Positions 1 to 64,000 of a stretch of DNA of 64,000 bases are shown here, one piece after another; positions within the stretch are counted from its first letter, which is position 1, and each line of letters opens with the position of its first letter. The translations under genes were made by a program, and so were the position numbers. The notes beneath the pieces are model-generated. The model searched no databases. It was given only the letters and a program-made list of their open reading frames with translations, and was not told the origin of the DNA. The DNA is taken from positions 4,051 through 68,050 of the forward strand of contig LBYO01000004.1 in NCBI GenBank assembly GCA_000996205.1. The letters run 5' to 3'. This DNA is from Parcubacteria group bacterium GW2011_GWA1_40_21 (GTDB lineage: Bacteria; Patescibacteriota; Minisyncoccia; Phycocordibacterales; GWA1-40-21).

Positions 1-981
1 GCGATCATTTGAGATAAGCCAGCCGTTAAGGTTGATTTCAAAAATTCCTTGATTCCATATTTCCACCGAATCGCCGGAAACATTTGAAATAACGACTGAC
101 GGATTCACCACTTTTACGCTTGTTCTGGAAACCGCGGAAACATCGGAGAGATACGCATTCAACACGACAGCATAATCTCCAGCAAATTTGTAAATATGCG
201 AAACTTTCTTGCCTTCCGCGGCGGAGCCGTCGCCGAAAGACCAGACGAACCTCACGCCCTGCCCTTCTGACTCTTTAGGAATCACGGCTTCCCCGCTAAA
301 GGCTATGGGAGCGCCGGAATAAGCGAGGCGGGCGCGGCCGGAGCTTGCCTCAAAGCGCGCGGAAGATTTTGAGGACGAGCTCAAATCTTCCGGACTGGAA
401 TGAGTGGAAATAAAAGATGGAGAAGTCTCAACACTTGCGATTTCTGAAGGAGGCGCGGACTGGGATTGGCCTGAAGAACTTTCGGAAGAAGATGATGAGC
501 TTCCGCCCGAACCGCCTGAATAATTTGAGTCAATAGTTATAATGTGAGGCGAAAGTTCTTGGATATATTTATATTCCGAGGACGCTTCATCTTTCATCTT
601 TACTTTGATCTTGTAATCACCATCGGACACTACCACCCCCCTGCTCATCTTTGTGTCGCTTGGCTTACCATACCACGGCTTTATAACTGAAGAAGTGTAG
701 GAATTACTTGTTGTTGTAAAAAATATCACACTGCTGTCATCGTCGTCGTTGCATTTGCTATCTGTGGTCTTGCATATGTAAATCCTGCTGAATTTTACCA
801 GAACATTGGTATTTATCTCGATATTCACAACATCGCCCCGCGAAGGATTGAGTTTAACACTTTCTTCTTTTCCGTTTAATTTGTAATTGACAACTTTCGG
901 CTCCAGCGTGGCGGAAGCCAATATTGAAAATGAAAATAAGGAGGCAAAAACCAAAGAAGCCCGGATTATTTTGAATTTCAT
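1..981 (-). CDS. secreted PKD-domain protein (partial; C-terminus beyond the window start)
   Basis: Minus-strand frame opens with ATG at 981 (MKFKIIRASLVFASLFSFSILASA, signal-peptide-like). A PKD-like motif 'HIYKFAGDYAVVLNAYLSDVSAV' and Ser-rich low-complexity stretches follow. The frame runs off the window edge, so it is absent from the ORF track. Confidence 0.5.
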   Translation of the reverse strand, partial: MKFKIIRASLVFASLFSFSILASATLEPKVVNYKLNGKEESVKLNPSRGDVVNIEINTNVLVKFSRIYICKTTDSKCNDDDDSSVIFFTTTSNSYTSSVIKPWYGKPSDTKMSRGVVVSDGDYKIKVKMKDEASSEYKYIQELSPHIITIDSNYSGGSGGSSSSSSESSSGQSQSAPPSEIASVETSPSFISTHSSPEDLSSSSKSSARFEASSGRARLAYSGAPIAFSGEAVIPKESEGQGVRFVWSFGDGSAAEGKKVSHIYKFAGDYAVVLNAYLSDVSAVSRTSVKVVNPSVVISNVSGDSVEIWNQGIFEINLNGWLISNDR

Positions 982-1035
982 TTTTTTATATTCTTAATCT
1001 TCCCTAAACAGCTACAAGCTAATAAGCTATCCTCT

Positions 1036-2016
1036 TCAATATCCATAAGTCAGCTCGTCAACGCTTTTCCCGTCGCCGTCATAAAGAGTAATCGTTTCTC
1101 TGTCTTTGCCCCATAATTCGCGCGGATAGTTTAAAAAAATTCTCCATTCTTTTCCGAAAAAGTTTTCATCCGACAAGTGATTCACGACGCAGGATTCGTA
1201 ACTGTAATTGCTCTTGAGGAAATTTTTGCACTGCTGGCTTAAATTTCCGACATCATCCACAAATCCGGCGAAAGGCTCTTTGTTTTTGTAAAACAAATCT
1301 TTAAATTCCGGAGTATGGCACGAGCCCATCCGCCTTACGAATTTATAGCAAGCATCGTCCAAAGACGACACGCCTTTTTCACTCTCCGGATTTGGGCAAT
1401 TCGTATTTATAGACGGAGTAAAATCATAATACTTCAAATTTTCAATGTAGCCGGAGCAAATATTTTCTTTAAAATTTGTTCTAATTTCAAAAGGTATGCC
1501 GTTCGCCACTTTGCCCGTCGTTATTACCGCTTTGTCTCCCGCTTTAAGAACAATGTCTTCCCGGGGATTGCCGCCGTTCGGAATGAAGATAAGAGTCCCT
1601 TCCGGAATCATGACTTTGTCAGACACGCCTCTCACTTGTTTGTCATTGCCGGTCAAAAATAATTTTTTGTCTTTGCCGTTCGTGAGCGACCAGCCGGTGA
1701 TGTTTATCGGCTCTTTGTTTCCGCTTCCGGCTTGAAGGGTGATGTATTCTTGATTGACGCGATCTTCCCCGGAAGCATTTCCTCTGCCTATTCTGACCAT
1801 CTCTTTCCATCTTGACTCGCCACTATCAACACTTGAACCAGTTTGCCCGCTTATCGCAGAAGATGGTTTTGAGATATCGGTTTTTTCGTCATTTGCCGTC
1901 TGCCCTCCTATTCCGCCTACTCCAAATTTGCCGGTAAGCCAAACCGCCAAGATTATAATCACAAACCATTTCAAATCCGCCATCGGATTGCCTTTTTTCT
2001 CTTCGTCTTTTGCCAT
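1036..2016 (-). CDS. membrane-anchored protein with a lamin-tail-like (LTD) domain
   Basis: 326-aa ORF with an N-terminal TM helix (WFVIIILAVWLTG). The segment 'YITLQAGSGNKEPINITGWSLTNGKDKK' resembles LTD domains common in CPR surface proteins. Confidence 0.55.
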   Translation of the reverse strand: MAKDEEKKGNPMADLKWFVIIILAVWLTGKFGVGGIGGQTANDEKTDISKPSSAISGQTGSSVDSGESRWKEMVRIGRGNASGEDRVNQEYITLQAGSGNKEPINITGWSLTNGKDKKLFLTGNDKQVRGVSDKVMIPEGTLIFIPNGGNPREDIVLKAGDKAVITTGKVANGIPFEIRTNFKENICSGYIENLKYYDFTPSINTNCPNPESEKGVSSLDDACYKFVRRMGSCHTPEFKDLFYKNKEPFAGFVDDVGNLSQQCKNFLKSNYSYESCVVNHLSDENFFGKEWRIFLNYPRELWGKDRETITLYDGDGKSVDELTYGY

Positions 2017-2149
2017 TTTTTTTAGTTTATAGGTGTTAGGTTTTAGGTATTAGGGGGCAGAGGATTTAATTTCTCTTTTCTGAAAACCTGCAACCTTGCC
2101 GCCTAACACCTGCAACCTAGTTATTATATCAGAAAATAATCTTTACTTT

Positions 2150-2251
2150 GAATTACGAAATGCAAAAATTTATGGTCTGGTTGAGCAAAAACATTTAGAA
2201 AACAAAGAGATTTTGCGACCCGAGGACCTAAATTTTTGCATTTCGTAATTC
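2150..2251. repeat. MITE-like palindromic element, copy A
   Basis: ~102 bp bounded by terminal inverted repeats gaattacgaaatgcaaaaattt ... aaatttttgcatttcgtaattc. Near-identical copies lie at 57885-57990 (inverted) and 59443-59549. Confidence 0.6.
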
Positions 2252-2340
2252 AAGAATCTTTAAGTATTTTTTACTTTGTAAATTTACGAACTTTCCACTC
2301 TTCCTCTGAAGGAGGATCCTCCACGGGCGGAACAACTTTT

Positions 2341-5300
2341 TTACGGGCAACCTCCTCCCGGCGCGCAGACGACGATATCAATATCATTATCATGGACGAC
2401 GCTGGCGGGAGTAGTCGCGGCGGAGTCCGCGGTCATAGCGACACCGATGGAATTGCCGGTTATCTCGCCGCCCTCAATCACGACAGGAATTTTAGGAGAA
2501 TCCGCCACAACTCCCGCCCCTTCGGCAAATCCGGTGATTGTTGTGTTTTTGATATTCGCCGTCCCGCTATAAATATCAATGCCGTTCGCTTCTCCGTTTT
2601 GAACCAGCAAGTTTGAGATTGTGGAAGTTGAATTGTAAAGACTTATGCCATTGTCTGAAACATTTTCTATCGTTGAACTCGCGATGACAAGCGTTGAGTT
2701 ATAAATAGCGATGCCGTCGCCGTCGTCTATGTTCTCAATCGTCGTTGATGATATTGTTACATTTGAATTATTAGCGGCGTAAATTCCGTCGCCTCCAGAA
2801 ATATTTTTAATGCTGGAATTCGCAATGACAAGAGTGGAATTGTAAATGCCGATACCGTCACTGTCGCCCGCGATATTGCTTACTGTGGTTGAAGAAATAT
2901 TTACCACTGAGCCGCTATAAGCGCCGATGCCGTCGCCGTCGCTTACACCGTTGATTGTCGTTGACGATATATTTATCACCGAACCGTCATAGGCGCCAAT
3001 CGCATCGTCTGTCAGATTTGCAAAATGCGCATTCTCAATGACAACTGAACTTCCGTCGTAGGCGTTAATACCGCCGTCGGTATTCGCAAAATCTGCATTG
3101 CGGATTTCCAACCGCGAATTACTGAGTCCGACATCTTTCGTATTCTCAAAACGAACATAATCAAGAGTGCTTGTCCCTGTCGCGCCGTCAAACCAAAAAC
3201 TTTCGGTCTGATTTCCCGAAAATGAATTGATGATAATCGGATTTTCGGCGGTCCCTCGCGCATCAATAATTCCATTTACATAAAATCCTCCGTTAGCGCG
3301 GTACGAAGAATTTTTATAAATTGAAATTGTGACTCCCGACTCAATAGTAAGCGTGCTTGAGGCGGAAATGGAAATTTCATTGGAAACGACAAAACCGCCA
3401 TCATCGGCTGTAAGCTTTAAGCTATCCGCGATGTCTTGTCCTTTGTTGATGAGAAAACTTACGCTGTTCTTCGCGCCGGGGGTGCCTCCGATCGGGTTGC
3501 TATTAGCATCGGCGCCGTTGGAAATAAAACCGAGGTTCGTTCCCCAGTTGAGAGAGTCAGCGCCGGATTCTTTTGACCCGTATCGTTCCATTGTTTTTCT
3601 GCTTGAACTGCTGGTATTATTTCCCGCCACCCACGCGCCGGTTGGAGTTTGGTCAAATATCGCGGATAAGTAAGAAAGAATCAGCTCTTCCCCGCCGTTC
3701 CCCAACGCCCACTCTGATGCGCCGTTGCCGTAAGCGACGGTGGTGGAATCGGCAATTATCGTATTTGCCCTCCGTTCAAGGATGAGATATTCTCGCGGCG
3801 CGATTGAGCCCTGAAGGGCGATTCGGGGAGCGCCATCTTTTGATTCAATCGCCCATTGCGACAGACTGATCGTATGTCCAGTGTTGTTTTTCAGCTCCAG
3901 CCATTCGTCGTAAGAGGAAGCGGCCGTCCCCATCCATGCGATTTCGTTGATGGCAATCGGAATCGTGGCGACTGAAATTGTTTTGGTGCTCGTCGCGCTT
4001 TTCCGGCCGCTTGCGCCGACCGCCGTGACATCAAATGTATAATCGGAAAAATCAGGAGCGGTTATGTCAATAAATGTTTCCGCGATTGTCGCATGCTCGT
4101 CGTTTTTGTTTATCGCATAGTAAGAAGCGCCGGCAACCGGCGCCCATTCAAAATGCATTGCCGTCGTGGCGAGAAGACAGCTGTCAGTCGCTAGAGAGTC
4201 GGCGCATTGAGGCGCGCTTAATGCCGGCGCGGATAATTCTTCGGGAGTGACGGATTCATTTTCTGTTTTTTTGATTTCAATTTTTTCAACCGCCACGAGC
4301 GGCGGCGACGAACCTACTCCGTAAATTCGCCGTCCCACAAAAACAAGTTTGACCGGCGAACTTTTTTCCGCCATTGCTTTAACCTCCGTCTTTGATACGA
4401 AGGAATTTCCCGCTGGATCGGCGGATGGAAACGGCAAAGACGGCGAGATGGCTGATTGCTTGTTTAAAGTGGAAACAGCAACGGCGACAATTTTATTTTT
4501 GGATGTTGCCGCGCCGGTCGGAATTGGAGGAGCCGGCAATCCTTGGTTCGCATTGTTTACCGCCGCGCCGCTTCTCCCAGCCAAATTTGCCGCCCCGCTC
4601 GTCAACGATTTGGCGGCGGCGGTTAGCGAAGAAGCGGTTGCGAGGGCGGTTTGAGCAACGGTTTTTGCCGCCGCCATTCCGGTGTTGTATGTCCAAACGA
4701 CCACTTTCGCGCTAGCTGTTCCAACGAGCGCGACCGCATCACTGCCCGCAGTCGCCGCAGGATCGGCGACAGCGAGAACCGCTCCTTCAATCTTGTGAGC
4801 GACAGTGAGTTCCGGCGGAGATATGCAAGACTTGTCTTCGCTTTGCGAAATATTTTCCGACAGACGGTCAAGTGAAGCCCGAATATCCGAAACGATTTCC
4901 GCGCCGCGGTATTTGAGATAAATATCTTTGAAATTATGCCCAGCGGGGTCATCGCCGTTTTGCAATTCAATATGGGTATTGGGCGGCATAATTTTTTTGA
5001 ACGGCGCGCGCCCGACTACGCCGGCAATGACCTTGTCCGTGTCGGAAGTGAGCCACTTCCCTCCTCCAGCCACGCGACCGGACGGAGTGGCAACGCTGTA
5101 GACGCCGATTGATTCCGTCGGAACGCCGCCTTGTTTTCCGGCCACGGTATCGTAAAAACTGTTGGCATAAAAATTGCCCTGTGAATGGGCAACAAGGAGA
5201 AGCTTTTGAGTTTTGACCTTTTCGCTGGCGGACTTCAGCATCTCTACAAGGTCGTAATCCTCCACCGTCTCATTATCAAAAATCTTCTGATAAACCGCCA

Positions 5301-5580
5301 TCAAAATGTCGCCCACCCCCGCGAGGTGCGAGGGGTTGTGAAGAAAATCAACGGTGATAGGTTGGCTATTGAAAGTGGGAGGTAATCTTTTCTTTAACTC
5401 ATCTTTGTTTTTCTTTGCATTAATCTCGTCAGTAAAAATCCCATTTATTGTAAAAATTGAGTAGCCGACAGGAGAACAAATTTGACTGTCTGATTGAGCA
5501 AAAATTGAAAACGGAAAAAGAAATATGAACGCAGTCAATATAATTTGATAGTTTTTAAAAAGATATTTCATAAAACTCAA
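2341..5580 (-). CDS. large secreted multidomain protein: lipase-like alpha/beta hydrolase + LTD + right-handed beta-helix repeats
   Basis: 1079 aa with a signal peptide (ILTAFIFLFPFSIFAQS). 'LLVAHSQGNFYA' is a GxSxG-type nucleophile elbow. 'INEIAWMGTAASSYDEWLELKNNTGHTISLSQWAI' is LTD-like. ~22-aa repeats (NxxFANxTDDAIGAYDGSxxxI...) are typical of parallel beta-helix (pectate-lyase-like) folds. Confidence 0.7.
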   Translation of the reverse strand: MSFMKYLFKNYQIILTAFIFLFPFSIFAQSDSQICSPVGYSIFTINGIFTDEINAKKNKDELKKRLPPTFNSQPITVDFLHNPSHLAGVGDILMAVYQKIFDNETVEDYDLVEMLKSASEKVKTQKLLLVAHSQGNFYANSFYDTVAGKQGGVPTESIGVYSVATPSGRVAGGGKWLTSDTDKVIAGVVGRAPFKKIMPPNTHIELQNGDDPAGHNFKDIYLKYRGAEIVSDIRASLDRLSENISQSEDKSCISPPELTVAHKIEGAVLAVADPAATAGSDAVALVGTASAKVVVWTYNTGMAAAKTVAQTALATASSLTAAAKSLTSGAANLAGRSGAAVNNANQGLPAPPIPTGAATSKNKIVAVAVSTLNKQSAISPSLPFPSADPAGNSFVSKTEVKAMAEKSSPVKLVFVGRRIYGVGSSPPLVAVEKIEIKKTENESVTPEELSAPALSAPQCADSLATDSCLLATTAMHFEWAPVAGASYYAINKNDEHATIAETFIDITAPDFSDYTFDVTAVGASGRKSATSTKTISVATIPIAINEIAWMGTAASSYDEWLELKNNTGHTISLSQWAIESKDGAPRIALQGSIAPREYLILERRANTIIADSTTVAYGNGASEWALGNGGEELILSYLSAIFDQTPTGAWVAGNNTSSSSRKTMERYGSKESGADSLNWGTNLGFISNGADANSNPIGGTPGAKNSVSFLINKGQDIADSLKLTADDGGFVVSNEISISASSTLTIESGVTISIYKNSSYRANGGFYVNGIIDARGTAENPIIINSFSGNQTESFWFDGATGTSTLDYVRFENTKDVGLSNSRLEIRNADFANTDGGINAYDGSSVVIENAHFANLTDDAIGAYDGSVINISSTTINGVSDGDGIGAYSGSVVNISSTTVSNIAGDSDGIGIYNSTLVIANSSIKNISGGDGIYAANNSNVTISSTTIENIDDGDGIAIYNSTLVIASSTIENVSDNGISLYNSTSTISNLLVQNGEANGIDIYSGTANIKNTTITGFAEGAGVVADSPKIPVVIEGGEITGNSIGVAMTADSAATTPASVVHDNDIDIVVCAPGGGCP

Positions 5581-6212
5581 TTGGTAATATTTGCATAATC
5601 TATGTCACAGGTTTTATTTGTTGATTCGCCATAACTACCCAAATTACCTTTATAAAAATCTTTATGCGCTTCTTTTCTTATTTCTATATTGAATTGTTTA
5701 TCTTCTAAAAAATTTATAAATATATCTATTTTTTCTATATCAGAATATTCCCTTGAAGATTCAGGAGTTTTTCTAGGCACAAGAGTATCTGCAAGACAAG
5801 TATCTGCTCTACTCTGCTCTGTTGCCACTTCAGTCACCGTCCCCCCATTCACCACCATCTGCACTGCCTCCATCTGCAACGCCAGCGCATACTGCAAAAG
5901 TACCGCCCGAGTTTTCGCGGAGTTTGGGTATTCTTTAAAAATAGCGAGCTCAACATCGTCGCGAATGCCGTTTTGATTGGCGTCAATTCCGGCGACGGTT
6001 TTGTCCGCCTCCGCTCCCGGGTCCGGTGGCAAGTTTTTCCCCATCACATCATCAAGAGAGAGCTTGGTCGCGTGAATTTTCTCCACCATCGCGGCGGTCT
6101 TTTTTAAATTGGCGAAGTGGAACATCCTCACGATAACTAAAATCACGAAAGCCACAAAAATAACAATAAAGAACCACACCGCCACCTTCCCCACTTTCTT
6201 TAAAAAGTTCAT
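5577..6212 (-). CDS. hypothetical membrane-anchored protein
   Basis: 211-aa ORF with an N-terminal TM (VAVWFFIVIFVAFVILVIV). It overlaps the upstream gene by 4 nt (ATGA), suggesting translational coupling. Confidence 0.5.
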   Translation of the reverse strand: MNFLKKVGKVAVWFFIVIFVAFVILVIVRMFHFANLKKTAAMVEKIHATKLSLDDVMGKNLPPDPGAEADKTVAGIDANQNGIRDDVELAIFKEYPNSAKTRAVLLQYALALQMEAVQMVVNGGTVTEVATEQSRADTCLADTLVPRKTPESSREYSDIEKIDIFINFLEDKQFNIEIRKEAHKDFYKGNLGSYGESTNKTCDIDYANITN

Positions 6213-6282
6213 AATTTAATTCATTTTATTATATCAACAAAACTCAAAACAACAACTCTCCCAAAAAGATACCGACAAACAT

Positions 6283-6311
6283 CCCACTTGGAAACTTAGT
6301 TTCCAAGTGGG
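6283..6311. terminator. 29-bp perfect palindrome cccacttggaaacttagtttccaagtggg (bidirectional terminator-like)
   Basis: The perfect palindrome overlaps the stop codon of the 6296..8029 gene. An identical 31-bp copy lies at 34830-34860. Confidence 0.5.
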
Positions 6312-8029
6312 GAGTATTCGGGCGAGATTTTGTATATTTTGAAGGCGTCTTCGCCGGCGAGATTTTTAATAATGTCGTAAGGAACTTTTAATCCGTCTAA
6401 TTTCTCGGCGAGATTTATGCCGATTGAAGATATTTCGCTGTTCGCTTTCCTTGTCGTGTCCAAAATATTTTCTTTTAAGGGATATATGTAATGAACATCT
6501 CTTTCGCTGATTTCTTGCAAGTCTTTAATTTTAAGAGCCGGACCACTCTGAGACAAATAACTTGTGGATATTACCGGTAGGCGATAATAATTCAGATATT
6601 TCTGAAAATACCAATATTGAGCGAACCAATTTATTCTGTCGTCAAAGATGATGACATTTCTGCCGGTGAAATCCTCGTTGCTGAAACTCAGATCAGCGAG
6701 ACTTCTTGGGGATTGCTTGCGGGGTAAATCAGTTATTAAATTTTTTCTTATATAATCCTCAAGCTGGTTGAATCCGTAGTTTTTTATTCTATATGAAGAG
6801 AACATTTTATTTTCCGCGCCGATAGGCTTGCGAAAAACATTGGTGTTGAAAGCGTAAAACATTTCAAAAATAAGCATAGCGGCAATCAATGAAATATAAG
6901 CGGGGACAAGTATTTTTTTAAGACGATTGCCTTCTGCCAGTTTATACCAGTCATAAAAAGCCAAACCCAAAGCGATGGAAGCGATTGGCGTAATAATTGA
7001 AACAAATCTCACTCCTGCGCCAAAAAAAGAAAACATCACAAAAAGGGAAGCGACATTGACCGCCAAATACAAATCAAATTTTGTATTTTTTCTTCGCGCG
7101 ATTTTCGCAGCCAGCCAAGCGAATGAAAATAAAACAGCCAGCGCGAAAGGATAGGAATTATTGGCAAAAATTGTTGAAATTGTTGAACGAAAATTTCCCC
7201 ATAAATTAAAATCTGCCTTTCTTCCGGAGATTGTGATGAAGTCGTCCGGATGCATACCGACTATTGAAGAAAGAGCCGCGTCAAAATGCCCTCTGGTTTT
7301 ATAAACATTCAGATTGTAAATAATGACAGGAGCCGCGATTGCGAAAAATATAATGACCGCCGCGATAATTTTTTTACAGCCGATTTTCCTGAATATTTTT
7401 TTATATTCCAATACTGCAAAAATAAACGGCGGAATCAAAAGAAACAACGAGGTGTATTTTGATATCAAAGAAAGCGCGAGAAATCCCGACCACAAATAAA
7501 GATATTTTGTCTTGTAATCATTTTGCAAGAAAAGGAAAAGGAAGAAAAAAGCGAGAACAATAAACACTTGCTGTATCCCCTCAAGATATCCGGCGAGCGC
7601 CGCCCAGACGGCGTATGAGTTTGCCAAGAAAGCCAGAGCCGCTAAAATGGCGATTCTGAGGTTAAATATTTTCTTTATAAAATAAAAAATTAGAAACGCC
7701 GAAGACAGACCGGCGAAGATAAACGGCAATCGCGCCGCGAGCAAGGAAGGACCGAGAAAAAAGAAAAAAATATGCTGAATAAAAAATACAAGCGGTGGAG
7801 CGTCGTGAAAAGATAGAATCGCCCATCCGGGAACGCGGCCAAACCAATCTATCGGCGTGCTCTGTCCGCCAAGCAGACGGTCAAACCATCCTAACGCCCT
7901 AAAGGAATTTAGGGCATTGTCGGAATAAATATCTCCGTAAAAAATCCCGCCAAACCAGAGATACAAGATGAGTAAGCCTAATAAGACGCCTAAAATGTAA
8001 GTTATTTTTTTATATTTTATATTCTTCAT
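6296..8029 (-). CDS. GT-C superfamily glycosyltransferase (ArnT/PMT-like) integral membrane protein
   Basis: 577 aa with >10 predicted TM helices. The architecture is an N-terminal multi-TM region with loops plus a C-terminal soluble domain, typical of dolichyl/undecaprenyl-phosphate sugar transferases. Confidence 0.55.
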   Translation of the reverse strand: MKNIKYKKITYILGVLLGLLILYLWFGGIFYGDIYSDNALNSFRALGWFDRLLGGQSTPIDWFGRVPGWAILSFHDAPPLVFFIQHIFFFFLGPSLLAARLPFIFAGLSSAFLIFYFIKKIFNLRIAILAALAFLANSYAVWAALAGYLEGIQQVFIVLAFFFLFLFLQNDYKTKYLYLWSGFLALSLISKYTSLFLLIPPFIFAVLEYKKIFRKIGCKKIIAAVIIFFAIAAPVIIYNLNVYKTRGHFDAALSSIVGMHPDDFITISGRKADFNLWGNFRSTISTIFANNSYPFALAVLFSFAWLAAKIARRKNTKFDLYLAVNVASLFVMFSFFGAGVRFVSIITPIASIALGLAFYDWYKLAEGNRLKKILVPAYISLIAAMLIFEMFYAFNTNVFRKPIGAENKMFSSYRIKNYGFNQLEDYIRKNLITDLPRKQSPRSLADLSFSNEDFTGRNVIIFDDRINWFAQYWYFQKYLNYYRLPVISTSYLSQSGPALKIKDLQEISERDVHYIYPLKENILDTTRKANSEISSIGINLAEKLDGLKVPYDIIKNLAGEDAFKIYKISPEYSPLGN

Positions 8030-8144
8030 ATATTCTTATTTATCCCCAGTCTAACATTGACACCTGCGACATATCTGATATCATACTATTACAAATGGCT
8101 TCGGCCCGACTCCGCCGCAAGGCGGAGGTAAAAAATGAAAAAAT

Positions 8145-8534
8145 TCAAGGCAAAAGCGCCTTGAATTTTTTCATTAATTCCCTAAAATCATCGTCTGACA
8201 AATTACCCAACTTATGACTTAAACGGCGAGCGTCCACTAACCGAATTTGAGATAAAATAGCCGCGCTTATAATTTTATCGCCAGAAACAAACTGAAAATA
8301 GTATTTGGATTTCTTTTGAGTGTGAGTAAGCGGAATTGCCCAGAAAATTTCATTGTTAAATTTTTTGAACACAATCACAGGACGCAAGAAATCTTTTCCT
8401 CCGCCATCTTGCTCAAAACCTATATTTGCGCCGAGCGCGCACCACCAAATTTCCCTGTCATGAAAAAATGGACGGCGACCAATATCATTTACCTCCGATT
8501 TTTTACTGTGCCAATTCTGAAAATCTTTTTTCAT
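8145..8534 (-). CDS. MazF/PemK-family mRNA interferase toxin (EndoA-like)
   Basis: 129 aa. 'REIWWCALGANIGFEQDGGGKDFLRPVIVF...AIPLTHTQKK...RLVDARRL...LSDDDFRELMKKF' aligns colinearly with Bacillus EndoA/MazF ([25 protein letters not shown]...). No antitoxin ORF is evident upstream. Confidence 0.6.
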   Translation of the reverse strand: MKKDFQNWHSKKSEVNDIGRRPFFHDREIWWCALGANIGFEQDGGGKDFLRPVIVFKKFNNEIFWAIPLTHTQKKSKYYFQFVSGDKIISAAILSQIRLVDARRLSHKLGNLSDDDFRELMKKFKALLP

Positions 8535-8697
8535 TGATTATTTATGCAATGTTTCCAATTTTCAATATAATATCACATCCTAATCGACAATAAAAATCAG
8601 AAAAAGTCGCTCTGACTCCCTGACTGCAAACCCCCTTCAGTCCCCCTTGTCATTGGGAAAACCGGAGTAGTTACTTGGCGGTTTCACCGCCAAGCGC

Positions 8698-8722
8698 TCT
8701 GTGGGTATCAGATACCCACAGA
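8698..8722. promoter_or_regulatory. 25-bp perfect palindrome tctgtgggtatcagatacccacaga (family F)
   Basis: Perfect inverted repeat. Related copies lie at 21415-21441 and inside the 60-bp palindrome at 38184-38243. Confidence 0.4.
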
Positions 8723-8735
8723 ATTTGGGCAACGC

Positions 8736-8766
8736 AAAAACCCCTCTCGAAAGAGAGGGGTTTTTG
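8736..8766. terminator. Rho-independent terminator (aaaaa-cccctctcGAAAgagagggg-ttttt)
   Basis: 8-bp GC-rich stem with a GAAA tetraloop flanked by an A-run and a T-run, immediately downstream of the 8831..10813 gene. Confidence 0.6.
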
Positions 8767-8830
8767 TTAACCATCTTCTTGGTTGAGCTTAGCTTTAGCT
8801 AAGCGAAACCGGAGAAGTCACAAGAGGTTA

Positions 8831-10813
8831 TTAGAATGTGCCTTTAGTCAACTGAACAGGGCTGGTGTAGAAGGTGTCAATCCCCCAAGTCTGGTTGGTA
8901 ATAGTTACATCTCCGACGACGCTGTCAATGTTTGCAATAGCGCCGAATAGAGCTTGGCTAGAACCTAGGCTTGAGTTGTTTGAATATATTACACCCGTCA
9001 ATGTTACTGTGTATTCACCGGCATCACCCACTGAAGAATCCGTCGGTGAAGTCTGAATGGTAGGAGTTACAGAAATGGAATTGGCCGCAGTGTAAGCGCC
9101 GTTGGCCGCAGTGGTGGAAGCAAACACAAAAGTGAAGTTTCCTGCTGTCGGCTTAGTCATAGATCCACCATCAGCTTTAGCTTTCAAGACAATCGTAGCT
9201 GTGACAGAGCTTGAAGCGACTCCGACCACACCGGCAGTTCCGTTAGCTGAAGCGCTAACCAATGACCATTTAGGAACGGCTGAATACATATATTGGTCAT
9301 TTCCGGCTATTACGCTTGAAGGTCCGGCATTGCCTGTTGAGCCGTCCGGTTTCTCATAGACAACATCGGCGGCTGTCGCGGCGATGCTTGTGCTAGCCGC
9401 TTGACCGCTAACCGTTGTAGGGAAAGTGGCGCGAACCGTCAAAGTCTTAGTTGCATCCTTGGCAACCGCGACTGTCAAACCGCTGAATGTTATTTTCTCG
9501 GAAGCGTCTGAGCTTGTATCACTGACAGTCTGCGATCCTAGAACGGTGCTGCCATCCAACAATTCAAGTGTTGAAGGCATACCTGTTGTGGTTGTCGCCC
9601 TGACTGTAACTTTTACAGTTGTGATTGTTGCGTTACCTGTCGTGGCTTTGAAATCAATCGCTTGCATTGTAAGATTCTGCACTCCGTCAGTTGAGCTTAC
9701 TTTGCTGTTGTTTGATTTCGGAGTTGAAGCGACATTGGCTGAAGTGGTCAATGTTGAAGCGCCAGCTGAATTAAAGGTGTGTGTTCTGACATTTGCGGCC
9801 GCTGACATATCGGTGTAAGACTGAAGCCCCAAAGTGTCATAAGCTCTTATGTTCTGGCTGTTTCCGGTGTATCCTCTAATCGTCATAACTCTAGCCGTAT
9901 CGCTTGAGCTGATGGAAGCGGTGTTCACTTTGAAAGTCAAAGTTTTCGTCGCGTCTTTTGAAACTTTGAAGTTCATACCCGAGATAATGATGTGGTACAA
10001 GTCGCTTGAATCTTTGTTGAAATCAGATGATGAAAGCGATTTGCTCACAAGAAGAGTGTCGCCGTCATAAGCGCTGATTCCCGTTATAAATGAAGAAGGA
10101 TTCTGGGCAGTGCCTGAAACGGTTACCGCTACTTGCAAATCCGCTCTGTCAACCGTCATATCTGAACCGATAGCCTTAACTTCAATTCCGTACGCAGAGT
10201 AGTTGGTTGAAGTTCGGACATTGGCATTGTCAGCCGGTGTGGCTGAAAGCTTGGTTGTGATCAAACCTTCCGTGCCTCCGACGGTGCTGACTGAGCTTGC
10301 TACTGAAGAAGCGGCTGAGCTTGCTACTGAAGAAACCGAACTCGCGCTTGAAGCTGAAACAGCGTTCAGTGAGGCTCTTGTCGCGGCGTCAACCATACCT
10401 GTGGCTGAAATACCTTTTATTATCTGGTATTTCATAACGGCTGATTTTGTAAGAGCGCCGAAGTATGAAGATTCATTTCCAGGCGAACCGGCTCCGCTTG
10501 AAGCAACTTGCGTTCTTGAGTCCGTATTCAAGGATTTTTGCAAATTCGTTACTTCTGTTCCTCTGCTTCCCACTTTAAGGTCTAGAGTGAAGCTTGAAGT
10601 TGTCGTGTATCCGGATACAGCGGCTCTCGCTTGAGCGGCTTTGTCTGAAGAAATAATTCCGAGGCTGATAAAGAGCTCAACCAATTGGCTTAGGGAGACT
10701 CCCTGAGCGTTAGCGGATGTAGCTCCGATTCCCACAAAAAGAGAAAGAGCCATAGTGAAACCTACAACTCCCGCAACTATTTTTGCAGTTTTTGATTTTG
10801 TAAAATAACTCAT
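8831..10813 (-). CDS. secreted Ser/Thr-rich surface protein with a peptidoglycan-binding domain
   Basis: 660 aa with a signal peptide. '[15 protein letters not shown]...[26 protein letters not shown]' resembles PG_binding_1. Long S/T/A-rich low-complexity regions follow. Confidence 0.55.
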
Positions 10814-11736
10814 AATTTTTAATGCTAATTTTCTTTATAATTTCTTTTCAGCTTACTTATAAAACTAATAATTTTAGAAAAGAAATTATTTTTGGCTAAA
10901 ACATTTTTAAAATGTTCGCCTGAACGCGATTGATTCCAACGACTTCGCGACCTGACTTAACTACTTAACTGACTGTTTAAAACGATTGGAAACTTTTTAC
11001 AGTTCCCTTTCGCGTTCTATCACCAAACCAGCTATCTTATATTTTTGCGGGCATTTATTTGCCGGCAAGATCGACACAAGATTGGCTGGCTTAGCTAACT
11101 AAATTTGATCTGACAATCTGCCATTGGCTAACAACAATCCGAAATAAGACTTTCAGAAAAACTAAAATTCTCTATTTAATTTTCAACGACCTTATTCTTA
11201 ACTTTCTTACTGAAAAATTTACTTACTTTTTTATTCCGTGCTTTGATAATTACTTTAAAAAATAATTATCAATCGTAAGTATAATCCCTATCTAATAGTT
11301 CTGCAAAATGAAATCTGTGGATAACTGCCGAATCGGCTTTTTAAGCCTTGTTTTCAGCCTTTGAAGCCGTATTTTGACAGAATTATCCATCAGTTCATAA
11401 TAATTGCAAAAATATGAAGAAAAGTCAATCGGCAGAAGGTTTTAGGTGGTAGGTGGTAGGGATTAGGTTGTGGGTGGTAGGTTGTAGGTGGTAGGTTTTT
11501 AGCTTCTTAGTGAAGAGGTTAGGAAGATAGAAAAATAGAAAATTTTCGTCACCTCTGTCATTCCCGTGAAGACGGGAATCTAGGGTATTTCTTGCTGACT
11601 CTGGATTCCCGCCGGAGCCTGCCCTCCGTGAAGACGGTGAGGCGGGAATGACAGAAGGAACTAAATAACCTACCGTTCCATCTTTTCCGTCCTACAACCT
11701 ACTACCTAAAACCTACAACCTAGTCCTCACTGTCCT

Positions 11737-12597
11737 TTACGAAGCCAGAGAATACTTGCTCCATCTTCTTTCGCCTTCTTTCTTAAGGACACCTTTATCA
11801 ACCAAACTTAACAGCTCTCTTTGAATCGTCTTCTCACTGCAATCCGAAACTATACTTGAAACATCTTTTACGCTAATTTCTTTAGTCTTTTTCAAGAGAT
11901 TTATTATAACTTCATACCTTTTATTTTTGTCCTTAATAGTATGTCCTTTAATAAAGGACATACTCACCTTTTCTTCTTTATTATTGTCCTTTATCGGGAA
12001 ATGTCCTTTAAGTGAATTTGCTTCAAGAGCAGTCTCCTTGCCTGAATTTTGTTCAATCGTTTTTCTAATGTCCTTTTCATTTAAAATGGTGTCTGTCTGC
12101 GCCAATTTGCTGCGGCTGTCGGAATAATCTTCGGACGTTTCAAAAAAATTTTTTGATAACAGAAACTTGGAGTTCAAACCTCTTTCTTTTAATTCAACCA
12201 ATTCAACGATTCTTTCAATCTCGAACTTTATAATTTCGCAATTCATAGGAGAAAAGATTCCTGAAATATTCGCGGCTTCAAGCAAAGAAATAATCTCAAA
12301 AGAGGCGGAGATGAAATTATTCATCGCGTCGGCGCGATAGCGATGTCCTTGATTGGAGGATAAATTTATACTATAAGACAACAGGCGGGTTGAGGTCTCT
12401 CTCATCTTCCACCTGATCGGCTCATTGTCCGATAGAAAACCGGTGATTAGATAAATTGCCGAGACCAGTCTTTCTGTCTTTTTGAAGATGAAAGCAACCT
12501 GCGTGTCATTTTGAAAAATACTCACAGTCTTCAAATTAAGCTTGCTGTAGCTTGCTTGATTTTCTATCTCTTTATTTTTATTGTTTTTATCATCCAT
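11737..12597 (-). CDS. hypothetical protein with a C-terminal winged-helix DNA-binding domain
   Basis: 286 aa. The C-terminal 'ISVKDVSSIVSDCSEKTIQRELLSLVDKGVLKKEGERRWSKYSL' is DeoR/MarR-like wHTH. Confidence 0.45.
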   Translation of the reverse strand: MDDKNNKNKEIENQASYSKLNLKTVSIFQNDTQVAFIFKKTERLVSAIYLITGFLSDNEPIRWKMRETSTRLLSYSINLSSNQGHRYRADAMNNFISASFEIISLLEAANISGIFSPMNCEIIKFEIERIVELVELKERGLNSKFLLSKNFFETSEDYSDSRSKLAQTDTILNEKDIRKTIEQNSGKETALEANSLKGHFPIKDNNKEEKVSMSFIKGHTIKDKNKRYEVIINLLKKTKEISVKDVSSIVSDCSEKTIQRELLSLVDKGVLKKEGERRWSKYSLAS

Positions 12598-12966
12598 ATT
12601 GTCTTTTTAAGAAAAATAGTGTCTTTTAATTGTCCGTTAAGGCCTTTTCGCACTCTTGAAGTGTCTTATTAAAAACCGCTCTTCGCGCAAGTTCCACTAA
12701 CCTATTTAATGTCCATTATATATCGGACATTAAAGAAGTGTAAAGACGAAATCGGCATTGGAAAATAAAATTTACACTTTGTCATTACCGTGAAAACGGG
12801 ATTCTAGACATCTGCCTCTAGAAATTAAATTATTTTTTCTGCTATAATGTTTCAGGTAGTAGGGATTAGGTTGTAGGTGTTAGATATAATACGAATCTGG
12901 ATTCCCGCCGGAGTCTATCCCGAATCTTGCTTCGGGACGGGAATGACAGAGAAGGAAAACTAAAAA

Positions 12967-15204
12967 ATGGCGAAAAAATATAAAAAAGAAACAAAAGAAG
13001 ATGATAAGAAAAATGATAGCGACGGCATTTTGAGCCAGTTGAGCGATGAGACGAAGCAAGCCGTGTTCGGGATAATTTTTTTTGTTTTGGCAGTACTTTC
13101 AATACTGGCGTCTTTTCATAAGTCCGGCATGGTCGGCAATAAAATCTACGACATATCAGCGCGGCTTTTGGGCGTAGGGTACTTTCTCATTCCCCTTCTT
13201 TTCTTGCTCCTTGGAATTTCTTTCTTGAGAGCAAAAAAGAGAGAGCTCAACTGGCTTAAAATTTCCGGAATAATAATTTTCTTTATTTCAGGACTTGGAG
13301 CTATCGGAGTGATTTGGACAAAAAAAGGAGGGGTCATCGGCAATGTCATTTCTTCCCCGCTCATAAAATTATTTGACTTCTATACAAGCATCATCATACT
13401 GATCGCGCTTCTCGCGATATCATCTCTCGTAATTTTTGAAACTAAGCTCAACGCCGATTCTTTCGCGTCGCTCATCAAATTGTTCCGAAAAAAGGACGCG
13501 GGTGAAGATAACAATGAAGAAGTGAAAATAATAAACGGGAACGATGACGGCAAAACGGAAGATGCCAGAGAGAAAGAAAAAGAAAACGAAGATAAAATGG
13601 AAAAAAAATCAAAATCCAAGACAGACAAGACGAAAGAAAAAGAAGAGGACGGAGAATTTTCCATCAAAACAAAACGAATTGCTTACGGAAAATCATACGC
13701 TCCTCCGCCACTTTCGCTTTTGGACAGAGACAGCGGCAAGCCGGAAGTCGGCGACATCAAAGCTAACGCCAACATCATAAAGAGAACGCTACTGAAGTTT
13801 GGGATTGACGTGGAAATGGATGAGATATCAATAGGACCTTCCGTCACAAGATATTCCCTCAAGCCCGCCGAGGGCATCAAGGTTTCCCGCATCGTAGCTC
13901 TTCAAAATGACCTCGCTTTGGCACTTGCCGCTCACCCGATAAGGATAGAAGCTCCCATTCCCGGGAAATCTCTGGTGGGCATAGAGATACCGAACAGCGT
14001 CAAAACCACAGTCGGCTTGGGCACGATTTTGGCGAGCGATGAATATCAGCTATCCGGCAAACCGCTTCTAGTATCTCTTGGCAAAAGCATTCCAGGCAAA
14101 TGTTATTTCGGCAATATGGAAAAGATGCCCCACCTTCTTATAGCCGGAGCCACAGGCTCCGGCAAGTCGGTGACAATTCATTCCATAATCACATCTCTCT
14201 TATTTAGGAATTCTCCGGAGCATATGAAATTTATGATGATTGACCCGAAAAGAGTTGAATTGACTTTATATAATAAAATCCCGCACCTTCTCACGCCGGT
14301 AATCACCGACCCGAAGAAAGCAATTCTAGCACTCAAATGGGCGGCAAAAGAAATGGATAGGCGTTATGACATTCTTGAAGCGGAAAAAGTCAGAGATATT
14401 GAGTCTTATCATCAAAACATACTGGGAAGCGGGAAAATCGTGAACGATAAAAAAGACGGGAACGGCGAGGAAGAAACCATTGAAACAATGCCTTATATCA
14501 TAATCGTAATAGACGAGCTGGCCGACATTATGCAGTCTTATCCGCGCGAGCTGGAATCGGCAATCGTAAGACTCGCGCAGATGAGCCGAGCGGTCGGTAT
14601 CCACCTTATTCTTTCCACCCAAAGGCCATCGGTGAATGTCATTACCGGACTTATCAAAGCGAACATTCCGGCAAGAATCGCACTCCAGGTGGCTTCGCAA
14701 ATTGACTCAAGGACAATCCTTGATACAGGCGGGGCGGAAAAGCTTCTAGGTGCCGGCGATATGCTCTACATCGGCGCGGAAATGTCCAAACCAGTAAGAC
14801 TTCAATCCCCTTTCATATCAGAAACGGAAGTTAAAAAAGTTGTTAAATACCTGACCGACGCTTATAAGAATGAGATTCCGAGCGGGATAAACTTCACCGA
14901 AAATAACGAGAAGAACATCGCTTTTGACGCGATGTTTGAAAACGAAAGTATGGAAGACGAAGATGAACTTTACGAAAAAGCCAAAGAAGAAGTTTTAAAA
15001 GCCGGCAGGGGTTCAACGTCTTACCTGCAAAGAAGACTGGGGGTCGGATATTCGCGCGCCGCGAAACTGATAGACATCTTGGAAGAAAAAGGCGTGATAG
15101 GCCCGCCGAACGGATCAAAGCCCCGCGAGGTGATTGGCGGCAAAGACAATGCTGAACAATTGGCGAAAATCGGCGGTGATTTGCCCGACAATAATCCAAT
15201 ATGA
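12967..15204 (+). CDS. ftsK: DNA translocase FtsK/SpoIIIE
   Basis: 745 aa with N-terminal TM helices, Walker A 'LLIAGATGSGKSV', and a C-terminal gamma-domain wHTH (GRGSTSYLQRRLGVGYSRAAKLIDILEEKGVIG). Confidence 0.9.
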   Translation: MAKKYKKETKEDDKKNDSDGILSQLSDETKQAVFGIIFFVLAVLSILASFHKSGMVGNKIYDISARLLGVGYFLIPLLFLLLGISFLRAKKRELNWLKISGIIIFFISGLGAIGVIWTKKGGVIGNVISSPLIKLFDFYTSIIILIALLAISSLVIFETKLNADSFASLIKLFRKKDAGEDNNEEVKIINGNDDGKTEDAREKEKENEDKMEKKSKSKTDKTKEKEEDGEFSIKTKRIAYGKSYAPPPLSLLDRDSGKPEVGDIKANANIIKRTLLKFGIDVEMDEISIGPSVTRYSLKPAEGIKVSRIVALQNDLALALAAHPIRIEAPIPGKSLVGIEIPNSVKTTVGLGTILASDEYQLSGKPLLVSLGKSIPGKCYFGNMEKMPHLLIAGATGSGKSVTIHSIITSLLFRNSPEHMKFMMIDPKRVELTLYNKIPHLLTPVITDPKKAILALKWAAKEMDRRYDILEAEKVRDIESYHQNILGSGKIVNDKKDGNGEEETIETMPYIIIVIDELADIMQSYPRELESAIVRLAQMSRAVGIHLILSTQRPSVNVITGLIKANIPARIALQVASQIDSRTILDTGGAEKLLGAGDMLYIGAEMSKPVRLQSPFISETEVKKVVKYLTDAYKNEIPSGINFTENNEKNIAFDAMFENESMEDEDELYEKAKEEVLKAGRGSTSYLQRRLGVGYSRAAKLIDILEEKGVIGPPNGSKPREVIGGKDNAEQLAKIGGDLPDNNPI

Positions 15205-15551
15205 GCAGAAGAAAATTAAAATTATCCGTTAAAATATTTCTAGGGTCGTTGTTTCTTTTTTTAATCTTAGGCTATTCTTTTTATCAATCAAGAAGCCTTA
15301 TCACGGGACCTTTGATAACAATAAATGAACCTGAAAACGGATCCACTGTCACGCGGCAATTGGTGACTATAGCCGGCGCCGCCAAAAATATAAATAAAAT
15401 AACCTTGGACGACAGACCGATATATGTTGACGAGGCTGGCGTTTTCAGTGAGAAATTGCTGTTGTCGGAAGGCTATAATATAATTAAAATAAGCGCGTGG
15501 GACAAATTCAGCAAAAAAACGGAGAAGACGATTGAGCTTGTCTATCGGTAG
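15201..15551 (+). CDS. hypothetical membrane-anchored protein
   Basis: 116 aa, N-terminal TM. It overlaps the ftsK stop by 4 nt. Confidence 0.45.
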   Translation: MSRRKLKLSVKIFLGSLFLFLILGYSFYQSRSLITGPLITINEPENGSTVTRQLVTIAGAAKNINKITLDDRPIYVDEAGVFSEKLLLSEGYNIIKISAWDKFSKKTEKTIELVYR

Positions 15552-15787
15552 AAGGTTGTAGCTTATTAGTGGAGAAAGGAATATAGCTTTTTAGCTTGTA
15601 GCTTGTTAGGGAAGATTGAAGATTGGGGAAATAGCTTTTTAGCTTGTAGCTGTTTAGGAAAAATTAAGAGTATAATAGTAGAAAGCTGATAATGATAAAT
15701 TAATAATTAAATAGAGAAAGTGGCTGTTTAGGTAAGATTCAGTCCTAACAAGCTATCTGACTACAAGCTAAAAAGCTAAATAAAACT

Positions 15788-16804
15788 ATGATGAAAAAAG
15801 AAAAAAAGGAAATTGCGCCTAAGGCGACTTCAGCGAACATAGAGGATACCTTGCAGGCGATAAAAACAAAATTCGGAGAGGATTCTATTATGAAGCTCGG
15901 TGATAAGCCGAAAGTGAATATTAATGCCATATCCACCGGCTCAATCGGGCTAGACGCGGCGCTGGGAATCGGCGGGCTTCCCCGCGGAAGAATTGTTGAA
16001 ATTTTCGGTCCGGAATCTTCCGGAAAAACAACGCTATCGCTTCATGTAATCGCCGAGGCTCAGAAGCTCGGCGGAATTTGCGCTTTCATAGACGCCGAAC
16101 ACGCGATGGATCCCGAATATTCAAAAAGGCTTGGCGTAAAAATAGACGAGCTTTTGATTTCTCAGCCTGACACCGGAGAACAGGCGCTTGAGATAGTGGA
16201 CAGCTTGGTGCGGTCGGGAAAAATTGATGTCATTGTGATTGACTCGGTGGCGGCGCTTACACCGAAAGACGAGATTGAGGGCGATATGGGAGCATATCAT
16301 GTCGGCAAGCAGGCCCGCCTTATGTCCCAAGCCTTGAGAAAGCTTACTGCCATAGTCGCTAAAAGCAAAACTATCGTAATTTTCATCAATCAAATAAGAA
16401 TGCAGATAGGAGTGATGTTCGGCAATCCGGAGACAACCCCGGGAGGCAAAGCTTTAAAATTCTACACTTCCGTCCGACTGGATATAAGAAGAATAGCCCA
16501 GATTAAAAAAGGCGAAGAGATTATGGGCGGAAGGATAAGAGTCAAAGTTGTGAAAAACAAAGTCGCTCCCCCATTCAAGCAGACGGAGTTTGATCTTATG
16601 TATAACGAAGGAATTTCGCGTGAAGGAGAAATAATCGCTCTAGGCGAAAAGATGGGGATAGTCAAAAAAACCGGCAACTCCTACAGTTTCGGCGAGGAAA
16701 AACTGGGCCGTGGCTACGATGCCACTCGCCAATTCCTGAAAGAAAACGAGAAAATCACAAATAAAATTTTGGAAGAAATAAAAGCTAAGCTTAAGGAAAT
16801 CTAA
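15788..16804 (+). CDS. recA: recombinase RecA
   Basis: '[16 protein letters not shown]' Walker A. 'IDAEHAMDP', 'VIDSVAAL' and '[15 protein letters not shown]' are all canonical RecA motifs. Confidence 0.95.
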
Positions 16805-16909
16805 TTAGCAAAATAGCTTTTTAGCTTGTAGCTTGTTAGTAAGATAGTGATGACAAACTTTCTTCCTAAAAAGCTAAACAGCTACAAGCTACTAACCTAA
16901 ACAAAAAAT

Positions 16910-17470
16910 ATGCTTGAATACAACGAAATAGTGGAAAGAAAATTTATCATTCTTGACGGAGTGCCTTACGAGGTCGTGAGTTCCCACGTCTTCAGAAAAC
17001 AACAGAGAAAGCCGGTCAACGCTACGAAGCTCAGAAATCTTCTGACTGGAAAAATTACGGAGAGATCGTTCCATCAATCCGAGAAAGTTGAAGAAGCGGA
17101 AATCATATCAAGAGAAATAAAATATCTTTATACCAATAAGGGTGAGTACTGGTTTTCCGAAATAAATGATCCGAGCAAAAGATTCAAGCTTGAAACGGAA
17201 ATGGTAGGTCATCAAGGTAAATTTCTAAAACAGAATTCCGTTGTCAAAGCTTTGGTGTTCAACGAAAATATTATCGGACTTAAAGTTCCTATAAAAGTTG
17301 AACTTAAAGTCACCGAAGCGCCACCGGCTGTCAAAGGAGATACCGTGACGGGTGGCACAAAACAAATCACCTTGGAAACGGGTGCTGTCATCAACGCCCC
17401 CCTGTTTGTGAACGAAGGCGATGTGATAAGAGTCAATACAGAAACAGAAGAATACGCGGAAAGGGTTTAA
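16910..17470 (+). CDS. efp: elongation factor P
   Basis: 186 aa. The N-terminal KOW-like region and C-terminal 'KGDTVTGGTKQITLETGAVINAPLFVNEGDVIRVNT' match the EF-P signature. Confidence 0.9.
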   Translation: MLEYNEIVERKFIILDGVPYEVVSSHVFRKQQRKPVNATKLRNLLTGKITERSFHQSEKVEEAEIISREIKYLYTNKGEYWFSEINDPSKRFKLETEMVGHQGKFLKQNSVVKALVFNENIIGLKVPIKVELKVTEAPPAVKGDTVTGGTKQITLETGAVINAPLFVNEGDVIRVNTETEEYAERV

Positions 17471-17584
17471 GAAGTTATAAAGTAGAAAGTTATCAATTTC
17501 ATAAAGTTAAAACGGGAAGTAAAAAAAGAATTTATCTTTACTTTATAACTTTATAACTTTATAACTTTATAAACTTTCAACTAT

Positions 17585-17785
17585 TTATCTGGCTACATAG
17601 GGCAAGAGAGCCATAAATCTGGCGCGCTTCACGGACATAGCAAGCTTCCTCTGATTTTTAGCAGTTACGCAGGTCTTCTTTTTGGATATTATTCTGGCGT
17701 GCGGATTTAAAAACTTTTTTAGAATCTCCGTGTCTTTATAATCTATATGATTGATATTATTTTGTGAAAAAAAGCATTGTTTCAT
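17585..17785 (-). CDS. rpsR: 30S ribosomal protein bS18
   Basis: 66 aa. 'DYKDTEILKKFLNPHARIISKKKT...QRKLAMSVKRARFMALLPY' matches the S18 signature. Confidence 0.85.
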   Translation of the reverse strand: MKQCFFSQNNINHIDYKDTEILKKFLNPHARIISKKKTCVTAKNQRKLAMSVKRARFMALLPYVAR

Positions 17786-17884
17786 AAGTTTAATTTTTTA
17801 GATTAGTAGCTTATTAGCTTCTTAGCTCATTCAAATTTCTTTCCTAAAAAGCTACAAGCTACTCTCCTGATTATTTCATTATTA

Positions 17885-18367
17885 TTAAAATGGGATGTCT
17901 TCCGGATTTATTTCTTCTTGAGGATACTCGATAGTATCAAGGTTTTCCGCTTTATTCAAGCTTTCTCCTTTATTAGCTGGTGATTGCCCCGATCCTGCTT
18001 GGCTGAAATTACCCGCGCCGGCTGGGGCTCCGAATCCGCCGGGTCTTGGACCAAACTGAACGCTGTCGGCGACAATTTCCGTCCTGTATTTCTTGGTGCC
18101 GTCTTGAGCATCCCAGCTTCTCGTCTGCATTCTTCCTTCAACCAAAGCATTTGATCCTTTTTTGAGATATTGAGCGGAAGTTTCCGCCTGTCTTCCGAAG
18201 ACAACTATATTATGAAAGTCCACACTCTCCTGCTTTGCCCCGTCTTTGTTTTTCCAAACTCTGTTCGTGGCAAGAGAAAATGTCGTCACTTTTATCCCCG
18301 AAGGAAGAGATTTTATTTCTGGGTCCCTCGTCAGATTGCCTATTACAAAAGCTTTGTTCAAATACAT
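17885..18367 (-). CDS. ssb: single-stranded DNA-binding protein
   Basis: OB-fold N-terminus (FVIGNLTRDPEIK...VDFHNIVVFGRQAE), a Gly/Pro-rich linker and the acidic 'DIPF' C-terminal tip. Confidence 0.9.
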   Translation of the reverse strand: MYLNKAFVIGNLTRDPEIKSLPSGIKVTTFSLATNRVWKNKDGAKQESVDFHNIVVFGRQAETSAQYLKKGSNALVEGRMQTRSWDAQDGTKKYRTEIVADSVQFGPRPGGFGAPAGAGNFSQAGSGQSPANKGESLNKAENLDTIEYPQEEINPEDIPF

Positions 18368-18372
18368 AAAAA

Positions 18373-18885
18373 TTACTCCGCTATTAGCTTATCAATGGTC
18401 TTGTCTAATTCTTCTTGCGAAATTGGGGATTTGATTTCTTTTTCCGCTGAATCTTTTTTCACCGCCCTTATCTCCTCTTTGACTAAAACAGCAACGGGTA
18501 TTTTAGGAGAAAACAAAGTGTTTTCTCTAACGGTTTTTATCAAAAGAAACCTTAATATATTTTCATTTTCGTCAAGAAACTTCTTTATTTTGGCTATGGA
18601 CGCCTCTCCAACGTCAAATTTAATCCAGCCGAAATATGCGGTATCAAAATTTCGCTTTGCCCCGCCTACGGTTTTCTTGATAGAGTAAGCGAGTTCGCGC
18701 ATTTTAGGAAGTTCTTCCGATATGATTGAGGCTCCCTCTTTCACAAGAAAATTTTTAATATTTTCAACTTCATTGGGAAGATTCTCTATAGAAACATCGG
18801 ACACGATATGATAACCGACTTCATACACCTGAAGATTGTTCCCTTCTTTTTCTTGCTTATTCTCTTTCTCTGCTTTTTTTTCCAT
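18373..18885 (-). CDS. rpsF: 30S ribosomal protein bS6 (start probably at the internal Met MEKK)
   Basis: 'YEVGYHIVSDVS...GGAKRNFDTAYFGWIKF...ILRFLLIKT' matches S6. Sits in the conserved rpsF-ssb-rpsR arrangement. The longest ORF extends to 18921. Confidence 0.8.
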   Translation of the reverse strand: MEKKAEKENKQEKEGNNLQVYEVGYHIVSDVSIENLPNEVENIKNFLVKEGASIISEELPKMRELAYSIKKTVGGAKRNFDTAYFGWIKFDVGEASIAKIKKFLDENENILRFLLIKTVRENTLFSPKIPVAVLVKEEIRAVKKDSAEKEIKSPISQEELDKTIDKLIAE

Positions 18886-19146
18886 ATCGGACAGATTAAC
18901 ACAGGAGGCAAGCCAATGCAAGGATTAGTTTATGGTTTATAGGGACTAGGTTATAGATTTTAGAAAAGAGAAATCAATATCAATTTCTAATTAAATAGGA
19001 CATACGCACTTGACCAGTTTTTATTAAAAATCTTACAAAATACGGCTCAAAACCCCTTTATTTTGTAGGGAAAATGATTAAACTTAACCAAGTGCGTAAG
19101 TCCTATAAATCCTGATTCCTAAAACCTAATCACTAGCCACTAATCA

Positions 19147-19968
19147 CTAGAACCTAATCCCAAACACTCTCAAACTGTTTTTCAAAATTTGTTCTCTTGT
19201 TTTATCAAACTCTTCTCCGCGGATTTGAGCGATTTTTCTAACGACTTCCGCGACATATAAGGGCTCGTTTCTCTTCCCCCTGTGAGGAACAGGCGCAACC
19301 AATGGAGAATCGGTTTCCGCCATTATCATATCCAGCGGCGCGTTTTTTATCACTTCATCATAATCTCTGGCGAAAGTGATCACACCGGTGAAAGAAAGCG
19401 TGAAGCCGAGGTCAAGAAATTTTTTTGCAGTTTCCCAACTGCCCGCGAAAAAATGCATATTCCCGCGGAGTTTTGAGTCTCGCGCCGCGGAATACGAACG
19501 CAGAATTTCCAAAAGGTCGGCATAAGCATTGCGACAATGAATCATAAGAGGTTTATCCAATTCTAGAGCCAACTCTATCTGCATTTCAAAAATCTTTTTC
19601 TGTCTTTGCTTTTCACTTTCCACTTTTGACTTTTGACTTGCTTGATTATTTTCGTCTAAACGAAAATAATCAAGCCCGCACTCTCCTACCGCCACGACTT
19701 TAGGATTCGTGAATAATTTTTTGTAAACCGCCGCGTCAAAATCTTCGTTCCCGTCGTCCGTCGGATGAAGTCCGGCGGAAGAAAAAATGCCATCGTTAGC
19801 CGCGGCGTCTTTCGCGGCTTTTTTTGAATTTTTAAAATCAGTACCGACATCAATCGCCCAAATATTTTTTTCCTTCATTCGCCCTATCACCGCTTCCCTA
19901 TCTGCGTCAAAATCGGGAAAGCTTATATGTGAATGAATATCTATGTATTCCGGCATAATCATAGTCAA
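19147..19968 (-). CDS. tatD: TatD-family metal-dependent hydrolase
   Basis: 'IDIHSHI', 'AVGECGLDY', 'MIHCR', 'HFFAG' and 'ETDSPL' are TatD motifs. It carries a low-complexity insertion QASQKSKVESEKQRQKK encoded by a heptamer repeat. Confidence 0.8.
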   Translation of the reverse strand: MTMIMPEYIDIHSHISFPDFDADREAVIGRMKEKNIWAIDVGTDFKNSKKAAKDAAANDGIFSSAGLHPTDDGNEDFDAAVYKKLFTNPKVVAVGECGLDYFRLDENNQASQKSKVESEKQRQKKIFEMQIELALELDKPLMIHCRNAYADLLEILRSYSAARDSKLRGNMHFFAGSWETAKKFLDLGFTLSFTGVITFARDYDEVIKNAPLDMIMAETDSPLVAPVPHRGKRNEPLYVAEVVRKIAQIRGEEFDKTREQILKNSLRVFGIRF

Positions 19969-20022
19969 TCTTTTCTTGGAAACAAAGCCTTCTCGGGCAT
20001 TTTATTTTCCCTTATCGCTTTT

Positions 20023-21384
20023 TTAATATTCTCGGATGTGCTCGGCATAAAAATCTGAAGTCATTCTCTCTCCCTCCCCCTTGTCTTCTTTGATGGTTTT
20101 GAATGGCTGTTTTTTTTGAATGTAAGAATCCATTTCCGCTATTTTCCGCCATATAAAATCCATCGCCTTATTCAATTCAAATTTTTCAATATATCCAACA
20201 AACTCTTTTGGAAATTCAAATTTTTCTTCCCCGAGTATGGGATTTTCCAAATAAGTCTCAGCCATTTTCATTATCCTGCTCGTTAAATTGCCGAGTCCAT
20301 TGGCCAAATTGGCGTTATAAATGTCTTTGAATTTGTCTACAGTAAAATCACTGTCCTCAAAAGGGTTCAATTCGCGGGCGAAATAATAACGCAAAGCGTC
20401 GGCGCCATATTCCGAAACAATACTCGCGGGACTTACGACATTGCCGAGACTCTTGCTTATTTTTTGTCCACCGATTGTGATAAAACCATTCACAATAATT
20501 TGCTTTGAAATTGGAAGTCTGGCCGCAAGAAGCATCGCTTGCCACATTGCCGCCTGCTGGCGGAGATTGTCTTTACCGCAATACTGCGTGACTGGCCACC
20601 ATCTGTGGAATTTGTCCGTATCGTCTGGCCAGCCGATGGCAGAAATATAATTCACAAGTGCATCAAACCACACATACATTATGTGTTCCGGATCATTCGG
20701 AACAGCAACCCCCCACGGCATTTTGCTCTTTAGACGCGATATGCTGAAATCTTCAAGTCCCCTTTCAACAAAAGCCTTGACTTCATTGAGCCGTGAAGAT
20801 GGAATTACAAAATCGGGATTATTTTCATAAAGCTCCAAAAGCGGTTTCTGAAATTTGGAAAAAGCGAAAAAATAATTTTCCTCTTCAATAATTTCAATCT
20901 TTTGATTCGAATGAATAGGACAACATCCGTTTTCCAATTCCGATTCAGTCTTTTCCAGCTCGCATCCTACACAGTATTTCACTTTGTAATTTTTCTTGTA
21001 TATATAGCCGTTTTTATCGCACACTTTCCAAAATTCCTGCGCGGAATTTTTGTGCCTTTCGTCGGTCGTTCTCACAAAATTTATGCCTTCCGACAAATTC
21101 AAGACGCAAATGAGGTCTTTGAATTTTTCAGCATAACCGTCCACATACTTCTGCGGATCCTGCCCGATTTCAAGAGCTTTGCGATAAATTTTCAAACCGT
21201 GTTCGTCCGTACCGGTATTAAAAAACACATTGAAACCTGCAAACTTCTTATAGCGAGCGATAATATCCGCCCGCGTGATCTCCATAGCAAAACCGATATG
21301 CGGATCGGCATTCACATAAGGCAATGTCGTCGTTATGTAAAAATTTTTACCGGCAATTGAGTTTTTCATCTCTCCTCTTTTCAT
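20023..21384 (-). CDS. metG: methionyl-tRNA synthetase (short form)
   Basis: 'PYVNADPHIGF' (HIGH region), 'NTGTDEHGLKI' (MetRS hallmark), a Cys4 zinc knuckle and 'KISKSLGN' (KMSKS). Confidence 0.85.
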   Translation of the reverse strand: MKRGEMKNSIAGKNFYITTTLPYVNADPHIGFAMEITRADIIARYKKFAGFNVFFNTGTDEHGLKIYRKALEIGQDPQKYVDGYAEKFKDLICVLNLSEGINFVRTTDERHKNSAQEFWKVCDKNGYIYKKNYKVKYCVGCELEKTESELENGCCPIHSNQKIEIIEEENYFFAFSKFQKPLLELYENNPDFVIPSSRLNEVKAFVERGLEDFSISRLKSKMPWGVAVPNDPEHIMYVWFDALVNYISAIGWPDDTDKFHRWWPVTQYCGKDNLRQQAAMWQAMLLAARLPISKQIIVNGFITIGGQKISKSLGNVVSPASIVSEYGADALRYYFARELNPFEDSDFTVDKFKDIYNANLANGLGNLTSRIMKMAETYLENPILGEEKFEFPKEFVGYIEKFELNKAMDFIWRKIAEMDSYIQKKQPFKTIKEDKGEGERMTSDFYAEHIREY

Positions 21385-21414
21385 ATTTTTGTCTTATACG
21401 CGCCCTTTTACACA

Positions 21415-21441
21415 TTCTGTGGGTATCTGATACCCACAGAA
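21415..21441. promoter_or_regulatory. 27-bp perfect palindrome ttctgtgggtatctgatacccacagaa (family F)
   Basis: Perfect inverted repeat in the metG / transporter intergenic gap. Confidence 0.4.
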
Positions 21442-21465
21442 CACAGAATATCTTATGCGGCTGAT

Positions 21466-22716
21466 TTAGTTAAGAGATTTTTTCTCCTCGGTCATTTTCC
21501 CCTCCACCACATCGCGAAAATATTCGGTGATAGTCGCGGCAATCGGCACAGAGAGAAGCACCCCGAGAAATCCGGCTAATTTATATCCGATGACAAGCGC
21601 CAAGATGACCAATATCGGCGAAACGCCCACGACCTTCTTAACCACCAGAGGGTAGATAAGATGATTTTCAAATTGTTGAATGATGAGATACAGTCCGACG
21701 ACAAGAAGACCGGCTGTCAGCCCCCCGTCGGCAAAAGACAAGAGCACCGCCGGAATCGCGGCTATTACAGGACCAAAGAGAGGAATAATTTCAAAAAACG
21801 CGGCGAAAACGGAAAGAAGAATGGCGTTTTTTACTCCCAATATGGTGAGACCCAAGTATATAAGGACTCCGACAATCACCCCGAGAAGAATTTGCCCTTG
21901 CATCCAATAACCTATTTTCTGCTGGGATCTCTTCCAAAGACTGATGACATATTTCTCGCTTTTCAGCGGTGTGATAACTTTCAGAAAATTCACCACTCCG
22001 TCCTCTTGAACCGCGAGATAAAACGACAAGACGACAATAAGCACAAAAGACAGCACGCCTCCGAATATCGCGCTTACCGTGTTCACAAATCCGCTTGAAA
22101 AATGGGACAAGACATTTTGGAAACCGGTTATCAAATCTGACAAGCCGGCTTTCTTGTTGATTTTATTTCCCGCCACATTGTTTTCCAGACTAGCCATTTC
22201 AAGGCTGGCGGAAATTTTTTCGGCAATCTCCTTTGACTCCGCAAGTCCTTGCGAGACATTTCGCGCTATGTCTCGCGACTGATCCGCTTTTTCTTTGCTT
22301 AAAGGATTCCAAACGGCGGTTGATTCAAAATATCGCGGGAAGGCGTTGGTAAAATTGAGAGTTTCATTAAGAAGAGTCGGCAGAAAGAAATAAAAGAAGC
22401 CGATAAGCGCGCTGAAAAGTCCGGCATAAGTGATGATTACGGCAGGCAGTCTGGCCACTCTTATTTTCGCGAACCACTTGACCAAGGGCTCAATCGCGGA
22501 GGCGATAACGACTGACGCGAGCACCACAAGGACAAGATCGCTCACCAAATAAAGAAAACCGACAATGGCGAAAATAACTATCGTCTTTATGATAGTCCCC
22601 GAATTTATATTAACAATGAGATTTTTACTTTCTTTGTCCATTATTGTAATAATATCACTAAATAAATTTTTATTAAAGCCAAAAAAAGCGACATCGCATG
22701 TCGCTTTTAGATTCAA
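21466..22716 (-). CDS. AI-2E family transporter (PerM/UPF0118)
   Basis: 416 aa, 8 TM. The topology and C-terminal conserved region are typical of AI-2E. An alternative start at MDKESK (22641) is possible; the longer form overlaps the upstream gene by 4 nt. Confidence 0.7.
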   Translation of the reverse strand: MNLKATCDVAFFGFNKNLFSDIITIMDKESKNLIVNINSGTIIKTIVIFAIVGFLYLVSDLVLVVLASVVIASAIEPLVKWFAKIRVARLPAVIITYAGLFSALIGFFYFFLPTLLNETLNFTNAFPRYFESTAVWNPLSKEKADQSRDIARNVSQGLAESKEIAEKISASLEMASLENNVAGNKINKKAGLSDLITGFQNVLSHFSSGFVNTVSAIFGGVLSFVLIVVLSFYLAVQEDGVVNFLKVITPLKSEKYVISLWKRSQQKIGYWMQGQILLGVIVGVLIYLGLTILGVKNAILLSVFAAFFEIIPLFGPVIAAIPAVLLSFADGGLTAGLLVVGLYLIIQQFENHLIYPLVVKKVVGVSPILVILALVIGYKLAGFLGVLLSVPIAATITEYFRDVVEGKMTEEKKSLN

Positions 22717-23981
22717 AATTTGAGAGTTGGAAGAAATTCATTTTTGTCTTTGAATCGGCCGATTATGGCGAGATTGAGATATTTATCTTGGAAAATTTTA
22801 TTGGCAATTTTTTTCACATCCGCGGCGGTGACAGCTTGTATCTCAATGATAATTTGCTCCGGTGTTTTTATTGATTTTTTTAAAACCTCCTGATAACCGC
22901 AATATTCGGCAAATGAATCCGAGGTCTCAAGTCCCAAATAAAGATTGCCCTGAAGCTGTTGCTTTACTTTGTTCAATTCGTTCTCGGAAATATTTTCATT
23001 TTTCAATCTCTTGAATTCTTCCATAATGGCGCTAATTCCTTCCTTGACTTGTTTATTGTCCAAACCTGCGCTCACTTGAAGAACCCCGTGATCGGTGTAA
23101 GTGTCATTTTCAGCTCGGACATAATAACAAATACCCATCTCATCTCTGAGTTTTTGGAAAAGACGCGAGCTCATCCCTCCGCTAAGCATAGTCGCCAATA
23201 CTCTCATTGCCGGATTATTTTTGCTGTAAGTATTGAATGACCTTACCCCTAAAACGATATGTGTTTGGTCCGTGTCTTTATACTGCAATAATATCTCCGG
23301 CTTTTTTTGAGATTCAAAAGTTTTTGTTTTATCTTTCTTTTTGCCTCCGAAGATGCCACCCCATATTTTTTGAATATTAGCGAGGGTTTTTTTCTCGTCA
23401 AATTTTCCAGCGACAACCACTGCCGTTGCAGAAGGAACATAATGTTTCCTCCTATAATCCAAAAAATCGCTTCTTTTAAGATTTTTTATATTTTCTTTCG
23501 TGCCCGCTATGTCCCACCCTGCCGGCTGATCTCCGTAAAGCAGTCTCATAAAAATTTCCTGAACTTTCCGATGGGGCAAATCTTCATACATATTGATTTC
23601 CTCTATGATGACCCCTTTTTCTTTTTCAATTTCATTCTCATTGAAAACGGGATTCAAATACATATCGGAGACGACATCAAGAAGCATATCCAAATGCTTG
23701 AAATCTGCTTTAGCGTAATAGCCGGTATACTCTTGCGAAGTGAAAGCGTTGTATTGCGCCCCAACGCTGTCCAGCTCCCCACTTATATCTATTACCTTCG
23801 GCCTCTTGGTCGTACCCTTAAAGCACATATGCTCAAGAAAATGTGAAAGTCCGTTTATTTCTTTCGTTTCGTATTTTGAACCCGCCTCAACCATCACAAG
23901 GACAGTCACGGTCGGATTGTCTTTCGTCGGAACGGTAATCACCCTTAGTCCGTTTTTTAAAATTTTTTTATTGAATTTCAT
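22713..23981 (-). CDS. M16-family zinc peptidase (pitrilysin-like)
   Basis: Inverted zinc-binding motif 'HFLEHMCFKGT' (HxxEH) plus a downstream Glu region, 422 aa. Confidence 0.8.
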   Translation of the reverse strand: MKFNKKILKNGLRVITVPTKDNPTVTVLVMVEAGSKYETKEINGLSHFLEHMCFKGTTKRPKVIDISGELDSVGAQYNAFTSQEYTGYYAKADFKHLDMLLDVVSDMYLNPVFNENEIEKEKGVIIEEINMYEDLPHRKVQEIFMRLLYGDQPAGWDIAGTKENIKNLKRSDFLDYRRKHYVPSATAVVVAGKFDEKKTLANIQKIWGGIFGGKKKDKTKTFESQKKPEILLQYKDTDQTHIVLGVRSFNTYSKNNPAMRVLATMLSGGMSSRLFQKLRDEMGICYYVRAENDTYTDHGVLQVSAGLDNKQVKEGISAIMEEFKRLKNENISENELNKVKQQLQGNLYLGLETSDSFAEYCGYQEVLKKSIKTPEQIIIEIQAVTAADVKKIANKIFQDKYLNLAIIGRFKDKNEFLPTLKF

Positions 23982-24007
23982 TTTGTTTTATTTCGTTTTA
24001 TCTATAA

Positions 24008-24553
24008 TTAGCATTTGAGTTTCTCCTGTTTGTCCCGAAATCCTATCGGATTTTTCGGCTTTGTTTTCTCCGTCAAAAGACGCTTAATCGCTTCGAAAAT
24101 ATCCCTCATCTGCTTATCATATTTTTTCTCCATATTTTCTATTTTTTCTTTCAAATCTTTGTTTGCTGAAAGAAATTCTCTCATTTGCGTGAAAGTTCTG
24201 ATAATTTGGATATTGACCATTATTGCCCTATCGCTATTTAAAACACTGGAAAGCATAGCAACGCCCTGCTCCGTAAAAACCAAAGGGCTTTTTCTTAATC
24301 CTTTTTTATCTGCGGCGGATATCACAATTTGTGATTTCCAAATATTAGTTTCTTCTTGATTAAGTTGAAACATAAAATCAACGGGAAAACGATCAATATT
24401 TCTCCTCACTGCCTGATTAAGCGACCTTGTTTCTACTCCGTAGAGATTGGCAAGATCTCGGTCTATCATTACTTTCTTGCTCCTAATCAAAAATATCCCT
24501 CTGACAATCCTCTCGTTTGGAACGGTTATAATTTCTTTATCACTCTTTTTCAT
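24008..24553 (-). CDS. ORF6N-domain protein (phage antirepressor-like DNA-binding)
   Basis: 'IRSKKVMIDRDLANLYGVETRSLNQAVRRNIDRFPVDFMFQL' matches the ORF6N/KilA-N-like signature. Confidence 0.55.
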   Translation of the reverse strand: MKKSDKEIITVPNERIVRGIFLIRSKKVMIDRDLANLYGVETRSLNQAVRRNIDRFPVDFMFQLNQEETNIWKSQIVISAADKKGLRKSPLVFTEQGVAMLSSVLNSDRAIMVNIQIIRTFTQMREFLSANKDLKEKIENMEKKYDKQMRDIFEAIKRLLTEKTKPKNPIGFRDKQEKLKC

Positions 24554-24695
24554 AGATATCTTTTTTCAACAAAATTGCTTTATCTTCCGCAATCAAACAA
24601 TATCACGCCAACAAATTTTAGACAAAAAAATAAGGCGAGAGGCTCTATTTAATCAGTTCGATTAAATAGAGACATTCTCGCCTTATGCCATTTTG

Positions 24696-25283
24696 TTAGG
24701 TTGCCAAACTTGATTTGGCTTCCTTAACAATTTTTACTACCTCTCTGCCAAACCCGAAGGGAAAGATGTAGCGTTTAAAAAAAATCTCTTCAAGTTTTCT
24801 TATCAGCACCGAAGCGAGCCTCATGTCTTCCTTGCACTGCTCCTTCTCATAACTGTCACTGGGGTCGGGTCTGATATTGCCAGTCCTGACTGCTTTGCAA
24901 AGCAGTTCCATTTCCTCTACACAATAATCCTTCCCTTTCAACTTTAAGATATAATTACTTTTTTCTATCAATGATTCATCCAAGTCAGCTCTGATATTAG
25001 AGCCCCTTGCCGGATAAGTCCCTTTTTCTCGTTTCACTCGATCCTTGGCGAAAATATATGTCGCCTCCGTCCTGTCGACATATTGCTTTATATCATTTGG
25101 CAACTTGCTATTAAAGTCATCGACCATGAAGTATAATTCTCCGTAATCTTTTTGAGACACTTTGACCCCACAAATCTCACCTTTAAACGAAGAGGCTTTT
25201 ACCAACTTAAAATCTTTTGACTTCAGTACACCGTCTTTTAAAAATACATATATATATAAACTCATAACAATCCTCCCTTTCAA
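24696..25283 (-). CDS. hypothetical protein
   Basis: 195-aa ORF (likely start MSLYIY at 25265). I recognise no motifs. Confidence 0.35.
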   Translation of the reverse strand: MKGRIVMSLYIYVFLKDGVLKSKDFKLVKASSFKGEICGVKVSQKDYGELYFMVDDFNSKLPNDIKQYVDRTEATYIFAKDRVKREKGTYPARGSNIRADLDESLIEKSNYILKLKGKDYCVEEMELLCKAVRTGNIRPDPSDSYEKEQCKEDMRLASVLIRKLEEIFFKRYIFPFGFGREVVKIVKEAKSSLAT

Positions 25284-25424
25284 TATTTTACCGCCATTTA
25301 TTTTGCTTGGCAGCTATTTAACAAAGAACTTTATCAGACTCCTGATAACAGTTTGAATCCTTTTGTAAGGGTACACGCTTTTGACATTTTGTCAAGCGTT
25401 TTTGCCATAATTTATTTTTTACCC

Positions 25425-26783
25425 TTATTTTAAGCTGTTTTTTATGAAACTGGATAATTCACCTGTCTTTACTCTCTCCTGTTTGCCTGTATCCCTGTCG
25501 CGGACAGTGACGGTGTCATTTTCCAAGGTGTCAAAGTCTATCGTCACGCAAAACGGCGTGCCGATTTCGTCTTGGCGGCGGTAGCGTTTACCGATGTTGC
25601 CGTTGTCGTCAAAAACTATCGGGCGGATTTCTTTTTTTAATTCACTGAAAATAATTTGAGCTTTTTTCACCAGCTCCGGTTTATTTTTAAGCAGAGGGAA
25701 AACAGCAACTTTCACAGGCGCAACTGTTGGTTTGAATTTCAGGAAAATTCTTTTTTCACCGCCCATTTCATCTTCCGTGTAAACCTCGCAAAGAATAGCG
25801 AGAATCATTCTATCCAAACCGAATGAAGGCTCAATGCAGTGAGGAACAAATCTATCTTTCGTTTCTTCATCATAATATGATAAGTCAGCGCCACTCTTCC
25901 CTATATGAGCAGACAAATCAAAATCAGTGCGATACGCCAAACCAAGAAGCTCTTTTCTGCCGAAAGGATAATCAAATTCAAAATCTATGGTTCTTTTGGA
26001 ATAATGCGCTCGGTCTTCCGCCGAGACTTCAAGCTCATGGATGCTGTCTTTGTCAAGTCCGATATCCGCAAGCCAATCTAAAATCTCCGTTCTAAAACTT
26101 TCAAAATATTTTTCCCACTCGCTTTCTCTCGTGAAATATTCTATTTCCATCTGCTCAAATTCTCTAGCGCGGAAGAGAAAATCTCTTGGAGAGATTTCAT
26201 TCCTGAAAGCCTTGCCGATTTGAGCCATACCGAACGGCAATCTGGGATGGAAAGAATCCATCACATTCTTGAAATTAACAAACATTCCTTGCGCAGTTTC
26301 CGGACGGAGATATGACACGGAACCTTTGTCCTCCACTGGACCGACATTGGTCTTAAACATCATATTGAACATAATCGGAGAAAACCAATTTTCTGCACTA
26401 CCACACTTTTCACATTTTGGAGGAACAAAAACATAAGAGATGGAAGGCATTCCCTTTTTCATATTCTGAAAATGATCCGGTGGAAAGCCTATTTGATCAG
26501 CCCTGTATTGAGAGTGGCATTTACTACACTCAACAAGCGGGTCGGAAAATCCCGCGATGTGCCCCGACGCTTCCCAAACTTTTGCATTCATAAGAATCGC
26601 CGCGTCTATTCCATACATATCGTCTCGCTCTTCAACAAACTTTTTCCACCACGAATTTTTTATGTTATTTTTGAGCGACAAACCAAAAGACCCGTAGTCC
26701 CATGCTCCGGAAAGACCGCCGTAAATTTCCGAGCCGGGATAAATAAAGCCGCGCCTTTTGCAAAGCGATATTATTTTTTCCAT
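25425..26783 (-). CDS. glyQS: glycyl-tRNA synthetase (alpha2 type)
   Basis: 'MEKIISLCKRRGFIYPGSEIYGGLSGAWDYGSFG' is the canonical dimeric GlyRS N-terminus, and the class II motifs are present. The longest ORF extends to 26825. Confidence 0.85.
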   Translation of the reverse strand: MEKIISLCKRRGFIYPGSEIYGGLSGAWDYGSFGLSLKNNIKNSWWKKFVEERDDMYGIDAAILMNAKVWEASGHIAGFSDPLVECSKCHSQYRADQIGFPPDHFQNMKKGMPSISYVFVPPKCEKCGSAENWFSPIMFNMMFKTNVGPVEDKGSVSYLRPETAQGMFVNFKNVMDSFHPRLPFGMAQIGKAFRNEISPRDFLFRAREFEQMEIEYFTRESEWEKYFESFRTEILDWLADIGLDKDSIHELEVSAEDRAHYSKRTIDFEFDYPFGRKELLGLAYRTDFDLSAHIGKSGADLSYYDEETKDRFVPHCIEPSFGLDRMILAILCEVYTEDEMGGEKRIFLKFKPTVAPVKVAVFPLLKNKPELVKKAQIIFSELKKEIRPIVFDDNGNIGKRYRRQDEIGTPFCVTIDFDTLENDTVTVRDRDTGKQERVKTGELSSFIKNSLK

Positions 26784-26852
26784 TTTTCCGCCTTCGGCGG
26801 TCTCTTTTTTCTTTTTGATTTCCATAATTGTTGAATAATAGACAAAAGAAGG

Positions 26853-28793
26853 CTATTTCACAACCTTATCTTCTGAATATTTGAAGTCAGGATCGGTCTT
26901 TAATGTAGTTGTAAGGGAAGGTCGCGTTTCTCCAACTGATGCGGATGTAAAGCTGTCCGTTCCGCTTAAGACTGATTCGTTTAGAATTACGGGGCTCTGT
27001 CCCTCATGACTCAAGCTCGGGAGGAAGGAAATTTGGAAAGATGCTTCTCTCGGCGGACCTTCAATACCCGCGCCGGCTTCTATGTCTCCCGCGTCCCAGA
27101 CCACTTCCGCCCTCGCGGAATTAAATGAAATATTTTCACTGGCGGGATTTGTCTGCGAAAGCCATTTGACATAAAGAGGAAGACTTGCGGCGACTTTGGC
27201 GTCTTTGATCTTGCTTGAAGTGTTTGTTATCGTCCAGATCACCGTATAAGTCGTTTCACTTTCGGCTTTTGGAGGCATTGGTCCGGTGTTCTCAAATGGT
27301 CCGCTCCAGTGAATAGCGCGGGAAGACAGCCTTGCGTCAGTCGCTATTTTGATTATTCTTGTCGCGGAATACAAAACTTCCTGAGGGACATTGTCTCCTT
27401 CAAGCCTTTTGCCTCTCGCGACTATATCCAGAGAAATTGAAGGCTCAATCATAAGCGAGGATCCGCCGATATGAGAACTCAGACTCCCGAATGAAAAGTT
27501 TAAATTCCCGCTCTCGCCCGGGGACATTGACCCTAAAGCCGGATTATTCGTCTTGTCAAAGACGATGGTATTGTCAACCGACCTGTAAAAACCCCGCTCG
27601 GCGGAAACCGATGATTTGTTCAGGGTGTCGCCTTTAAACTTTATCTGAATCTCCGCGTCTTTAATCGGGGTCGCGAGATTGTTTTTCCAAGCGACATCGG
27701 CTCTTATGATTTTACTGCTCTCGGAAACAAAATCATTGGCAGTGTTGCCGTCAAGGGCGATTTGAATGCCGATAAAAGGCTTCTTGATTGAAACTTCCGC
27801 GAGAGAAGTGACAATGGGCGTGGCTATCACCTTCTCATCTTTGTCGCTTGAAATTCCCGTCGTAAATCTTAGAATCTTATTCTCTCCGTCCTGACCCTGC
27901 ATCTTGCCGTAAATTTTAACGGTTTTTTTCTGTCCGGCGGACAAATCTCCTATGGACCAAAGATTATTGTTCGTGTCAAGCGATTTTTCGCTTGAATCAA
28001 CAAAGACGAAACCGAACGGATATTCCGCCTTGAGCAAAAGATTTCTGATCGGATTGGAAGAATTTGAAACAACAGTAACGGAAAAATCAACCGCCTGATT
28101 GGCATTTATTTCTTTAAGGCCGGACACTTCAATGCTCACCGGCGAGTCGCTTATGACGACTTCATAAGTTTTTTCTTTATAAAAAATCGCGCTTGAACCG
28201 GAAATGCGATACTCCACGGTCACCTTTATTTCTTTTTTGCTTTTTTCTTCGCCGAAAAGTATGGCCTCAACTCTTTTTACGGCGCTCTCTCCTTGGGGTA
28301 TATCGCCGAGCTCATCCCTCGTCCTCTTGAGCTCTGTCTTTAAATCATCTATGGCGCGCGCTCCCTCCGGATACTCAACGCGGAGATCCGCCGCTTTGAG
28401 GTCGGTTTTATTGTTGTTGTCAACTTTTATATCAAGGGAGATTTTCTCCCCGCCGGAAACCGAAACTGGTCCCGTTATGGAAATTTCTATATTGTTAGCC
28501 GAAATTGTGTTTGACCCCCAATAAAATCTGTAAAAAGCCACGCCGGAAGCAATTAGAAAAAATAAAATTGAAACAATAAAAAATTTCATCACAAAAGTCA
28601 TTCCTTTCTTCTCCTTGATGAAGATTGGCTTTTTTTCAAGACTTTCTTCACCTTCGTGAGACCATTCGCCCGCCACATCATAAGATTCGCTTTTCAAGTG
28701 GCGGCTTTTCCTGTCCGTTCTCGCGCGATTATCTCTTGAATAAAGTCCTCTTTTTAACTTTTCAATACCGCTATTGTTATCTTGGGATTCCAT
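26853..28793 (-). CDS. hypothetical membrane-anchored protein with repeated beta-rich extracellular modules
   Basis: 646 aa. It has a charged N-terminal cytoplasmic tail and one TM (FVMKFFIVSILFFLIASGVAFY), followed by a long extracytoplasmic region. Confidence 0.45.
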   Translation of the reverse strand: MESQDNNSGIEKLKRGLYSRDNRARTDRKSRHLKSESYDVAGEWSHEGEESLEKKPIFIKEKKGMTFVMKFFIVSILFFLIASGVAFYRFYWGSNTISANNIEISITGPVSVSGGEKISLDIKVDNNNKTDLKAADLRVEYPEGARAIDDLKTELKRTRDELGDIPQGESAVKRVEAILFGEEKSKKEIKVTVEYRISGSSAIFYKEKTYEVVISDSPVSIEVSGLKEINANQAVDFSVTVVSNSSNPIRNLLLKAEYPFGFVFVDSSEKSLDTNNNLWSIGDLSAGQKKTVKIYGKMQGQDGENKILRFTTGISSDKDEKVIATPIVTSLAEVSIKKPFIGIQIALDGNTANDFVSESSKIIRADVAWKNNLATPIKDAEIQIKFKGDTLNKSSVSAERGFYRSVDNTIVFDKTNNPALGSMSPGESGNLNFSFGSLSSHIGGSSLMIEPSISLDIVARGKRLEGDNVPQEVLYSATRIIKIATDARLSSRAIHWSGPFENTGPMPPKAESETTYTVIWTITNTSSKIKDAKVAASLPLYVKWLSQTNPASENISFNSARAEVVWDAGDIEAGAGIEGPPREASFQISFLPSLSHEGQSPVILNESVLSGTDSFTSASVGETRPSLTTTLKTDPDFKYSEDKVVK

Positions 28794-29094
28794 AAAAAAA
28801 ATTATACCACAAGAATTAAGTTGTAGGGACTAGTTTATAGTTTTTAGGTTATAGTGATTAGGTTGCAGGTGAAGAAGATGGCATCAATTTCCAATTCCTA
28901 ATTTCTAATTGATCTAATCAAATCCCAATCAACAATCAACAATAAATAAGACTTAATTTAATTAACTTTTAATTGGTCATTTTCTTAGTTGGTTTTTGAA
29001 GTTTGATTAGAAATTAGATCAATTAGGAATTAGTAGTTTGATAGGCCACTCTTCCTTTCTTCCCTACAACCTACCTAAAACCTACAACCTAGAA

Positions 29095-29688
29095 TTACAA
29101 CTGCGTTTCTTTTAGGGCTTTGTTTATTTGGAGGACGGCATCGCGACCGAGAGGGCTCATTTTAGAAACAAAATCTTTTGTCCAAACGGCGGAAGAAAGA
29201 AATTCCTTGAAATCGGCGGATTCTGCCATATATCCGAGACTATGCAGAATTCTCATAATCAGCAAGTATTCGCAGTTCCTCAAGAGGCTCTCATCAAGAT
29301 TTTCCTTTTCCAAAAACTCGCAAGCGGATGAGACATGGCTGAAAAGAATCTCGTTTTTCTCCTCGCCTCGGACAAGACGCAAAAGAAGCGCGAATGTCTT
29401 GGCCAACAATTCAAACTTATCACGACTTCCGTTCAAAGAACGGCGCAAATCATTTTCTTTTATCGCTCCGACGATTCTCCAAATATATTTTCCTTTAACC
29501 AGAGAAATTCTTGAATAAGAATAATCTTGAAGGCTATAGCGAAGTTTTGACTTAAGAAGCCTCACCCCTTGCGCCGTCGCGCCAATCATTCCAAAATCCT
29601 TGGTGAATATGGAAAAATATTTGTTCGCCTCGCCAACACTCTCCCCGCTCAACACAAAACCTTCAGTGTGATATATGTGATGCGTCAT
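29095..29688 (-). CDS. recO: DNA repair protein RecO-like (short)
   Basis: The N-terminal OB-fold pattern 'TEGFVLSGESVGEANKYFSIFTKDFGMIGATAQGVRLLKSKL...LVKGKYIWRI' resembles RecO. Confidence 0.5.
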   Translation of the reverse strand: MTHHIYHTEGFVLSGESVGEANKYFSIFTKDFGMIGATAQGVRLLKSKLRYSLQDYSYSRISLVKGKYIWRIVGAIKENDLRRSLNGSRDKFELLAKTFALLLRLVRGEEKNEILFSHVSSACEFLEKENLDESLLRNCEYLLIMRILHSLGYMAESADFKEFLSSAVWTKDFVSKMSPLGRDAVLQINKALKETQL

Positions 29689-29864
29689 TTGTTAGAATTT
29701 ATCGTAGCATTTCGCCAAAATCTCTTTTCTTCAGAATTATCCCCTCCGTCAAATAAATTTGATGCGCCATAAAATTTACTCGTAAATATCATGCGTGCCG
29801 ATGTCTGTGAAAATAACATTGCCGTCTTTTAAAACCGCGAAGAAGGCACTATCTCCATATTTTT

Positions 29865-30152
29865 TTATTTATGAAGATTAGAATATTCTTTCTCCAAAAA
29901 CGATTCTAATTTTTCCGTTTTTCCTTTTTTGTGTTCCTTTAATGCTTCTTCAACTCGCTTGTCCAAACTTCTGGCTTTTTCCCCTTTCAAGAAACAAACA
30001 GGGAGACTTTTAGCTTTCATGCCCTCATACTCTTTTCGCGAAATAACCACCAAATCTTCGTTTTTTGTTTTTATTAAATTTTTAGGGATAGTTATGGTAT
30101 TCATTATTTTTATGGTATCAACAACACCAAAAAAGGTCAACGTCATTGCCAA
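29865..30152 (-). CDS. Phd/YefM-like antitoxin-like small protein
   Basis: 'MNTITIPKNLIK...DLVVISRKEYEGMKA' resembles the antitoxin beta-alpha fold motif. A 30-codon RelE/YafQ-like C-terminal remnant (…VLKDGNVIFTDIGTHDIYE*) lies just downstream on the same strand at about 29745-29835. Confidence 0.35.
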   Translation of the reverse strand: MAMTLTFFGVVDTIKIMNTITIPKNLIKTKNEDLVVISRKEYEGMKAKSLPVCFLKGEKARSLDKRVEEALKEHKKGKTEKLESFLEKEYSNLHK

Positions 30153-31156
30153 TTTAAAAAATATAGAATTTCTTCTTTATCGGCCGTATTCCTTAATGAT
30201 CGATTCATACTCCGAGATAATGGCGACTGGTAAGTTTTTTTGAAGGCTGAGAGTAAAAATTTTAACTGATGTATTCGCAAATCAAATTTATCATCCGGAA
30301 ATTGAGCAAGGTACTTTGCCCCAATTTTTATCATTTTTATCATTTCTTCGTCTCTCGGTTTTTCATCTCTCTCAAAAGATGTCTCATTGTTTTGTTCTTC
30401 TTCCGCAATATCGTGATAATACAAAGCGGGCGCATAAATAAGATTCCACAATTCTGCTACTGTGAAATTGAAATTGGTTTCTGAATGCTACTGTGAAATT
30501 GAAATTGGTTTCTGAAGCGTTTATCATTTCCAGGACTGTTTTATTGGTCATCCAATATGTCTCTGCTTGAATTGAAGCGATTTCTTTTCCAACACGACTG
30601 TCAACTGACTGAATCCCTAAATCTTGATATTCCTTTTTAAGCAACTTCTTTGTTCCCGAGAAGATGAACGCTGAACCAGTCCACCGTATATCATACGCTG
30701 AAGGCCTTTTAGCACACCCTCTGGGTGCGGAACTTTTTCCGCAAGCAATAAGCCAACCTGACCAATAGAACCCATACCGGTCAAAACTTCATTAATATCA
30801 TTTCTGTTTTTAAAAATATCTTCAAATGGCACCCCAATCTTTGGATTGTCAAAAAAATCGTCTATCCAATGCGCGCCGTAAACAAGATACGATTTGGCGA
30901 TAATTTCGCGCGGGTTGTCTTTTGAGGTGATTCCCACAATAAATGCCTGCACTTCTATATCTGAATAAACATGGACATCGCTAGTCTCTATGCCAAGTTT
31001 ATTTAAATCAAGCATTTTGAGATCGCTGATAAAATTATTTTCTCCTTCTCTCACGAAATGCAAAATATTTTCCCAGTTTGGTACTTCGTCATATAGCGCT
31101 TCCAGTTTTGGAGCTAATTTTTTTTCAAAATTATTATTTTCCATCATTTCTGGCAT
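30143..31156 (-). pseudogene. disrupted HD-domain protein gene (three overlapping ORF fragments)
   Basis: ORFs 30617..31156, 30384..30644 and 30143..30451 overlap in different frames. The fragments contain 'HFVREG…' and 'ALYYHDIAEEE' (HD-motif-like). A perfect 31-bp tandem duplication at 30455-30516 shifts the frame. Confidence 0.5.
30455..30516. repeat. perfect tandem duplication, 2 x 31 bp (tgctactgtgaaattgaaattggtttctgaa)
   Basis: Two identical adjacent 31-mers. 31 is not a multiple of 3, so the second copy frameshifts the enclosing ORF. Confidence 0.9.
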
Positions 31157-31188
31157 AGAAATTTGTTTTTGATAAATTAAATAAAATT

Positions 31189-34100
31189 TTACGCTTCTAT
31201 CTTGGCTTTTATCACAAAGCCGTCGGTGGAGATTTCCTGTCCGTCTTCCACAACGGCGTTGAATTCCAGTTTTTCTATGCCTGCTGATTTTTTGATTTCC
31301 TCGGCGAATTTTTCCATAAATTCTCTGGCATGGATTTCAGCTTGAACATACAAAATTATTTTCTGGCTGGTATTAAGACCGGCTTTCTTTCTCAAATCTT
31401 GAAGACCGCGAATCAAATCTCTCAAACTACCCTCTTCTTTGAGCTCGGGCGATATTTCCGTATCCAACTCAACCTCGCCTAAAATTTTCTCATCAAAAAT
31501 AATCTCTTTGACATTCAGCTCATCTTTGATCAAATCCAACATTTCTTTCTCCACTTTATGGACTTTATAACTTTTGACTTTTAACTTTTTTAACGCCTGT
31601 CTCACTTTTATATTCGCCTTTGCTCTAGCCTCCAACCCCAAAGAAACAATTCTCCTAACCTCCTCCATATCCTCAATTAAACTTTCGACTTTCGACTTTC
31701 GACTTTCGACTACTTTTACCCATTCTTCCAAATGAACGCTCTCTTTATCCTTTCCTTTGCCGTTCAATTTTTGGTACAAATATTCCGCCAAAAAAGGAGT
31801 GAATGGCGCCATAATTTTTGACAGTTCGGTCAAAACATACTTCATCGTGGCAAGCGCGAATTGTTTGTCTTTATAGTCATCTCCCTTTACCCTTTCTCTT
31901 GATCTGCGGACATACCAAGTGGAAAATTCATTGATAAAATCTTTGATCGGGCGGCCAGATTTGACGGTATTGTAATTTTCAAGCCCCTCCGTCACTTCAT
32001 TTATAAGAATATTGAGCTTGGCGAGAATCCATCCATCAAGAACATTTTCACTGTCTTCGCATTTCGTCTTGCCGTCATACTCGCCTTGATAAAGTTCAAA
32101 AAAATTGAATGTGTTAAGAAGAATATTTATCACTTTATTGTGAGCGTCCTTGATTTCCTCATCCGCAAATTTTATGTCTTCCGCCTGCATTATCGGACTG
32201 GTCATAAGATAATAACGCAAAGCATCCGCTCCGTACTTGTCCATATTCAGCATCGGGTCGGTGTAATTGCCTTTGGACTTGGACATTTTGCTCCCGTCTT
32301 CGGCTAAAATTGTTCCGGTGGTAATGACATTTTTGAAACTTGCATCGTCAAATAAGATGCCCGAAATGGTGTGCATATAGTAAAACCATGTTCTTGTTTG
32401 AGCCACATATTCGGTCACAAAATCACCCGACGGAAAACGGCTGCCGAGTTCTTTTTCATTTTCAAACGGATAATGATATTCGGCAAACGGCATCGCACCA
32501 GATTCAAACCATCCGTCAATAACTTCCGGCACTCTTTTCGTTTCGCCGAGACAGTCTTCACCACTGCAAACCAGATCAACTTCATCTATATAAGGCCTGT
32601 GCAAATCAAGCTCGTAATTTTCATTGTGCGGAAGCGGAACGAAGTCCAGTTTTCTTATCTCCGCGTTTTCAATAAAAAATTCTCCGTTTCCCCGCATAAG
32701 AAGCGCCTCTTTCGCATTCATCCCGAATGATCCGGCGAACAAAAGCCATGCAGGAGAGTCGTGAGTAACAATCAAAATATTTTTATTGTTGTGCCGTTTT
32801 TCAATGTCGTAAATAAAATCGGCGGTTCTTTTTTTAATATCGGAGTAATTTTCCCCCTGCGGAGTATTTTTTATAAATCGTTCTTCAAACGAAGTAAAAT
32901 AGTCGGTGTATGCCGATATAGATTTTCCATCAAATGTTCCCGCGTTCAATTCTCCGACTCTATTTTCAAGAATAATGTCAGATGGCTCAATTTGGAGCTT
33001 CCGTGCGATAATTTCCGCAGTTTCTTTTGTCCTCACAAAAGGCGAGCTGAAGATGATGTCAATTTTTTCAACTATCAAATCGTCCCCCGCTTTCGCCGCC
33101 TGCTCTCTGCCTTTCTCCGTCAAATGACTTGAATTTTTAGAATCGGAACTTATGAAAGCTTTTACATTGTTATCCGCTTCTCCGTGTCGAACCACAAAAT
33201 ATTTATTGCCGGATTTTTTTGTTTTTTTCTTTAATTCATCCACAGAACCGACAAGTTCAATTTTTCCGCATTTCTCGCATTTCCAAATCGGCAGAGGTGA
33301 GGCCCAATAGCGATTGCGGGAAATATTCCAATCCGGAGCGCTTTCTATATTATTCAGAAATCTGCCGTGTTTTAGGTGGTCTGGAAACCAATTTATTTTT
33401 TCATTAAGCTCCTTCAGGCGATTTTTCACTTTTTGGATGTTGATAAACCACGAAGAAAGCGCGCTGTAATAAAGCGGCGTTTCGCAACGATGGCAATGCG
33501 GATAGGAGTGAGTATGCGCCTGTTTGGCGAAAATCAATCCTCTTTTTTCCAAATCTTCTTTGATGTATTTCTCTCCTTTCTTCAAATAAAAACCTTGGAT
33601 AAATTCCGGCGCTTCTTTGTTGAAATGACCGCTTTGGTCTAAAAGCGGAATTGTCGGCAAATCGTATTTTATGCCGATATTATAATCGTCTTCCCCATGC
33701 ATCGGAGCGATGTGGACGATGCCGGTTCCGTCTTCCGTGGTCACGAAATCAGCCGAAACGACATAATGCGATTTTTTATTGAAATTTTTTACCGCCGGAA
33801 TTTCATAAAGTGGTTCGTATTCAAGTCCGACAAGTTTTTCACCGGAAAATTCACTTATTATTTCATAAGGTTCCGACAAAATACCGAGTCTTTCTTTCGC
33901 CAATATTAGATTTTCTCTGTCTTCAGTTTTTTCCGCCTGAGGCGGATCCGCCTCAGGCGGAAGATTTAATCCGTCAGCTGACGGATTAGATTTTAGATTA
34001 AGCTTGCAATAAATCAGCTCCTGATTTATTGCAAGCGCAACATTGCCCGACAATGTCCACGGCGTAGTCGTCCAAGCCAAAAGATAAGTATTTTCCGGCA

Positions 34101-34773
34101 AGTTGTGTTTTTTCGGATTTTTAACTTTAAACTTCACTATCACCGCTTCTTCCGTCACCGTTTTATAACTGTTATCCATCGCCACTTCCGCTTTGGCCAA
34201 AGGAGTCTCGCATCTCGGGCAATACATCAAAACCTTCCGACCTTCATAGAGCAAATCTTTTTTGTGGATTTCTTTTAACGCCCACCAAACGCTTTCAATG
34301 TAAGAATTGTCCATCGTCATATAGGAATTATCAAATTCCACCCAGCGGCCGATTCTCTCCACATAATTTTTCCAGTCGTGGGCAGTTTCTAAAACAGCGG
34401 AACGGCAAGTCTCGTTGAACTTTCCAACCCCCATCGCTTCAATTTCTTTTTTGCTCTTGAGCCCGAGCCTTTTTTCAATCATATTTTCAATCGGCAAGCC
34501 GTGGCAATCCCAGCCCCACCTTCGGCGAACATGATACCCCCGCATTGTCTTATAGCGAGGAATCACATCCTTAGCAACGGAAGAAAGCAAACTGCCGTAA
34601 TGAGGCAGACCTGTCGCAAAAGGCGGTCCATCATAAAAGACAAACTCGCCTTTCGGTGAATCCTTTGCCAAAGTTTTTTCAAAAATTTTATTTTCTTTCC
34701 AAAAACGGAGAGTTTCTTCCTCCCTTTTAGCCGTTTCGCTTTTGTTGTCTTTTTCCTTGTCGTTATTGGTCAT
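31189..34773 (-). CDS. ileS: isoleucyl-tRNA synthetase with an embedded histidine-phosphatase (PGAM-like) domain
   Basis: Carries 'PPFATGLPHYGSLL' (HIGH), 'WTTTPWTLSGN' (editing CP1), 'KMSKSKGN' and a zinc knuckle 'IWKCEKCGK'. Residues ~516-722 are 'YFVVRHGEADNN…FSSPFVRTKETAEII…ENRVGELNAGTFDG…ILIVTHDSPAWLL', a complete histidine-phosphatase core placed before 'LDLHRPYIDE'. Confidence 0.9.
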   Translation of the reverse strand: MTNNDKEKDNKSETAKREEETLRFWKENKIFEKTLAKDSPKGEFVFYDGPPFATGLPHYGSLLSSVAKDVIPRYKTMRGYHVRRRWGWDCHGLPIENMIEKRLGLKSKKEIEAMGVGKFNETCRSAVLETAHDWKNYVERIGRWVEFDNSYMTMDNSYIESVWWALKEIHKKDLLYEGRKVLMYCPRCETPLAKAEVAMDNSYKTVTEEAVIVKFKVKNPKKHNLPENTYLLAWTTTPWTLSGNVALAINQELIYCKLNLKSNPSADGLNLPPEADPPQAEKTEDRENLILAKERLGILSEPYEIISEFSGEKLVGLEYEPLYEIPAVKNFNKKSHYVVSADFVTTEDGTGIVHIAPMHGEDDYNIGIKYDLPTIPLLDQSGHFNKEAPEFIQGFYLKKGEKYIKEDLEKRGLIFAKQAHTHSYPHCHRCETPLYYSALSSWFINIQKVKNRLKELNEKINWFPDHLKHGRFLNNIESAPDWNISRNRYWASPLPIWKCEKCGKIELVGSVDELKKKTKKSGNKYFVVRHGEADNNVKAFISSDSKNSSHLTEKGREQAAKAGDDLIVEKIDIIFSSPFVRTKETAEIIARKLQIEPSDIILENRVGELNAGTFDGKSISAYTDYFTSFEERFIKNTPQGENYSDIKKRTADFIYDIEKRHNNKNILIVTHDSPAWLLFAGSFGMNAKEALLMRGNGEFFIENAEIRKLDFVPLPHNENYELDLHRPYIDEVDLVCSGEDCLGETKRVPEVIDGWFESGAMPFAEYHYPFENEKELGSRFPSGDFVTEYVAQTRTWFYYMHTISGILFDDASFKNVITTGTILAEDGSKMSKSKGNYTDPMLNMDKYGADALRYYLMTSPIMQAEDIKFADEEIKDAHNKVINILLNTFNFFELYQGEYDGKTKCEDSENVLDGWILAKLNILINEVTEGLENYNTVKSGRPIKDFINEFSTWYVRRSRERVKGDDYKDKQFALATMKYVLTELSKIMAPFTPFLAEYLYQKLNGKGKDKESVHLEEWVKVVESRKSKVESLIEDMEEVRRIVSLGLEARAKANIKVRQALKKLKVKSYKVHKVEKEMLDLIKDELNVKEIIFDEKILGEVELDTEISPELKEEGSLRDLIRGLQDLRKKAGLNTSQKIILYVQAEIHAREFMEKFAEEIKKSAGIEKLEFNAVVEDGQEISTDGFVIKAKIEA
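33933..34036. repeat. three consecutive perfect palindromes inside ileS coding sequence
   Basis: ccgcctgaggcggatccgcctcaggcgg (33933-33960), aatccgtcagctgacggatt (33968-33987) and gcttgcaataaatcagctcctgatttattgcaagc (34002-34036). Together they encode …INQELIYCKLNLKSNPSADGLNLPPEADPPQAEKTEDR…. Confidence 0.7.
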
Positions 34774-34829
34774 ATTTATTCAGAGAATACCACAGTTTAT
34801 CATTTTTCCATCGCTTTTCAAAAAAATTT

Positions 34830-34860
34830 CCCCACTTGGAAACTTAGTTTCCAAGTGGGG
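34830..34860. terminator. 31-bp perfect palindrome ccccacttggaaacttagtttccaagtgggg + A/T runs
   Basis: Identical to the element at 6283-6311. Followed by a second hairpin (aacgcattggt…accaatgcgtt) at 34869-34917, upstream of ileS. Confidence 0.5.
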
Positions 34861-34940
34861 AAAAGAAAAACGCATTGGTCTCTTCAGGATATTTAATCCT
34901 AAAAAAACCAATGCGTTGATTTGTCCGTAAAAAATACTGC

Positions 34941-35315
34941 TCACAAGATCACCATCGGATGACCCCTTAATGCAGATTCGATGCCGGACGGAGAACTGTT
35001 CGCCGCTTCATTATTCGCTACTTCAGTGACTATTCTATCAATAATCTCTAGAGGGGTTTCTTTCGGCGCGCTGATCGGCTCCTCTGTAAGCTCCTCCACT
35101 TTTACCCTAAGCCCTAAGTTTCGCGCTAACCGATTAAGCGCGTTTGGATTAAATATTTCAGGAATTTCACTTTGAGAAATTTTCTTCTCAAGACAAAACC
35201 CTCTAACAAAATTCTCGATTCCCACAATCAACTGCAAAGACAGTCCATCTATCTTATCTCCAGAAAAAGGCATGTTTTCCACTCCAATAAATTTTTGAAT
35301 CAAAGGCGGCCACAA
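34941..35315 (-). CDS. hypothetical protein
   Basis: 124-aa ORF with no recognised motifs. An alternative start MPFSGD is possible. Confidence 0.35.
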   Translation of the reverse strand: MWPPLIQKFIGVENMPFSGDKIDGLSLQLIVGIENFVRGFCLEKKISQSEIPEIFNPNALNRLARNLGLRVKVEELTEEPISAPKETPLEIIDRIVTEVANNEAANSSPSGIESALRGHPMVIL

Positions 35316-35489
35316 GCCGTCTTATGTTATGAACTAAATTTTTCTTCTGAAAGGATACCTTGCCCAAACAAAAAGTCAACGATTAAGAAGGCGGGTAGCT
35401 TGTAGCTGTTTAACTTTTTAGGAAGAAAGTCTGGCGCTCCTATTCTTATTCTTACCTAAAAAGCTACAAGCTAATAAGCTTCCCCAAAA

Positions 35490-37256
35490 CTACATCCTCT
35501 CCGGAACTTGAATTCCCAGAAGATTGAGGCCGTTTTTCATTGTCGCGGCGAAAGAGGCGGTGAGAGCAACCTTGTAAGGAGAAATTTCGTCGTTAGTATC
35601 CACTATCTTGTGTTTGGCGTAAAAACTGTTGAATGATCCGGCAAGTTCAATCAAGTAAGAAGCGATATAGTGAGGAGAATATTCCTTCCCCGCCCTCTCC
35701 ACGATTTCAGGAAAGCGATAAAGCAATCTTTCCAATTCTGATGTTTCGGTGACGACTTTTTTTGCGGAAGCCTTTATCCCCTCTCCTTTGGCTTTCTCCA
35801 AAACAGATTTCGCTCTCGCGTAAGAATATTGAAGATACGGTCCGGAATCTCCCTCAAAAGAAATTGATTTGTCAAAATCATATACTATGTCGCTTCCAGT
35901 CGTATGTTTTAGTATTGAATATTTTATCGCTCCGATTGACACTTTTTCAATAATTTCTTTTTCCATCTCTTCGTTGTAATTTCTGTCTTTGATTTTTTCC
36001 TCCACGAGTTTTTGAGTATCTGTCATAAGCGACTCCGCCGTGATAACATCGCCCGTCCTTGATGACATTTTACCGCTTGGAAGCCGAAGCATTCCGTGAG
36101 AAATATGCTTTGTTTTTTCCGCCAAGTCCGGAAAAACAATTTCCATCGCCTTCAGCAAAACCTTAAAATAGTCATTTATCTCATTACCTGTCACGACTAT
36201 TGAAACATCGTATTGATAATGTTCATCGTATTTTATTTTCGCCAGTCCGAGCTCTTTGGCTTCGTAAGTCGGCAACCCTTCCGAATTTATGAAAACCCTC
36301 GTGTGCAATCCGTATTTCTCTCCTTTAAACACGATAGCGCCGTCACTTTTCTCAAAAACGCCATTCTTCAAATTTTCCTCCACTATCTTCTTGCCAAAAT
36401 CCCCTGTCTCTCTTTCAAAGAAAATGAAATCAAATTCCGTGCCCAGCTTTTTGTAAATTTCTCCAAAATGCTTAAGGGATACATCCTTACCCCAATCATA
36501 CAGTTTATTTATCTCATCATCGTTTCTATCATAAATTTTTTTGTTTATCACCTCAAGCTCTCCGCTCTCAATTGCTTTGTTTATTTCATCAACCCTTCTT
36601 TTAAAATCATCAATTCCGCTAAGTGATGAGAACGAACTCGAACCTAAAGAGTAAGACATCGCCAAAAATTTAACCTTGTTTGTCAACATAGCTTTATCAT
36701 CTGGCATTAAATCTCTTAGAGTTTTCATACCCAGGACAGCTTTTGCCACATGAAGCCCTACATCGCCTTGATAGCACGCCCTTTTCACTTCCGCGCCGTG
36801 AAATCCAATGATTCTGGACAGAGATTCTCCGATGGTGTTGCTCATCAAATGTCCGATGTGAAATTCCTTGAAAGGATTCGGGTCTGTGTATTCAATCATT
36901 ACTTTCCGCCCTTTAAGCGATTCGTTCGCGCCAAAACTATCGCCTTCCGTAATCGCCTCGCCTACACTTTCCGCGAAAAATTCCTTTGATAGAAAAAAGT
37001 TAATAAAGCCGGCGCCGGCGACTTCCGCTTTTTCAATTTCTTTTATTTCGCGCTTCCTTATTTCCTCCGCTATCTTTTCCGCCAAATCTATCGGTTTCGT
37101 TTTTAATTCTTTGGCGTAAGCCAAAGCCGCATTGGAAGAATAATCGCCGAAGTTTAAATCAGTCGGGTGTTCCAAATGAATATCATCCGCCGTGATGGAT
37201 GGCATCTTTAGAGCTTCCTGTATTGTATTTTTAAGTTTTTCTTGAATCATAATCAT
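35490..37256 (-). CDS. argS: arginyl-tRNA synthetase
   Basis: 'FHIGHLMSNTIG' (HIGH), the N-terminal Add-1-like domain, the C-terminal DALR anticodon-binding domain 'SPHYIASYLIELAGSFNSFY' and the end '…LGIQVPERM'. Confidence 0.9.
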   Translation of the reverse strand: MIMIQEKLKNTIQEALKMPSITADDIHLEHPTDLNFGDYSSNAALAYAKELKTKPIDLAEKIAEEIRKREIKEIEKAEVAGAGFINFFLSKEFFAESVGEAITEGDSFGANESLKGRKVMIEYTDPNPFKEFHIGHLMSNTIGESLSRIIGFHGAEVKRACYQGDVGLHVAKAVLGMKTLRDLMPDDKAMLTNKVKFLAMSYSLGSSSFSSLSGIDDFKRRVDEINKAIESGELEVINKKIYDRNDDEINKLYDWGKDVSLKHFGEIYKKLGTEFDFIFFERETGDFGKKIVEENLKNGVFEKSDGAIVFKGEKYGLHTRVFINSEGLPTYEAKELGLAKIKYDEHYQYDVSIVVTGNEINDYFKVLLKAMEIVFPDLAEKTKHISHGMLRLPSGKMSSRTGDVITAESLMTDTQKLVEEKIKDRNYNEEMEKEIIEKVSIGAIKYSILKHTTGSDIVYDFDKSISFEGDSGPYLQYSYARAKSVLEKAKGEGIKASAKKVVTETSELERLLYRFPEIVERAGKEYSPHYIASYLIELAGSFNSFYAKHKIVDTNDEISPYKVALTASFAATMKNGLNLLGIQVPERM

Positions 37257-37445
37257 AGAAACATTTTAGCATCTGAACTTTGAATTACGAAATTTCTCCA
37301 ACTTGGACGTTTCGTTTCCAAATTTAAATCCTGCGCTATTTCGGCGATAGCAGAATTAAGATACACATTTTATGTTATGCGCTTTTTATATTTTGGCGGG
37401 TTTTAGCCTATTTAGTTTAGAGTTTAGAATGATGCGTATAAAAAA

Positions 37446-38126
37446 CTAGGACTTAACAATTCGCATTATTTTATCGTGAATTTCTTCAACAGACAGAAGT
37501 CTGCCGTCTTCCACGCAATTTATGAGTTTCCAGTCGTTCCTCTCTTTTGAGATTTTCGTGTAGACATCTATGACTTTCTGCTGATATTCCATATCTTTTT
37601 CGTGTCCGTCTTTAGCGCCCTTTGCGCTTTCGCCTCCGATGTAGGCGCGAGCTTCCTTTTTCTCCACGAGATGGGATGATATTTCAACGGGCACATAAAG
37701 ATAAATCACCAAAGTCGGTTTGGGAAGCTTCAGCTCGCCGTATTCCATCTGTTCAAGCCATGAAATAAACTCATCTCTTTTGTCTTCAGGAAGTTTTGAC
37801 GCTTGATGCCCGATATTGCTCGGAATGTATCTGTTGCAGATGACAACGCCTTTCTCAAGAGCTTTGTTGAGCTCATCTCTGGCGGCGATCCGATCAAGCG
37901 CGTAAGGAAGCGAAGCGATGTAAGGCGAAAGTAATAATGGGTCGCCGAACTCTCCTTTCAGATAGCGTCCCACTAGCTTGCCCGCCAAAGTTTTTTCATA
38001 TTGAGGAAAATCAAAAAAAGCGACTTTGGTTTCCTTGCTCAATCTGTCCACCAAAAGTTTCGCCTGCGTCCCCTTGCCCGCCCCGTCCCCACCTTCAATA
38101 ACGATAAATTTATGTTTTAATCCCAT
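37446..38126 (-). CDS. tmk: thymidylate kinase
   Basis: 'KFIVIEGGDGAGKGTQ' P-loop and the DRY-like region 'LDRIAARDE'. Length 226 aa. Confidence 0.85.
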   Translation of the reverse strand: MGLKHKFIVIEGGDGAGKGTQAKLLVDRLSKETKVAFFDFPQYEKTLAGKLVGRYLKGEFGDPLLLSPYIASLPYALDRIAARDELNKALEKGVVICNRYIPSNIGHQASKLPEDKRDEFISWLEQMEYGELKLPKPTLVIYLYVPVEISSHLVEKKEARAYIGGESAKGAKDGHEKDMEYQQKVIDVYTKISKERNDWKLINCVEDGRLLSVEEIHDKIMRIVKS

Positions 38127-38183
38127 TTAATTACATTATCGTCCATTTAAGACCAGAAGGCAACCACCATTTTCCCATCCTCT

Positions 38184-38243
38184 GATTCCGTGGGTATCTG
38201 ATATCCACAGACCGTCTGTGGATATCAGATACCCACGGAATCT
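38184..38243. promoter_or_regulatory. 60-bp perfect palindrome in the divergent tmk / dCMP-deaminase intergenic region
   Basis: gattccgtgggtatctgatatccacagacg | cgtctgtggatatcagatacccacggaatc. Each arm itself contains the family-F core gtgggtatctgata. Confidence 0.6.
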
Positions 38244-38313
38244 AAGAAGAAGAGTGGGTGAAAAAAATTTCTTCTATATTTGGCTGTTTTTAATAATCGG
38301 TTATAATATCTAA

Positions 38314-38838
38314 ATGGCATTATCGGACAAAAAAACAAAGGGCGCTAAATTCGCTAAAGTTCACAAACGCCCGAATTGGGATGAATATTTTATTGAGATG
38401 ACTGAATTTGTCGGCCGGCGCGGGACATGCGATCGAGGGCAGGCGGGAGCGATTATTGTCAAAGATAAGAGGATTCTTGCAACCGGATATGTCGGTTCGC
38501 CTATGGGACTTCCTCATTGCGACGAAGCCGGCCACGAGATGCACACGGTTATACAAGAAAATGGAATTCAGTCGCGCCATTGCATCCGCACCGCCCACGC
38601 TGAATTAAACGCCGTTGCTAACGCCGCTCGCTTCGGTGTCACTATTGATGGAGCGACTTTATATTGCAAAATGTTTCCTTGTTATGTATGCGCTAAAACA
38701 ATTATAAATTCCGGCATCAAACGAGTGGTGTGCATGAAAGATTATCATGCCAGCAAGCGATCAAAAGAAATTTTTAAAGAAGCTGGCGTTGAGTTTGAAA
38801 TTCTAAACAAAGGTACGGAGGCTTACTCCGATATGTAA
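38314..38838 (+). CDS. dCMP deaminase (ComEB-like)
   Basis: 'HAELNAV' plus 'PCYVCAKTIINSGI' form the CDA zinc-binding motifs. Length 174 aa. Confidence 0.85.
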   Translation: MALSDKKTKGAKFAKVHKRPNWDEYFIEMTEFVGRRGTCDRGQAGAIIVKDKRILATGYVGSPMGLPHCDEAGHEMHTVIQENGIQSRHCIRTAHAELNAVANAARFGVTIDGATLYCKMFPCYVCAKTIINSGIKRVVCMKDYHASKRSKEIFKEAGVEFEILNKGTEAYSDM

Positions 38839-38840
38839 TT

Positions 38841-39170
38841 ATGATAAACATTAAAGAATTGCAAAAAGAGGTTATGCGCAATAAGATTGAAAAAGGTTTC
38901 AATACTACCGATGTGGCGCTTGAATTTTGCCGCGCTCACGAAGAGCTCTCGGAAGCATTTTCAAAATTCAACAGAAATCATCCGGGTGTTGCCGAAGAAT
39001 TCGCCGATGTGGCTGTTTTTCTGCTTGGCATGTCGGAAATTCTGGGTTTTGATCTAGAGAAAGAGCTTATCAGAAAAATAGAGATAAATAAAAATCGGAA
39101 ATATAAAAAAGAAAAATCTCCAGACGGGAAAGACGTTTTTATTCGCGTTAGGACGGAAGAAGATCCTTAA
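38841..39170 (+). CDS. MazG-like nucleotide pyrophosphohydrolase (all-alpha NTP-PPase)
   Basis: 'EELSEAFSKF…AEEFADVAVFLLGMSEILG' matches the EExxE/DxxxD MazG motif pattern. Confidence 0.65.
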   Translation: MINIKELQKEVMRNKIEKGFNTTDVALEFCRAHEELSEAFSKFNRNHPGVAEEFADVAVFLLGMSEILGFDLEKELIRKIEINKNRKYKKEKSPDGKDVFIRVRTEEDP

Positions 39171-39182
39171 AAAAGAATCTTC

Positions 39183-40769
39183 ATGGAATCCAGCGATAAC
39201 TTTCTAAGACCTTACAAAACAAAGAATAAAAGAAATAATTACTTTCCAATGACACAAACAACCCAACTCTACCAGCCGGAAAAATATAAAGTTTATTTAG
39301 GAAAAGGCCAGTCAATCGGCTTCTGCACCGTTTGGAATGAACCTGAATCCGTTTTTAATAAGTCAAAAATAATAAGGGATAATTCGGTGATGCTCGGCAC
39401 TCTTTACAGCCGACAAGGCGTCAGTATTATTTTGCGGAACCTCGCGCTAAATCCCAAAATCAGAACCGTCTACCTCTGGGGGAACGGGACGCTTTCAAAT
39501 TCCAAGTTCGGAATTGCCGGAAGATCAACCTTGACGAACCTCTGGCAAAAAGGACTTTCAGACGACGGCACTATCGACGGAACTCAGTTTAAAATTGAAA
39601 AAGAAATTGACGCCAAAACAGTCAAGAAAATAATAAATAATGTTAAGCTCGCGGATGTGAGCGACAAATCCATTGAAGATGTTGAAAAACTATTAATTTC
39701 ATCGGGCGAGAAAGCCGGTCCTTATATGAAGCCTGTGGAATTTCCAGAAACAGAGCGCGAGCAGATAGACATTTTCCCCTCCGAAGAAATCGGCTGGCTT
39801 ATGAGAGGCAAGACGATCACCGAAGCGTGGCTCAAATTGGTTGAACGCATAATGAGATACGGAACGGTCAAAGGCACGCAGTACGGCTATCAGCAAAGAG
39901 AGCTTGTAGGCGCGACATGGGTCTCAAGCGAACCTGATCCCGAAAATCCGGACTTTTCTCTGGCGGGAAATTGGCCTCACAGCCTCAAGGAGCTTGCGGG
40001 GGCGACGCCGGAATCAATCAAAGAATATTTCAACATATTTCTTTCGGCAACGATGCCGACAGGCGTCTCTTACACCTATGGCAACAGATTGATGGCTTAT
40101 CCGAATAAAAACGGAGAAAAGCCAATAGACCAGATTGAGGAAATTTTAAAAAAGAATCTAATTGACTCACCGGATTCAAGACGCGCCGTGGCGACAACGA
40201 TGCACCCGTCAACTGACAAAGATAGCAAAGAGCCTCCTTGCATAACTCAAATCCAAGCGATTCAAAGCAGAGGAAGACTCCACTTTTTGGTGACGGCCAG
40301 AAGCCACGACATATTCAAATCGGCGATTCCAAACGCTTTCGGCCTGCGCACACTTCAGAAAAAGGTGGCTCGCGAGCTCGGCTTTGAGCTTGGAGAACTT
40401 CAAATAACATCACAGTCGGCGCACATCTACGAGCAAGATTGGGACCAAGCGTTAAAACTTTCCAGATGCTTTTTCTGGGAAAGAAAACCGGAACTCATCT
40501 TTGACCCGAACAAACACGCCGATCCGCGCGGCAATATGATAATCACGGTGAAAAGCAAAGAAATAAATGTTGAATTTCAAAGTCCTTCCGGCGCCAGTCT
40601 GATGACGCTTCAGGGGGAAAGCGCCAAAGAGCTGTCGGCGCAAATCGCTCATCTTGAACTTTTGAGCCTCTTTAGCCACATTATGGATGTGGCGATGGAG
40701 CTTCAGAAAGCCGAAACGGCGATGAAAAATAAACTGCCCTACAACCAAGACCGCCCTCTTGTTTTTTAG
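39183..40769 (+). CDS. thymidylate synthase (ThyA-family) with ~210-aa N-terminal extension of unknown function
   Basis: C-terminal ~310 aa: 'WLKLVERIMRYGTVKGTQYG' (ThyA N-terminal helix), 'PPCITQIQAIQ' (catalytic Cys), 'ARSHDIFKSAIPNAFG' (RS-D-N) and 'SAHIYE'. The N-terminal 210 aa have no recognised motifs. Confidence 0.6.
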   Translation: MESSDNFLRPYKTKNKRNNYFPMTQTTQLYQPEKYKVYLGKGQSIGFCTVWNEPESVFNKSKIIRDNSVMLGTLYSRQGVSIILRNLALNPKIRTVYLWGNGTLSNSKFGIAGRSTLTNLWQKGLSDDGTIDGTQFKIEKEIDAKTVKKIINNVKLADVSDKSIEDVEKLLISSGEKAGPYMKPVEFPETEREQIDIFPSEEIGWLMRGKTITEAWLKLVERIMRYGTVKGTQYGYQQRELVGATWVSSEPDPENPDFSLAGNWPHSLKELAGATPESIKEYFNIFLSATMPTGVSYTYGNRLMAYPNKNGEKPIDQIEEILKKNLIDSPDSRRAVATTMHPSTDKDSKEPPCITQIQAIQSRGRLHFLVTARSHDIFKSAIPNAFGLRTLQKKVARELGFELGELQITSQSAHIYEQDWDQALKLSRCFFWERKPELIFDPNKHADPRGNMIITVKSKEINVEFQSPSGASLMTLQGESAKELSAQIAHLELLSLFSHIMDVAMELQKAETAMKNKLPYNQDRPLVF

Positions 40770-40870
40770 ATATTAAAAGCGGCACTTGAGAAGGTGCCAC
40801 TTTTGTTTTTTATTGGGTTAACTAGAAATCAATTCCCAAACCTACTACCTATAAACTACAACCTAGTTTT

Positions 40871-41296
40871 CTACCCCACCACATCAACCCCCATAGACCT
40901 GGCCGAACCAGCGATTATTTTCATCGCCGCTTCAATGTCATTGGCATTCAAATCGGACATCTTTTTTTTGGCAATTTCTTTGAGCTGCGCTTTTGTGATA
41001 GAGCCAGCTTTTTTCACCGCGTTCTTGCCGGAGCCTTTTTCAACACCGATAGCTTTAAGAATCAAATTGGTAGCGGGCGGTCTTTTCAAAGCAAACTCAA
41101 AAGTCCTGTCTTCGTATACAGTGATAGAAACAGGGACGACTTCTCCCATCCTGTCTTTCGTGGCCGCGTTGAACTTGCTGACAAAGTCGCCTATGTTTAC
41201 TCCAGCCTGCCCCAAAGCTGGACCTATCGGGGGCGCAGCATTAGCTTTTCCTCCATCAATCTGAAGCTTTAATTTTTTTGTTATTTTTTTTGCCAT
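40871..41296 (-). CDS. rplK: 50S ribosomal protein uL11
   Basis: '[34 protein letters not shown]' is the canonical L11 N-terminal domain. Confidence 0.9.
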
Positions 41297-41408
41297 ATTT
41301 TTAATTAGGTGGTAGGTGGTAGGTTGTAGGTTTATAAGAAAGAAAAAAAACAGATTCTTCCTACAACCTAATACCTACCACCTACAACCTTCCTTTAAGT
41401 GATTATAT

Positions 41409-41951
41409 TTAAATCTTTCTAACTTGCAAGAAGTCCAGCTCCACGGGCGTTTCTCTGCCGAACATAGACACGAGGACTTTCACCTTGCCCCTGTCTTCGT
41501 CAACCTCGCTCACCTTTCCTTCCAAGTCCTTGAACGGACCGTCAACTATCATTACAGGCTCATCAATTGACAAATCAATTTTATGTTTAATCGTATCTGA
41601 ACCCATCCGACTGAAAATCTCCTCAACTTCTTTTTTCTCCAAAGGCACTGGGTAAACACCGGAGCCGACAAAGCCCGTCACTCTTGGGGTATTCCTTACG
41701 ACATACCAAGAATCGTCATCAACAATCATATCCACAAGAATATATCCGGGATAAATCTTTTCTTCTTCTTCCACTCTTTTTCCTCCTTTTATTTTTATCT
41801 TTTTCTCAACCGGAACAATCACGCTGAATATTTTGTTCCCCATGGCGAGCGAATCAATTCTTTGTTTCAAGTTTCTAGCCACCGCGTTTTCATAGCCGGC
41901 GTAAGTATGTATAGCGTACCAATTTCTTCCTTCGCTTGTTTGTTTTGCCAT
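41409..41951 (-). CDS. nusG: transcription antitermination factor NusG
   Basis: 'WYAIHTYAGYENAV' (NGN) and the C-terminal KOW 'PVMIVDGPFKDLEGKVSEVD'. Confidence 0.9.
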   Translation of the reverse strand: MAKQTSEGRNWYAIHTYAGYENAVARNLKQRIDSLAMGNKIFSVIVPVEKKIKIKGGKRVEEEEKIYPGYILVDMIVDDDSWYVVRNTPRVTGFVGSGVYPVPLEKKEVEEIFSRMGSDTIKHKIDLSIDEPVMIVDGPFKDLEGKVSEVDEDRGKVKVLVSMFGRETPVELDFLQVRKI

Positions 41952-42062
41952 TTTTTTATTAGGTTGTAGGTGTTAGGTTGTAGGTTGTAGGTTCCAGATT
42001 TAAGAGATTAATTTTCTTATCTTAAACCTAATACCTACAAACTAAAACCTTCTTCTGATTGA

Positions 42063-42239
42063 TTATATAATCTGCTTAAGGGCGAGAGAAAAAAGAAAAT
42101 CAAAAAAGCCCAAAAACAAAGAAACCCCTATTGAAACAGCGATAACAACTATGGTAAAAACAATCGCTTGTTTTCGCGTCGGCCAATTCACGTGCTTCAA
42201 TTCCGTCTTTGTTTCTTTTATATAATCTACGACTTTCAT
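42063..42239 (-). CDS. secE: preprotein translocase subunit SecE (small ORF, not in the track)
   Basis: Manual translation gives MKVVDYIKETKTELKHVNWPTRKQAIVFTIVVIAVSIGVSLFLGFFDFLFSLALKQII (58 aa). It has the SecE '…V.WPTRKE' motif plus a single TM, and sits immediately upstream of nusG. Confidence 0.6.
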   Translation of the reverse strand: MKVVDYIKETKTELKHVNWPTRKQAIVFTIVVIAVSIGVSLFLGFFDFLFSLALKQII

Positions 42240-42410
42240 ATCTCTTATAATTAAATCTCCCTTATTAAAAACCGCCCCTTGGGGCTACCTGCATAGTAGC
42301 TCATTTGTGTGGGAAAAGTCAACCGGAATTAGGTTGTAGGTGGTAGATAGTAGGTTTTAGGAAAGATAAATATTATCTTAAGTTTCTGACTGAAACCTAC
42401 AATCCGAAGC

Positions 42411-43265
42411 CTATAATTGATTCCCCTGCTTATCAAAGCGATATTCCTTGCTGCGGCGATATTCATTGGGGTCAGACCCTAATACAGTAATAATATCATT
42501 GTCTGATATGTTTAAACCATATAATTCACCACTGATGACTTCTTCTTTCCTCCAAAGTTCATTTCCATTTTCGTCTAATACAAACAAATTATCAATCTCT
42601 TTTTGCTCGTCGCCATCCTTTTTTATTATTCCAAGCACAACCGCAAAAAAATTTCCATTCTTTGAAAAGGCTGATATCCATCCCCTCCAATCCTCTTTTG
42701 TTGTGAAGTTAATTCCTCCTTTTTTATTTTTGGGTGTGAAATCAATTACCCTTTTTTCATTAAAAATTGAGATTGAGCCCTGAGAAGAACTTTTTGCAAG
42801 AAAATATTTTCCATTTGGAGAAAGACTATCAAAATAATAAAAAGGGTGTTCCTTTTTCCATAGATCTTCCCCTTTCCAATTTAGCACAGTAATTTCAGCT
42901 ATTTTATCCTGTTGATATCCATCAACAATCTCATATTCAACATTGTCTAGTGCTATGTATTTGTTATTTTCAGAAAAGTAAGCTTTTGAATAACTTTTTC
43001 CAGGAACAGTTTTTAAAATAGGCAATGTTTTTATTTCATTTCCATTTTCATCAAGAAAAATAATTATTTCTTTTTCTATGCGAAAATTCTGATTTTTAGA
43101 TTCGTATTCGTCTTTGGAAAATTGTTGGGTTCCTGATATTTGGATTTTATCTTTTTTCTGAGCGTAATTTAAATATCCGAAATATCCGCCAATACAAAAC
43201 AAGCTAATAATAATAAAAACAAACTTAATTGACCCACTATCGTGGCAAATATTTTTATATCTCAT
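42411..43265 (-). CDS. hypothetical membrane-anchored protein with beta-propeller-like repeats
   Basis: 284 aa, N-terminal TM, with repeated 'ENGNE…W' / 'NGKYF' beta-strand motifs. Confidence 0.4.
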   Translation of the reverse strand: MRYKNICHDSGSIKFVFIIISLFCIGGYFGYLNYAQKKDKIQISGTQQFSKDEYESKNQNFRIEKEIIIFLDENGNEIKTLPILKTVPGKSYSKAYFSENNKYIALDNVEYEIVDGYQQDKIAEITVLNWKGEDLWKKEHPFYYFDSLSPNGKYFLAKSSSQGSISIFNEKRVIDFTPKNKKGGINFTTKEDWRGWISAFSKNGNFFAVVLGIIKKDGDEQKEIDNLFVLDENGNELWRKEEVISGELYGLNISDNDIITVLGSDPNEYRRSKEYRFDKQGNQL

Positions 43266-43298
43266 AAAAGTTTTTTGTTATCTGTTAATGTAAATTGA

Positions 43299-44120
43299 TT
43301 ATCTTATCTCATAAACAATATTCACTTGAGAAGTAATTTTGTTTTCGCCTGTCGGAATTTCAGGAGCAAGAGTCGCCCCGCCTACCGCCATCACATCTGT
43401 GCTAAATTTCTCCCTGTAAATCGGGAAATATCCCGACTCGGAGAAGTTTATTATTCTCACAAGCTTCACCCCCAAACTTCTCGCCAGAATTTTGCCACTT
43501 TCTCTTGCGTCTTCAATGGCAAGGTCTCTGGCTTCTTTTCTCAATTTATCTTCTTCGTCAATGGAGAAATTCAGCCCGCTCACATTGCTCGCGCCCAAAT
43601 TGCCGACGCCGGACAAGATAGTCCCGGCAGAATCAATCTTTCTTACCTTCACCTCAATACCTTGATTGACTTCATATCCGATTAAAACTCTGTTATCCCT
43701 GATTGGCGGAATGATTTGAGATTTTTCAGGCAATTTTATGTAGTTGTAGCGAGGATAAATATTATAATTTGTTGTTTTTATGTCTTTTTCTTCTATTCCT
43801 TTATTTTTCAAAAATTGAATTATGTCATTTATCTTTTTTGCCGCCCTGCTTTGAGCATCGGAAACATTAGGCGATTCTTCCAACACATTGAAAGTAAAAG
43901 TAGCAATGTCCGCTTTAGCAACTATTTCTCCTTTGCCGGAAACAGAAATGGTATTCGGAGAAGACACATCTCTGCCGATATAATCATAAGCCTTTATGTC
44001 TTTCGCGATTCTAACCGCAAAAAATAAAATTAAAAACAAACCCAAAGCGCTGATAATAAGTTTCATCGGTTTATGCCCGCAGAAATGACAGCATTTAAAA
44101 TCATTGTTGTTTCCTTTCAT
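43299..44120 (-). CDS. SIMPL-domain (DUF541) protein
   Basis: 'ISVSGKGEIVAKADIATFTFNV…' and the C-terminal 'ITSQVNIVYEI' fit the SIMPL / 26-kDa periplasmic immunogenic protein family. The likely start is MKLIISALG. Confidence 0.6.
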   Translation of the reverse strand: MKGNNNDFKCCHFCGHKPMKLIISALGLFLILFFAVRIAKDIKAYDYIGRDVSSPNTISVSGKGEIVAKADIATFTFNVLEESPNVSDAQSRAAKKINDIIQFLKNKGIEEKDIKTTNYNIYPRYNYIKLPEKSQIIPPIRDNRVLIGYEVNQGIEVKVRKIDSAGTILSGVGNLGASNVSGLNFSIDEEDKLRKEARDLAIEDARESGKILARSLGVKLVRIINFSESGYFPIYREKFSTDVMAVGGATLAPEIPTGENKITSQVNIVYEIR

Positions 44121-44475
44121 AAAAATTTAAATCGAGATTATTGATAATTTGATTGTGAATAAGTTTAACAAAAATAAATAATAACCGCCACCTAAAATCA
44201 CCTAAAATCGCGTATAAACTAGAGTTATTAAAGTTATAAAGTCCATCAAGTTCATCGAGTTATAAAGTTTGTAAAGCAAGAAATTTCAAATTTATAAATT
44301 TATAATTTTGAATGAATTTTGAATGACTTAATTTTAAATTTAAAATTAATTCTATCTTCACTTTACAAACTTTATGGACTTTATAAACTTGATAACTCAT
44401 ATATATTGAATACTGACAAAATATAATTGCACCTATTATATGTGATCGCGCCGAATTTCTGATGAAAACATTGGT

Positions 44476-46182
44476 TCAACGAAGATATTCCGGAGCATTG
44501 ATGCTCATCCAGTCAATAAGCTCCCTCATCACATAAACTCCTCCGATCAAATTTACACTAGAACCTCGCTCCATAAGCACCGCGAAGGCGTATTTGGGAT
44601 TTTCGTACGGGAAGAAACCGATGACCCACGAATTTACGAATTTTTTGAAAGAGCCGAGCTGCGCCGTTCCCGTTTTTGCGGCAATTTCCACTTGAGGAAT
44701 GTTCAGACCGGTCGCGGTGCCGTAAAGGACGGCTCCTCTCATTCCCTCTCTCACGACTTGAAAATCATCTTCGCTCATATTGATAATTTTAGCGGCAGGA
44801 TTGGACGGATTGGAGATTATTGACGGATTTAAAAGCTCCCCGCCGTTCGCTATCATTGAAACCGCGCGAACCGCTTGCATCGGCGTTATCTGAAAACCGT
44901 ATTGTCCTATTGAAGTATTGTAAGTGTCTCCTATTCTCCACTGTGAATCTCCGAAATTTTCTTTTTTCCATTCCGGATTGGGGACAATTCCTGACTTGCC
45001 GGAGAAAAATCCCGCCGGAAAATCACTGCCGAAACCGAACATTCTCATATACTTTTCAATGTTGTAAATTCCGAGTCCTTTTTGATTCTCATAACCCCCG
45101 CCCACTTCGTAAAAATAAACATTTGACGATTCCGCTAAAGCTTTCCTCATATCAACATAGCCGTGAGCTCTCATTTCCGTAAAGACCGAGGGCTTCGCCG
45201 GATCGTAAATGTTCGGCACGGTGATTGACCCGCCGCTAAATATGGTATCCGAAGGCGAGATGATTTTTTCCGTGAGCGCGCCGAGCGCGACAAAAGGCTT
45301 CACGATGGAGCCGGGGGTATAAAGACCGTCAATCACCCTGTTCAAAAAAGGCTTGTTCTTATTTTCCAAATAAGCCCGTATCGCTCCGCCGTCCCTTCCG
45401 TCCGACATAATCTGGGAACTGTATTCCGGGTAATTGGCCATAGCCAGAATTTCTCCGCTTCGCGCATCCATAATCGCTCCGGCACCGCCGGAAAATCCGG
45501 CTCTTTGCGCCAAACCGGCTATTGATTCGTAAAATTTATTCTGCACCGCCGCATCAATTGACAAAGTGAGGTTGCCGCCTTCTTTCGGCAGACGGATCAC
45601 GCTCTCCGATTGGACTTTCCCTAGAGCGTTTGTTTCCGTTATCTTCAAGCCGTTCTCGCCTGAAAGTTCGCCGTTAAAAAAATTCTCAACGCCTGTTTTG
45701 CCTATATAATCTTCGTTGTAATAAAATCCCGACGAATCTTTCGCCGGATATTTGACATATCCCAAAATATGAGAGAAGCCTGACAGGGTTGTATACTTTC
45801 TTAAAGCGAATTCTTTGTCTTCTCCGAAAATGTTCCACGCGAGCTCTTTGCCGTTTCTGTCATAAATGACTCCGCGCGGAGCGAATACGGTAATATGGCG
45901 CAAACGATTATTCTCGCTCCTATTTGAATATTTTTCTCCTTCTGCGATCTGAAGATTTCCGACTTTGACGACAAGCGCCACGAACGCCAAACCGAAAAAG
46001 ACAGTCAAAAGAGCGATGTTGCGCTTGGAAATCGGGCTGACAAGCCTGCCTTCAAACTGATGGGTGTCAAATTTCGGCAGATTGCTTGAATCAAGAAAAA
46101 TTTCATCGGGCTCTATCTCGCTTCTCCTGTCCGCGAGACGTCCGTATCCGTTGAATATCTTTTTTATTTTCCTATTTAACAT
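44476..46182 (-). CDS. mrdA: penicillin-binding protein 2 (peptidoglycan D,D-transpeptidase)
   Basis: 'SIVKPF' (SxxK), 'SSNVYF' (SxN) and 'KTGTAQ' (KTG), with an N-terminal TM. Sits downstream of mreBCD. Confidence 0.85.
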   Translation of the reverse strand: MLNRKIKKIFNGYGRLADRRSEIEPDEIFLDSSNLPKFDTHQFEGRLVSPISKRNIALLTVFFGLAFVALVVKVGNLQIAEGEKYSNRSENNRLRHITVFAPRGVIYDRNGKELAWNIFGEDKEFALRKYTTLSGFSHILGYVKYPAKDSSGFYYNEDYIGKTGVENFFNGELSGENGLKITETNALGKVQSESVIRLPKEGGNLTLSIDAAVQNKFYESIAGLAQRAGFSGGAGAIMDARSGEILAMANYPEYSSQIMSDGRDGGAIRAYLENKNKPFLNRVIDGLYTPGSIVKPFVALGALTEKIISPSDTIFSGGSITVPNIYDPAKPSVFTEMRAHGYVDMRKALAESSNVYFYEVGGGYENQKGLGIYNIEKYMRMFGFGSDFPAGFFSGKSGIVPNPEWKKENFGDSQWRIGDTYNTSIGQYGFQITPMQAVRAVSMIANGGELLNPSIISNPSNPAAKIINMSEDDFQVVREGMRGAVLYGTATGLNIPQVEIAAKTGTAQLGSFKKFVNSWVIGFFPYENPKYAFAVLMERGSSVNLIGGVYVMRELIDWMSINAPEYLR

Positions 46183-46185
46183 AAA

Positions 46186-46455
46186 TCATCTGTTTGAATA
46201 AAACTTAAGCCTCTTTTTAATAAAAAAAGATGAGATGAACAGAGACGCGGAAATGAAAGTCATCAAATGAGAAAAATCATACAGATTGGCAATCGGTCTG
46301 CCGTAAAGCGAGTCAATAATAGGTCCAACGAATATTATCTCGTAAAAAGATTCATAATGATAAAGCAAAAATAAAGCCATAACCATGGGAAAAATCGGGG
46401 GCAGTAATAACACCGCCAAAAAAAGCGCCACATCAATAAAAATTCTTATGGGCAT
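46186..46455 (-). CDS. mreD: rod shape-determining protein MreD-like
   Basis: 89-aa polytopic membrane protein between mreC and mrdA. Confidence 0.5.
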   Translation of the reverse strand: MPIRIFIDVALFLAVLLLPPIFPMVMALFLLYHYESFYEIIFVGPIIDSLYGRPIANLYDFSHLMTFISASLFISSFFIKKRLKFYSNR

Positions 46456-46564
46456 TTTTGATTAGCTGATTAGCTTGTAGCTTCTTAGCTTTTTAGTATC
46501 AGAATCTTCCTAATAAGCTACAAGCTAAAAAGCTACTTATCTAATTTTTTATGGACTTTACGAC

Positions 46565-47365
46565 TTATATCTCCACCAAAACCCATTTCAATTCGGATAA
46601 ATTTGCCGGAATTTTAAAAATAATCTTCTGAAATGAATCAGCCGGATTTAATTCAATTTTCCGGACAAAACCGAAAACCGAAGTTGATATGCTCGGAACG
46701 AGAGCCGCATCTCCCTCCTTCACTTCAACATCTCGTGGCAATTTGGCGGCAAAATTTCCTCCGCCAAGCCCTTCCGCTTCCACTTGCACCGACCTCTCGC
46801 CGACGAGAGCGAGAAATTTTTCTCCAGGACTTGAGTGCATTTTTACCTTGGAAGATCGCTCATACGCTTCCTCAACTTCCCCGATGGCAACCGCTCCCTC
46901 ATAAAAAACCCTGTCTCCCGCCTTGACCCCTTTATCCTTGCCGACATCAATTATAATAACATCAAAAGGCGACACGCTAGGCTTCACCAAAACGGCGGAC
47001 AATACAAGATTCTTTTCCCCTTCGCTTCTCCCGAACAAAGCTTTTAGATTTTCATTTTCTTTCCGGATAAGTTGCAACAATGGCAAGTCTGTTTTGATTT
47101 TATCCAAATCCAAATTTAGCCGCCTGTTTTCCAAAATAAGCGACCTTTTTGAACCGATTATAGAGAAAGCGTTGGAAAATTTCAGGGCGGCATAGTTGTC
47201 AAACTTCCAAAAGGGCAGAGCGATTTTGTTAAGAAATCCTCTGGACGCGCCCGTAAGAGAGATAAAGAAAACCGTGGCGAATATGAATATAACCGCGATA
47301 ATTTTAAGCCGCCGATTCTTATTTCTGGGTTTTGAATTATTTCTTAGGGGGTAATTCATCTTCAT
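46565..47365 (-). CDS. mreC: rod shape-determining protein MreC
   Basis: N-terminal TM, a coiled-coil segment and a C-terminal beta-barrel region 'GDRVFYEGAVAIGEV'. Confidence 0.75.
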   Translation of the reverse strand: MKMNYPLRNNSKPRNKNRRLKIIAVIFIFATVFFISLTGASRGFLNKIALPFWKFDNYAALKFSNAFSIIGSKRSLILENRRLNLDLDKIKTDLPLLQLIRKENENLKALFGRSEGEKNLVLSAVLVKPSVSPFDVIIIDVGKDKGVKAGDRVFYEGAVAIGEVEEAYERSSKVKMHSSPGEKFLALVGERSVQVEAEGLGGGNFAAKLPRDVEVKEGDAALVPSISTSVFGFVRKIELNPADSFQKIIFKIPANLSELKWVLVEI

Positions 47366-48362
47366 TTTGTATCAATACCTCCTCAAATTCTTCCAAATTT
47401 TCCAAGATTATTCCGGTGCCTCTGGCAATGGCCGTAAGAGGGTCGTCGGCTATGAATACAGGAATCTTGAACCATTTTCGCAGAAGCTCATCCAGCCCTC
47501 TGATCATCGCCCCGCCTCCGACCAGATGAATTCCCCTCTGCATCACATCGGAAATAACCTCGGGGGGAGTCGTCTCCAAAACCTCCTTTACCGCTTCAAC
47601 AAGATTGTCAATTGACTGGGCAATAGCCTCTCTCACATCCGCATCGGTGATGATGACTTCGCGCGGCAGTCCCGTTATGAGATCCCTGCCTTTTATTGAA
47701 ACCTCGGACGGCTCCATCGGCACGACGGAGCCCAGCGCTATTTTTAAAGTTTCAGCGGTTTTTTCTCCGATTAAAATTTTAAATTCGCTTCTTATGTATG
47801 AAATTATGTCGCTGTTGAGCTTATCTCCGGCGATCTTCAAATTTTTGGAACGAACGATGCCTCCCAAAGATATTACGGCAATGTCGGTCGTTCCTCCCCC
47901 GATGTCAATAATCATATTCCCGACCGGCTCTTTGACCGGCAGTCTTATGCCGATGGCTCCGGCCATCGGCTCTTCAACTATAAAAACTTCTCTGGCGCCG
48001 GCATTCCTCGTGGCGTCGCGCACCGCTCTGATCTCAACATTGGTGATGCCTGAAGGTACGCCGACGACAACTCTCGGTCCGAGCATTTTTTTGGAATGCT
48101 CTTCGGCTTTTTTTATGAGATAAGTTAACATCTCTTCCGTCACTTCAAAATCCGAAATGACTCCGTCCACAAGCGGCCGCACCGCCACGATATGAGGCGG
48201 CGTCCGTCCGAGCATCTCTTTCGCGTGGGAGCCGACGGCGACCACCCTGCCTGTTTTCTGATTGATGGCGACCACCGACGGCTCGTTGACCACGATTCCT
48301 TTGCCCCCCAGATAGACAAGAGTGTTCGCCGTTCCCAAGTCAATGCCTATTTCATTGGACAT
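47337..48362 (-). CDS. mreB: rod shape-determining protein MreB
   Basis: 'IGIDLGTANTLVY' and 'MIIDIGGGTTDIAV' are actin-fold phosphate motifs. The longest ORF extends to 48398. Confidence 0.9.
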   Translation of the reverse strand: MSNEIGIDLGTANTLVYLGGKGIVVNEPSVVAINQKTGRVVAVGSHAKEMLGRTPPHIVAVRPLVDGVISDFEVTEEMLTYLIKKAEEHSKKMLGPRVVVGVPSGITNVEIRAVRDATRNAGAREVFIVEEPMAGAIGIRLPVKEPVGNMIIDIGGGTTDIAVISLGGIVRSKNLKIAGDKLNSDIISYIRSEFKILIGEKTAETLKIALGSVVPMEPSEVSIKGRDLITGLPREVIITDADVREAIAQSIDNLVEAVKEVLETTPPEVISDVMQRGIHLVGGGAMIRGLDELLRKWFKIPVFIADDPLTAIARGTGIILENLEEFEEVLIQNEDELPPKK

Positions 48363-48474
48363 CATCTTGTATATTTTATTGAATAGCTTTTTTTTCATTT
48401 TTTAAAATATAAATTAAAAACATTTGGCTATTTTGCCAAAATTTCCCTTTGTCTCTGTCGCCGTTGAATTATCT

Positions 48475-49734
48475 TTATTTCAAATAGTCATCCGCAAAAT
48501 CACGGAGGCCGCCTTCTTTCACTTTTGAAACCTTGCCGCCGCTCCTCTCTTTAATCTCAAAGAGTCCTTCGTCCAAAGTCTTCTTGCTTATTATGAGCCG
48601 GAGAGGTATCCCTATCAAATCCGAGTCTTTGAATTTTTCCCCCGCCCGCAAGTCCCTGTCGTCAAAAAGAACTTCCAACCCGCGACTATTGAGCGCGGAG
48701 TATATCCGTTCAGAAACTTTTCTGACTTCCCCGCTCTCGCCCCCGATTTCCACGAGATGAATGTCAAACGGCGCGACTCTCTTCGGCCAGACTAAGCCCT
48801 CTTTGTCGGAGAGGACTTCCGCGATCGTTCCGATGAGCCTCGTCGGGCCGAGTCCATAGCTTCCCATTACGACAAATTTTTCTTTTCCTTCTTCGTCAAG
48901 ATACGCGAGATTCAACGCTTCCGAAAATCTAACGCCTAAATTGAAAATATTGCCGACTTCCACGGATTTTTTCTTTTTTAAATCGGAAGATTGGCAATTA
49001 CCGCACGCTTTTTTACTTTCAAGAACCTCGTCGTTAATCGCGATTTTGCATCCCTCGCAGACATATATCGTATCTTCTCCTGCTTCCGTAATCGTCTGGA
49101 ATTCGTCCGAATATTTGCTGAAAGTCCCGCCGGAAGCGGAAGTGATGTAAGTCGTCTCTCCTATGCCAACCTTATCAAATACATTCATATAAGCAAGCTT
49201 GGCTTTTTCGTAAAACAAGCTGTGCTCTTTCTCATCTCTGGAAAAGGAGTAAAGGTCTTTCATCAGAAATTCTCGCCCTCTCATAATTCCGCTTTTCGCC
49301 CGCGTTTCGTTTCTGAATTTCGTCTGTATCTGATACGGATAGAGAGGCAAATCTCTAAACGATCTTATGTGATTTTTCATAAGCGCGGTCAAGGGCTCTT
49401 CGTGGGTAAAGCCGAGTCCGAGCTCCGCGCCGCTTTTGAGCTTCGTCTTAAACCAATTATCCACCACGGCATCGTCCCATCGTCCGGTCTTCTCCCAAAG
49501 TTCTCTGTCTTGAAGCGCGGCCAAAAGAATTTCCTGCCCGCCGATGGCATTCATCTCTTCGCGAATCACGCCGTTCACTTTATTTAAAACGCGGAGACCA
49601 AGCGGCAGAAATGAGTAAACTCCCGCCATTTCTTTGTGGATAAAGCCGGCGCGGATAAGAAGCTCGGCATTTCTAGAAACTTCGTCTTTCGGCGCCTCTT
49701 TCCGCGTTTTGCTTAATAGTTGGGATTGCCTCAT
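48475..49734 (-). CDS. proS: prolyl-tRNA synthetase
   Basis: 'MRQSQLLSKTRKEAPKDEVSRNAELLIRAGFI…YSFLPLG' with class II motifs. The longest ORF extends to 49770. Confidence 0.85.
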   Translation of the reverse strand: MRQSQLLSKTRKEAPKDEVSRNAELLIRAGFIHKEMAGVYSFLPLGLRVLNKVNGVIREEMNAIGGQEILLAALQDRELWEKTGRWDDAVVDNWFKTKLKSGAELGLGFTHEEPLTALMKNHIRSFRDLPLYPYQIQTKFRNETRAKSGIMRGREFLMKDLYSFSRDEKEHSLFYEKAKLAYMNVFDKVGIGETTYITSASGGTFSKYSDEFQTITEAGEDTIYVCEGCKIAINDEVLESKKACGNCQSSDLKKKKSVEVGNIFNLGVRFSEALNLAYLDEEGKEKFVVMGSYGLGPTRLIGTIAEVLSDKEGLVWPKRVAPFDIHLVEIGGESGEVRKVSERIYSALNSRGLEVLFDDRDLRAGEKFKDSDLIGIPLRLIISKKTLDEGLFEIKERSGGKVSKVKEGGLRDFADDYLK

Positions 49735-49840
49735 AGCCGAAATGATACAGGAAAAAAACACCGCGGTCAAAAATTATATTTTTCTCAACAAAAAATAAAA
49801 AAGGACCGGAAGGATAACTCCAACCGGTCCGCATCATGAT

Positions 49841-50308
49841 TTACTTCTCTTTATATTCTTTCAGAATATTTAAGAATAAGTATTGCTTTGCGCTGTAAGC
49901 ATAACCTCGCATTAAGTCCCTCATTCCTCTATATTCCTCCTCGTACCCAAAGTTAAATGAGAAACGATTTGCCCACCAATAATAGCGCCACCCCTCCACG
50001 TCAACGAACTCTCTCCAGTACTCGGGATTGAACTGAATCAGCTTTGCGCTGTATCCGCGACCGGCAGAGGTTACGGCTACACGAACCGGTCTAATGTCCA
50101 CTCGAGCCACTCCAACCCATAGTGGAGTTAAATGTATACCGCCATTTTTTTGCGCCCACATTTTGCCGGAAATATGATTCCTTGCAATTCCTATTTCGGT
50201 CGGCTCCGTGCAGTTTACAAAACCAATGTAAAATAAAAAACACAACACCAGAAAGATTGTTATTCCTGCAACCCACTTCTTCTTGAAGATACCGAAATAG
50301 GTATTCAT
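49841..50308 (-). CDS. hypothetical membrane-anchored protein (paralog 1)
   Basis: 155 aa. Shares 'LTPxxxxVxRxDxRP…AKLxxFxP…FV…GW' with the upstream gene. SPFH-like, but only weakly. Confidence 0.4.
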   Translation of the reverse strand: MNTYFGIFKKKWVAGITIFLVLCFLFYIGFVNCTEPTEIGIARNHISGKMWAQKNGGIHLTPLWVGVARVDIRPVRVAVTSAGRGYSAKLIQFNPEYWREFVDVEGWRYYWWANRFSFNFGYEEEYRGMRDLMRGYAYSAKQYLFLNILKEYKEK

Positions 50309-50820
50309 TTTTTCTCCTCAATGTCGATGGCGGGTAACTCTTGAGCTCCCTGATTCGGAGCGATTACCTGGATGACCTTCAGAAATGGACAATCTTTGCC
50401 TTCTGCCATATCAAAGGCGTAGCACTTCAAAATTTCTAGCAGATTTTTTGTATAGTCACCAGCGTTGCGACCGTGCCATTCCACAAATGTCGCCAGCCCC
50501 TTTGGATCAAATCTTACAAGTTTGGCGTTCAGCACGCGTTGATTGACGCTGATGGTCAGCTGGTATGGACGCAAATCGATTCTGTGCACACTATATCTAA
50601 TCGGAGTCAGAACGACCCACCCTGTGTGATCTATCGCTTCAATCTCGCCGGTCTTTCGGTCAAAACTGAACGCCAACTGATGTTTGTCCACATTGGTCAC
50701 CCATAAAGCCCTCCAGATCAATAAACCGAAAAAACTCGCAACCAGACATAAAATAACAATACCTCCGCATGTCTTAAGTATGCTATCCTTTCCTTCACCA
50801 CCTTCTTTTTTCTCACTCAT
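50305..50820 (-). CDS. hypothetical membrane-anchored protein (paralog 2)
   Basis: 171 aa. Paralogous to 49841..50308, with a 4-nt overlap. Confidence 0.4.
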   Translation of the reverse strand: MSEKKEGGEGKDSILKTCGGIVILCLVASFFGLLIWRALWVTNVDKHQLAFSFDRKTGEIEAIDHTGWVVLTPIRYSVHRIDLRPYQLTISVNQRVLNAKLVRFDPKGLATFVEWHGRNAGDYTKNLLEILKCYAFDMAEGKDCPFLKVIQVIAPNQGAQELPAIDIEEKK

Positions 50821-51036
50821 CTCAATCTCCTTTCGTGTTTGTTTTTTCCTAGAATTCTGCTAGGTCAGACACCTTTTCAAGGTATTCTACTGTAGATTAT
50901 TCACATATTATTACTTCTGTCAAGCTTTTTTGGAGGAATAAGAATTTTGCGATTCAAAAGATTTCCTCGATTAAAGAATATTAACAGAACGATTAGTCTA
51001 GCTTATAAAATCAGCTAAGTAGAAAATTCCAAATTC

Positions 51037-52125
51037 CTAAAACATCTTAACGATATCTTTGTAGGTCACGACGAGCATTAGGAGAATAAGCAGAGCTAAT
51101 CCTGCGCCGTTTAAAGCATTGGCGATTTTCGGACTAATCGCGCGTCTTCTCACCGCTTCAATGGCGACAAAAAGAAGCCGTCCGCCGTCAAGAGCCGGAA
51201 AAGGGATAATGTTTATGACGGCGAGATTTATTGAAATAAACGCGGCAAAGCTCATCAAGTAGACGATGCCTAAAGTTGACGCTTCCCCGACGAGCCCGAC
51301 AATTCCGACCGGTCCGGAAATTTGAGAAAAATCCGCCTTGCCTCTGAACGCGTCAAAGACAAAATGGTAGAGTCCGATTGCCACATTTTCAGTCGTAGCG
51401 CCCGTAAGCTTGGCTCCTTCATATAATGCCTTACGCGCCGAAAGTTTTACAATGCCAACCGTATCCATAGCTATACCGATAGCTTTTCTTCCTTCAATAA
51501 GCCCTTCGGACGCCGTGACGATCGCGGTTTTCAATTCATTGCCCCGCTTGTAATCTATCTTTATCGCACCGCCGCTGTTCGCAATGAAATTTTGTACCTC
51601 AGCAACATCGGCGGTGCTTATTTTCTTGCCGCTTGACTCCAGAGATATTATGGTTTCCCCGCCGACAAACCCAGCCGAGCGGGCAGGCGAATCCGCCTGC
51701 GCCGCGATTATAATTATATGCGGGTCTTTTACATATGAAGCGTACGAATCGCGCACGGAAGTCGTAAGTCCAGACATAAAAGAAATGGACAAGACAATCC
51801 ACGCGAACAAAATATTAAAGGTGATTCCGGACACGAGCACCGCCGCCTGTTTCAGCCTAGAGGCATTTACGAAACTTCTCGCGCTGTCCGGTCCGGCCAT
51901 TGATTCTTCATTGGGATTTTCGCCGAATATTTTGACATAGCCTCCGAAAGGAATTGAATTTATGGCGTAAGTCGTCTCGCCGTATTTCTTGCTCCAAATT
52001 TTGGGCGGAAAACCAATGGCGAATTCATCCACTCTGATTCCGAATTTCTTGGCAACGATAAAATGCCCCAGCTCATGGACAAAGATAAGCGCCGCAAGTA
52101 TTAATAAAAAAATTATGATTGACAT
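51037..52125 (-). CDS. rseP: RIP metalloprotease RseP (site-2 protease, M50)
   Basis: 'HELGHFIVAKKFG' (HExxH) and a C-terminal 'LNLAVINIIPFPALDGG' motif, with a PDZ region. Confidence 0.85.
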   Translation of the reverse strand: MSIIIFLLILAALIFVHELGHFIVAKKFGIRVDEFAIGFPPKIWSKKYGETTYAINSIPFGGYVKIFGENPNEESMAGPDSARSFVNASRLKQAAVLVSGITFNILFAWIVLSISFMSGLTTSVRDSYASYVKDPHIIIIAAQADSPARSAGFVGGETIISLESSGKKISTADVAEVQNFIANSGGAIKIDYKRGNELKTAIVTASEGLIEGRKAIGIAMDTVGIVKLSARKALYEGAKLTGATTENVAIGLYHFVFDAFRGKADFSQISGPVGIVGLVGEASTLGIVYLMSFAAFISINLAVINIIPFPALDGGRLLFVAIEAVRRRAISPKIANALNGAGLALLILLMLVVTYKDIVKMF

Positions 52126-52304
52126 GTTTGTTGGGAATTAGGTTTTAGGTTTTAGGTTTTAGGTGGTAGGTTGTAGGAAGAGAAAGAGGTTGTAGGTTTA
52201 AGAAATTTGGATTTGATTAGAAATTAGGTCAATAGAAATTTAATCGCCTTTTCTTCTTTTCCCTTCTTCCCTACCACCTACCACCTAAAACCCACAACCT
52301 TCTT

Positions 52305-52856
52305 TCAGGACATTATCTCCTTGTCTTTCTTCGCCACGACTTCTTCCAGTTTCTTGCTCGCGTCGTCAATAATTTTCTGCATTTCGGTCTTTAATCTGAA
52401 TTTGTCGTCTTCCCCCATCTCCCCATCTCTCTCCTTCTTCTGGATTTCGCTCCACACTTCATCGCGAGCGGAGCGAAGCGATACTCTGGCTTCTTCAAGC
52501 TTGGCGTTGGCGACTTTGACCAAAGCTGTTCTTCTTTCGGTTGTCAGCTCTGGAAACAGCACGCGAAGACCTTTTTCGTCCGCTCTGATTGAAACTCCAA
52601 GATTCGCCAAAGTAATAGCCTTTTCAATAGCCGCCACCTGCGAAATATCCCAGGGAGAAACGCGGAGAGATCTGGCGTCTTCTATGCTTACGCTCGCCAT
52701 CTCCTTTATGCCCATTCTACTTCCGTAAGACTCCACGACAACACTATCAAGAAGCGCCGGCGCCGCCATCCCCGTCCTTATGCCGGTGTATTCTTTCTTC
52801 AGCCACTCTTCCACTTCTTTTGTCTTGCTTTTTAATTTTGAAAAATCGTACAACAT
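52305..52856 (-). CDS. frr: ribosome recycling factor
   Basis: 183 aa. '…VRIPELTEERR…' is matched by 'LRVLFPELTTERRTALVK'. Confidence 0.9.
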   Translation of the reverse strand: MLYDFSKLKSKTKEVEEWLKKEYTGIRTGMAAPALLDSVVVESYGSRMGIKEMASVSIEDARSLRVSPWDISQVAAIEKAITLANLGVSIRADEKGLRVLFPELTTERRTALVKVANAKLEEARVSLRSARDEVWSEIQKKERDGEMGEDDKFRLKTEMQKIIDDASKKLEEVVAKKDKEIMS

Positions 52857-53072
52857 ATTTTTATATTTTTATATTTTTATATTTTTAATCCTGCTAATTT
52901 TTTATTGATTTCAATGATAACATCGTCTGTTTAAAAAACCAACACAGCGCGCGCAGCGCGCTCAAGTTGAAAGTCTATAAAGTTATCGAGTTTATAAAGT
53001 TTCAGAAATATTTCCGATATTATTAATCAGCCTCTCGTCCCCACTTTATGGGCTTTATGAACTTGACGGACT

Positions 53073-53810
53073 TTATACTATAAGCGCTATATGCTCAAGA
53101 AGCATCTTTACGGAAGGCGACCTGTCGCCGGCATAATTCCGGCATTTATCTATTTCTTCAAAAATAAACAGATTTTTTTTCTTTTCTTCGCTTGAACCAG
53201 ACTTATTCAAAATTTCCTTTTCAACATCGTTCAGAAAATCCACAGCAACCGACCTGCTTATTTCTTCATCGGCGATTTTGTCAGTTATTTTTTTCACCAT
53301 TGCCAACCGTTCGCCCGCCACTGATTCAATGAATTTTTTCGCGTCAAAAATGTTTTCTGATTTTTCAGATTTTTCGTCTCCACCGAATCCTGCTCCTTGA
53401 TTCAAATTCACGACCATCATCCTTGACCGGAGCGTCGGCAAAAGGATGCTTGCCGAGGAAATTATCAGGAAAAATACCGCCCCGCCCGCCGGCTCCTCAA
53501 ACATTTTGAGAAGTGAGTTTTGCGTTTCTCTCGTTATGAAATTCGCCGCTATCGCGAAAATTCTTCGGGGCGCCGACACAGCTTTTCTTGACTGCATTTC
53601 GTTGATTGACCTCCCTTCGTCAATACCCAAAGTGTCAAAAGCGCCGTAATAAAAATCAGGGTTGCCTTTGATCTTGAATTTCAAAATATTTTCCAAAAAT
53701 TCCCTTAATTCATTCAAAATATCTTCGCGCTTCCCTTCCAAGCAATAAGCGTGATGAAGTTTTTCCACTGAATCAGGAAGAACTGATTTCAAATCCAAAA
53801 CTTTGTTCAT
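53073..53810 (-). CDS. holB: DNA polymerase III delta-prime-like clamp-loader subunit
   Basis: 'NSLLKMFEEPAGGAVFFLI' and '[12 protein letters not shown]' (sensor/SRC-like motifs), with no intact P-loop. Confidence 0.65.
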   Translation of the reverse strand: MNKVLDLKSVLPDSVEKLHHAYCLEGKREDILNELREFLENILKFKIKGNPDFYYGAFDTLGIDEGRSINEMQSRKAVSAPRRIFAIAANFITRETQNSLLKMFEEPAGGAVFFLIISSASILLPTLRSRMMVVNLNQGAGFGGDEKSEKSENIFDAKKFIESVAGERLAMVKKITDKIADEEISRSVAVDFLNDVEKEILNKSGSSEEKKKNLFIFEEIDKCRNYAGDRSPSVKMLLEHIALIV

Positions 53811-53860
53811 TTAAAAATTATAGACCATACGGCAAACAAAGAGCAAATGAGTTGAAGAAG

Positions 53861-53924
53861 GTGGTAGGTGGTAGGTGGTAGGTGGTAGGTGGTAGGTGGT
53901 AGGTGGTAGGTGGTAGGTGGTAGG
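53861..53924. repeat. heptamer microsatellite (ggtaggt)x9
   Basis: A perfect tandem array ~50 bp upstream of the holB start. It is related to the family-B motif aggttgtaggtggtagg. Confidence 0.85.
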
Positions 53925-54437
53925 AAAAAAATAGGAAGAGAAGGTTGGTTTTGGATATGGTATAAAGTTTGGAATGATGAAACTCGCCGAGTTGCGTCAT
54001 TATTCAAAATAAAAAAGAGACTTCAGTCGCGCAAACAAACTGAAGTCTCTTATATTTTAACCGGGGGGAACTATATCGTAGCAATTACCGACAGTGGAAA
54101 CTCCTCTCTCAAACTGGGAACTCGTATTATAAAGTGTGGCCGGTAATGACCGCTTAACTTGTCGCTGTAAGCGATTGTTGGAGCTCGTCTTGAAATTTTT
54201 ATATTCTGCCTTAATTTTTTATCTACTTCTTTTCTCCTTCTTGGCATTTTATTCTCCTAAATGTTTAAAAATAAAAGAAAAAATAACAGAATTAAAACGG
54301 AAACATTGTCCTCCTTCCCATTGCTAACCAGCGCTAATAAAGTACGAAGCTAAAGAAATAATATACTAAACTGGCAAGAAGTCAATACCATGTTGGTAAT
54401 CTGTTGAATTTATGCTAGTGTTTTAGACACATCTTAT

Positions 54438-54522
54438 GCCGAGGTGGCGAAATTGGTAGACGTACTTGCCTTAGGAGCAAGCGGGGTAACCCATGGAGGT
54501 TCGAGTCCTCTCCTCGGCACCA
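54438..54522 (+). tRNA. tRNA-Leu (anticodon UAG)
   Basis: Acceptor gccgagg/cctcggc, anticodon loop ctTAGga, a long variable arm, T-arm ggttcgagtcc, and an encoded CCA. Confidence 0.9.
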
Positions 54523-54622
54523 CGAATCTGCGAGTGGGCAGAGGAAGCCCCGAAGAACATCGGGACGTGAGGACTCGAATGTCCTCTCCTCAGCAAAAAT
54601 TTGTAGTACAATATAAAAAAAC

Positions 54623-54706
54623 GCCCAGGTGGTGAAATTGGTAGACACGCAGGCCTCAGAAGCTTGTGGAAGCAATTCCTTGGAGGTTCGAGTCCTCTCC
54701 TGGGCA
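54623..54706 (+). tRNA. tRNA-Leu (anticodon CAG)
   Basis: Acceptor gcccagg/cctgggc, anticodon loop ctCAGaa, a long variable arm, T-arm ggttcgagtcc. CCA is not encoded. Confidence 0.85.
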
Positions 54707-54878
54707 CAAAGTTAGTCCACTAAATTTGTGACCAGGAAATGAGCAAACTGCTTTGCTCGTGTGAGAAATTGATGAATTGAAAATTTATCTCCATAAAACC
54801 TAACACCTACAACCTACAACCTAATCTGTTGGATTTATTCTCATTTTTGATATAGAATTACAAAGTTAAATAAACAAT

Positions 54879-56453
54879 ATGGTATCACCGCAAATCGCTA
54901 GATTGTTGGAAAGTTTGAAACAAACCGCCGACAAAGACGATATAGCCAACAAAGACGAATTTTATGTCAAAGTCAACGAGCTCGCCAAAAAAGCGGGTAT
55001 GTTTTACGAAAAAATCCGCTATCTGATTGATTACAAGGAGGAGCACACGATCCGCCGAAACGCGATTCAAAGAATTTTAAAAAGAAATCTTTTTTTCAAG
55101 ACCGAAGGAAAGGTCGCCCAACTTCTCATTCATGAACTTATAAGAGGCGGGTACCTTGAAAGCGGCAGTTTTTCAGAAAACAGAATTTCTTATGTTCAAG
55201 GAATAATAGACAAATTTTTGTCTCTCCAAAATTCTTTGGCTTCCGTGGCAGGAGGAGATTTGGCGACCAATAAGAAAATAATAGGCCTCGTGGCGAGTGA
55301 AATAGAAATTTATCTATTCGGCAGTAAGATTGAAGAGTCGGTCTTTATCGCCTTTTACGAGACTGTCAGGAACGATATAAAACTTTCTCAAATCCCGATA
55401 AGCGAAGACGACAAAGACGCGCAAATATACATTGCGTGCTTGAGAAGCCTTCTGAAAACCGACGAGCAAACAATCGCTTACCGATTATGGATAAGGCTTT
55501 TGCCTAATTGGATTAACATTAAAGACGGTTCGGAAATTCAGATTGTCGCAAAAAGTTTCTCATCTATCCAATCCAAGATAACCGCGAATCTTGACGACAA
55601 TCTTAGTTGGAGAATTGCTCGGAAATTAAAAAATCAGGCCATATATTTCAACCTCATAAAAGAGATCGTAGAGCGTTACGGGGCCGATTCCGAACAAATT
55701 CTTAATAATCCGGCTTCTCTGGAAAAGCAAGCGAAAAATATTCTGGAGAGCAAATACAAAAAAGAAAACGGCCGAATTCGCAAAAGCGCCTTTAGGGCGA
55801 TAATTTATATTTTATTCACCAAAACTATTTTGGCTTTCATCTTGGAACTGCCGTATGACCTTGCGATATTGGGGAAAATTTATTATCCGGCTCTGATAAT
55901 AAATGTGGCTTTCCACCCCGTATTTCTTTTCCTCGTCACATATACGATAAAACCGTTGGGAGAAAAAAATACCGGCCTTATAATTTCCGGACTCAACACC
56001 GTCATTTATGACAATGCTATGTCGTCCATCCAAATCAGGGGCAAAAAGACTAAAAATTTTCTGTATTTCCTGTTTTTAATTTTATACGGATTTATATTTC
56101 TGCTGACTTTCGGAGCGGTCGTGTTCATCCTCAATAAGCTCAATTTTAATTTTATGAGCATGCTTCTTTTTATTTTTTTCCTGACTTTGGTCGCTTATTT
56201 CGGACTGCGCATAAGATACATTGCGAAGAATTGGACGGCCAGCTCCAACAAAGAAAGAACGCTTCGCTTTTTAGGCAATATCTTAGTTATGCCGATAGTG
56301 GAAGTCGGGAGATGGCTAAGTCAGAAATTTGAAGGTATCAATATCTTGGTCTTTATTATGGATTTCATCATAGAAACCCCATTCAAGGCAATGCTCAGCG
56401 TGTTTGACTCATTCATCTCATTTCTCAAGGAAAAGAGAGAGGAGATGTATTGA
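54879..56453 (+). CDS. hypothetical polytopic membrane protein
   Basis: 524 aa: a ~300-aa soluble N-terminal region followed by ~6 TM helices. Confidence 0.45.
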   Translation: MVSPQIARLLESLKQTADKDDIANKDEFYVKVNELAKKAGMFYEKIRYLIDYKEEHTIRRNAIQRILKRNLFFKTEGKVAQLLIHELIRGGYLESGSFSENRISYVQGIIDKFLSLQNSLASVAGGDLATNKKIIGLVASEIEIYLFGSKIEESVFIAFYETVRNDIKLSQIPISEDDKDAQIYIACLRSLLKTDEQTIAYRLWIRLLPNWINIKDGSEIQIVAKSFSSIQSKITANLDDNLSWRIARKLKNQAIYFNLIKEIVERYGADSEQILNNPASLEKQAKNILESKYKKENGRIRKSAFRAIIYILFTKTILAFILELPYDLAILGKIYYPALIINVAFHPVFLFLVTYTIKPLGEKNTGLIISGLNTVIYDNAMSSIQIRGKKTKNFLYFLFLILYGFIFLLTFGAVVFILNKLNFNFMSMLLFIFFLTLVAYFGLRIRYIAKNWTASSNKERTLRFLGNILVMPIVEVGRWLSQKFEGINILVFIMDFIIETPFKAMLSVFDSFISFLKEKREEMY

Positions 56454-56534
56454 ACGACTCAAATTGCGCGATTCGGTCAAAGATATTAGAATGAAGCAAT
56501 TAAAATTATGCAAATAAATAACACATATAGCAAT

Positions 56535-57854
56535 ATGAAAAAAATTAAATTGAATGCCATTTTGGTCTTGTTTTTAGGTATTTTTGCCGCGGGCATATCA
56601 AATACGGCGCAGACAGCTTCAGCAAAATCTTCCGAGGACAGATTTGATAAAATCCCAGGACAATACATAGTCGTCTTAAAGGATAAAGGGGCTGACACCG
56701 ATTCGGAAACGGACAATACCGCCAAAGCCCATAAACTGGAACGTATCCACACTTATAATCGCGCGATAAAAGGATTCGCGGCAAGAATAAATGAAGCCGA
56801 ATTGGAAAAAATCAAAAACGACCCTCGCGTTGAATTTGTGGCGGAAGACAGAGCGGTTTATATTTCCAATCCCGCGTTTGGAAGCGAATCTTCGAACAAA
56901 GCTTCTTCCGTTTCCAAAAAGCCGGCGCCGCAGACACAGCCTCCGCAGACTGTTCCGACGGGGATTGACCGCGTCAATGCCGAGAACTTGCTTAACAAAG
57001 GTGCCGGTATCGGCGTGGCTGTCATAGACACAGGCATTGAGCTTTCTCATCCCGACCTAAAGGGAAATATCATAGCCAATAAAAATTGCCTTTCCAGCGT
57101 AAAAAACGGCAATGACGACAACGGCCACGGAACTCATACGGCGGGAACAATCGCCGCGCTTGATAACAATATCGGAGTTGTCGGCGCGGCGCCGGAAGCG
57201 AAATTGATAGCGGTAAAAGTTTTAAACCGAAATGGGTCGGGAACTTGGTCGTCAGTAATATGCGGAATTGATTGGGTAACGGCAAACGCGGCCAAATACA
57301 ACATAAAAGTCGCCAATATGAGTTTGGGCGGAGCCGGAGCGAGCGACAATAATTGCGGAAGCACAAACAATGATCCTCTTCATAAGGCCATCTGCAATTC
57401 CAGAGACGCCGGCGTCACTTATGTGGTCGCCGCCGGAAATGAAAACAAATCGGCAAGCCTTTCTGTGCCAGCCTCTTATGACGATGCCGTGATCACCGTT
57501 TCCGCTCTGGCTGATTCTGACGGCGCTCTGGGCGGATTGGGATCCCCTACTCTATACGGAGCCGACGACACATTCGCGACTTTCAGCAATTTTGGAAATA
57601 TAGTGGATTTGGGAGCTCCCGGGGTTGACATCTACTCAACATACATAGGCGGCAAATACGCGACCCTTAGCGGAACAAGTATGGCCGCGCCTCATGTGTC
57701 TGGTGTCGCGACTCTCTATATAAAAAATAATCCGTCTTCAACATGGGACCAAGTAAGAGATGTTTTGAAAGCGTTGGCGGAAAATCTCGGCTTCGGACAC
57801 ACCGACCCGTCCGACCTTCATTCTGAACCTGTTGTAAGAGCAGACAGTCTTTAA
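56535..57854 (+). CDS. secreted subtilisin-like serine protease (S8) with an I9 propeptide
   Basis: 'VAVIDTGI' (Asp), 'HGTHTAGTIAA' (His) and 'GTSMAAPHVSG' (Ser). Signal peptide MKKIKLNAILVLFLGIFAAGIS. The longest ORF starts at 56508. Confidence 0.85.
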   Translation: MKKIKLNAILVLFLGIFAAGISNTAQTASAKSSEDRFDKIPGQYIVVLKDKGADTDSETDNTAKAHKLERIHTYNRAIKGFAARINEAELEKIKNDPRVEFVAEDRAVYISNPAFGSESSNKASSVSKKPAPQTQPPQTVPTGIDRVNAENLLNKGAGIGVAVIDTGIELSHPDLKGNIIANKNCLSSVKNGNDDNGHGTHTAGTIAALDNNIGVVGAAPEAKLIAVKVLNRNGSGTWSSVICGIDWVTANAAKYNIKVANMSLGGAGASDNNCGSTNNDPLHKAICNSRDAGVTYVVAAGNENKSASLSVPASYDDAVITVSALADSDGALGGLGSPTLYGADDTFATFSNFGNIVDLGAPGVDIYSTYIGGKYATLSGTSMAAPHVSGVATLYIKNNPSSTWDQVRDVLKALAENLGFGHTDPSDLHSEPVVRADSL

Positions 57855-57884
57855 TTTTAAACGCCTTGAAATTGTAAAATGGTA

Positions 57885-57990
57885 CCCCAAATTGCGAAAT
57901 GCAAAAATTCAGGTCCTCGGGCAGCAAAAGCTGTTTGCTTTTAAATGTTTTTGCTCAGCCAGACCGTAAATTTTTGCATTTCGTAATTCG
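57885..57990. repeat. MITE-like palindromic element, copy B (inverted relative to A and C)
   Basis: Reverse complement of the copy-A/C sequence. Flanked by near-identical 8-bp aaatggta on both sides, a candidate target-site duplication. Confidence 0.6.
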
Positions 57991-58052
57991 GAAATGGTAT
58001 ACAAAATCTGCTATCGCTGAAAATGTGCACCCTTTCAAAAAATAAATAAATT

Positions 58053-58079
58053 AGAGGTGGGATAAAAATCCCACCTCTA
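58053..58079. terminator. Rho-independent terminator hairpin agaggtgggat-aaaa-atcccacctct
   Basis: 11-bp stem between the convergent subtilisin gene and the 58102..58392 gene, with A/T runs on both sides. Confidence 0.55.
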
Positions 58080-58101
58080 TTATGTAAATTCATCATCATT
58101 A

Positions 58102-58392
58102 TTAAAACTTGATAGCGCCGCCTCCCATCGTTTGGCACACAGGACAACACCTTAGATGATCCCTAATTCTGCACAAATGACGAGGTTTTATATACTTCTC
58201 GCCATAAGGTAAAATTCCAAAAAAGGGCGTTATTTCTTTACAAGTCGGAATCTCCCTTTTCTGCCACGGTCTTTTAAACGGAATCGCAGCCCCCGTCTCA
58301 ATCAATTTTCTTGCCTTTTCGCCGTATTTCATCTTCCCCCCTATCAAAATTCTGAATTTTATGGAACTAAAAACTTTTAAAGAGACTAGCAC
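58102..58392 (-). CDS. hypothetical small Cys-rich (zinc-ribbon-like) protein
   Basis: 96 aa. The C-terminal 'CRIRDHLRCCPVCQTMGG' is zinc-ribbon-like. Confidence 0.35.
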   Translation of the reverse strand: MLVSLKVFSSIKFRILIGGKMKYGEKARKLIETGAAIPFKRPWQKREIPTCKEITPFFGILPYGEKYIKPRHLCRIRDHLRCCPVCQTMGGGAIKF

Positions 58393-58397
58393 GCATT

Positions 58398-59417
58398 CTA
58401 TTTTTTGGCAATACCAGCGAGTTTCATATCCAAAAGATCGGATATTAACTTGGCTAATTTGGGATGGGGCTGTCCGTTTATTTCAATCCAGCGTTCCCCG
58501 TCAATCATAGACGGCACATATATATAAATTCCCAAAGTTTTAAATCCTCCCTCCTTCATAATTTTACCATTCTCATCCATGTACGCCGCACAGCCACCGC
58601 TGAATTCATTAATTTTCTCATCCTCTATGGAAGTGTCCAGTCTGGAAAATTTATTTTCAGGAATAATATAAATCAAATCTTTCTCTTCTTCGCTTCCATT
58701 TATTTTACCGTTGTCAATAGTCTTGACTTTCAACTTAACCATCCCTTCCAACTCTTTTCTGTTCATAGCATCGCCTTTGACTTGGATAAGCATATTGATT
58801 TTATCTTCCTTGTCTATCGCAATCATATCTATTGATTTCTCCACATCATCTTTAGGCGCGCTGTAAGTGAAATCCATTCTGTTTTTTTTGCCGCTTTTAT
58901 CTCTATTGTATTTATTATCCAAAATATTCCTCAAAGCTATCGGCGCCAGCACTCCGTGCTTTAAAGTTTCTCCTCTAACAATAGTTTTGTTTTTTTCCAC
59001 CTTAAAGAGATCGTCATACAAATCCCAATAATCTTCCAATAAAATAAAATTATTTTCGTTATTCTTTATGAAAAAAGCCATTTCTTGTTGAAATTTCGCA
59101 TTCTCAATTCTAACATCTTTATCCCTTTCTCCATTTTTTCTGGTCGCTTTATCTCTTAAAATCAATTCCTCCACGCCAAATAAAAGGCTGGTTAGATGAA
59201 TTCTGTTCGGGTCTGTCAATTTTCCTAAAAATTTTTCTTTTCCAGACAAGATTTTTGCGCGATAATCTTCATCATCGCCTTCTCTCTCCTCGCGCAAAGA
59301 CATAATTTCCTCCTCAATCTTGCGAAGGAGGTTTGGATAAGAAATTGAATCTAAGTTTTCAAAATCAGCCTCTTTCGGTTCGTCTTCCAAGAGAATTCCT
59401 CCTGGATGTGTCTTCAA
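58398..59417 (-). CDS. hypothetical protein (possible PD-(D/E)xK-like nuclease motif, weak)
   Basis: 339 aa, acidic N-terminus. 'SIDMIAIDKEDKINMLIQVKG' is loosely PD-(D/E)xK-like. I see no other motif. Confidence 0.4.
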   Translation of the reverse strand: MKTHPGGILLEDEPKEADFENLDSISYPNLLRKIEEEIMSLREEREGDDEDYRAKILSGKEKFLGKLTDPNRIHLTSLLFGVEELILRDKATRKNGERDKDVRIENAKFQQEMAFFIKNNENNFILLEDYWDLYDDLFKVEKNKTIVRGETLKHGVLAPIALRNILDNKYNRDKSGKKNRMDFTYSAPKDDVEKSIDMIAIDKEDKINMLIQVKGDAMNRKELEGMVKLKVKTIDNGKINGSEEEKDLIYIIPENKFSRLDTSIEDEKINEFSGGCAAYMDENGKIMKEGGFKTLGIYIYVPSMIDGERWIEINGQPHPKLAKLISDLLDMKLAGIAKK

Positions 59418-59442
59418 ATGATTCCATAATTTGTATTATATC

Positions 59443-59549
59443 CCAAAATTACAAAATGCAAAAATTCAGGTCTGGTTGAGCAAAAACATTTAAAGATAAA
59501 CAGCTTTTGCGACCCGAGGACCTGAATTTTTGCATTTCGTAATTTGGGG
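59443..59549. repeat. MITE-like palindromic element, copy C
   Basis: ccaaaattacaaaatgcaaaaattcagg…cctgaatttttgcatttcgtaatttgggg. Near-identical to copy A. Confidence 0.6.
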
Positions 59550-59577
59550 CATAATAAACACTCCTCAATTAAAATTA

Positions 59578-60267
59578 TCACATTTCGTAAACAACATCCT
59601 TTCTCTCCACGATTACTCTCCAGCCTTTCTTTTTTGCGCGCAAATATAGCTTTGAGTTGGGGTTGAAGCATATAGGCTCCGCGACCATTTCAAGAAAAGA
59701 AATATCGCCTTCCGTGTCCCCCACCCCCACCGAATTTTCCAAAGTCAAATTTTCTTTTTCAACGGCGCGCTTTACTATATTGGCTTTGTCTTTGATTAAT
59801 TCTTCGCTTATGACATTTCCCGTCAATTTTCCCGCCGAATCGGTTTCGTAGAATCTCCCGTACACTTTGTCAAAACCCAACTTTTCACAGAATCCGTCCA
59901 GTATTCCTTTAGGCGACTGCGAAATGGCTAAAATAAAATATTTCTTTTTCTTTAACTTTGAAATCAAATCCCGAGTGTAGCGGTATGTCCTGTTTTTGTA
60001 TCTTTCAATCACGATTTTCGCGGCGCGGTCAAAATCTTCATAAGCAATTCCTTTGATATTTTTCATAAAAACTTGCACCACCGCGTTTATATACGACTCA
60101 TAATCTCCCCTCCGGTCAAGCCACTCATTTTCCTCCATCTCGTATTCTTTGCGCGCGGAAAAATCAAAAAGCTTATTTTCAATCATAACTTCCACGAGCT
60201 CAATCAAAAGGCTTGAGCGGAAAATAGTCCCGTCAATATCAAATATAGCGACTTTCCTTTTTTTCAT
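59578..60267 (-). CDS. HAD-superfamily hydrolase (HAD-IB/SerB-like)
   Basis: 'VAIFDIDGTI' (DxDGT motif I) and the downstream 'GDTEGD' motif IV. Confidence 0.7.
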   Translation of the reverse strand: MKKRKVAIFDIDGTIFRSSLLIELVEVMIENKLFDFSARKEYEMEENEWLDRRGDYESYINAVVQVFMKNIKGIAYEDFDRAAKIVIERYKNRTYRYTRDLISKLKKKKYFILAISQSPKGILDGFCEKLGFDKVYGRFYETDSAGKLTGNVISEELIKDKANIVKRAVEKENLTLENSVGVGDTEGDISFLEMVAEPICFNPNSKLYLRAKKKGWRVIVERKDVVYEM

Positions 60268-60297
60268 ACAAGAAATAATAACATATAATTTTCATTG

Positions 60298-60369
60298 TGG
60301 ACGATACAGGGATTGAACCTGTGACCTTTCGCGTGTGAAGCGAACGCTCTACCGCTGAGCTAACCGTCC
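60298..60369 (-). tRNA. tRNA-Val (anticodon CAC)
   Basis: Reverse-complement cloverleaf: ggacggt…gctcagcggtagagc…ttCACac…ggttcaatcc…atcgtcca. Confidence 0.85.
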
Positions 60370-60442
60370 TTGATTTTTCACTTAACAAATTAATTGAATT
60401 ATGCACTCCGCGGCTTAAAACACAGCCCCGTCAATAAATCTA

Positions 60443-61102
60443 TCAGCTTTTCGGCAAGCCGAACGGGGATATTTCCAATTTTATCAATTCATCCCCTGTC
60501 GCCTTTCTAAAAATGAGTCCGGTCGCGCTAAGCATTATGCTGTTGTCCGACAGAGATTCCGGCGCGCCGTATTTTATGTCGCCAACAATGGGATGTCCGA
60601 TTGAAGAAAGCTGAGCGCGGATTTGGTGGGAACGGCCCGTGAGAGGTTTGATTTTTAGAAGAGAAAATTTGCCGTTTGATTCAATGACTTCATACGAGAG
60701 CTCTGACTCTTTTGTATCTTTGCTTGCCGATTTATGGACAAAAACTTTATTCCTATCTTCGTTTTTTTTGAGATGAGAAATAATCATTCCCTTCTTCCGT
60801 TCCATTTTTCCGAAAACAACGGCGTGATATGTTTTCCCCACTTCGTGATTCCTGAATTGCTCGGAGAGACGCGATGCTCCCTTGCTTGTCTTGGCGAAAA
60901 CCATTATTCCGGAAACAGGTCTGTCCAAGCGGTGAACAAGCCCCAAGAAAACATTGCCGATCTTTTTGTATTTTTCCTTGATATGCTTCTTAACCCAATC
61001 AAAGACAGACTCCTCGCCCGTCTCATCGCTCTGTGCGAGAATGCATGCCGGTTTGTAAACAGCGATAATATGATTGTCTTCGTAAAGAATTTTTAGGGTC
61101 AT
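60443..61102 (-). CDS. RluA-family pseudouridine synthase
   Basis: 'GLVHRLDRPVSGIMVFAKT' matches the HRLD…TSG catalytic motif. Confidence 0.8.
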   Translation of the reverse strand: MTLKILYEDNHIIAVYKPACILAQSDETGEESVFDWVKKHIKEKYKKIGNVFLGLVHRLDRPVSGIMVFAKTSKGASRLSEQFRNHEVGKTYHAVVFGKMERKKGMIISHLKKNEDRNKVFVHKSASKDTKESELSYEVIESNGKFSLLKIKPLTGRSHQIRAQLSSIGHPIVGDIKYGAPESLSDNSIMLSATGLIFRKATGDELIKLEISPFGLPKS

Positions 61103-61181
61103 TGTTTTAATTGTTTACTTGGTCTTTACTTTATGGACTTTTCCTCCGAAGGAGGATCCGCCTAAGGCGGAATAGACTTCT

Positions 61182-62069
61182 TTATAAACTTATTCTTCCC
61201 CATCTGGCAAAAATTCCGGCAGGCAACAGTCTGCCGCTCCCAGACTCCTCAATGGCAAGCTCCCCTTTCTCAATCGCTCCGCCGAATTTTTTCACGAGTG
61301 GCGACAGATTATTTTCATAAGCTATCGCCGAATACCCCGCCGAGTAGCCGTTTATCAAAAAGAAAATCGGCGTATCGGACAAAACATCTTCGCAGAGTTT
61401 CATAAGACCGAGAAAATCATCTTCTATCTTCCATAATTCTTTTTTCGGCCCATGGCCGAAAGCCGGCGGGTCCATCACGATTCCATTGTAGCGAACTCCT
61501 CTTCTTATTTCCCTTTTTACGAACTCGCGCGCGTCATCAAGTATCCATCGGACAGGCTTGTCCGCGAGTCCCGAAAGGACAGCATTCTCCTTTGCCCAAG
61601 TGATGGCGGATTTTGACCCGTCAATATGAGCAACTTCGGCACCGGCGCTAAGCGCCGCGAGCGTGGCTCCTCCAGTGTAGCCGAAAAGATTGAGAACTGA
61701 TACAGGCCGATTCAAATTTGCCGATTTTATTTTATCAATTATCCACCTCCAATTCGGCTCCTGTTCCGGAAATAATCCGGTATGCTTGAAAGCGGTCAGC
61801 TTTATGAAAAAGCTCAGCCCGCCTAATTCTATTTTCCATTTTTCGGGAACATTCGGCTTTTTCTTCCATCCTGCCTTAGCTCCGCTATGGGCGAAAACAG
61901 CATCGGCTTTCTGCCATTCAGCAATCGGCAAGCGCTTGTTCCACAACGCCTGCGGATCAGGTCTAGACAAGATAAATTTGCCGTATCTTTCCAGCTTTTC
62001 TCCTTCTCCGCTATCCAATAATTCATAATCCCCGCCAGCCAAAGTCTTAAGTATTTTCAATTCTTCCAT
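61182..62069 (-). CDS. class I SAM-dependent RNA methyltransferase (RlmI/YccW-like)
   Basis: 'VLNLFGYTGGATLAALSAGA' (motif I) and 'IVMDPPAFG' (motif IV). Confidence 0.7.
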   Translation of the reverse strand: MEELKILKTLAGGDYELLDSGEGEKLERYGKFILSRPDPQALWNKRLPIAEWQKADAVFAHSGAKAGWKKKPNVPEKWKIELGGLSFFIKLTAFKHTGLFPEQEPNWRWIIDKIKSANLNRPVSVLNLFGYTGGATLAALSAGAEVAHIDGSKSAITWAKENAVLSGLADKPVRWILDDAREFVKREIRRGVRYNGIVMDPPAFGHGPKKELWKIEDDFLGLMKLCEDVLSDTPIFFLINGYSAGYSAIAYENNLSPLVKKFGGAIEKGELAIEESGSGRLLPAGIFARWGRISL

Positions 62070-62310
62070 ATTTTGCCATTATATATTGAGAATTGCGATA
62101 TGTCATTCCCGCGCCGGCGGGAATGACAATTCAAAGTGTGTAATATTTATTCACAATCTCAATCAGCCTGTTCGTTATCTCTATATGCTCTTTTTCGTCA
62201 GTAATTATTTTTTATTTATTTCCTCTTTATCCAGTTCATGGTCTAGAAGCGGCATCAATTTTTCGCATAACCCCATCGCGCGGTATTCCGCCTCAAGGCC
62301 TTTCTTCAAA

Positions 62311-62610
62311 TCAAAAATTATGTCTTCCTTGGTATTTGTTGTAAATTTTCTGAATAATCTTTTTGTGCTCTATTGAATCTTCATAGAGTACTTTCATTCC
62401 TCTCCTTATCTCTTCTCTTTCCCCAGCTTTGACACAATCTTCCACGCCGAAATTTATGAGAGAAATATACAGAGAAATAAGAGTGTCTTCAACTTTTTCT
62501 TCTTCCATAAGAGTTTCAATCGCCGCCATAACTTTTTCATTTTTCATAGACAAATTATATATCCGCGTTCCTAAAAATGATAGCGCGGTTAAAAGATACT
62601 TATTATTCAA
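62311..62610 (-). CDS. hypothetical protein, possibly frameshifted at a T5 run (continues to ~62212 in the -1 frame)
   Basis: 99-aa ORF. Immediately after its stop, an open frame continues: FDLKKGLEAEYRAMGLCEKLMPLLDHELDKEEINKK. A single T indel in 'cataatttttgattt' would fuse the two. Confidence 0.35.
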   Translation of the reverse strand: MNNKYLLTALSFLGTRIYNLSMKNEKVMAAIETLMEEEKVEDTLISLYISLINFGVEDCVKAGEREEIRRGMKVLYEDSIEHKKIIQKIYNKYQGRHNF

Positions 62611-62679
62611 TTCTCGTGCCCTTCATAGGAGCAGAGGGCACTGAATTTTTATAGTCGTTTCATTCCTTAAAAATTAGTG

Positions 62680-62751
62680 GGTGACCAGAGAGAATCGAAC
62701 TCTCATTATTGCTTCCACAAAGCAAAGTCCTAGCCGTTGAACGATGGTCAC
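62680..62751 (-). tRNA. tRNA-His (anticodon GUG) with encoded G-1
   Basis: g-gtgacca…ttGTGga…gagagttcgattctctc-tggtcac-c. The extra 5' G pairs with discriminator C. Confidence 0.85.
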
Positions 62752-62753
62752 CA

Positions 62754-63266
62754 TTATTGTTTGTGTTTAAACAAAAACTTCTGTTTCTCTACATTATCAT
62801 AGTGAACCAATGAATGGCAATTGTGACAAAGCCAAATTAAATTTTTGACATTATTATTTTTGTGATTCTCATCAATATGATGAGTGGCCAGCACTCTGAC
62901 ATCTCTTTCTCCGCAATAATTGCAAATCTGCTTTATCTTATATCGTTTTAATATACTCTGATAAGAATTTTTACCATCTTTAAAATTCGCATGTTTTGGA
63001 CCGACAAATTCAGTATTTCTCCATTTGGTCTGACAAGATTTATTGCAAAAAAATTTACCGCTTTTTGAATGCCTTAATTGGGTCGCTGTTTTTAGCAATT
63101 CCTTATTACATATAAAACAAAATGCCTTATGTCTAACGCGAGTTCCTATATTTTTACAATTCCTTGAACAATATATACCCCAACCTTTTCTTACATTTGA
63201 TGGTCTTGGATAAAATCGAGTATTACAAATTTTGCAGAATGCAACTATCATATTATTTCTTTTCAA
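62754..63266 (-). CDS. HNH endonuclease with an N-terminal Cys-rich zinc-finger region
   Basis: C-terminal 'THHIDENHKNNNVKNLIWLCHNCHSLVH' (HNH). The N-terminus has CxxC…CxxC pairs. Confidence 0.75.
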   Translation of the reverse strand: MKRNNMIVAFCKICNTRFYPRPSNVRKGWGIYCSRNCKNIGTRVRHKAFCFICNKELLKTATQLRHSKSGKFFCNKSCQTKWRNTEFVGPKHANFKDGKNSYQSILKRYKIKQICNYCGERDVRVLATHHIDENHKNNNVKNLIWLCHNCHSLVHYDNVEKQKFLFKHKQ

Positions 63267-63744
63267 ATAATCTATTTTCTTCTTTTTTATAATGATGAAC
63301 TAAAAAATGACAGTTCCGACAAAGCCATATTAGATTTTGCGTATTATTATTTTTCCGATTTTTATCCAAATGATGGACACAAAGCATCTTAAGGTTGTCT
63401 TTGCCGCACAATTTGCAGATCTGTCTGGAACTTGTTCTTTTTAGCAGATTTTTATATGAAGACGATCCCCCAGTCCAATTCGGATTATTTGCCGCTCTCT
63501 GTTGTTTTCCTATCCACGCATTACCGCAAACCTGACCACAAAAGTATTTTCCGCTTTTTGAATTTTTTAAATCCTTTAATGATTTGTAAACAGTTTTATC
63601 GCAAGCAAAACATTGGACGGTCTTTCCTTTTCTTCTTCCCTGTTCTGAACAATATATTGAACAATAGTGCTTTGCGCTTAATTTTAATTGAGATTTTTTC
63701 TTTTTAAATTCCTGACCGCAAAGATCACAGATAATATTTTCCAT
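63253..63744 (-). CDS. HNH endonuclease (tandem paralog)
   Basis: 'VHHLDKNRKNNNTQNLIWLCRNCHFLVH'. Same architecture as 62754..63266, with a 14-nt overlap. Confidence 0.75.
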   Translation of the reverse strand: MENIICDLCGQEFKKKKSQLKLSAKHYCSIYCSEQGRRKGKTVQCFACDKTVYKSLKDLKNSKSGKYFCGQVCGNAWIGKQQRAANNPNWTGGSSSYKNLLKRTSSRQICKLCGKDNLKMLCVHHLDKNRKNNNTQNLIWLCRNCHFLVHHYKKEENRLFEKK

Positions 63745-63795
63745 GTCTCCATTGTATAAAAATCATAATTGAATGTAAATACCCAATTCTGTGGA

Positions 63796-64000
63796 TTATT
63801 TGTATCTGGGCGATTCCTCCTTTATCCTCGCCTTAAGATTTGATAGTCTGGCCAGCGCGTATAAAAGACTTGAGAGACGGTTAAGGTATGAAAGTGAATT
63901 GACTCCAACTTTTAACTTGCCTTCCTCGCTCACCTCCACTACCCTTCTCTCTGCCCTTCGGGCGATTGTTCTAGCAACATCAAACAGGGCGGATAATTCC
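63796..64000 (-). CDS. PduO/MMAB-type ATP:cob(I)alamin adenosyltransferase-like protein (C-terminal fragment; gene continues beyond the window)
   Basis: Manual translation gives …ELSALFDVARTIARRAERRVVEVSEEGKLKVGVNSLSYLNRLSSLLYALARLSNLKARIKEESPRYK*. 'RRAERR' and 'YLNRLSDLLF' are PduO-type signatures. Confidence 0.45.
   Translation of the reverse strand, partial: ELSALFDVARTIARRAERRVVEVSEEGKLKVGVNSLSYLNRLSSLLYALARLSNLKARIKEESPRYK

What the first reader, a model, noticed from the sequence alone, without database searches (positions are those of the whole stretch)
32608..33228. Complete histidine-phosphatase (PGAM/SixA-like) domain inserted inside isoleucyl-tRNA synthetase
Type-2 IleRS enzymes (e.g. 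Thermus) have only ~10 residues between the zinc knuckle (…IW.C..CG…ELK) and 'D.HRPY.D'. Here ~200 residues lie in that position.

The insert carries all the catalytic hallmarks of the histidine phosphatase superfamily:
- 'FVVRHGEADNN' (RHG, the nucleophile His)
- 'FSSPFVRTKETAEII' (the TSPLxRAxxTA motif with the second Arg)
- 'ENRVGELNAGTFDG' (the ERxFGxWEG-like proton-donor region)
- 'ILIVTHDSPAWLL' (the distal His)

The frame is continuous over 1194 aa, and the synthetase motifs (HIGH, CP1, KMSKS) are intact on both sides. A phosphatase fused into an aaRS catalytic core is not a known IleRS architecture. It might act on a phosphorylated nucleotide, on a phosphorylated antibiotic or tRNA intermediate, or regulate the enzyme, but I cannot tell which.
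Basis: partly seen in the sequence, partly recalled or inferred. Interest (0 to 1): 0.85.

Follow-up and report, generated by a model that had tools for sequence, protein, structure and literature searches.

The report
Phosphatase domain nested inside isoleucyl-tRNA synthetase
An essential translation enzyme (isoleucyl-tRNA synthetase) of a Parcubacteria-type bacterium carries a complete, apparently active histidine phosphatase inside its catalytic core; the same phosphatase is tied to this enzyme across hundreds of related species, either as the gene next door or nested in one of four loops, and I found no published description of the pairing and could not establish its purpose.

Summary
ORF 31189-34773 (-) encodes a 1194-aa IleRS that passes TIGR00392. 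A 188-aa His_Phos_1 domain (aa 524-711, E=1e-32) replaces about 5 residues of the CP3 zinc hairpin.

It is not a chimera: 422 species-representative genomes and over 100 protein clusters share the architecture.

- **Catalytic residues:** R529, H530, R581, E608 and H671 are essentially invariant in 199 site-A sequences that are only about 38% identical in this domain.
- **Fold:** the insert folds alone at pLDDT 94 and most resembles small phosphatases (PspA, PhoE, CobC), not classical phosphoglycerate mutases.

New findings:
1. Free-standing orthologs lie immediately upstream of an insert-free ileS in 50 of 54 informative metagenome loci, usually in the window's own argS…ileS synteny.
2. Other Patescibacteria nest the domain at three further IleRS loops, in one to three copies, all catalytically intact.
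3. One IleRS carries HAD phosphatases instead, and one ValRS carries four copies.

The phosphatase is therefore a dedicated IleRS partner. Its substrate is unknown. A "missing PGM" role is disfavoured. I found no published description.

The parts
31189..34773 (-). ileS ORF, 1194 aa: type-2 isoleucyl-tRNA synthetase with a nested phosphatase
   Evidence: ORF. TIGR00392 scores 836.9 bits, above its 621.4 cut-off. Pfam tRNA-synt_1, Anticodon_1 and DUF5915 all match. Full-length AF2 model has pLDDT 82.2 and pTM 0.72.
33205..34773 (-). IleRS N-terminal part (aa 1-523): first half of the Rossmann fold, CP core, CP1 editing domain, CP2, and the first half of CP3
   Evidence: Aligns to 1ILE residues 11-482. 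PHYGS at 34591-34605, WTTTPWTL at 34051-34074, GTGIVH at 33712-33729. Zn site 1 (C185/C188/C427/C430) is near-invariant.
33268..33279 (-). First knuckle (CEKC, C499/C502) of the CP3 zinc hairpin, just upstream of the insert
   Evidence: Together with the second knuckle it is retained in only 86 of 199 insert-bearing homologs; 108 of 199 have no Cys there at all.
33205..33213 (-). Entry linker SGN (aa 521-523); N523 is kept in 198/199 and corresponds to the N of the 'NKY' start of the free-standing proteins
32641..33204 (-). Nested histidine phosphatase domain (aa 524-711, 188 aa), insertion site A in CP3; equals a whole free-standing HP ORF from start to stop
   Evidence: Boundaries come from the insert-free P0196 and from the free HP proteins, which begin '..NKYY.LRHG' and end '..GE.RKLN*'. 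Pfam match E=1e-32. AF2 of the insert alone gives pLDDT 94.0 and pTM 0.91. Foldseek TM 0.77 to PspA 4IJ6.
33181..33189 (-). RHG motif: R529, nucleophile H530, G531
   Evidence: H530 is present in 199/199 and R529 in 198/199. H530 aligns with His9 of PspA, the residue mutated in 4IJ6.
33031..33033 (-). R581, second phosphate-binding arginine (SPFVRTKETA motif)
   Evidence: 198/199 conserved. Aligns with the SSPLKRT motif of PspA.
32950..32952 (-). E608, predicted proton donor
   Evidence: 195/199 Glu plus 3 Asp. Aligns with the Glu of the 'EDRIIEID' motif of PspA.
32761..32763 (-). H671, distal histidine of the phosphate pocket (VTHDSP)
   Evidence: 198/199 conserved. Aligns with VSHTVP of PspA.
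32551..32568 (-). Second knuckle (CSGEDC, C736/C741) of the CP3 zinc hairpin; this is insertion site A' in other lineages
   Evidence: Site A' is occupied in P0357 and P0278.
31192..32640 (-). IleRS C-terminal part (aa 712-1194): end of CP3, second half of the Rossmann fold, KMSKS (32275-32289), anticodon-binding domain, C-terminal domain
   Evidence: Aligns to 1ILE residues 488-820. Pfam Anticodon_1 at aa 913-1062 and DUF5915 at 1101-1193. Coordinates verified.
32395..32481 (-). Loop aa 765-793 (HYPFEN..FP), empty in this window; this is insertion site B in other lineages, where it holds HP, GNAT, DUF559, an alpha/beta-hydrolase, HAD, or HP plus a kinase
   Evidence: Lowest-confidence part of the catalytic core in the AF2 model: segments 765-778, 780-784 and 786-793 are below pLDDT 50. 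Site occupancy.
32050..32097 (-). Loop aa 893-908 at the start of the anticodon-binding domain, empty in this window; this is insertion site C in Gracilibacteria/Peregrinibacteria-type IleRS
   Evidence: 66 HP copies at site C.
35490..37256 (-). argS (ArgRS), conserved upstream neighbour; in related lineages the free HP gene sits between argS and ileS
   Evidence: Pfam. Synteny argS-HP-ileS-x-recO in L086, L088 and L090 and in many of the metagenome loci.
29095..29688 (-). recO, conserved downstream neighbour of ileS
   Evidence: Pfam RecO_N. The same synteny appears in L081, L082, L086, L088 and L090.

Best explanation
The segment is a whole histidine-phosphatase gene of the PhoE/PspA/CobC-like small-phosphatase type, branch 1. 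It has become an internal domain of the cell's housekeeping IleRS, sitting in the structurally plastic CP3 subdomain between the two zinc knuckles.

Shown:
- The polypeptide has two complete active sites.
- The synthetase keeps its HIGH-like and KMSKS motifs and its CP1 editing motifs.
- The guest domain keeps the full histidine-phosphatase machinery: R529 and R581 bind phosphate, H530 is the nucleophile, E608 is the acid, and H671 completes the pocket.
- The guest folds autonomously.
- The phosphatase is a dedicated evolutionary partner of IleRS in Patescibacteria. It is either translated from the gene immediately upstream of ileS or nested at one of four loops (CP3 twice, a Rossmann-fold loop, and the start of the anticodon-binding domain).

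Inferred:
- It is an active phosphomonoesterase working through a phospho-His530 intermediate.
- It acts beside IleRS as a 1:1 partner rather than by a fixed channel to the aminoacylation site, because its attachment point and copy number vary between lineages.
- Its substrate is most likely a small phosphomonoester such as a nucleotide, phospho-amino acid or sugar phosphate. Its nearest structural relatives are small-molecule phosphatases, and so is the HAD analog that replaces it in one lineage.

What that substrate is, and why it matters specifically to IleRS, is not established.
For: - **Domain identity and fold:**
- **Intact synthetase:**
- **Not an artefact:** 118 of the top 120 protein clusters; 422 species genomes found through the junction motif; N-part, insert and C-part present in 80/80 loci.
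- **Purifying selection on catalysis:** H530 199/199, R529 198, R581 198, H671 198, E608 195(+3 Asp), while the insert is only 31-47% identical between 15 representative homologs against 56-82% for the synthetase body. The nucleophile His is present in 308/308 copies at all sites, free forms included.
- **Operon link:** all four free-standing homologs looked up lie 1-10 nt upstream of an insert-free ileS. In a metagenome scan, 50 of 54 informative free-HP loci have ileS immediately downstream.
- **Multiple nesting sites:** among 258 full-length proteins, A only 159, C only 45, B+C 16, A' only 16, plus other combinations. Copies cluster by site, so each insertion is old.
- **Functional analog:** P0457 has two HAD phosphatases at site B and no HP.
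- **Dispensable for synthetase folding:** P0196 shows a clean loss.
- **Long residence:** GC 0.399 in the insert against 0.414 in the rest of the gene.
Against: - No enzymatic data exist, and no specific-function HMM reaches its cut-off (dPGM_arch 91 bits vs 225, CobC 74 vs 163, PspA 71 vs 350, SixA 37 vs 74.5). The substrate is therefore a guess.
- The tight, repeated association with IleRS, and once with ValRS, is not explained by a generic small-molecule phosphatase.
- Simple N-terminal fusions were not seen among the 258 full-length proteins classified, even though the free gene lies 1-10 nt upstream. This hints that position near the catalytic core matters.
- Some relatives combine the HP with a P-loop kinase whose best solved relative is an RNA-repair polynucleotide kinase. 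That would fit an RNA substrate instead.
Confidence: 0.55

Rival explanations
1. tRNA-directed phosphatase. The HP domain heals or unblocks tRNA(Ile), for example by removing a 3'-phosphate left by a ribonuclease or a phosphate installed by a toxin, so that IleRS can charge it. IleRS supplies the tRNA binding.
For: - The association with a tRNA-binding enzyme is strong and repeated: operon plus four nesting sites.
- It also occurs in ValRS.
- Some IleRS combine the HP with a P-loop kinase whose best PDB relative is the kinase of the Pnkp1 RNA-repair system (4XRP, E=1e-5). A kinase plus a phosphatase is the classic end-healing pair.
- A YbaK-type aminoacyl-tRNA deacylase gene follows ileS directly in L094, so tRNA-acting accessory enzymes do cluster with this gene.
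Against: - To my knowledge, no histidine-phosphatase superfamily member is known to act on RNA ends.
- Nested HP domains are mildly acidic (median pI 5.7-6.3 at all four sites).
- The basic charge of some free forms only mirrors their proteome.
- The HAD analog resembles COG0546 small-molecule phosphatases, not the PNK-type 3'-phosphatase.
- The kinase match is weak (28 bits).
- Variable attachment sites argue against a precise reach to the CCA end.
Confidence: 0.15
2. It is the 'missing' glycolytic phosphoglycerate mutase of Parcubacteria, hidden from annotation because it is embedded in IleRS.
For: - Jaffe et al. 2020 report PGM absent from several shallow Parcubacteria clades (PMC7304191).
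- The best NCBIfam hit is archaeal dPGM NF038349.
- The fold is the PGM fold.
Against: - The scores are far below the dPGM cut-offs (90.9 vs 225; TIGR01258 25.6 vs 81.7).
- The motifs are of the phosphatase subgroup: E-x-N-x-G-x-F-x-G-K and T-H-D-S-P rather than ERHYG and HGN (read from the sequence; the family motifs are from my own knowledge).
- Closest structures are phosphatases, with classical dPGMs ranking lower.
- Gracilibacteria, reported to lack glycolysis entirely, also carry HP-IleRS.
- A metabolic enzyme gives no reason for 93% linkage to ileS.
Confidence: 0.07
3. Target protection or inhibitor detoxification. The phosphatase, like the GNAT, kinase and serine-hydrolase modules found at site B in relatives, modifies a natural IleRS inhibitor or toxic substrate analog at the enzyme it threatens.
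For: - Site B is a variable slot holding enzyme classes typical of small-molecule modification: GNAT, P-loop kinase, alpha/beta-hydrolase, HAD.
- IleRS is a well-known antibiotic target (my own knowledge).
- NCBI curators already recognise an ileS_w_GNAT class.
Against: - I know of no IleRS inhibitor that carries a phosphomonoester.
- The HP at site A is stably inherited across a whole class with a conserved architecture. That looks like housekeeping rather than an arms race.
Confidence: 0.1
4. Protein phosphatase. The HP domain dephosphorylates IleRS itself or a partner protein, either as regulation or to reverse a kinase toxin. PGAM5, Sts-1 and SixA show that the fold can act on proteins.
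For: - A covalent or 1:1 association with its putative substrate would make sense.
- Some relatives carry an embedded kinase as well.
Against: - The SixA model is not reached (37 bits vs 74.5).
- The nearest structures are metabolite phosphatases.
- There is no evidence that IleRS is phosphorylated in these organisms.
Confidence: 0.06
5. Artefact or dead passenger. The segment is an assembly chimera, a mis-joined gene, or an inactive remnant used only as a spacer.
For: Many database entries for this family are fragmented.
Against: - The fragments are frameshifted calls in error-prone assemblies, where neighbouring genes are also broken.
- The intact architecture recurs in 422 species genomes.
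- Catalytic residues are invariant despite about 60% sequence divergence.
Confidence: 0.02

Closest known systems
Free-standing branch-1 histidine phosphatases of the small-phosphatase subgroup: Hydrogenobacter PspA (4IJ5/4IJ6), Geobacillus PhoE (1H2E/1EBB), CobC alpha-ribazole phosphatase (6E4B, 6NRU), mycobacterial GpgP (4QIH)
   Same: Same fold and size (Foldseek TM 0.70-0.77). Same catalytic residues, aligned one to one. About 25% identity.
   Different: Those are independent cytosolic enzymes with defined metabolic substrates. This one is nested in, or operon-coupled to, IleRS, and it reaches none of their family cut-offs.
NCBIfam NF040702 'isoleucine--tRNA ligase, N-acetyltransferase domain-containing' (ileS_w_GNAT)
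   Same: It is an IleRS carrying an extra catalytic domain. GNAT-bearing IleRS of Gracilibacteria and Peregrinibacteria often also carry His_Phos_1.
   Different: The window protein has no GNAT and scores 309.7 bits against a cut-off of 1999. No equivalent curated model exists for the phosphatase-bearing form, which appears to be the commoner one.
CP1 editing domain of class Ia aaRS (IleRS, ValRS, LeuRS)
   Same: A complete catalytic domain nested inside the Rossmann-fold catalytic domain through two linker strands.
   Different: CP1 is universal and acts on the enzyme's own product (mischarged tRNA). The HP is lineage-specific, can also exist as a separate gene, occupies four alternative loops, and has no known link to the aminoacylation chemistry.
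Bifunctional RNase H/acid phosphatase Rv2228c (NF005567) and PFK-2/FBPase-2 (1BIF)
   Same: A His_Phos_1 domain fused to an unrelated enzyme. NF005567 and 1BIF are among the hits.
   Different: Those are end-to-end fusions. Here the domain is inserted internally, and the partner is an aaRS.
Appended domains of eukaryotic aaRS (GST, WHEP, EMAPII, UNE-I)
   Same: Lineage-specific additions to an aaRS that give it new associations.
   Different: Those are mostly terminal, non-catalytic interaction modules. The AARS Online catalogue paper lists no phosphatase among aaRS domains.

Membership tests
Histidine phosphatase superfamily, branch 1 (Pfam PF00300 His_Phos_1) | Profile match above the gathering score | tested here: met
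   113.8 bits (E=1e-32) against a cut-off of 21.7; profile positions 2-167 of 194.
Histidine phosphatase superfamily, branch 1 (Pfam PF00300 His_Phos_1) | RHG motif with the nucleophilic His, a second Arg, an acid Glu and a distal His | tested here: met
   R529/H530/G531, R581, E608 and H671 are present, aligned to the PspA catalytic residues, and conserved in at least 195 of 199 homologs.
Histidine phosphatase superfamily, branch 1 (Pfam PF00300 His_Phos_1) | Alpha/beta/alpha sandwich fold of the PGM type | tested here: met
   AF2 gives pLDDT 94 and pTM 0.91. Foldseek E=2e-14 and TM 0.77 to 4IJ6, with 306 PDB matches at E<=1e-3.
Histidine phosphatase superfamily, branch 1 (Pfam PF00300 His_Phos_1) | Phosphoryl transfer through a phospho-histidine intermediate | not testable with these tools
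   Needs enzymology.
Cofactor-dependent phosphoglycerate mutase (TIGR01258 pgm_1; NF038349 dPGM_arch) | Equivalog or subfamily profile above its cut-off | tested here: not met
   TIGR01258 25.6 bits vs 81.7; NF038349 90.9 bits vs 225.
Cofactor-dependent phosphoglycerate mutase (TIGR01258 pgm_1; NF038349 dPGM_arch) | dPGM-type substrate motifs (ERHYG, HGN) | tested here: not met
   The sequence reads GELNAGTFDGK and VTHDSP. The family motifs themselves are from my own knowledge, not from a tool.
Phosphoserine phosphatase PspA (NF045917), alpha-ribazole phosphatase CobC (TIGR03162), SixA (TIGR00249) | Equivalog profile above its cut-off | tested here: not met
   PspA 71 vs 350; CobC 74.4 vs 162.9; SixA 37 vs 74.5.
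Isoleucine--tRNA ligase (TIGR00392 ileS) | Equivalog profile above its cut-off | tested here: met
   836.9 bits vs 621.4, in two stretches interrupted by the insert.
Isoleucine--tRNA ligase (TIGR00392 ileS) | Class I signature motifs and CP1 editing motifs | tested here: met
   PHYGS, KMSKS, WTTTPWTL and GTGIVH are present and invariant or nearly so in homologs.
Isoleucine--tRNA ligase (TIGR00392 ileS) | Type-2 (Thermus/eukaryote-like) rather than type-1 enzyme | tested here: met
   The best PDB relatives are T. thermophilus 1ILE (702 bits), Priestia IleRS2 8C8U (690 bits) and the yeast enzymes, against S. aureus 1FFY at 292 bits. The DUF5915 C-terminal domain is present.
Mupirocin-resistant IleRS MupA/MupB (NF000257/NF000258) | Exception-model score above its cut-off | tested here: not met
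   About 710 bits vs 1900.
ileS_w_GNAT (NF040702) | Model score above its cut-off; GNAT domain present | tested here: not met
   309.7 bits vs 1999, and no GNAT Pfam hit.

The most novel reading that the evidence does not exclude
The phosphatase is an obligate accessory activity of isoleucyl-tRNA formation in Patescibacteria. It would be a new aaRS-coupled step, such as unblocking or healing tRNA(Ile), or destroying a phosphorylated compound that poisons IleRS. Evolution has captured it repeatedly, first as an operon partner and then by nesting it into four different loops of the synthetase. The neighbouring slots (GNAT, PNK-like kinase, HAD, serine hydrolase) would then form a modular quality-control or repair toolkit built into an aaRS.
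Probability: 0.2. Interest if true: 0.9.

Novelty: new variant of a known kind. Interest (0 to 1): 0.8.

Why it matters
Aminoacyl-tRNA synthetases are among the best-studied enzymes, and their domain repertoire is considered catalogued. This work shows an enzymatically intact phosphatase that is a constant companion of IleRS across a large part of the Patescibacteria. That covers at least 422 species-level genomes for one of four nesting sites alone.

The phosphatase has been captured both as an operon partner and as a nested domain at four positions. In one lineage it is replaced by an unrelated phosphatase superfamily.

Such repeated, convergent coupling normally marks a real functional dependency, yet no reaction of IleRS is known to need a phosphomonoesterase. 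Resolving it could have several consequences:
- It could reveal a new accessory step in tRNA charging or tRNA/aaRS protection in organisms with minimal genomes.
- It could explain part of the unusual protein insertions of CPR bacteria.
- It gives annotators a concrete rule, since these proteins are currently named inconsistently as 'class I tRNA ligase family protein', 'histidine phosphatase family protein' or 'hypothetical'.
- It shows that CP3 and two other IleRS loops tolerate whole-enzyme insertions, which is useful for protein engineering.

Tried and rejected
1. **Assembly chimera or frameshift join: rejected.** The identical architecture appears in 118 of the top 120 clusters, in 80/80 GTDB loci, and in 422 motif-confirmed genomes.
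2. **Genuinely split IleRS.** This was suggested by short proteins on long contigs and by a recurrent 700-760-aa class. Rejected: those loci have many fragmented genes, and the 725-aa representative has a 1170-aa cluster member.
3. **Recent horizontal acquisition: rejected.** GC and GC3 of the insert match the gene (profile), and the copies cluster by site.
4. **Basic charge of the free HP as a sign of RNA or IleRS binding: rejected.** The charge follows that of the partner IleRS and proteome. L086 and L090 are both basic; L088 is both acidic.
5. **Missing PGM: disfavoured** (see rival explanations).
6. **T-box or other RNA leader at ileS:** none at Rfam gathering thresholds.
7. **A free HP gene upstream of the insert-free P0196 or of the Gracilibacteria-type insert-free ileS:** not found. 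Linkage is therefore frequent but not universal.
8. **Recent intragenic duplication as the source of multi-copy forms: rejected.** Nearest neighbours are same-site copies from other proteins.
9. **Prior description in the literature:** nine full-text searches and the papers opened from them gave nothing.
10. **Geometry of the HP relative to the aminoacylation and editing sites:** could not be measured, because structure prediction returns no coordinates.


Full report
**1. The observation**

The minus strand of the window carries one uninterrupted ORF, 31189-34773, of 1194 codons.
- Pfam finds tRNA-synt_1 in two pieces (aa 21-523 and onward), His_Phos_1 at aa 526-691 (E=9.9e-32), Anticodon_1 and DUF5915.
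- The excised finding interval alone gives His_Phos_1 at E=1e-32 and 113.8 bits, against a cut-off of 21.7.
- NCBIfam calls the protein isoleucine--tRNA ligase: TIGR00392 scores 836.9 bits against a cut-off of 621.4.
- Against solved structures the best match is T. thermophilus IleRS. Query 15-520 aligns with residues 11-482, and query 722-1054 aligns with residues 488-820, so about 200 residues stand where Thermus has about five.
- A 68%-identical relative without the insert (P0196) fixes the boundaries at aa 524-711 = nt 32641-33204.

**2. Not an artefact**

- Searching the 5.8-billion-protein collection with the whole protein returns 120 listed clusters down to 53% identity. Of these, 118 carry both PF00133 and PF00300. 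They include an exact copy from another assembly and named entries from Parcubacteria, Paceibacterota and Patescibacteria.
- A scan of one genome per species (185,579 species) with the C-terminal junction motif PLPH[ND]x[ND][FY][ET]L found 439 sites, of which 422 encode a relative of the insert.
- In all 80 loci fetched, the synthetase N-part, the insert and the C-part follow one another. In 79 they share one frame; L034 shows a frame change.
- Short fragment proteins that might suggest a split gene come from frameshift-ridden assemblies.
- Composition of the insert equals that of the gene: GC 0.399 against 0.414.

**3. Anatomy of the guest**

- Folded alone, the insert gives pLDDT 94.0 and pTM 0.91. 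In the full-length model (pLDDT 82.2, pTM 0.72) it is again above 90.
- Its closest solved structures are small phosphatases. These are PspA phosphoserine phosphatase 4IJ5/4IJ6 (TM 0.77), mycobacterial hydrolases, PhoE, CobC and glucosyl-3-phosphoglycerate phosphatase. Classical dPGMs rank lower.
- H530 aligns with His9 of PspA, the residue mutated in 4IJ6. R581, E608 and H671 align with the corresponding PspA residues.
- No function-specific NCBIfam model reaches its cut-off: dPGM_arch 91/225, CobC 74/163, PspA 71/350, SixA 37/74.5.

So it is a member of the superfamily but of no characterised family.

**4. Anatomy of the host site**

- The insert lies between the CEKC knuckle (C499/C502) and the CSGEDC knuckle (C736/C741).
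- This is the CP3 subdomain, which links CP2 to the second half of the Rossmann fold. Its topology differs between the Candida, Thermus and Staphylococcus enzymes, and its zinc motif occurs only in Thermus (PMC7191050).
- In 199 insert-bearing homologs the CP1-hinge zinc site (C185/C188/C427/C430) is near-invariant. The CP3 knuckles survive in only 86, and 108 have no cysteine there.

CP3 is thus a plastic, permissive place.

**5. Selection**

- Across 199 site-A sequences the counts are: H530 199, R529 198, G531 198, N536 195, R581 198, E608 195 (+3 Asp), E641 195, H671 198.
- Meanwhile the insert is 31-47% identical between 15 representative homologs, against 56-82% for the synthetase body.
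- The synthetase motifs are likewise invariant.

Both activities are under purifying selection. P0196 shows that the insert can be lost cleanly, so it is not needed for the synthetase to fold.

**6. The same phosphatase exists as the gene next door**

- An exhaustive HMMER search with the insert alone found IleRS-embedded copies. It also found many proteins of about 190 aa at about 40% identity.
- All four that I looked up (P0261, P0264, P0272, P0296) are encoded 1-10 nt upstream of an insert-free ileS on the same strand. Three of them also show the full argS-HP-ileS-x-recO synteny that the window itself has. L087 has no argS upstream and its contig ends within ileS.
- Their sequences begin '..NKYY.LRHG' and end '..GE.RKLN*', exactly the limits of the insert. 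The nested segment is therefore a whole gene.
- A metagenome scan with an alignment of the free forms returned 80 loci:
  - 50 have a free HP ORF directly upstream of, or overlapping, ileS.
  - 21 are nested, and one more is a partial nested form (L152).
  - 4 lack downstream sequence.
  - 4 are free HP genes elsewhere.
  - This makes 50 of 54 informative loci (93%).

**7. Other nesting sites and other cargo**

Among 258 full-length IleRS carrying at least one HP, I mapped each copy onto the window protein (examples).

The four sites, in window numbering:
- Site A: aa 523/712.
- Site A': at the second knuckle, about aa 740.
- Site B: the HYPFEN..FP loop, about aa 771-779.
- Site C: about aa 895-905, at the start of the anticodon-binding domain.

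Architecture counts: A only 159, C only 45, B+C 16, A' only 16, B only 5, A'+C 3, A+A' 3, A'+B+C 2, A'+B 1. Eight single-HP proteins fell at an ambiguous position (win aa 712-721, between A and A'), and the ValRS P0262 (see below) was also caught by this classification.

Further points:
- The B/C forms belong to Gracilibacteria, Peregrinibacteria and Peribacteria.
- Copies cluster by site. The nearest neighbour is at the same site for 153/162 (A), 28/32 (A'), 22/24 (B) and 66/66 (C). All 308 copies keep the nucleophile His.
- In these lineages site B is a variable slot that can hold GNAT, DUF559, a serine hydrolase, HP plus a P-loop kinase, or two HAD phosphatases with no HP at all (P0457).
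- One ValRS carries four tandem HP domains.
- I saw no simple N- or C-terminal HP-IleRS fusions among the 258 proteins classified.

**8. What it most likely does**

Shown:
- Two intact active sites on one chain.
- An autonomous phosphatase fold.
- A strong, repeated evolutionary coupling to IleRS.

Inferred:
- It is an active phosphomonoesterase that works as a 1:1 partner of IleRS.
- It does not depend on a fixed geometry relative to the aminoacylation site, since the point of attachment and the copy number vary.
- Its substrate is more likely a small molecule, because both its nearest structural relatives and the HAD analog (COG0546-like) are small-molecule phosphatases, and the nested domains are not basic.

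I cannot say which molecule, nor why IleRS specifically; this is the main open question.

Rivals:
- **tRNA end-healing or unblocking** fits the partner choice and the PNK-like kinase seen in some relatives, but has no precedent in this superfamily.
- **Missing PGM** is prompted by PMC7304191. It is contradicted by profile scores, motifs, structural neighbours, and the presence of HP-IleRS in glycolysis-free Gracilibacteria.
- **Inhibitor detoxification** fits the variable site-B cargo but not the conserved site-A domain.
- **A protein-phosphatase role** has no specific support.

**9. Comparison with what is known, and novelty**

- The domain is a member of the histidine phosphatase superfamily, and the host is a member of the IleRS family. 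Both memberships were tested and met.
- The combination is present in public databases and auto-annotated piecemeal. I found no description of it. The searches covered 7.7 million PMC papers and 0.34 million preprints, and I also checked the AARS Online catalogue paper.
- The nearest curated precedent is NCBIfam's ileS_w_GNAT.

I rate it a new variant of a known kind: an aaRS with a nested accessory enzyme. It has unusually strong comparative evidence for a functional link and a directly testable question.

**Caveats**

- The site classification rests on my own alignment script, and 8 sequences are ambiguous between A and A'.
- Database listings are capped at the best 120-150 hits.
- Taxon labels of several MAGs are unreliable.
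- The statement about glycolysis-free Gracilibacteria rests on one cited genome.
- No coordinates were available for geometric analysis.

Noticed in passing
protein P0262 (ENA, contig 3947 bp): A valyl-tRNA synthetase (NF004349, 411 bits) whose N-terminal part is followed by four tandem His_Phos_1 domains, three of them with a complete catalytic set and the fourth cut by the contig end. The nesting phenomenon is therefore not strictly limited to IleRS.
   Followed up: partly
protein P0457 (JGI, contig 38100 bp): An IleRS with two tandem HAD-superfamily phosphatases (COG0546/phosphoglycolate-phosphatase-like) at site B and no histidine phosphatase. An unrelated phosphatase fold sits in the same slot.
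   Followed up: partly
proteins P0410, P0409, P0447, P0458, P0473, P0479 (Gracilibacteria/Peregrinibacteria-type IleRS): Site B of IleRS is a variable slot carrying GNAT, a DUF559 endonuclease-like domain, a serine hydrolase, or HP plus a P-loop kinase. P0473 also has a Zeta-toxin/AAA_33 kinase at site C. The P0458 kinase's best solved relative is the RNA-repair kinase Pnkp1 (4XRP, E=1e-5).
   Followed up: partly
proteins P0290, P0479, P0473: In-frame IS200-like Y1 transposase domains (P0290; also listed for P0479) or a DUF559 domain (P0473) sit inside the CP1 editing domain of IleRS. This suggests mobile-element-derived insertions into the same gene.
   Followed up: no
L094:8109-8585 and L093:4483-5004, 8332-8841: Next to insert-free Gracilibacteria-type ileS genes:
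- a YbaK-type tRNA_edit deacylase starts directly after the ileS stop codon (L094)
- rpiB overlaps the ileS start (L093)
- a Ser_hydrolase-like gene abuts ileS (L093); the same family is nested at site B in P0447

   Followed up: no
window 33922-33987 (aa 263-284 of IleRS): A low-complexity, proline/acidic-rich stretch inside CP1 with pLDDT below 50. It is present in only some close relatives, so this is a second, small variable insertion in the same protein.
   Followed up: no
window 29689-31188: Between ileS and recO lies a 179-aa ORF (30617-31156) with no Pfam or NCBIfam match, plus several small overlapping ORFs. In L081 recO follows ileS directly. Other lineages have an unannotated 100-178-aa ORF at this position.
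   Followed up: partly
window 20023-37256: Four aminoacyl-tRNA synthetase genes lie within 17 kb on the same strand: MetRS 20023-21384, a class II aaRS 25425-26825, IleRS, and ArgRS 35490-37256. The order ArgRS-IleRS-RecO-DUF11-class II aaRS is conserved in L082.
   Followed up: partly
window 24008-24553: A 181-aa protein with an ORF6N domain (E=2.9e-32) and a weak phage Rha regulator hit. It is a phage-type regulatory protein among housekeeping genes.
   Followed up: no
proteins P0200, P0223, P0224, P0230, P0233: A subgroup of site-A IleRS (about 1090-1100 aa) whose phosphatase domain lacks about 30 residues of the cap region (window aa ~611-640) but keeps the catalytic core. This may be a variant with altered substrate access.
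   Followed up: no
L079; L001 and many 'uncultured Candidatus Saccharibacteria' TPA assemblies: A MAG labelled Flavobacteriaceae, and many labelled Saccharibacteria, carry the Paceibacteria-type IleRS-phosphatase gene. This is probably mis-binning or generic labelling rather than true taxonomic spread.
   Followed up: no
L034:2557-4609: The only one of 80 species-representative loci in which the synthetase N-part and the insert are in different frames. It is either a frameshift (possible pseudogene) or an assembly error.
   Followed up: no
L097, L098, L106, L174: Four free-standing orthologs of the insert are not next to ileS. In L097 and L106 the neighbour is a predicted FAD-binding protein with a GGGxAG-type motif.
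   Followed up: partly

What the first reader, a model, noticed from the sequence alone, without database searches (positions are those of the whole stretch)
33933..34036. Palindromic repeat elements inserted in-frame within ileS coding sequence (Rickettsia-RPE-like behaviour)
Three back-to-back perfect DNA palindromes (28, 20 and 35 bp) lie inside the ileS editing-domain region. They encode ~28 extra residues (NLKSNPSADGLNLPPEADPPQAEKTEDR) that are absent from reference IleRS at this position.

The 28-bp unit ccgcctNaggcgg-at-ccgcctNaggcgg belongs to a family also seen intergenically at 61148-61175 (cctccgaaggaggatccgcctaaggcgg), with a degenerate copy at 2299-2326.

This looks like a selfish palindromic element that has inserted into an essential gene without breaking the frame. 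That behaviour is known in Rickettsia but is not generally described for this kind of genome.
Basis: seen in the sequence. Interest (0 to 1): 0.6.

Follow-up and report, generated by a model that had tools for sequence, protein, structure and literature searches.

The report
In-frame palindromic mini-elements inside ileS
Two of the three hairpin-forming palindromes inside this uncultured bacterium's essential isoleucyl-tRNA synthetase gene are copies of tiny dispersed DNA elements that insert without breaking the reading frame; one is an exactly 30-base element that also sits in rpoB, rpoC, dnaE and other essential genes across many uncultured phyla, and the third palindrome is older and built from the gene's own codons.

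Summary
ileS (31189-34773, minus strand; Parcubacteria/CPR) carries three near-adjacent perfect palindromes of 32, 22 and 35 bp. They are three different things.

(1) 33932-33961 is an exact 30-bp (10-codon) gain relative to the nearest relatives, at a T|A junction with no target duplication. It belongs to a double-hairpin family, TCCGCC-NNN-GGCGGA-TCCGCC-NNN-GGCGGA. The window holds two more copies (61142-61171 and 2302-2331). One capped scan found at least 123 copies in at least 118 MAG loci from CPR, Omnitrophota, PVC, Ignavibacteriota and other groups. Half of them lie inside long ORFs, 52 of 60 in one frame (SAxGGSAxGG). Host genes include rpoB, rpoC, dnaE, dnaG, topA, gyrA and several aaRS genes.

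(2) The 16-bp core at 33970-33985, with its AAATCT heptamer flanks, is a second, lineage-restricted element. It recurs in frame (NLKSNPSADG) in leuS-like and secA-like ORFs and at two other ileS sites in relatives.

(3) 34002-34036 is not an insertion. It encodes aligned residues LAINQELIYCKL, is shared with relatives in various states of decay, and shows one loop inversion. This fits intra-palindrome template switching.

The insert forms a low-confidence loop between two strands in CP1. The mobilising enzyme is unknown. No published description of the 30-mer was found; intragenic REP dimers and Rickettsia RPEs are the closest known elements.

The parts
31189..34773 (-). ileS coding sequence (1194 aa). 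It is intact: a HIGH-type motif and KMSKS are present, and it carries a clade-wide inserted His_Phos_1 domain.
33932..33961 (.). Palindrome 1: a 30-bp double-hairpin element, TCCGCCTGAGGCGGA+TCCGCCTCAGGCGGA. It is an exact 10-codon insertion encoding PPEADPPQAE (residues 272-281), sits between AAATCT and AAAAAAC, and has no target duplication.
   Evidence: absent in L127/L001/L002; family membership
33970..33985 (.). Palindrome 2 core, TCCGTCAGCTGACGGA (perfect palindrome 33967-33988). It is the GC-rich core of a second, lineage-restricted element and encodes NPSADG.
33962..34001 (-). AAATCT-type heptamer flanks plus the palindrome-2 core, encoding LNLKSNPSADGLNL. Relatives have the heptamer array alone here (LNLKS[KQ]ISNLKN).
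34002..34036 (.). Palindrome 3: 16-nt arms and a 3-nt loop, encoding aligned residues L247-L258 (LAINQELIYCKL). It is not an insertion. It is shared with subclade relatives (16/16, 14/16, 14/16, 13/16, 10/16 pairs), and the loop is inverted in L001.
61142..61171 (.). Second copy of the 30-bp family (TCCTCCGAAGGAGGA+TCCGCCTAAGGCGGA). It is intergenic, 10 nt 3' of the stop of a methyltransferase-like ORF (61182..62069) and upstream of a pseudouridine synthase gene.
2302..2331 (.). Third, more degenerate copy of the 30-bp family (TCCTCTGAAGGAGGA+TCCTCCACGGGCGGA), 9 nt 3' of the stop of the 1079-aa beta-helix ORF 2341..5580.
26788..26800 (.). Possible single unit (CCGCCTTCGGCGG) at the 5' end of ORF 25425..26825. 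The match is weak.
   Evidence: 13.4 bits, E about 0.01

Best explanation
The cluster records three separate events at a permissive surface loop of the IleRS CP1 (editing) domain.

(a) In the ancestor of a Parcubacteria subclade, a palindrome (34002-34036) formed from the gene's own codons. The likely route is intra-strand template switching that 'perfected' a short pre-existing inverted repeat (GCAATA...TATTGC). An AAATCT-type heptamer array was added next to it.

(b) A lineage-restricted element is present within that array. It consists of AAATCT heptamers around the 16-bp core TCCGTCAGCTGACGGA.

(c) Most recently, a 30-bp double-hairpin element (two 15-nt hairpins, TCCGCC-NNN-GGCGGA) was inserted at a TCT|AAA junction inside (b). 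It is exactly ten codons long and made no target-site duplication. It is translated as PPEADPPQAE.

The 30-mer belongs to a widespread family of non-autonomous elements. Because its length is a multiple of three, and it is stop-free in most frames on both strands, it can persist inside essential genes. Selection then filters for loops and for the benign Ser/Ala/Gly frame.

What is shown: the insertions, their boundaries, their dispersal and their frame bias.

What is inferred: how they move. By analogy with REP/REPIN and IS200/IS605, I favour trans-mobilisation of the folded single strand by a hairpin-specific enzyme of the HUH/Y1-transposase (RAYT-like) type. That sub-claim alone has a probability of about 0.3.
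For: Boundaries. The nearest relatives L127 and L001 read AAATCT|AAAAAATGAAGAC where the window reads AAATCT|30 bp|AAAAAACTGAAGAC. None of the 119 other homologues carries the peptide.

Family in the window. There are three copies with compensatory stem changes.

Family elsewhere:
- The hits span genomes of 33-70% GC, including megabase contigs of Ignavibacteriota.
- Stem positions that the pattern left free are about 95% conserved, while loops vary and are uncorrelated between the two units.
- 106 copies are doublets and there are no longer arrays.

Coding context:
- 60 of 123 copies lie in long open frames, 52 of those 60 in the frame SAxGGSAxGG.
- 19 of 20 tested host ORFs have strong Pfam matches. 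They include RpoB, RpoC, DnaE, DnaG (twice), TopA, GyrA, UvrB, Mfd, AspRS, CysRS, PheT, RNR and DnaJ.
- RF1 and RpoB show 6-8-aa gaps against solved structures at the element.

Independent insertion. Two AspRS genes each carry the 30 bp at a different site where the other is empty, at TTT|GAA with no duplication. The flank consensus is tTT|core|AAa.

Palindrome 2. The same DNA and peptide recur in frame in a leuS-like ORF, a secA-like ORF and at two other ileS sites.

Palindrome 3. It encodes aligned residues and is present in relatives with decay, two compensatory changes at one pair and a GAG/CTC loop inversion. A sister case in tatD is made of the GLDYFR codons plus their reverse complement and is absent in L005.

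Structure. Residues 263-284 have pLDDT below 50 and lie between strands 254-260 and 288-292. About 25 residues are extra relative to 1ILE.
Against: - No transposase or other partner gene was found. None lay between paired copies, and no family was enriched among 150 neighbouring ORFs.
- Mobility is inferred from distribution and from filled/empty comparisons between species. It was not seen as a polymorphism within a population.
- The census pattern demanded near-perfect stems, so stem invariance is partly an effect of ascertainment.
- Taxon labels of MAGs can be wrong.
- The element is depleted in ORFs relative to random positions (49% against 72%). It is therefore tolerated in genes rather than favoured there.
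- For palindrome 2, gain in this lineage and loss in the relatives cannot be told apart.
- For palindrome 3, six sequences cannot separate selection for a hairpin from repeated template switching.
- Translation of the insert is assumed from the frame bias and was not observed.
Confidence: 0.78

Rival explanations
1. All three palindromes arose locally, by template switching or snap-back synthesis during replication of this gene. On this view the similarity to other loci is coincidental and nothing is mobile.
For: This genome does make local palindromes from host codons: palindrome 3, tatD 19640-19675 and 11938-11964. Palindrome 2 could formally be read as 12 nt of inverted duplication plus 4 substitutions.
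Against: Palindrome 1 has no template in its flanks and matches at least 123 copies elsewhere. Palindrome 2, with its flanks, recurs in other genes and at other ileS sites with the same peptide.
Confidence: 0.04
2. The hairpins are a selected cis-acting structure in the ileS mRNA or DNA. Possible roles include a translational pause at the Rossmann/CP1 boundary, an RNase III site or a protein-binding site. On this view they are not selfish insertions.
For: The predicted stability is very strong. Palindrome 3 is conserved in a subclade, with two compensatory changes that alter the amino acid (K to E, K to Q).
Against: Palindromes 1 and 2 are absent from the closest relatives. Palindrome 3 is decaying in the nearest relative (13/16) and absent from the 82%-identical P0002. 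No Rfam family matches. The same 30-mer sits in unrelated genes and in intergenic DNA.
Confidence: 0.08
3. The 30-mer is removed before or after translation, in the manner of an intron or intein, so IleRS never contains the ten residues.
For: The element forms a compact, defined structure and is exactly excisable on paper.
Against: 52 of 60 intragenic copies use one reading frame, and copies with stop-forming loops avoid that frame: the ileS copy has TGA/TCA loops and is read in another frame. That pattern is expected only if the element is translated. There are no ribozyme or intein features, and 30 nt is too small for either.
Confidence: 0.03
4. The palindromes are an assembly or sequencing artefact, or a synthetic contaminant.
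For: All census hits are MAGs, and the centre of the element is a BamHI site.
Against: An identical ileS sequence is deposited under a separate record, an ENA scaffold (L006); whether the two records come from different reads was not determined. Hits come from many studies and assemblers, including long-read megabase contigs. The loops and flanks vary, and there is a strong frame bias inside genuine Pfam-matching genes.
Confidence: 0.01

Closest known systems
Intragenic REP elements and REP dimers (GTAG- and CGTC-tagged superfamilies; REPIN/RAYT systems)
   Same: Both are short GC-rich stem-loops of 20-40 bp that occur mostly as head-to-head dimers. Both are often found just 3' of genes, and some copies are inserted in frame in replication, repair and aaRS genes, adding 20-30 aa (PMC3733652). 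The presumed non-autonomous, hairpin-dependent spread also matches.
   Different: There is no GTAG or CGTC tag: the flanks are T-rich and A-rich. The two units abut with no spacer, giving exactly 30 bp. No RAYT was seen nearby. REP families are specific to a species or genus, whereas these stems are nearly identical across phyla. About half of the detected copies are intragenic.
Rickettsia palindromic elements (RPE)
   Same: Both are palindromic repeats inserted in frame in unrelated essential genes, translated, and placed where the fold tolerates them (PMC10969869).
   Different: RPEs are about 100-150 bp, form ten Rickettsia-specific families, and end in CGTC according to PMC3733652. The elements here are 30 bp, or a 16-bp core with heptamer flanks, occur in other phyla and carry no such tag.
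IS200/IS605-type single-strand transposition (and MITEs derived from it)
   Same: Both insert without target duplication, next to a short preferred flank, and depend on hairpins at both ends. The two 15-nt hairpins look like a minimal left-end/right-end pair.
   Different: No TnpA was found, there is no room for guide sequences, and the element is symmetric with a symmetric flank preference (T's on the 5' side, A's on the 3' side). The mechanism is not demonstrated.
GC-rich palindromic clusters of yeast mitochondria (optional in-frame inserts in VAR1) and fungal mitochondrial double-hairpin elements (from my own knowledge, not checked here)
   Same: Both are small GC-rich palindromes that spread in AT-rich DNA, prefer AT-rich targets, and are sometimes carried in frame in a protein gene.
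   Different: They occur in a different compartment and have different sequences. No relationship was tested.
Quasipalindrome correction / template-switch mutation (Ripley model; from my own knowledge)
   Same: This matches palindrome 3 and the tatD palindrome. The arms are perfect and made of adjacent native sequence, one relative shows a loop inversion, and the substitutions are clustered.
   Different: It does not explain palindromes 1 and 2, which have dispersed copies.
PARCELs (palindromic amphipathic repeat coding elements)
   Same: Both are palindromic coding repeats that are horizontally distributed among diverse microbes (PMC2996958; only the title and the start of the abstract were seen).
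   Different: PARCELs are described there as intragenic tandem repeats in repeat and surface proteins of Mollicutes and other microbes (abstract start). They are not 30-bp single inserts in housekeeping enzymes. The paper was not read.

Membership tests
Rickettsia palindromic elements (RPE) | Length of about 100-150 bp | tested here: not met
   The net insert is 30 bp. The palindrome-2 element is a 16-bp core within a composite of about 57 bp.
Rickettsia palindromic elements (RPE) | In-frame insertion in unrelated protein genes, translated | tested here: met
   The copy in ileS is in frame. Elsewhere 60 of 123 copies are in long ORFs, 52 of 60 in one frame. Translation is inferred from the frame bias.
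Rickettsia palindromic elements (RPE) | CGTC tetranucleotide at one end / sequence similarity to RPE-1..10 | tested here: not met
   There is no CGTC at either end, and the flank consensus is tTT|core|AAa. Direct comparison with RPE sequences was not run.
REP / REPIN (GTAG or CGTC superfamilies) | Short stem-loop unit (stem 5-13 bp) occurring mainly as head-to-head dimers | tested here: met
   The stems are 6 bp and the loops 3 nt. There are 106 doublets and no arrays longer than 2. Most apparent singles have a variant partner unit.
REP / REPIN (GTAG or CGTC superfamilies) | GTAG or CGTC tag outside the stem | tested here: not met
REP / REPIN (GTAG or CGTC superfamilies) | Linked RAYT (Y1 transposase) gene flanked by the repeats (REPtron) | tested here: inconclusive
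   No transposase family appears among the most frequent Pfam families of 150 neighbouring ORFs. Only 25 of 133 families were listed, and only about 8 kb per locus and 64 kb of this genome were visible.
REP / REPIN (GTAG or CGTC superfamilies) | Family confined to a species or genus | tested here: not met
   Near-identical stems occur in loci labelled as more than 10 phylum-level groups, over 33-70% GC.
IS200/IS605-like hairpin transposition | No target-site duplication; seamless filled/empty sites | tested here: met
   This holds for ileS against L127/L001 and for two aspS sites.
IS200/IS605-like hairpin transposition | Specific tetra- or pentanucleotide 5' of the insertion, and a TnpA (HUH/Y1) enzyme | tested here: inconclusive
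   Position -2 is T in 98 of 119 copies and position +2 is A in 94 of 119, but the preference is symmetric. No enzyme was identified.
Template-switch (quasipalindrome-correction) product - palindrome 3 only | Arms made of adjacent native sequence, no length change, loop inversion among relatives | tested here: met
   The palindrome covers aligned residues and has the same length as orthologues. The loop is GAG in the window and L127 and CTC in L001, and the arms are 16/16 to 10/16 paired in relatives.
Described structured RNA family (Rfam) | Match at gathering threshold | tested here: not met
   Only four tRNAs matched in the window.

The most novel reading that the evidence does not exclude
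The 30-bp double hairpin may be an undescribed mobile micro-element that spans many phyla. On this reading it is exactly ten codons long, is symmetric and leaves no target duplication. A hairpin-specific enzyme with conserved specificity would move it in trans. It would have colonised core information-processing genes (rpoB, rpoC, dnaE, dnaG, gyrA, topA, aaRS genes, prfA) across CPR, Omnitrophota, PVC, Ignavibacteriota and other uncultured lineages that share groundwater and sediment habitats. That would imply either frequent cross-phylum transfer of a 30-bp parasite or a shared host activity that generates it.
Probability: 0.45. Interest if true: 0.85.

Novelty: new variant of a known kind. 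Interest (0 to 1): 0.72.

Why it matters
Selfish palindromes that live inside protein genes have been treated as a speciality of Rickettsia and of a few REP-bearing Proteobacteria and PVC species. In those cases each family is confined to one species or genus.

Here a much smaller element, exactly ten codons long, keeps almost the same stem sequence from CPR bacteria to Ignavibacteriota. It sits in the most conserved genes that cells have.

If it is mobile, several things follow:
- It is one of the smallest transposable units known.
- It is a recurrent source of Gly/Ser-rich loop insertions in essential enzymes.
- It is a confounder for alignments, phylogenomic markers and gene calling in MAGs.
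- It is a handle for finding the enzyme that recognises it.

The locus also gives a clean natural example of palindromes being created and reshaped by template switching inside a coding sequence, in genomes that evidently tolerate long perfect palindromes.

Tried and rejected
- Rfam at gathering thresholds over the whole window found only tRNAs.
- BLAST of a consensus 36-mer against 50,697 cultured phage genomes and 72,556 plasmids gave only partial chance-level matches. IMG/VR gave 2 contigs out of 2.9 million, so the element is not phage-borne in general.
- Eight literature searches were run, including exact sequence strings and the peptide GGSASGG. None found a description of the 30-mer.
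- Target-site duplication or flanking direct repeats: there is only a weak excess (repeats of at least 10 bp in 3.4% of copies against 0.5% of controls). It comes from a few copies embedded in heptamer arrays, so it is not a general feature.
- Guide-like covariation between loops and flanks: none is convincing.
- Loop 2 being the reverse complement of loop 1, which would suggest a snap-back origin: 20 observed against 16.6 expected, so rejected.
- An autonomous element between paired copies: in L012 the interval holds ordinary genes, and the 30-mer is part of a 185-nt intergenic repeat.
- Transposase enrichment next to copies: none was seen. GIY-YIG matched 3 of 150 ORFs, which I did not compare with a genome-wide background.
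- A bias for positions just 3' of stop codons, as for the two intergenic window copies: 20 of 68 non-ORF copies lie within 100 nt of a stop. No control was run, so this is not clearly different from chance.
- A covariance model found no further full copies in the window, and none in 96 kb from relatives beyond the known L003 copy.
- My first reading of palindrome 2 as a purely local 12-nt inverted duplication was abandoned after copies turned up in other genes.
Full report
**Observation**

The window region 33931-34036 lies on the antisense strand of a 1194-aa ORF (31189..34773, minus strand). This ORF is an intact isoleucyl-tRNA synthetase. The homologues that carry source names are labelled Parcubacteria, Patescibacteria and similar CPR groups. 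An identical protein and DNA are also deposited under a separate ENA scaffold record (L006).

The repeat finder and my own scan give three palindromes:
- 33931-33962: 32 bp, perfect, made of two 15-nt self-complementary units.
- 33967-33988: 22 bp perfect, extending to 34 bp at 88%.
- 34002-34036: 16-nt arms with a 3-nt loop.

In the whole window there are 17 perfect palindromes with arms of at least 11 nt, against 0.2 expected from dinucleotide shuffles. Three of the 17 sit within these 106 bp. The 161-nt segment is predicted to form three strong hairpins as RNA (-72.5 kcal/mol, z = -8.9) and as DNA (z = -11.3).

**What is extra in the protein**

An alignment of 60 orthologues shows that most read ...IDYCL-VE-QDKEN-YILAK. 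The window protein reads ...LIYCK-LNLKSNPSADGLNLPPEADPPQAEKTEDREN-LILAK.

Against T. thermophilus IleRS (1ILE), query residues 258-291 face residues 251-259. That is about 25 extra residues inside the CP1/editing region. An AlphaFold2 model built on 60 homologues gives pLDDT below 50 for residues 263-284, between strands 254-260 and 288-292. This is a disordered loop on a beta-hairpin.

A subclade (P0017, P0081, P0009/10/32, P0029, P0018) already has a shorter insert at this site, LNLKS[KQ]ISNLKN.

**DNA-level dissection**

I fetched the orthologous DNA. The nearest relatives in this region are L127/P0081 and L001/P0017, at 76-79% nucleotide identity. They differ from the window by a net 12 codons.

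The right-hand difference is unambiguous. The relatives read AAATCT|AAAAAATGAAGACAAAGAAAAT. The window reads AAATCT|TCCGCCTGAGGCGGATCCGCCTCAGGCGGA|AAAAAACTGAAGACAGAGAAAAT. This is an exact 30-bp gain at a T|A junction with no duplication, and it adds PPEADPPQAE.

The middle palindrome replaces AATCTC of the relatives with TCCGTCAGCTGACGGATT, a net gain of 12 nt.

The third palindrome is not an insertion. It encodes A-L-A-I-N-Q-E-L-I-Y-C-K-L at the same alignment positions as ALAVKEEIDYCL in other orthologues. It is present in the relatives in these states:
- L001: 16/16 pairs, but with the loop inverted (CTC instead of GAG).
- L004: 14/16 pairs, with a compensatory T>G / A>C change.
- L002: 14/16 pairs, with a compensatory T>C / A>G change at the same pair.
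- L127: 13/16 pairs.
- L005: 10/16 pairs.
- L003/P0002: 3/16 pairs, even though its IleRS is 82% identical overall.

**The 30-mer is a dispersed family**

They are 61142-61171 and 2302-2331, each 27/32 identical to the ileS copy. They show the paired change CCGCC/GGCGG to CCTCC/GGAGG, and both lie 9-10 nt after the stop codon of a minus-strand gene. A further copy lies after recO in the close relative L003.

I wrote a pattern that fits all four copies: TCCKCNNNAGGMGGATCCNNCNNNGGCGGA. It carries about 42 bits, so fewer than a few chance hits are expected in 596 Gb.

By record title, 60 loci are CPR lineages of many classes. The other 58 are labelled Omnitrophota, Planctomycetes, Kiritimatiellae, Lentisphaerae, Verrucomicrobiota, Elusimicrobia, Ignavibacteriota, Chloroflexota, Melainabacteria, Firmicutes, 'Gammaproteobacteria' or unclassified. 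They include 1.6-Mb long-read contigs that cannot be CPR. Locus GC content ranges from 33% to 70%.

The stem positions that the pattern left free are almost invariant. The 3-nt loops vary: the first is purine-rich and the second pyrimidine-rich. The loops of the two units are uncorrelated, with 20 reverse-complement pairs against 16.6 expected. Copies are doublets (106), never longer arrays. Most 'single' units have a partner with covarying stems, such as CCAGCC/GGCTGG, CCCGCC/GGCGGG or CCCTCC/GGAGGG.

A covariance model built on 34 copies finds only the three known full copies in the window. It also finds one weak single unit at 26788-26800. It finds nothing new in 96 kb from relatives.

**Behaviour in genes**

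Sixty of the 123 copies lie in frames that stay open for at least 40 codons on both sides. Of these, 52 are read as S-A-x-G-G-S-A-x-G-G, usually preceded by F/I/L/V and followed by K/E. For comparison, 72% of random 30-bp windows in the same loci are in such open frames. The element is therefore depleted in genes but far from excluded.

Nineteen of 20 host ORFs tested have strong Pfam matches:
- transcription: RpoB and RpoC;
- replication and topology: DnaE, two DnaG, TopA and GyrA;
- repair: UvrB and Mfd;
- tRNA charging: AspRS, CysRS and PheRS-beta;
- others: class II RNR, DnaJ, an E2 acyltransferase, ArsA, a type I restriction R subunit and GH57.

RF1 and RpoB segments align to solved structures with a 6-8-residue gap exactly at the element.

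Two AspRS genes give reciprocal filled and empty sites. L055 has TTT TTT|30 bp|GAA AAT where L020 has TTT TTT GAA AAG. L020 carries its own copy 30 codons downstream, where L055 is empty.

Across copies, position -2 is T in 98 of 119 and position +2 is A in 94 of 119. The aspS comparison shows that these bases belong to the target, not to the element. The ileS copy has TGA/TCA loops, which would be stop codons in the favoured frame. Consistent with translation, it is read in another frame.

**The middle palindrome is a second element**

The same DNA, AAATCTAA-TCC(G/A)TCAGCTGACGG(A/G)-T(T/C)AAATCT, occurs in L001 inside ileS at a different site. There it lies between the two cysteines of the WKCxKC knuckle and encodes QNLKSNPSADGSNLKS, which other orthologues lack.

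A metagenome scan with TCTAATCCNTCAGCTGACGGNTNAA returned six groundwater contigs:
- a leuS-like ORF, read in another frame as NLIRQLTDK;
- a secA-like ORF (SNPSADGSNLKSQ);
- ileS at the knuckle site;
- ileS at a third, C-terminal site;
- two copies that do not lie in a long ORF.

The core therefore travels with AAATCT-type heptamers. The 30-mer in the window is nested in the right-hand heptamer flank of this element.

Heptamer arrays are a general trait of this genome. They flank the 30-mer in several unrelated genomes (L052, L080-L082, L099, L050). This fits a preference for TCT|AAA junctions, but flanking repeats are not a general feature of the family.

**Palindromes made from host codons**

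tatD (19147..19968) contains a 16-nt-arm palindrome at 19640-19675. It consists of the conserved GLDYFR codons followed by their reverse complement (read as DENNQA), and then an AAGTCAA heptamer array. The tatD of L005 lacks the palindrome and has AAATCT heptamers (SQISNLK) at the same site. A smaller example lies at 11938-11964.

Together with the loop inversion and the uneven decay of palindrome 3, this points to intra-strand template switching that creates and re-perfects palindromes in this lineage. The data cannot exclude selection for a hairpin at palindrome 3, because only one stem pair covaries among six sequences.

**Mechanism**

Three things are shown:
- exact 30-bp gains at T|A(G) junctions without duplication;
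- dispersal across genes and genomes;
- constraint on the stems but not on the loops, a doublet as the unit, and a frame bias implying translation and purifying selection.

The rest is inferred: the element is non-autonomous and is moved as a folded single strand by a hairpin-recognising enzyme. The closest precedents are REP/REPIN mobilised by RAYTs, and IS200/IS605, which inserts without duplication next to a short flank. I put about 0.3 on that class of enzyme.

I found no partner gene. The interval between paired copies in L012 holds ordinary genes. No transposase family stands out among 150 neighbouring ORFs; GIY-YIG matched 3 of 150. The element is essentially absent from cultured phages and plasmids and from IMG/VR.

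**Comparison with what is known**

A 2024 review presents in-frame palindromic inserts as a hallmark of Rickettsia RPEs, which are about 150 bp and form ten families (PMC10969869). Di Nocera et al. 2013 (PMC3733652) had already shown that GTAG- or CGTC-tagged REPs, often as dimers encoding 20-30 aa, lie inside replication, repair and aaRS genes in several Proteobacteria and PVC species.

The present element works like those. It fails their defining tags (no GTAG or CGTC), it is smaller and spacer-less, and it is not confined to a species or genus. No Rfam family matches. No paper in the searchable library describes it, by name, sequence or peptide. That library omits most subscription journals.

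**Verdict**

The third is a different phenomenon. I rate the whole as a new variant of a known kind (in-frame REP/RPE-like palindromic elements). Its unusual features are the exact ten-codon size, the near-identical stems across phyla, and the occupancy of the most conserved genes. These features justify follow-up.

Noticed in passing
window 31189-34773 (IleRS residues about 520-740): This IleRS carries an inserted histidine-phosphatase (His_Phos_1, PF00300) domain with an RHGE motif. The domain sits between the catalytic-core halves. All 120 best homologues in the clade share it.
   Followed up: partly
window 34827-34863 and 6283-6311; L003 84-106; L005 7404-7432: A 37-bp perfect palindrome (TTTCCCCACTTGGAAACTTAGTTTCCAAGTGGGGAAA) followed by a T-run lies 54 nt upstream of the ileS start, so it looks like an intrinsic terminator. 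The same sequence recurs at 6283. Covarying versions sit upstream of ileS in two relatives.
   Followed up: partly
window 8698-8722, 21415-21441, 38184-38242: This is another intergenic palindrome family (TCTGTGGGTATCAGATACCCACAGA). At 38184 it is present as a 59-bp perfect palindrome of two units.
   Followed up: no
window 11443-11496, 11691-11722, 41306-41390, 41960-41993, 42330-42361, 52138-52287, 53859-53924, 54797-54823: Intergenic regions are full of period-7 tandem arrays (TAGGTGG/TAGGTTG and the complement CCTACAA). One is a perfect 9.4-copy AGGTGGT array. They are reminiscent of cyanobacterial STRR heptamers.
   Followed up: no
window 31681-31711 and 31562-31589 (ileS 3' part); 19605-19639 (tatD): Heptamer arrays are translated in frame inside genes. 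(CGAAAGT)x4.4, perfect, gives ESRKSKVES in IleRS. An AAGTCAA array gives SQKSKVESEK in TatD. A relative carries the palindrome-2 element at the IleRS C-terminal site (L132).
   Followed up: partly
window 19640-19675 (tatD) and 11938-11964: Two perfect palindromes are made of conserved host codons plus their reverse complement. In tatD the GLDYFR codons are followed by DENNQA, which is absent from the tatD of L005. These are probable template-switch products.
   Followed up: partly
window 62101-62128; L012 4569-4752 and 6390-6572: TGTCATTCCCGCGCCGGCGGGAATGACA resembles a GTCATTCC...GGAATGAC palindromic repeat that I recall as widespread in environmental genomes. A related motif lies beside the 30-mer inside a 185-nt repeat in a Kiritimatiellae MAG.
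   Followed up: no
L071 and L112 (dnaE): Two DnaE genes from different MAGs carry the 30-mer at the same position, directly after a Q-x-S-L-F motif that looks like the beta-clamp-binding motif. This could be shared ancestry or a hot spot.
   Followed up: no
ileS knuckle site (query residues about 499-503; L127, L004, L001): The gap between the two cysteines of WKCxKC is a second insertion hot spot. P0081 and P0029 carry unrelated low-complexity inserts of about 25 aa there, and P0017 carries the palindrome-2 element.
   Followed up: partly
L008 4732-5124: A small GIY-YIG nuclease ORF lies about 220 bp from a 30-mer copy and next to a variant doublet. GIY-YIG was the most frequent family among ORFs neighbouring the element (3 of 150). 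I did not compare this with a genome-wide background.
   Followed up: partly

What the first reader, a model, noticed from the sequence alone, without database searches (positions are those of the whole stretch)
32608..33228. Complete histidine-phosphatase (PGAM/SixA-like) domain inserted inside isoleucyl-tRNA synthetase
Type-2 IleRS enzymes (e.g. Thermus) have only ~10 residues between the zinc knuckle (…IW.C..CG…ELK) and 'D.HRPY.D'. Here ~200 residues lie in that position.

The insert carries all the catalytic hallmarks of the histidine phosphatase superfamily:
- 'FVVRHGEADNN' (RHG, the nucleophile His)
- 'FSSPFVRTKETAEII' (the TSPLxRAxxTA motif with the second Arg)
- 'ENRVGELNAGTFDG' (the ERxFGxWEG-like proton-donor region)
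- 'ILIVTHDSPAWLL' (the distal His)

The frame is continuous over 1194 aa, and the synthetase motifs (HIGH, CP1, KMSKS) are intact on both sides. A phosphatase fused into an aaRS catalytic core is not a known IleRS architecture. It might act on a phosphorylated nucleotide, on a phosphorylated antibiotic or tRNA intermediate, or regulate the enzyme, but I cannot tell which.
Basis: partly seen in the sequence, partly recalled or inferred. Interest (0 to 1): 0.85.

Follow-up and report, generated by a model that had tools for sequence, protein, structure and literature searches.

The report
Active phosphatase domain nested inside IleRS
The only isoleucyl-tRNA synthetase of this tiny Parcubacteria genome carries a complete, apparently active histidine-phosphatase domain inserted in a surface loop of its catalytic core; thousands of relatives share this build, but I found no paper that describes or tests it.

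Summary
ORF 31189-34773 (-) encodes a 1194-aa type-2 IleRS. Residues 521-712 (window 32638-33213) are a clean 192-aa insertion in the CP3 subdomain and match Pfam His_Phos_1 (E 1e-31). All catalytic residues (R529, H530, N536, R581, E608, H671) are invariant in 100 homologues of 46-85% identity. AlphaFold models the domain at pLDDT above 90.

It is not a chimera. At least 2,592 protein clusters share the architecture, as do about two thirds of 111 sampled genomes of the same class.

The same phosphatase subfamily recurs elsewhere in Patescibacteria:
- doubled in IleRS;
- at a second IleRS site;
- in ValRS-type enzymes and in class II AlaRS;
- together with GNAT or NUDIX inserts;
- as a free gene between argS and ileS.

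Of 29 long phosphatase-bearing frames examined, 28 are aaRS.

It is the genome's only His_Phos_1 domain. It is not the glycolytic mutase (an iPGM-type enzyme is present) and not the pyrophosphatase (present).

Best reading: a bifunctional enzyme in which an autonomous PspA/PhoE-like small-substrate phosphatase rides on an aaRS. The substrate is unknown.

Ten literature searches found no description. I class it as a new variant of a known kind, of moderately high interest.

The parts
31189..34773 (-). ileS: 1194-aa type-2 isoleucyl-tRNA synthetase with a nested phosphatase domain. It is the only ileS in the genome.
   Evidence: ORF. TIGR00392 scores 836.9 bits against a cut-off of 621.4. Only one ileS was found in the 761-kb, 97.7%-complete genome. 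The AF2 model has mean pLDDT 90.6 and pTM 0.84. Best fold matches are IleRS2 8C8V, yeast IleRS and Thermus 1ILE.
33214..34773 (-). IleRS residues 1-520: first half of the Rossmann fold, CP core, CP1 editing domain, CP2, and the first half of CP3 with its CxxC.
   Evidence: tRNA-synt_1 stretch 21-523 matches profile positions 2-272 of 414. It aligns to Thermus IleRS residues 11-482. The threonine-rich editing peptide and the GTG.VH motif are visible in the translation.
32638..33213 (-). The insert, residues 521-712: a complete branch-1 histidine phosphatase domain (His_Phos_1).
   Evidence: Pfam E 9.9e-32. Thermus has no counterpart for this stretch. Modelled alone, it gives pLDDT 94.9 and pTM 0.92. 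Foldseek's best matches are PspA 4IJ6 (TM 0.77), PhoE, CobC and GpgP. G+C is 0.404 against 0.414 for the rest of the gene.
33181..33189 (-). R529-H530-G531: the RHG motif with the nucleophilic histidine.
   Evidence: Translation checked. R529 and H530 are invariant in 100 homologues. H530 is kept in all 57 phosphatase domains of every architecture; the preceding Arg is replaced only in three free-standing copies.
33166..33168 (-). N536: the phosphate-pocket asparagine (nucleophilic His + 6).
   Evidence: Invariant in alignment A1. Coordinates checked.
33031..33033 (-). R581: the second phosphate-binding arginine (S-P-x-x-R-T motif).
   Evidence: Invariant. Coordinates checked.
32950..32952 (-). 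E608: the presumed proton donor.
   Evidence: Invariant in A1. It is E, or D in two cases, in all 57 domains. Coordinates checked.
32761..32763 (-). H671: the distal histidine of the phosphate pocket.
   Evidence: Invariant. Coordinates checked.
31189..32637 (-). IleRS residues 713-1194: rest of CP3, second half of the Rossmann fold with KMSKS, the anticodon-binding domain and the C-terminal DUF5915 domain.
   Evidence: Aligns to Thermus IleRS 488-820. Anticodon_1 covers 913-1062 and DUF5915 covers 1101-1193.
33268..33279 (-). C499-x-x-C502: first half of the CP3 zinc knuckle, just before the insert.
   Evidence: Translates to CEKC. Kept in 72 of 100 homologues. Thermus CP3 has a zinc motif (PMC7191050).
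32551..32568 (-). C736...C741: second half of the CP3 knuckle, just after the insert.
   Evidence: Translates to CSGEDC.
34591..34602 (-). Class I signature motif, here H-Y-G-S in place of HxGH.
   Evidence: In the family the fourth position is H in 84%, S in 12% and N in 3% of sequences, and 20% carry the swapped GxHH form.
32275..32289 (-). KMSKS loop, intact.
   Evidence: K829 and K832 are invariant.
35490..37256 (-). argS, directly upstream on the same strand: a conserved partner of ileS.
   Evidence: Pfam Arg_tRNA_synt_N, tRNA-synt_1d and DALR_1. argS lies directly upstream of ileS in 45 of 57 related loci with full flanks. In family f16 a free-standing phosphatase gene lies between argS and ileS.

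Best explanation
This is a bifunctional enzyme.

The host is a working type-2 IleRS and the only one in the genome. A 192-residue histidine phosphatase domain is nested in a surface loop of its CP3 subdomain. CP3 is the connective peptide that leads into the second half of the Rossmann fold.

The phosphatase folds on its own. I infer that it hydrolyses a small soluble phosphomonoester by the usual mechanism of its superfamily. H530 takes the phosphoryl group, R529, N536, R581 and H671 hold it, and E608 protonates the leaving group.

The substrate is probably not specific to isoleucine, because related lineages carry the same phosphatase subfamily in ValRS-type enzymes, in AlaRS, or as a free gene in the argS-ileS cluster. 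The synthetase seems to serve as a platform that gives constitutive, translation-matched expression and co-localisation.

Shown here: the domain's identity, its insertion point, conservation of the catalytic set, an independent fold, the wide and recurrent distribution, and the link to aaRS genes. Inferred: catalytic activity, a small-molecule substrate, and the platform role. Unknown: the substrate.
For: Identity and integrity:
- Pfam E 1e-31.
- The full catalytic set is invariant in 100 homologues of 46-85% identity.
- The set is kept in every aaRS-embedded copy, with only Gly/Ala at the RHG glycine and one Glu-to-Asp change; among 21 free-standing copies three lack the first Arg and one has Asp for N536 (57 domains in all).
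- Mean pairwise identity of the insert is 0.49. The IleRS core domains give 0.52-0.60 and the C-terminus 0.41, so the insert is under comparable constraint.

Independent fold and substrate type:
- AF2 gives pLDDT 94.9 and pTM 0.92 for the domain alone, and pLDDT 88-97 across the insert within the full model.
- The nearest structures are small-metabolite phosphatases with a cap subdomain: PspA, PhoE, CobC, GpgP and the riboflavin-pathway HFP.
- The domain is mildly acidic (net charge -4, pI 5.65), like its free-standing relatives, with no basic surplus expected of an RNA binder.

The host is functional and essential:
- One ileS in a 97.7%-complete genome.
- KMSKS is intact and the editing motifs are visible in the translation.

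Not specific to isoleucine:
- The same subfamily sits in ValRS-type enzymes, in AlaRS, at a second IleRS site, in tandem, or free.

Non-random link to aaRS:
- 28 of 29 long phosphatase-bearing frames examined are aaRS.
- argS-phosphatase-ileS clusters occur in f16 genomes whose IleRS lacks the insert.
- On the IleRS-body tree the insert-less, site-B and tandem forms all nest among site-A forms.
Against: - No substrate can be named. The domain misses every NCBIfam equivalog cut-off.
- The linkage to IleRS persists through relocation, duplication and un-fusing. That is more than a passive passenger would predict and leaves room for action in cis on the synthetase's own chemistry.
- Twenty-two of 111 genomes of the class, several of them 100% complete, have no His_Phos_1 domain at all, so the activity is dispensable in some lineages.
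- I could not read model coordinates, so the position of the phosphatase pocket relative to the aminoacylation site, the editing site and the tRNA path is untested.
Confidence: 0.5

Rival explanations
1. The phosphatase works in cis on the synthetase's own chemistry. Possible actions are removing a blocking 2'/3'-phosphate or pyrophosphate from the tRNA CCA end, dephosphorylating the KMSKS serine after attack by a HipA-like kinase, or destroying a phosphorylated nucleotide-type inhibitor at the active site.
For: - The association with aaRS is recurrent and non-random, with at least four host/site combinations.
- Both IleRS sites flank the KMSKS-bearing half of the Rossmann fold in sequence.
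- Some relatives also carry GNAT or NUDIX inserts, which are enzyme types that act on amino groups and on nucleotide diphosphate linkages.
- The linkage persists when the site changes.
- From my own knowledge, not tested here: toxSAS toxins pyrophosphorylate the CCA end, and HipA/HipT phosphorylate the KMSKS-type loop of GltX/TrpS.
Against: - The fold is closest to capped small-substrate phosphatases, with no SixA or protein-phosphatase structure among the 50 best Foldseek matches.
- The domain is acidic and no different from free-standing copies.
- Most genomes equip only one synthetase, and which one varies by lineage. That is odd for a repair function every aaRS or tRNA would need.
- The same phosphatase works as a free gene in f16.
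- No RelA_SpoT-type synthetase was found in this genome.
Confidence: 0.2
2. The domain supplies a specific missing step of central carbon metabolism, as a sugar-bisphosphate phosphatase (FBPase or SBPase, like yeast Shb17 or TIGAR). The fusion only secures its expression. This is a special case of the best explanation.
For: - The genome has a class II ketose-bisphosphate aldolase.
- No PFK, no class I or II FBPase and no transaldolase was found.
- This is the only His_Phos_1 domain in the genome.
- TIGAR and the fructose-2,6-bisphosphatase domain are among its sequence and fold matches.
Against: - Other FBPase classes (III, V, IMPase-type) were not searched.
- It does not explain why the host is almost always an aaRS.
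- 22 of 111 class genomes lack any such domain, and I did not test whether they also lack the aldolase.
- The best fold matches are PspA, PhoE and CobC rather than bisphosphatases.
Confidence: 0.12
3. The domain is a metabolite sensor. Binding of a glycolytic or nucleotide phosphoester, or phosphorylation of H530 by it, tunes IleRS activity. In a cell without a RelA/SpoT system this would couple translation to energy or carbon status.
For: - No RelA_SpoT domain was found in the genome.
- The insert sits in the catalytic core, with confidently modelled linkers (pLDDT 91-95 at both junctions).
- The physical linkage to aaRS persists.
Against: - A free-standing gene does the job in f16, which argues against obligatory allostery.
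- The host synthetase differs between lineages.
- A full catalytic set including the proton donor is conserved, more than a binding module would need.
Confidence: 0.1
4. The feature is an artefact or a relic: an assembly chimera, or a decayed domain that serves only as a spacer.
For: None found.
Against: - The same junctions occur in 2,592 protein clusters and 202 genome loci from independent projects.
- There is no compositional break.
- The catalytic residues are invariant and the insert is as conserved as the IleRS domains.
Confidence: 0.01

Closest known systems
CAAD-bearing aminoacyl-tRNA synthetases of cyanobacteria (PMC4893482)
   Same: Within one phylum, one domain with free-standing homologues has been captured repeatedly and independently by several aaRS (ValRS, IleRS, LeuRS, GluRS and others) at internal positions. 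One capture is attributed to fusion of neighbouring genes. The synthetase stays active. The pattern here is parallel: IleRS at two sites, ValRS-type, AlaRS, and a free gene next to ileS.
   Different: CAAD is a membrane anchor with no catalytic role and is found only in class I enzymes. Here the captured module is an enzyme with a fully conserved active site, it also occurs in class II AlaRS, and the main site lies inside the catalytic core (CP3), not C-terminal to it.
NCBIfam NF040702 'isoleucine--tRNA ligase, N-acetyltransferase domain-containing' (ileS_w_GNAT)
   Same: By its NCBIfam name, an IleRS that contains a foreign enzyme domain, recognised at annotation level. GNAT inserts also occur in relatives of this protein (L014, L026).
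   Different: This protein has no GNAT domain and scores 309.7 bits against a cut-off of 1999. No equivalent curated model appeared among the NCBIfam matches for the phosphatase-bearing form.
Free-standing short histidine phosphatases: PspA phosphoserine phosphatase (4IJ5/4IJ6), PhoE (1H2E, 1EBB), CobC (6E4B, 6NRU), GpgP (4QIH)
   Same: Same fold and size (about 200 aa), same catalytic residues, and the best sequence and structure matches (E 9e-14 to 4e-12; TM about 0.75).
   Different: Identity is only 17-25%. All equivalog cut-offs are missed. Those enzymes are independent proteins, whereas this one is nested in a synthetase.
Two-domain proteins with a histidine phosphatase module: mycobacterial MutT1 (Nudix + HP; NCBIfam NF052459) and RNase H/acid phosphatase Rv2228c (NF005567)
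   Same: A branch-1 histidine phosphatase joined to a nucleic-acid or nucleotide enzyme. The C-terminal domain of NF005567 is one of the better NCBIfam matches (72.8 bits). One relative (L052) combines NUDIX and the phosphatase in one IleRS.
   Different: Those are end-to-end fusions, not nested insertions. The partners are not aaRS. Cut-offs are missed (326 and 475 bits). What those proteins do comes from my own knowledge, not from a test here.
Type-2 (eukaryote-like) IleRS: Thermus 1ILE, Priestia megaterium IleRS2 8C8U/8C8V
   Same: The host enzyme is of this type, with TM-scores normalised to the target of 0.80-0.91. It has the CP3 zinc knuckle and the C-terminal DUF5915 domain.
   Different: In those enzymes about 5 residues occupy the place of the 192-residue insert.

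Membership tests
Histidine phosphatase superfamily, branch 1 (Pfam His_Phos_1, PF00300) | Profile score above the curated cut-off | tested here: met
   110.6 bits in the whole protein and 113.3 bits for the excised segment, against a cut-off of 21.7.
Histidine phosphatase superfamily, branch 1 (Pfam His_Phos_1, PF00300) | Catalytic core: RHG nucleophile His, two Arg, distal His, acidic proton donor | tested here: met
   R529, H530, N536, R581, E608 and H671 are present, invariant in 100 homologues, and kept in every aaRS-embedded copy among 57 domains (one Glu-to-Asp change).
Histidine phosphatase superfamily, branch 1 (Pfam His_Phos_1, PF00300) | The alpha/beta fold of the superfamily | tested here: met
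   AF2 pLDDT 94.9. Foldseek gives probability 1.00 and TM 0.70-0.77 to PspA, PhoE, CobC, GpgP and dPGMs.
Histidine phosphatase superfamily, branch 1 (Pfam His_Phos_1, PF00300) | Phosphatase or mutase activity through a phospho-histidine intermediate | not testable with these tools
   Needs an enzyme assay of the wild type against H530A.
Cofactor-dependent phosphoglycerate mutase (dPGM) | NCBIfam equivalog or subfamily score above the cut-off | tested here: not met
   dPGM_arch 90.4 bits against 225, and pgm_1 25.1 against 81.7. The genome has a separate 507-aa Metalloenzyme-family (iPGM-type) protein.
SixA phosphohistidine phosphatase | TIGR00249 score above the cut-off; short domain without a cap | tested here: not met
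   36.6 bits against 74.5, matching only the first 70 or so positions. The domain is about 190 aa and matches the roughly 200-residue PspA, PhoE and CobC structures along its length (TM about 0.75).
PspA phosphoserine phosphatase / CobC alpha-ribazole phosphatase | Equivalog score above the cut-off | tested here: not met
   PspA 70.5 bits against 350, and CobC 73.9 against 162.9. These are the nearest structures, but membership is not shown.
Isoleucyl-tRNA synthetase (TIGR00392) | Equivalog score above the cut-off | tested here: met
   836.9 bits against 621.4.
Isoleucyl-tRNA synthetase (TIGR00392) | Class I signature motifs HxGH and KMSKS | tested here: inconclusive
   KMSKS is intact. The first motif reads HYGS, with Ser in place of the fourth His, as in 12% of the family. 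Whether this affects catalysis was not tested.
Isoleucyl-tRNA synthetase (TIGR00392) | CP1 editing domain with a threonine-rich peptide and the GTG.VH..P motif | tested here: met
   Both are visible in the translation at about 232-246 and 349-360. T235-T237 and W234 are invariant. The region matches isolated Thermus editing-domain structures.
Type-2 (eukaryote-like) IleRS | Closer to IleRS2 and eukaryotic IleRS than to IleRS1; C-terminal domain of the type-2 kind | tested here: met
   phmmer E 7e-210 to 1ILE and 3e-206 to P. megaterium IleRS2, against 6e-86 for IleRS1. Fold ranking agrees. DUF5915 is present at the C-terminus.
ileS_w_GNAT (NF040702) | An N-acetyltransferase domain inside IleRS; score above 1999 bits | tested here: not met
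   309.7 bits, and no GNAT family among the Pfam hits.
MupA/MupB acquired mupirocin-resistant IleRS | Exception-model score above 1900 bits | tested here: not met
   710.7 and 709.1 bits. This reflects general type-2 similarity only.

The most novel reading that the evidence does not exclude
Patescibacterial synthetases carry built-in maintenance or defence enzymes (histidine phosphatase, and in some lineages NUDIX and GNAT) that act at the aminoacylation site itself. They might strip phosphoryl or pyrophosphoryl blocks from the tRNA CCA end or from the KMSKS loop, or inactivate adenylate-mimic inhibitors. That would amount to a self-repairing or self-protecting aaRS in cells too small to afford separate systems.
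Probability: 0.15. Interest if true: 0.9.

Novelty: new variant of a known kind. Interest (0 to 1): 0.62.

Why it matters
- aaRS are among the best-studied enzymes, and an active, unrelated enzyme nested in the catalytic core of the cell's only IleRS is not part of the textbook picture.
- Within Patescibacteria this is a rule rather than a curiosity. It is the majority state in a large class, and it recurs in ValRS-type enzymes and AlaRS, so it touches the basic translation machinery of a major uncultivated part of bacterial diversity.
- Curated ileS naming seems to miss these proteins: NCBI records call them 'class I tRNA ligase family protein', and metabolic reconstructions may overlook the phosphatase they contain.
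- If the domain is only a passenger, it is a clean natural example of a permissive insertion site in CP3, useful for engineering aaRS fusions.
- If it acts on tRNA, on the synthetase or on inhibitors, it would be a new kind of quality control or defence.
- The question is directly testable, because the domain is small, well defined and has an obvious inactivating mutation (H530A).

Tried and rejected
- Assembly chimera: rejected. There is no G+C break, and the junctions are identical in thousands of proteins from independent assemblies.
- Glycolytic phosphoglycerate mutase: rejected. The dPGM cut-offs are missed and the genome has a separate iPGM-type enzyme.
- Pyrophosphatase that pulls the activation reaction forward: rejected as a necessity. 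A family I PPase is present; no membrane H+-PPase was found.
- Counter-measure to a resident toxSAS: no RelA_SpoT domain was found in the genome. This does not exclude toxins from other cells.
- Phosphoserine phosphatase in a SerA fusion: the only non-aaRS fusion seen (L058, a 2-hydroxyacid dehydrogenase plus HP) carries a different, true dPGM-type domain (pgm_1 164 bits against 81.7). It says nothing about this subfamily. The genome's Aminotran_5 protein is a cysteine desulfurase, not SerC.
- Homology between the AOX-like gene that accompanies the free phosphatase in f16 and the small ORFs flanking ileS in the window: none.
- Measuring the distance between the phosphatase pocket and the synthetic or editing sites: not possible. 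The model's coordinates are not exposed to the scripts.
- Neighbours of 16 free-standing phosphatase genes: apart from the argS/ileS cluster in f16 there is no consistent partner. Maf, SurE, DHODH, a methyltransferase, rubrerythrin and others appear once each.
- Literature: all ten searches found no description of a histidine phosphatase in any aaRS. The library lacks most subscription journals, so prior description is not excluded.
- One call failed on my own mistyped reference and was repeated correctly.
Full report
**What is there**

The window holds one open frame of 1194 codons on the minus strand, 34773 to 31189. The product passes the NCBIfam equivalog for isoleucine--tRNA ligase (836.9 bits, cut-off 621.4). 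In Pfam the class I catalytic-domain family tRNA-synt_1 matches in two separate stretches. Between them His_Phos_1 (PF00300) matches residues 526-691 at E 9.9e-32.

Alignment to Thermus IleRS (1ILE) shows where the extra piece sits. Query 497-520 pairs with Thermus 459-482, and query 722 onward pairs with Thermus 488 onward. Read directly, the flanks are ELK..K before the insert and PLP..HRPY after it, as in Thermus. The insert is therefore residues 521-712 (window 32638-33213), a clean addition of 192 residues with nothing deleted.

The site lies between the two halves of a Cys knuckle, CEKC at 33268-33279 and CSGEDC at 32551-32568. That places it in the CP3 subdomain. In a published IleRS structure, CP3 links CP2 to the second half of the Rossmann fold, and in Thermus it contains a zinc motif (PMC7191050).

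**Is it real?**

- G+C is 0.404 in the insert and 0.414 in the rest of the gene, and the sliding profile shows no break.
- A search restricted to the insert but to proteins of synthetase length found 2,592 clusters at E <= 0.001. The best 120 all carry PF00133 plus PF00300, at 46-85% identity over the insert.
- A scan of species-representative genomes found 202 loci spanning both junctions. Named records include Campbellbacteria, Wolfebacteria, Zambryskibacteria, Nomurabacteria, Kaiserbacteria, Vogelbacteria, Paceibacterota and Minisyncoccia. This is the Parcubacteria part of Patescibacteria.

A chimera is excluded.

**Is the phosphatase intact?**

In an alignment of 100 full-length homologues the invariant columns inside the insert are N523, R529, H530, N536, G555, S577, R581, E608, E641, L667 and H671. 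They include the whole catalytic set of the superfamily: the RHG nucleophile, both arginines, the pocket asparagine, the acidic proton donor and the distal histidine.

Mean pairwise identity of the insert is 0.49. The IleRS core domains give 0.52-0.60 and the C-terminal domain 0.41. The insert is therefore constrained about as much as the synthetase itself.

AlphaFold2 models the whole protein at mean pLDDT 90.6 and pTM 0.84. Ten-residue blocks across the insert and both junctions score 88-97, and the only disordered stretch is 265-284. The insert alone gives pLDDT 94.9 and pTM 0.92.

**What kind of phosphatase?**

It misses every NCBIfam equivalog cut-off:

| Model | Score (bits) | Cut-off (bits) |
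|---|---|---|
| dPGM_arch | 90 | 225 |
| CobC | 74 | 163 |
| PspA | 70 | 350 |
| SixA | 37 | 74.5 |
| pgm_1 | 25 | 81.7 |

By sequence and by fold the nearest solved structures are short small-substrate phosphatases. They are PspA phosphoserine phosphatase, PhoE, CobC, glucosyl-3-phosphoglycerate phosphatase, the Entamoeba phosphoserine phosphatase and a riboflavin-pathway phosphatase, at TM about 0.75 and 17-25% identity. No SixA or protein-phosphatase structure is among the 50 best Foldseek matches. The domain is mildly acidic (net -4, pI 5.65), as are its free-standing relatives. This suggests a small-molecule substrate, but it does not prove one.

**The host and the genome**

The host is a type-2 IleRS. 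phmmer gives E 7e-210 to Thermus IleRS and 3e-206 to Priestia IleRS2, against 6e-86 for IleRS1. The best fold matches are 8C8V, yeast IleRS and 1ILE.

The genome is 761 kb and 97.7% complete. It has one ileS and one His_Phos_1 domain, this one. It also has:
- a separate 507-aa Metalloenzyme-family (iPGM-type) protein;
- a family I pyrophosphatase;
- no RelA_SpoT domain found;
- a class II bisphosphate aldolase, but no PFK, class I or II FBPase, or transaldolase found.

The insert is therefore not needed as the glycolytic mutase or as the pyrophosphatase. A sugar-bisphosphatase role is not excluded.

**Distribution**

In 111 sampled genomes of the same class, 89 have a His_Phos_1 match.
- In 73 it lies in a frame of 900 aa or more, and in 3 more in a frame cut by a contig end.
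- 13 have only free-standing copies.
- 22 have none, among them several 100% complete genomes.

In a phylum-wide sample of 401 genomes, 139 have a relative of the insert at E <= 1e-10.

I fetched 29 of the long frames and checked them with BLAST against this protein and with Pfam:
- IleRS with one phosphatase at the same site: L019-L025, L030, L053.
- IleRS with two phosphatases in tandem at that site: L011-L013, L015, all from family f20, where 10 of 11 genomes matched the AlaRS-insert query.
- IleRS with the phosphatase at a second site, between the catalytic and anticodon-binding domains: L016, and L014, which also has a GNAT insert.
- IleRS with a NUDIX insert plus the phosphatase: L052.
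- ValRS-type enzymes with the phosphatase at the homologous CP3 position: L017, L018, L027-L029 carry the ValRS C-terminal arm; L051, L056, L057 and L059 do not.
- L026, a ValRS-like enzyme with GNAT and the phosphatase side by side.
- Class II AlaRS with the phosphatase in the loop just before motif 3: L054 and L055. This form was found in five genomes of the phylum sample, all of family f56, and in seven protein clusters.

The single exception, L058, joins a 2-hydroxyacid dehydrogenase to a true dPGM-type domain of another subfamily. So 28 of the 29 frames are aaRS.

Every embedded copy, including both copies of each tandem, keeps the catalytic set, with Asp for the proton-donor Glu in one ValRS-type copy.

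**History**

On a tree of the phosphatase domains:
- the copies from this class form one supported group;
- the two site-B copies form another;
- the first and second copies of the tandems form two separate old groups;
- the ValRS copies are scattered;
- the IleRS copy of G271 groups (100/99) with free-standing genes of G112 and G171, which lie about 1-2.5 kb from ileS.

argS sits directly upstream of ileS in the window and in 45 of 57 related loci with full flanks.

In family f16, which belongs to the same class, IleRS lacks the insert. It aligns to residues 18-520 and 723-1165 of this protein with three residues between. A free-standing phosphatase gene lies just downstream of argS and a few kb upstream of ileS.

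On a tree of IleRS bodies with the phosphatase removed, three forms all nest among site-A enzymes:
- the f16 enzymes, which are sister to G271 at 99/98;
- the site-B enzymes;
- the tandem enzymes.

The tree is unrooted, so the direction of change is not proven. With the taxonomy as a guide, the simplest reading is that the phosphatase has been moved, doubled, un-fused and recaptured, yet has stayed with ileS.

**Interpretation**

Shown: a complete, conserved, independently folding branch-1 histidine phosphatase is nested in CP3 of the only IleRS, and this subfamily has a strong, recurrent association with aaRS genes. Inferred: it is active, and its substrate is small.

Because the host can be IleRS, ValRS or AlaRS, or the gene can be free, a role tied to isoleucine, to tRNA-Ile or to IleRS-specific inhibitors is unlikely.

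I put 0.5 on the model of an autonomous small-substrate phosphatase that uses a synthetase as a platform. The sugar-bisphosphatase idea is a special case, which I score separately at 0.12. I put 0.2 on action in cis on the tRNA end, the KMSKS loop or nucleotide-type inhibitors. That reading is favoured by the persistence of the linkage and by the GNAT and NUDIX co-inserts. It is disfavoured by the fold type, the charge and the one-synthetase-per-genome pattern. I put 0.1 on a sensor role and 0.01 on an artefact; the remainder is unassigned.

The decisive missing piece is geometry.

**Comparison with what is known**

The closest precedent in pattern is the CAAD domain of cyanobacteria. It has been captured repeatedly by several class I aaRS at internal sites, in one case apparently by fusion of neighbouring genes (PMC4893482). 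CAAD is a membrane anchor, not an enzyme.

NCBIfam has a model for an IleRS containing a GNAT domain (NF040702). No corresponding model for the phosphatase-bearing form appeared among the NCBIfam matches, and NCBI records name these proteins 'class I tRNA ligase family protein'.

Ten full-text searches found no paper that describes a histidine phosphatase in an aaRS. The library does not hold most subscription journals.

I class the finding as a new variant of a known kind: an aaRS with a captured accessory domain. It is visible in databases but not described in the literature searched.

Noticed in passing
window 34591-34602 (-), residues 58-61: The class I signature motif reads HYGS, with Ser in place of the fourth His. 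In 100 family members the fourth position is H in 84, S in 12 and N in 3. Twenty carry the swapped GxHH form, which a preprint links to mupirocin hyper-resistance in IleRS2 (10.1101/2023.01.31.526100).
   Followed up: partly
window 33904-34002 (-), residues 258-290: A proline- and acid-rich low-complexity loop inside the CP1 editing domain has no counterpart in Thermus IleRS. Its residues 265-284 are the only stretch of the model with pLDDT below 50.
   Followed up: no
window 35490-37256 (-) and 31189-34773 (-); L148, L149, L153, L164-L166: argS-ileS is a conserved gene pair in this class (45 of 57 loci). In family f16 the IleRS has no insert, and a free-standing phosphatase gene lies just downstream of argS and a few kb upstream of ileS; in G376 and G389 a weak AOX-like di-iron gene lies next to it.
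   Followed up: yes
L052:2681-6775 (+); L014:4138-8403 (-); L026:3984-7433 (-): Other foreign enzyme domains are nested in Patescibacteria class Ia synthetases. L052 is an IleRS with a NUDIX domain at residues 220-336 plus the phosphatase. L014 is an IleRS with a GNAT domain at 637-735 plus a phosphatase at a second site. L026 is a ValRS-like enzyme with GNAT and the phosphatase side by side.
   Followed up: partly
L054:2645-4969 (+); L055:2483-4843 (+): Class II alanyl-tRNA synthetase carries the same kind of phosphatase in the loop just before motif 3. In the phylum sample it was found only in five genomes of one family (f56), and the protein search found seven clusters.
   Followed up: partly
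L011, L012, L013, L015: These IleRS proteins of about 1440-1470 aa (open frames 1466-1553 aa) have two phosphatase domains in tandem at the CP3 site, and both copies keep the catalytic set. The first copies and the second copies form separate old clades, so the duplication is ancient.
   Followed up: partly
L058:1126-2778 (+), genome G211, same order as the window: A D-2-hydroxyacid dehydrogenase is fused to a true dPGM-type phosphoglycerate mutase domain (pgm_1 164 bits, cut-off 81.7). This is a different histidine phosphatase subfamily from the one in the synthetases.
   Followed up: partly
own genome G000 (C20:5884-9423 = L143, and whole-genome searches): A class II ketose-bisphosphate aldolase is present next to a glyoxylate-reductase-like dehydrogenase. 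No PFK, class I or II FBPase, or transaldolase was found in the 97.7%-complete genome. The fate of sugar bisphosphates in this organism is unclear.
   Followed up: partly
window 26853-28793 (-): A 646-aa protein with a DUF11 repeat lies in the otherwise housekeeping neighbourhood, which includes a RecO-like gene, a class II aaRS and thymidylate kinase.
   Followed up: no
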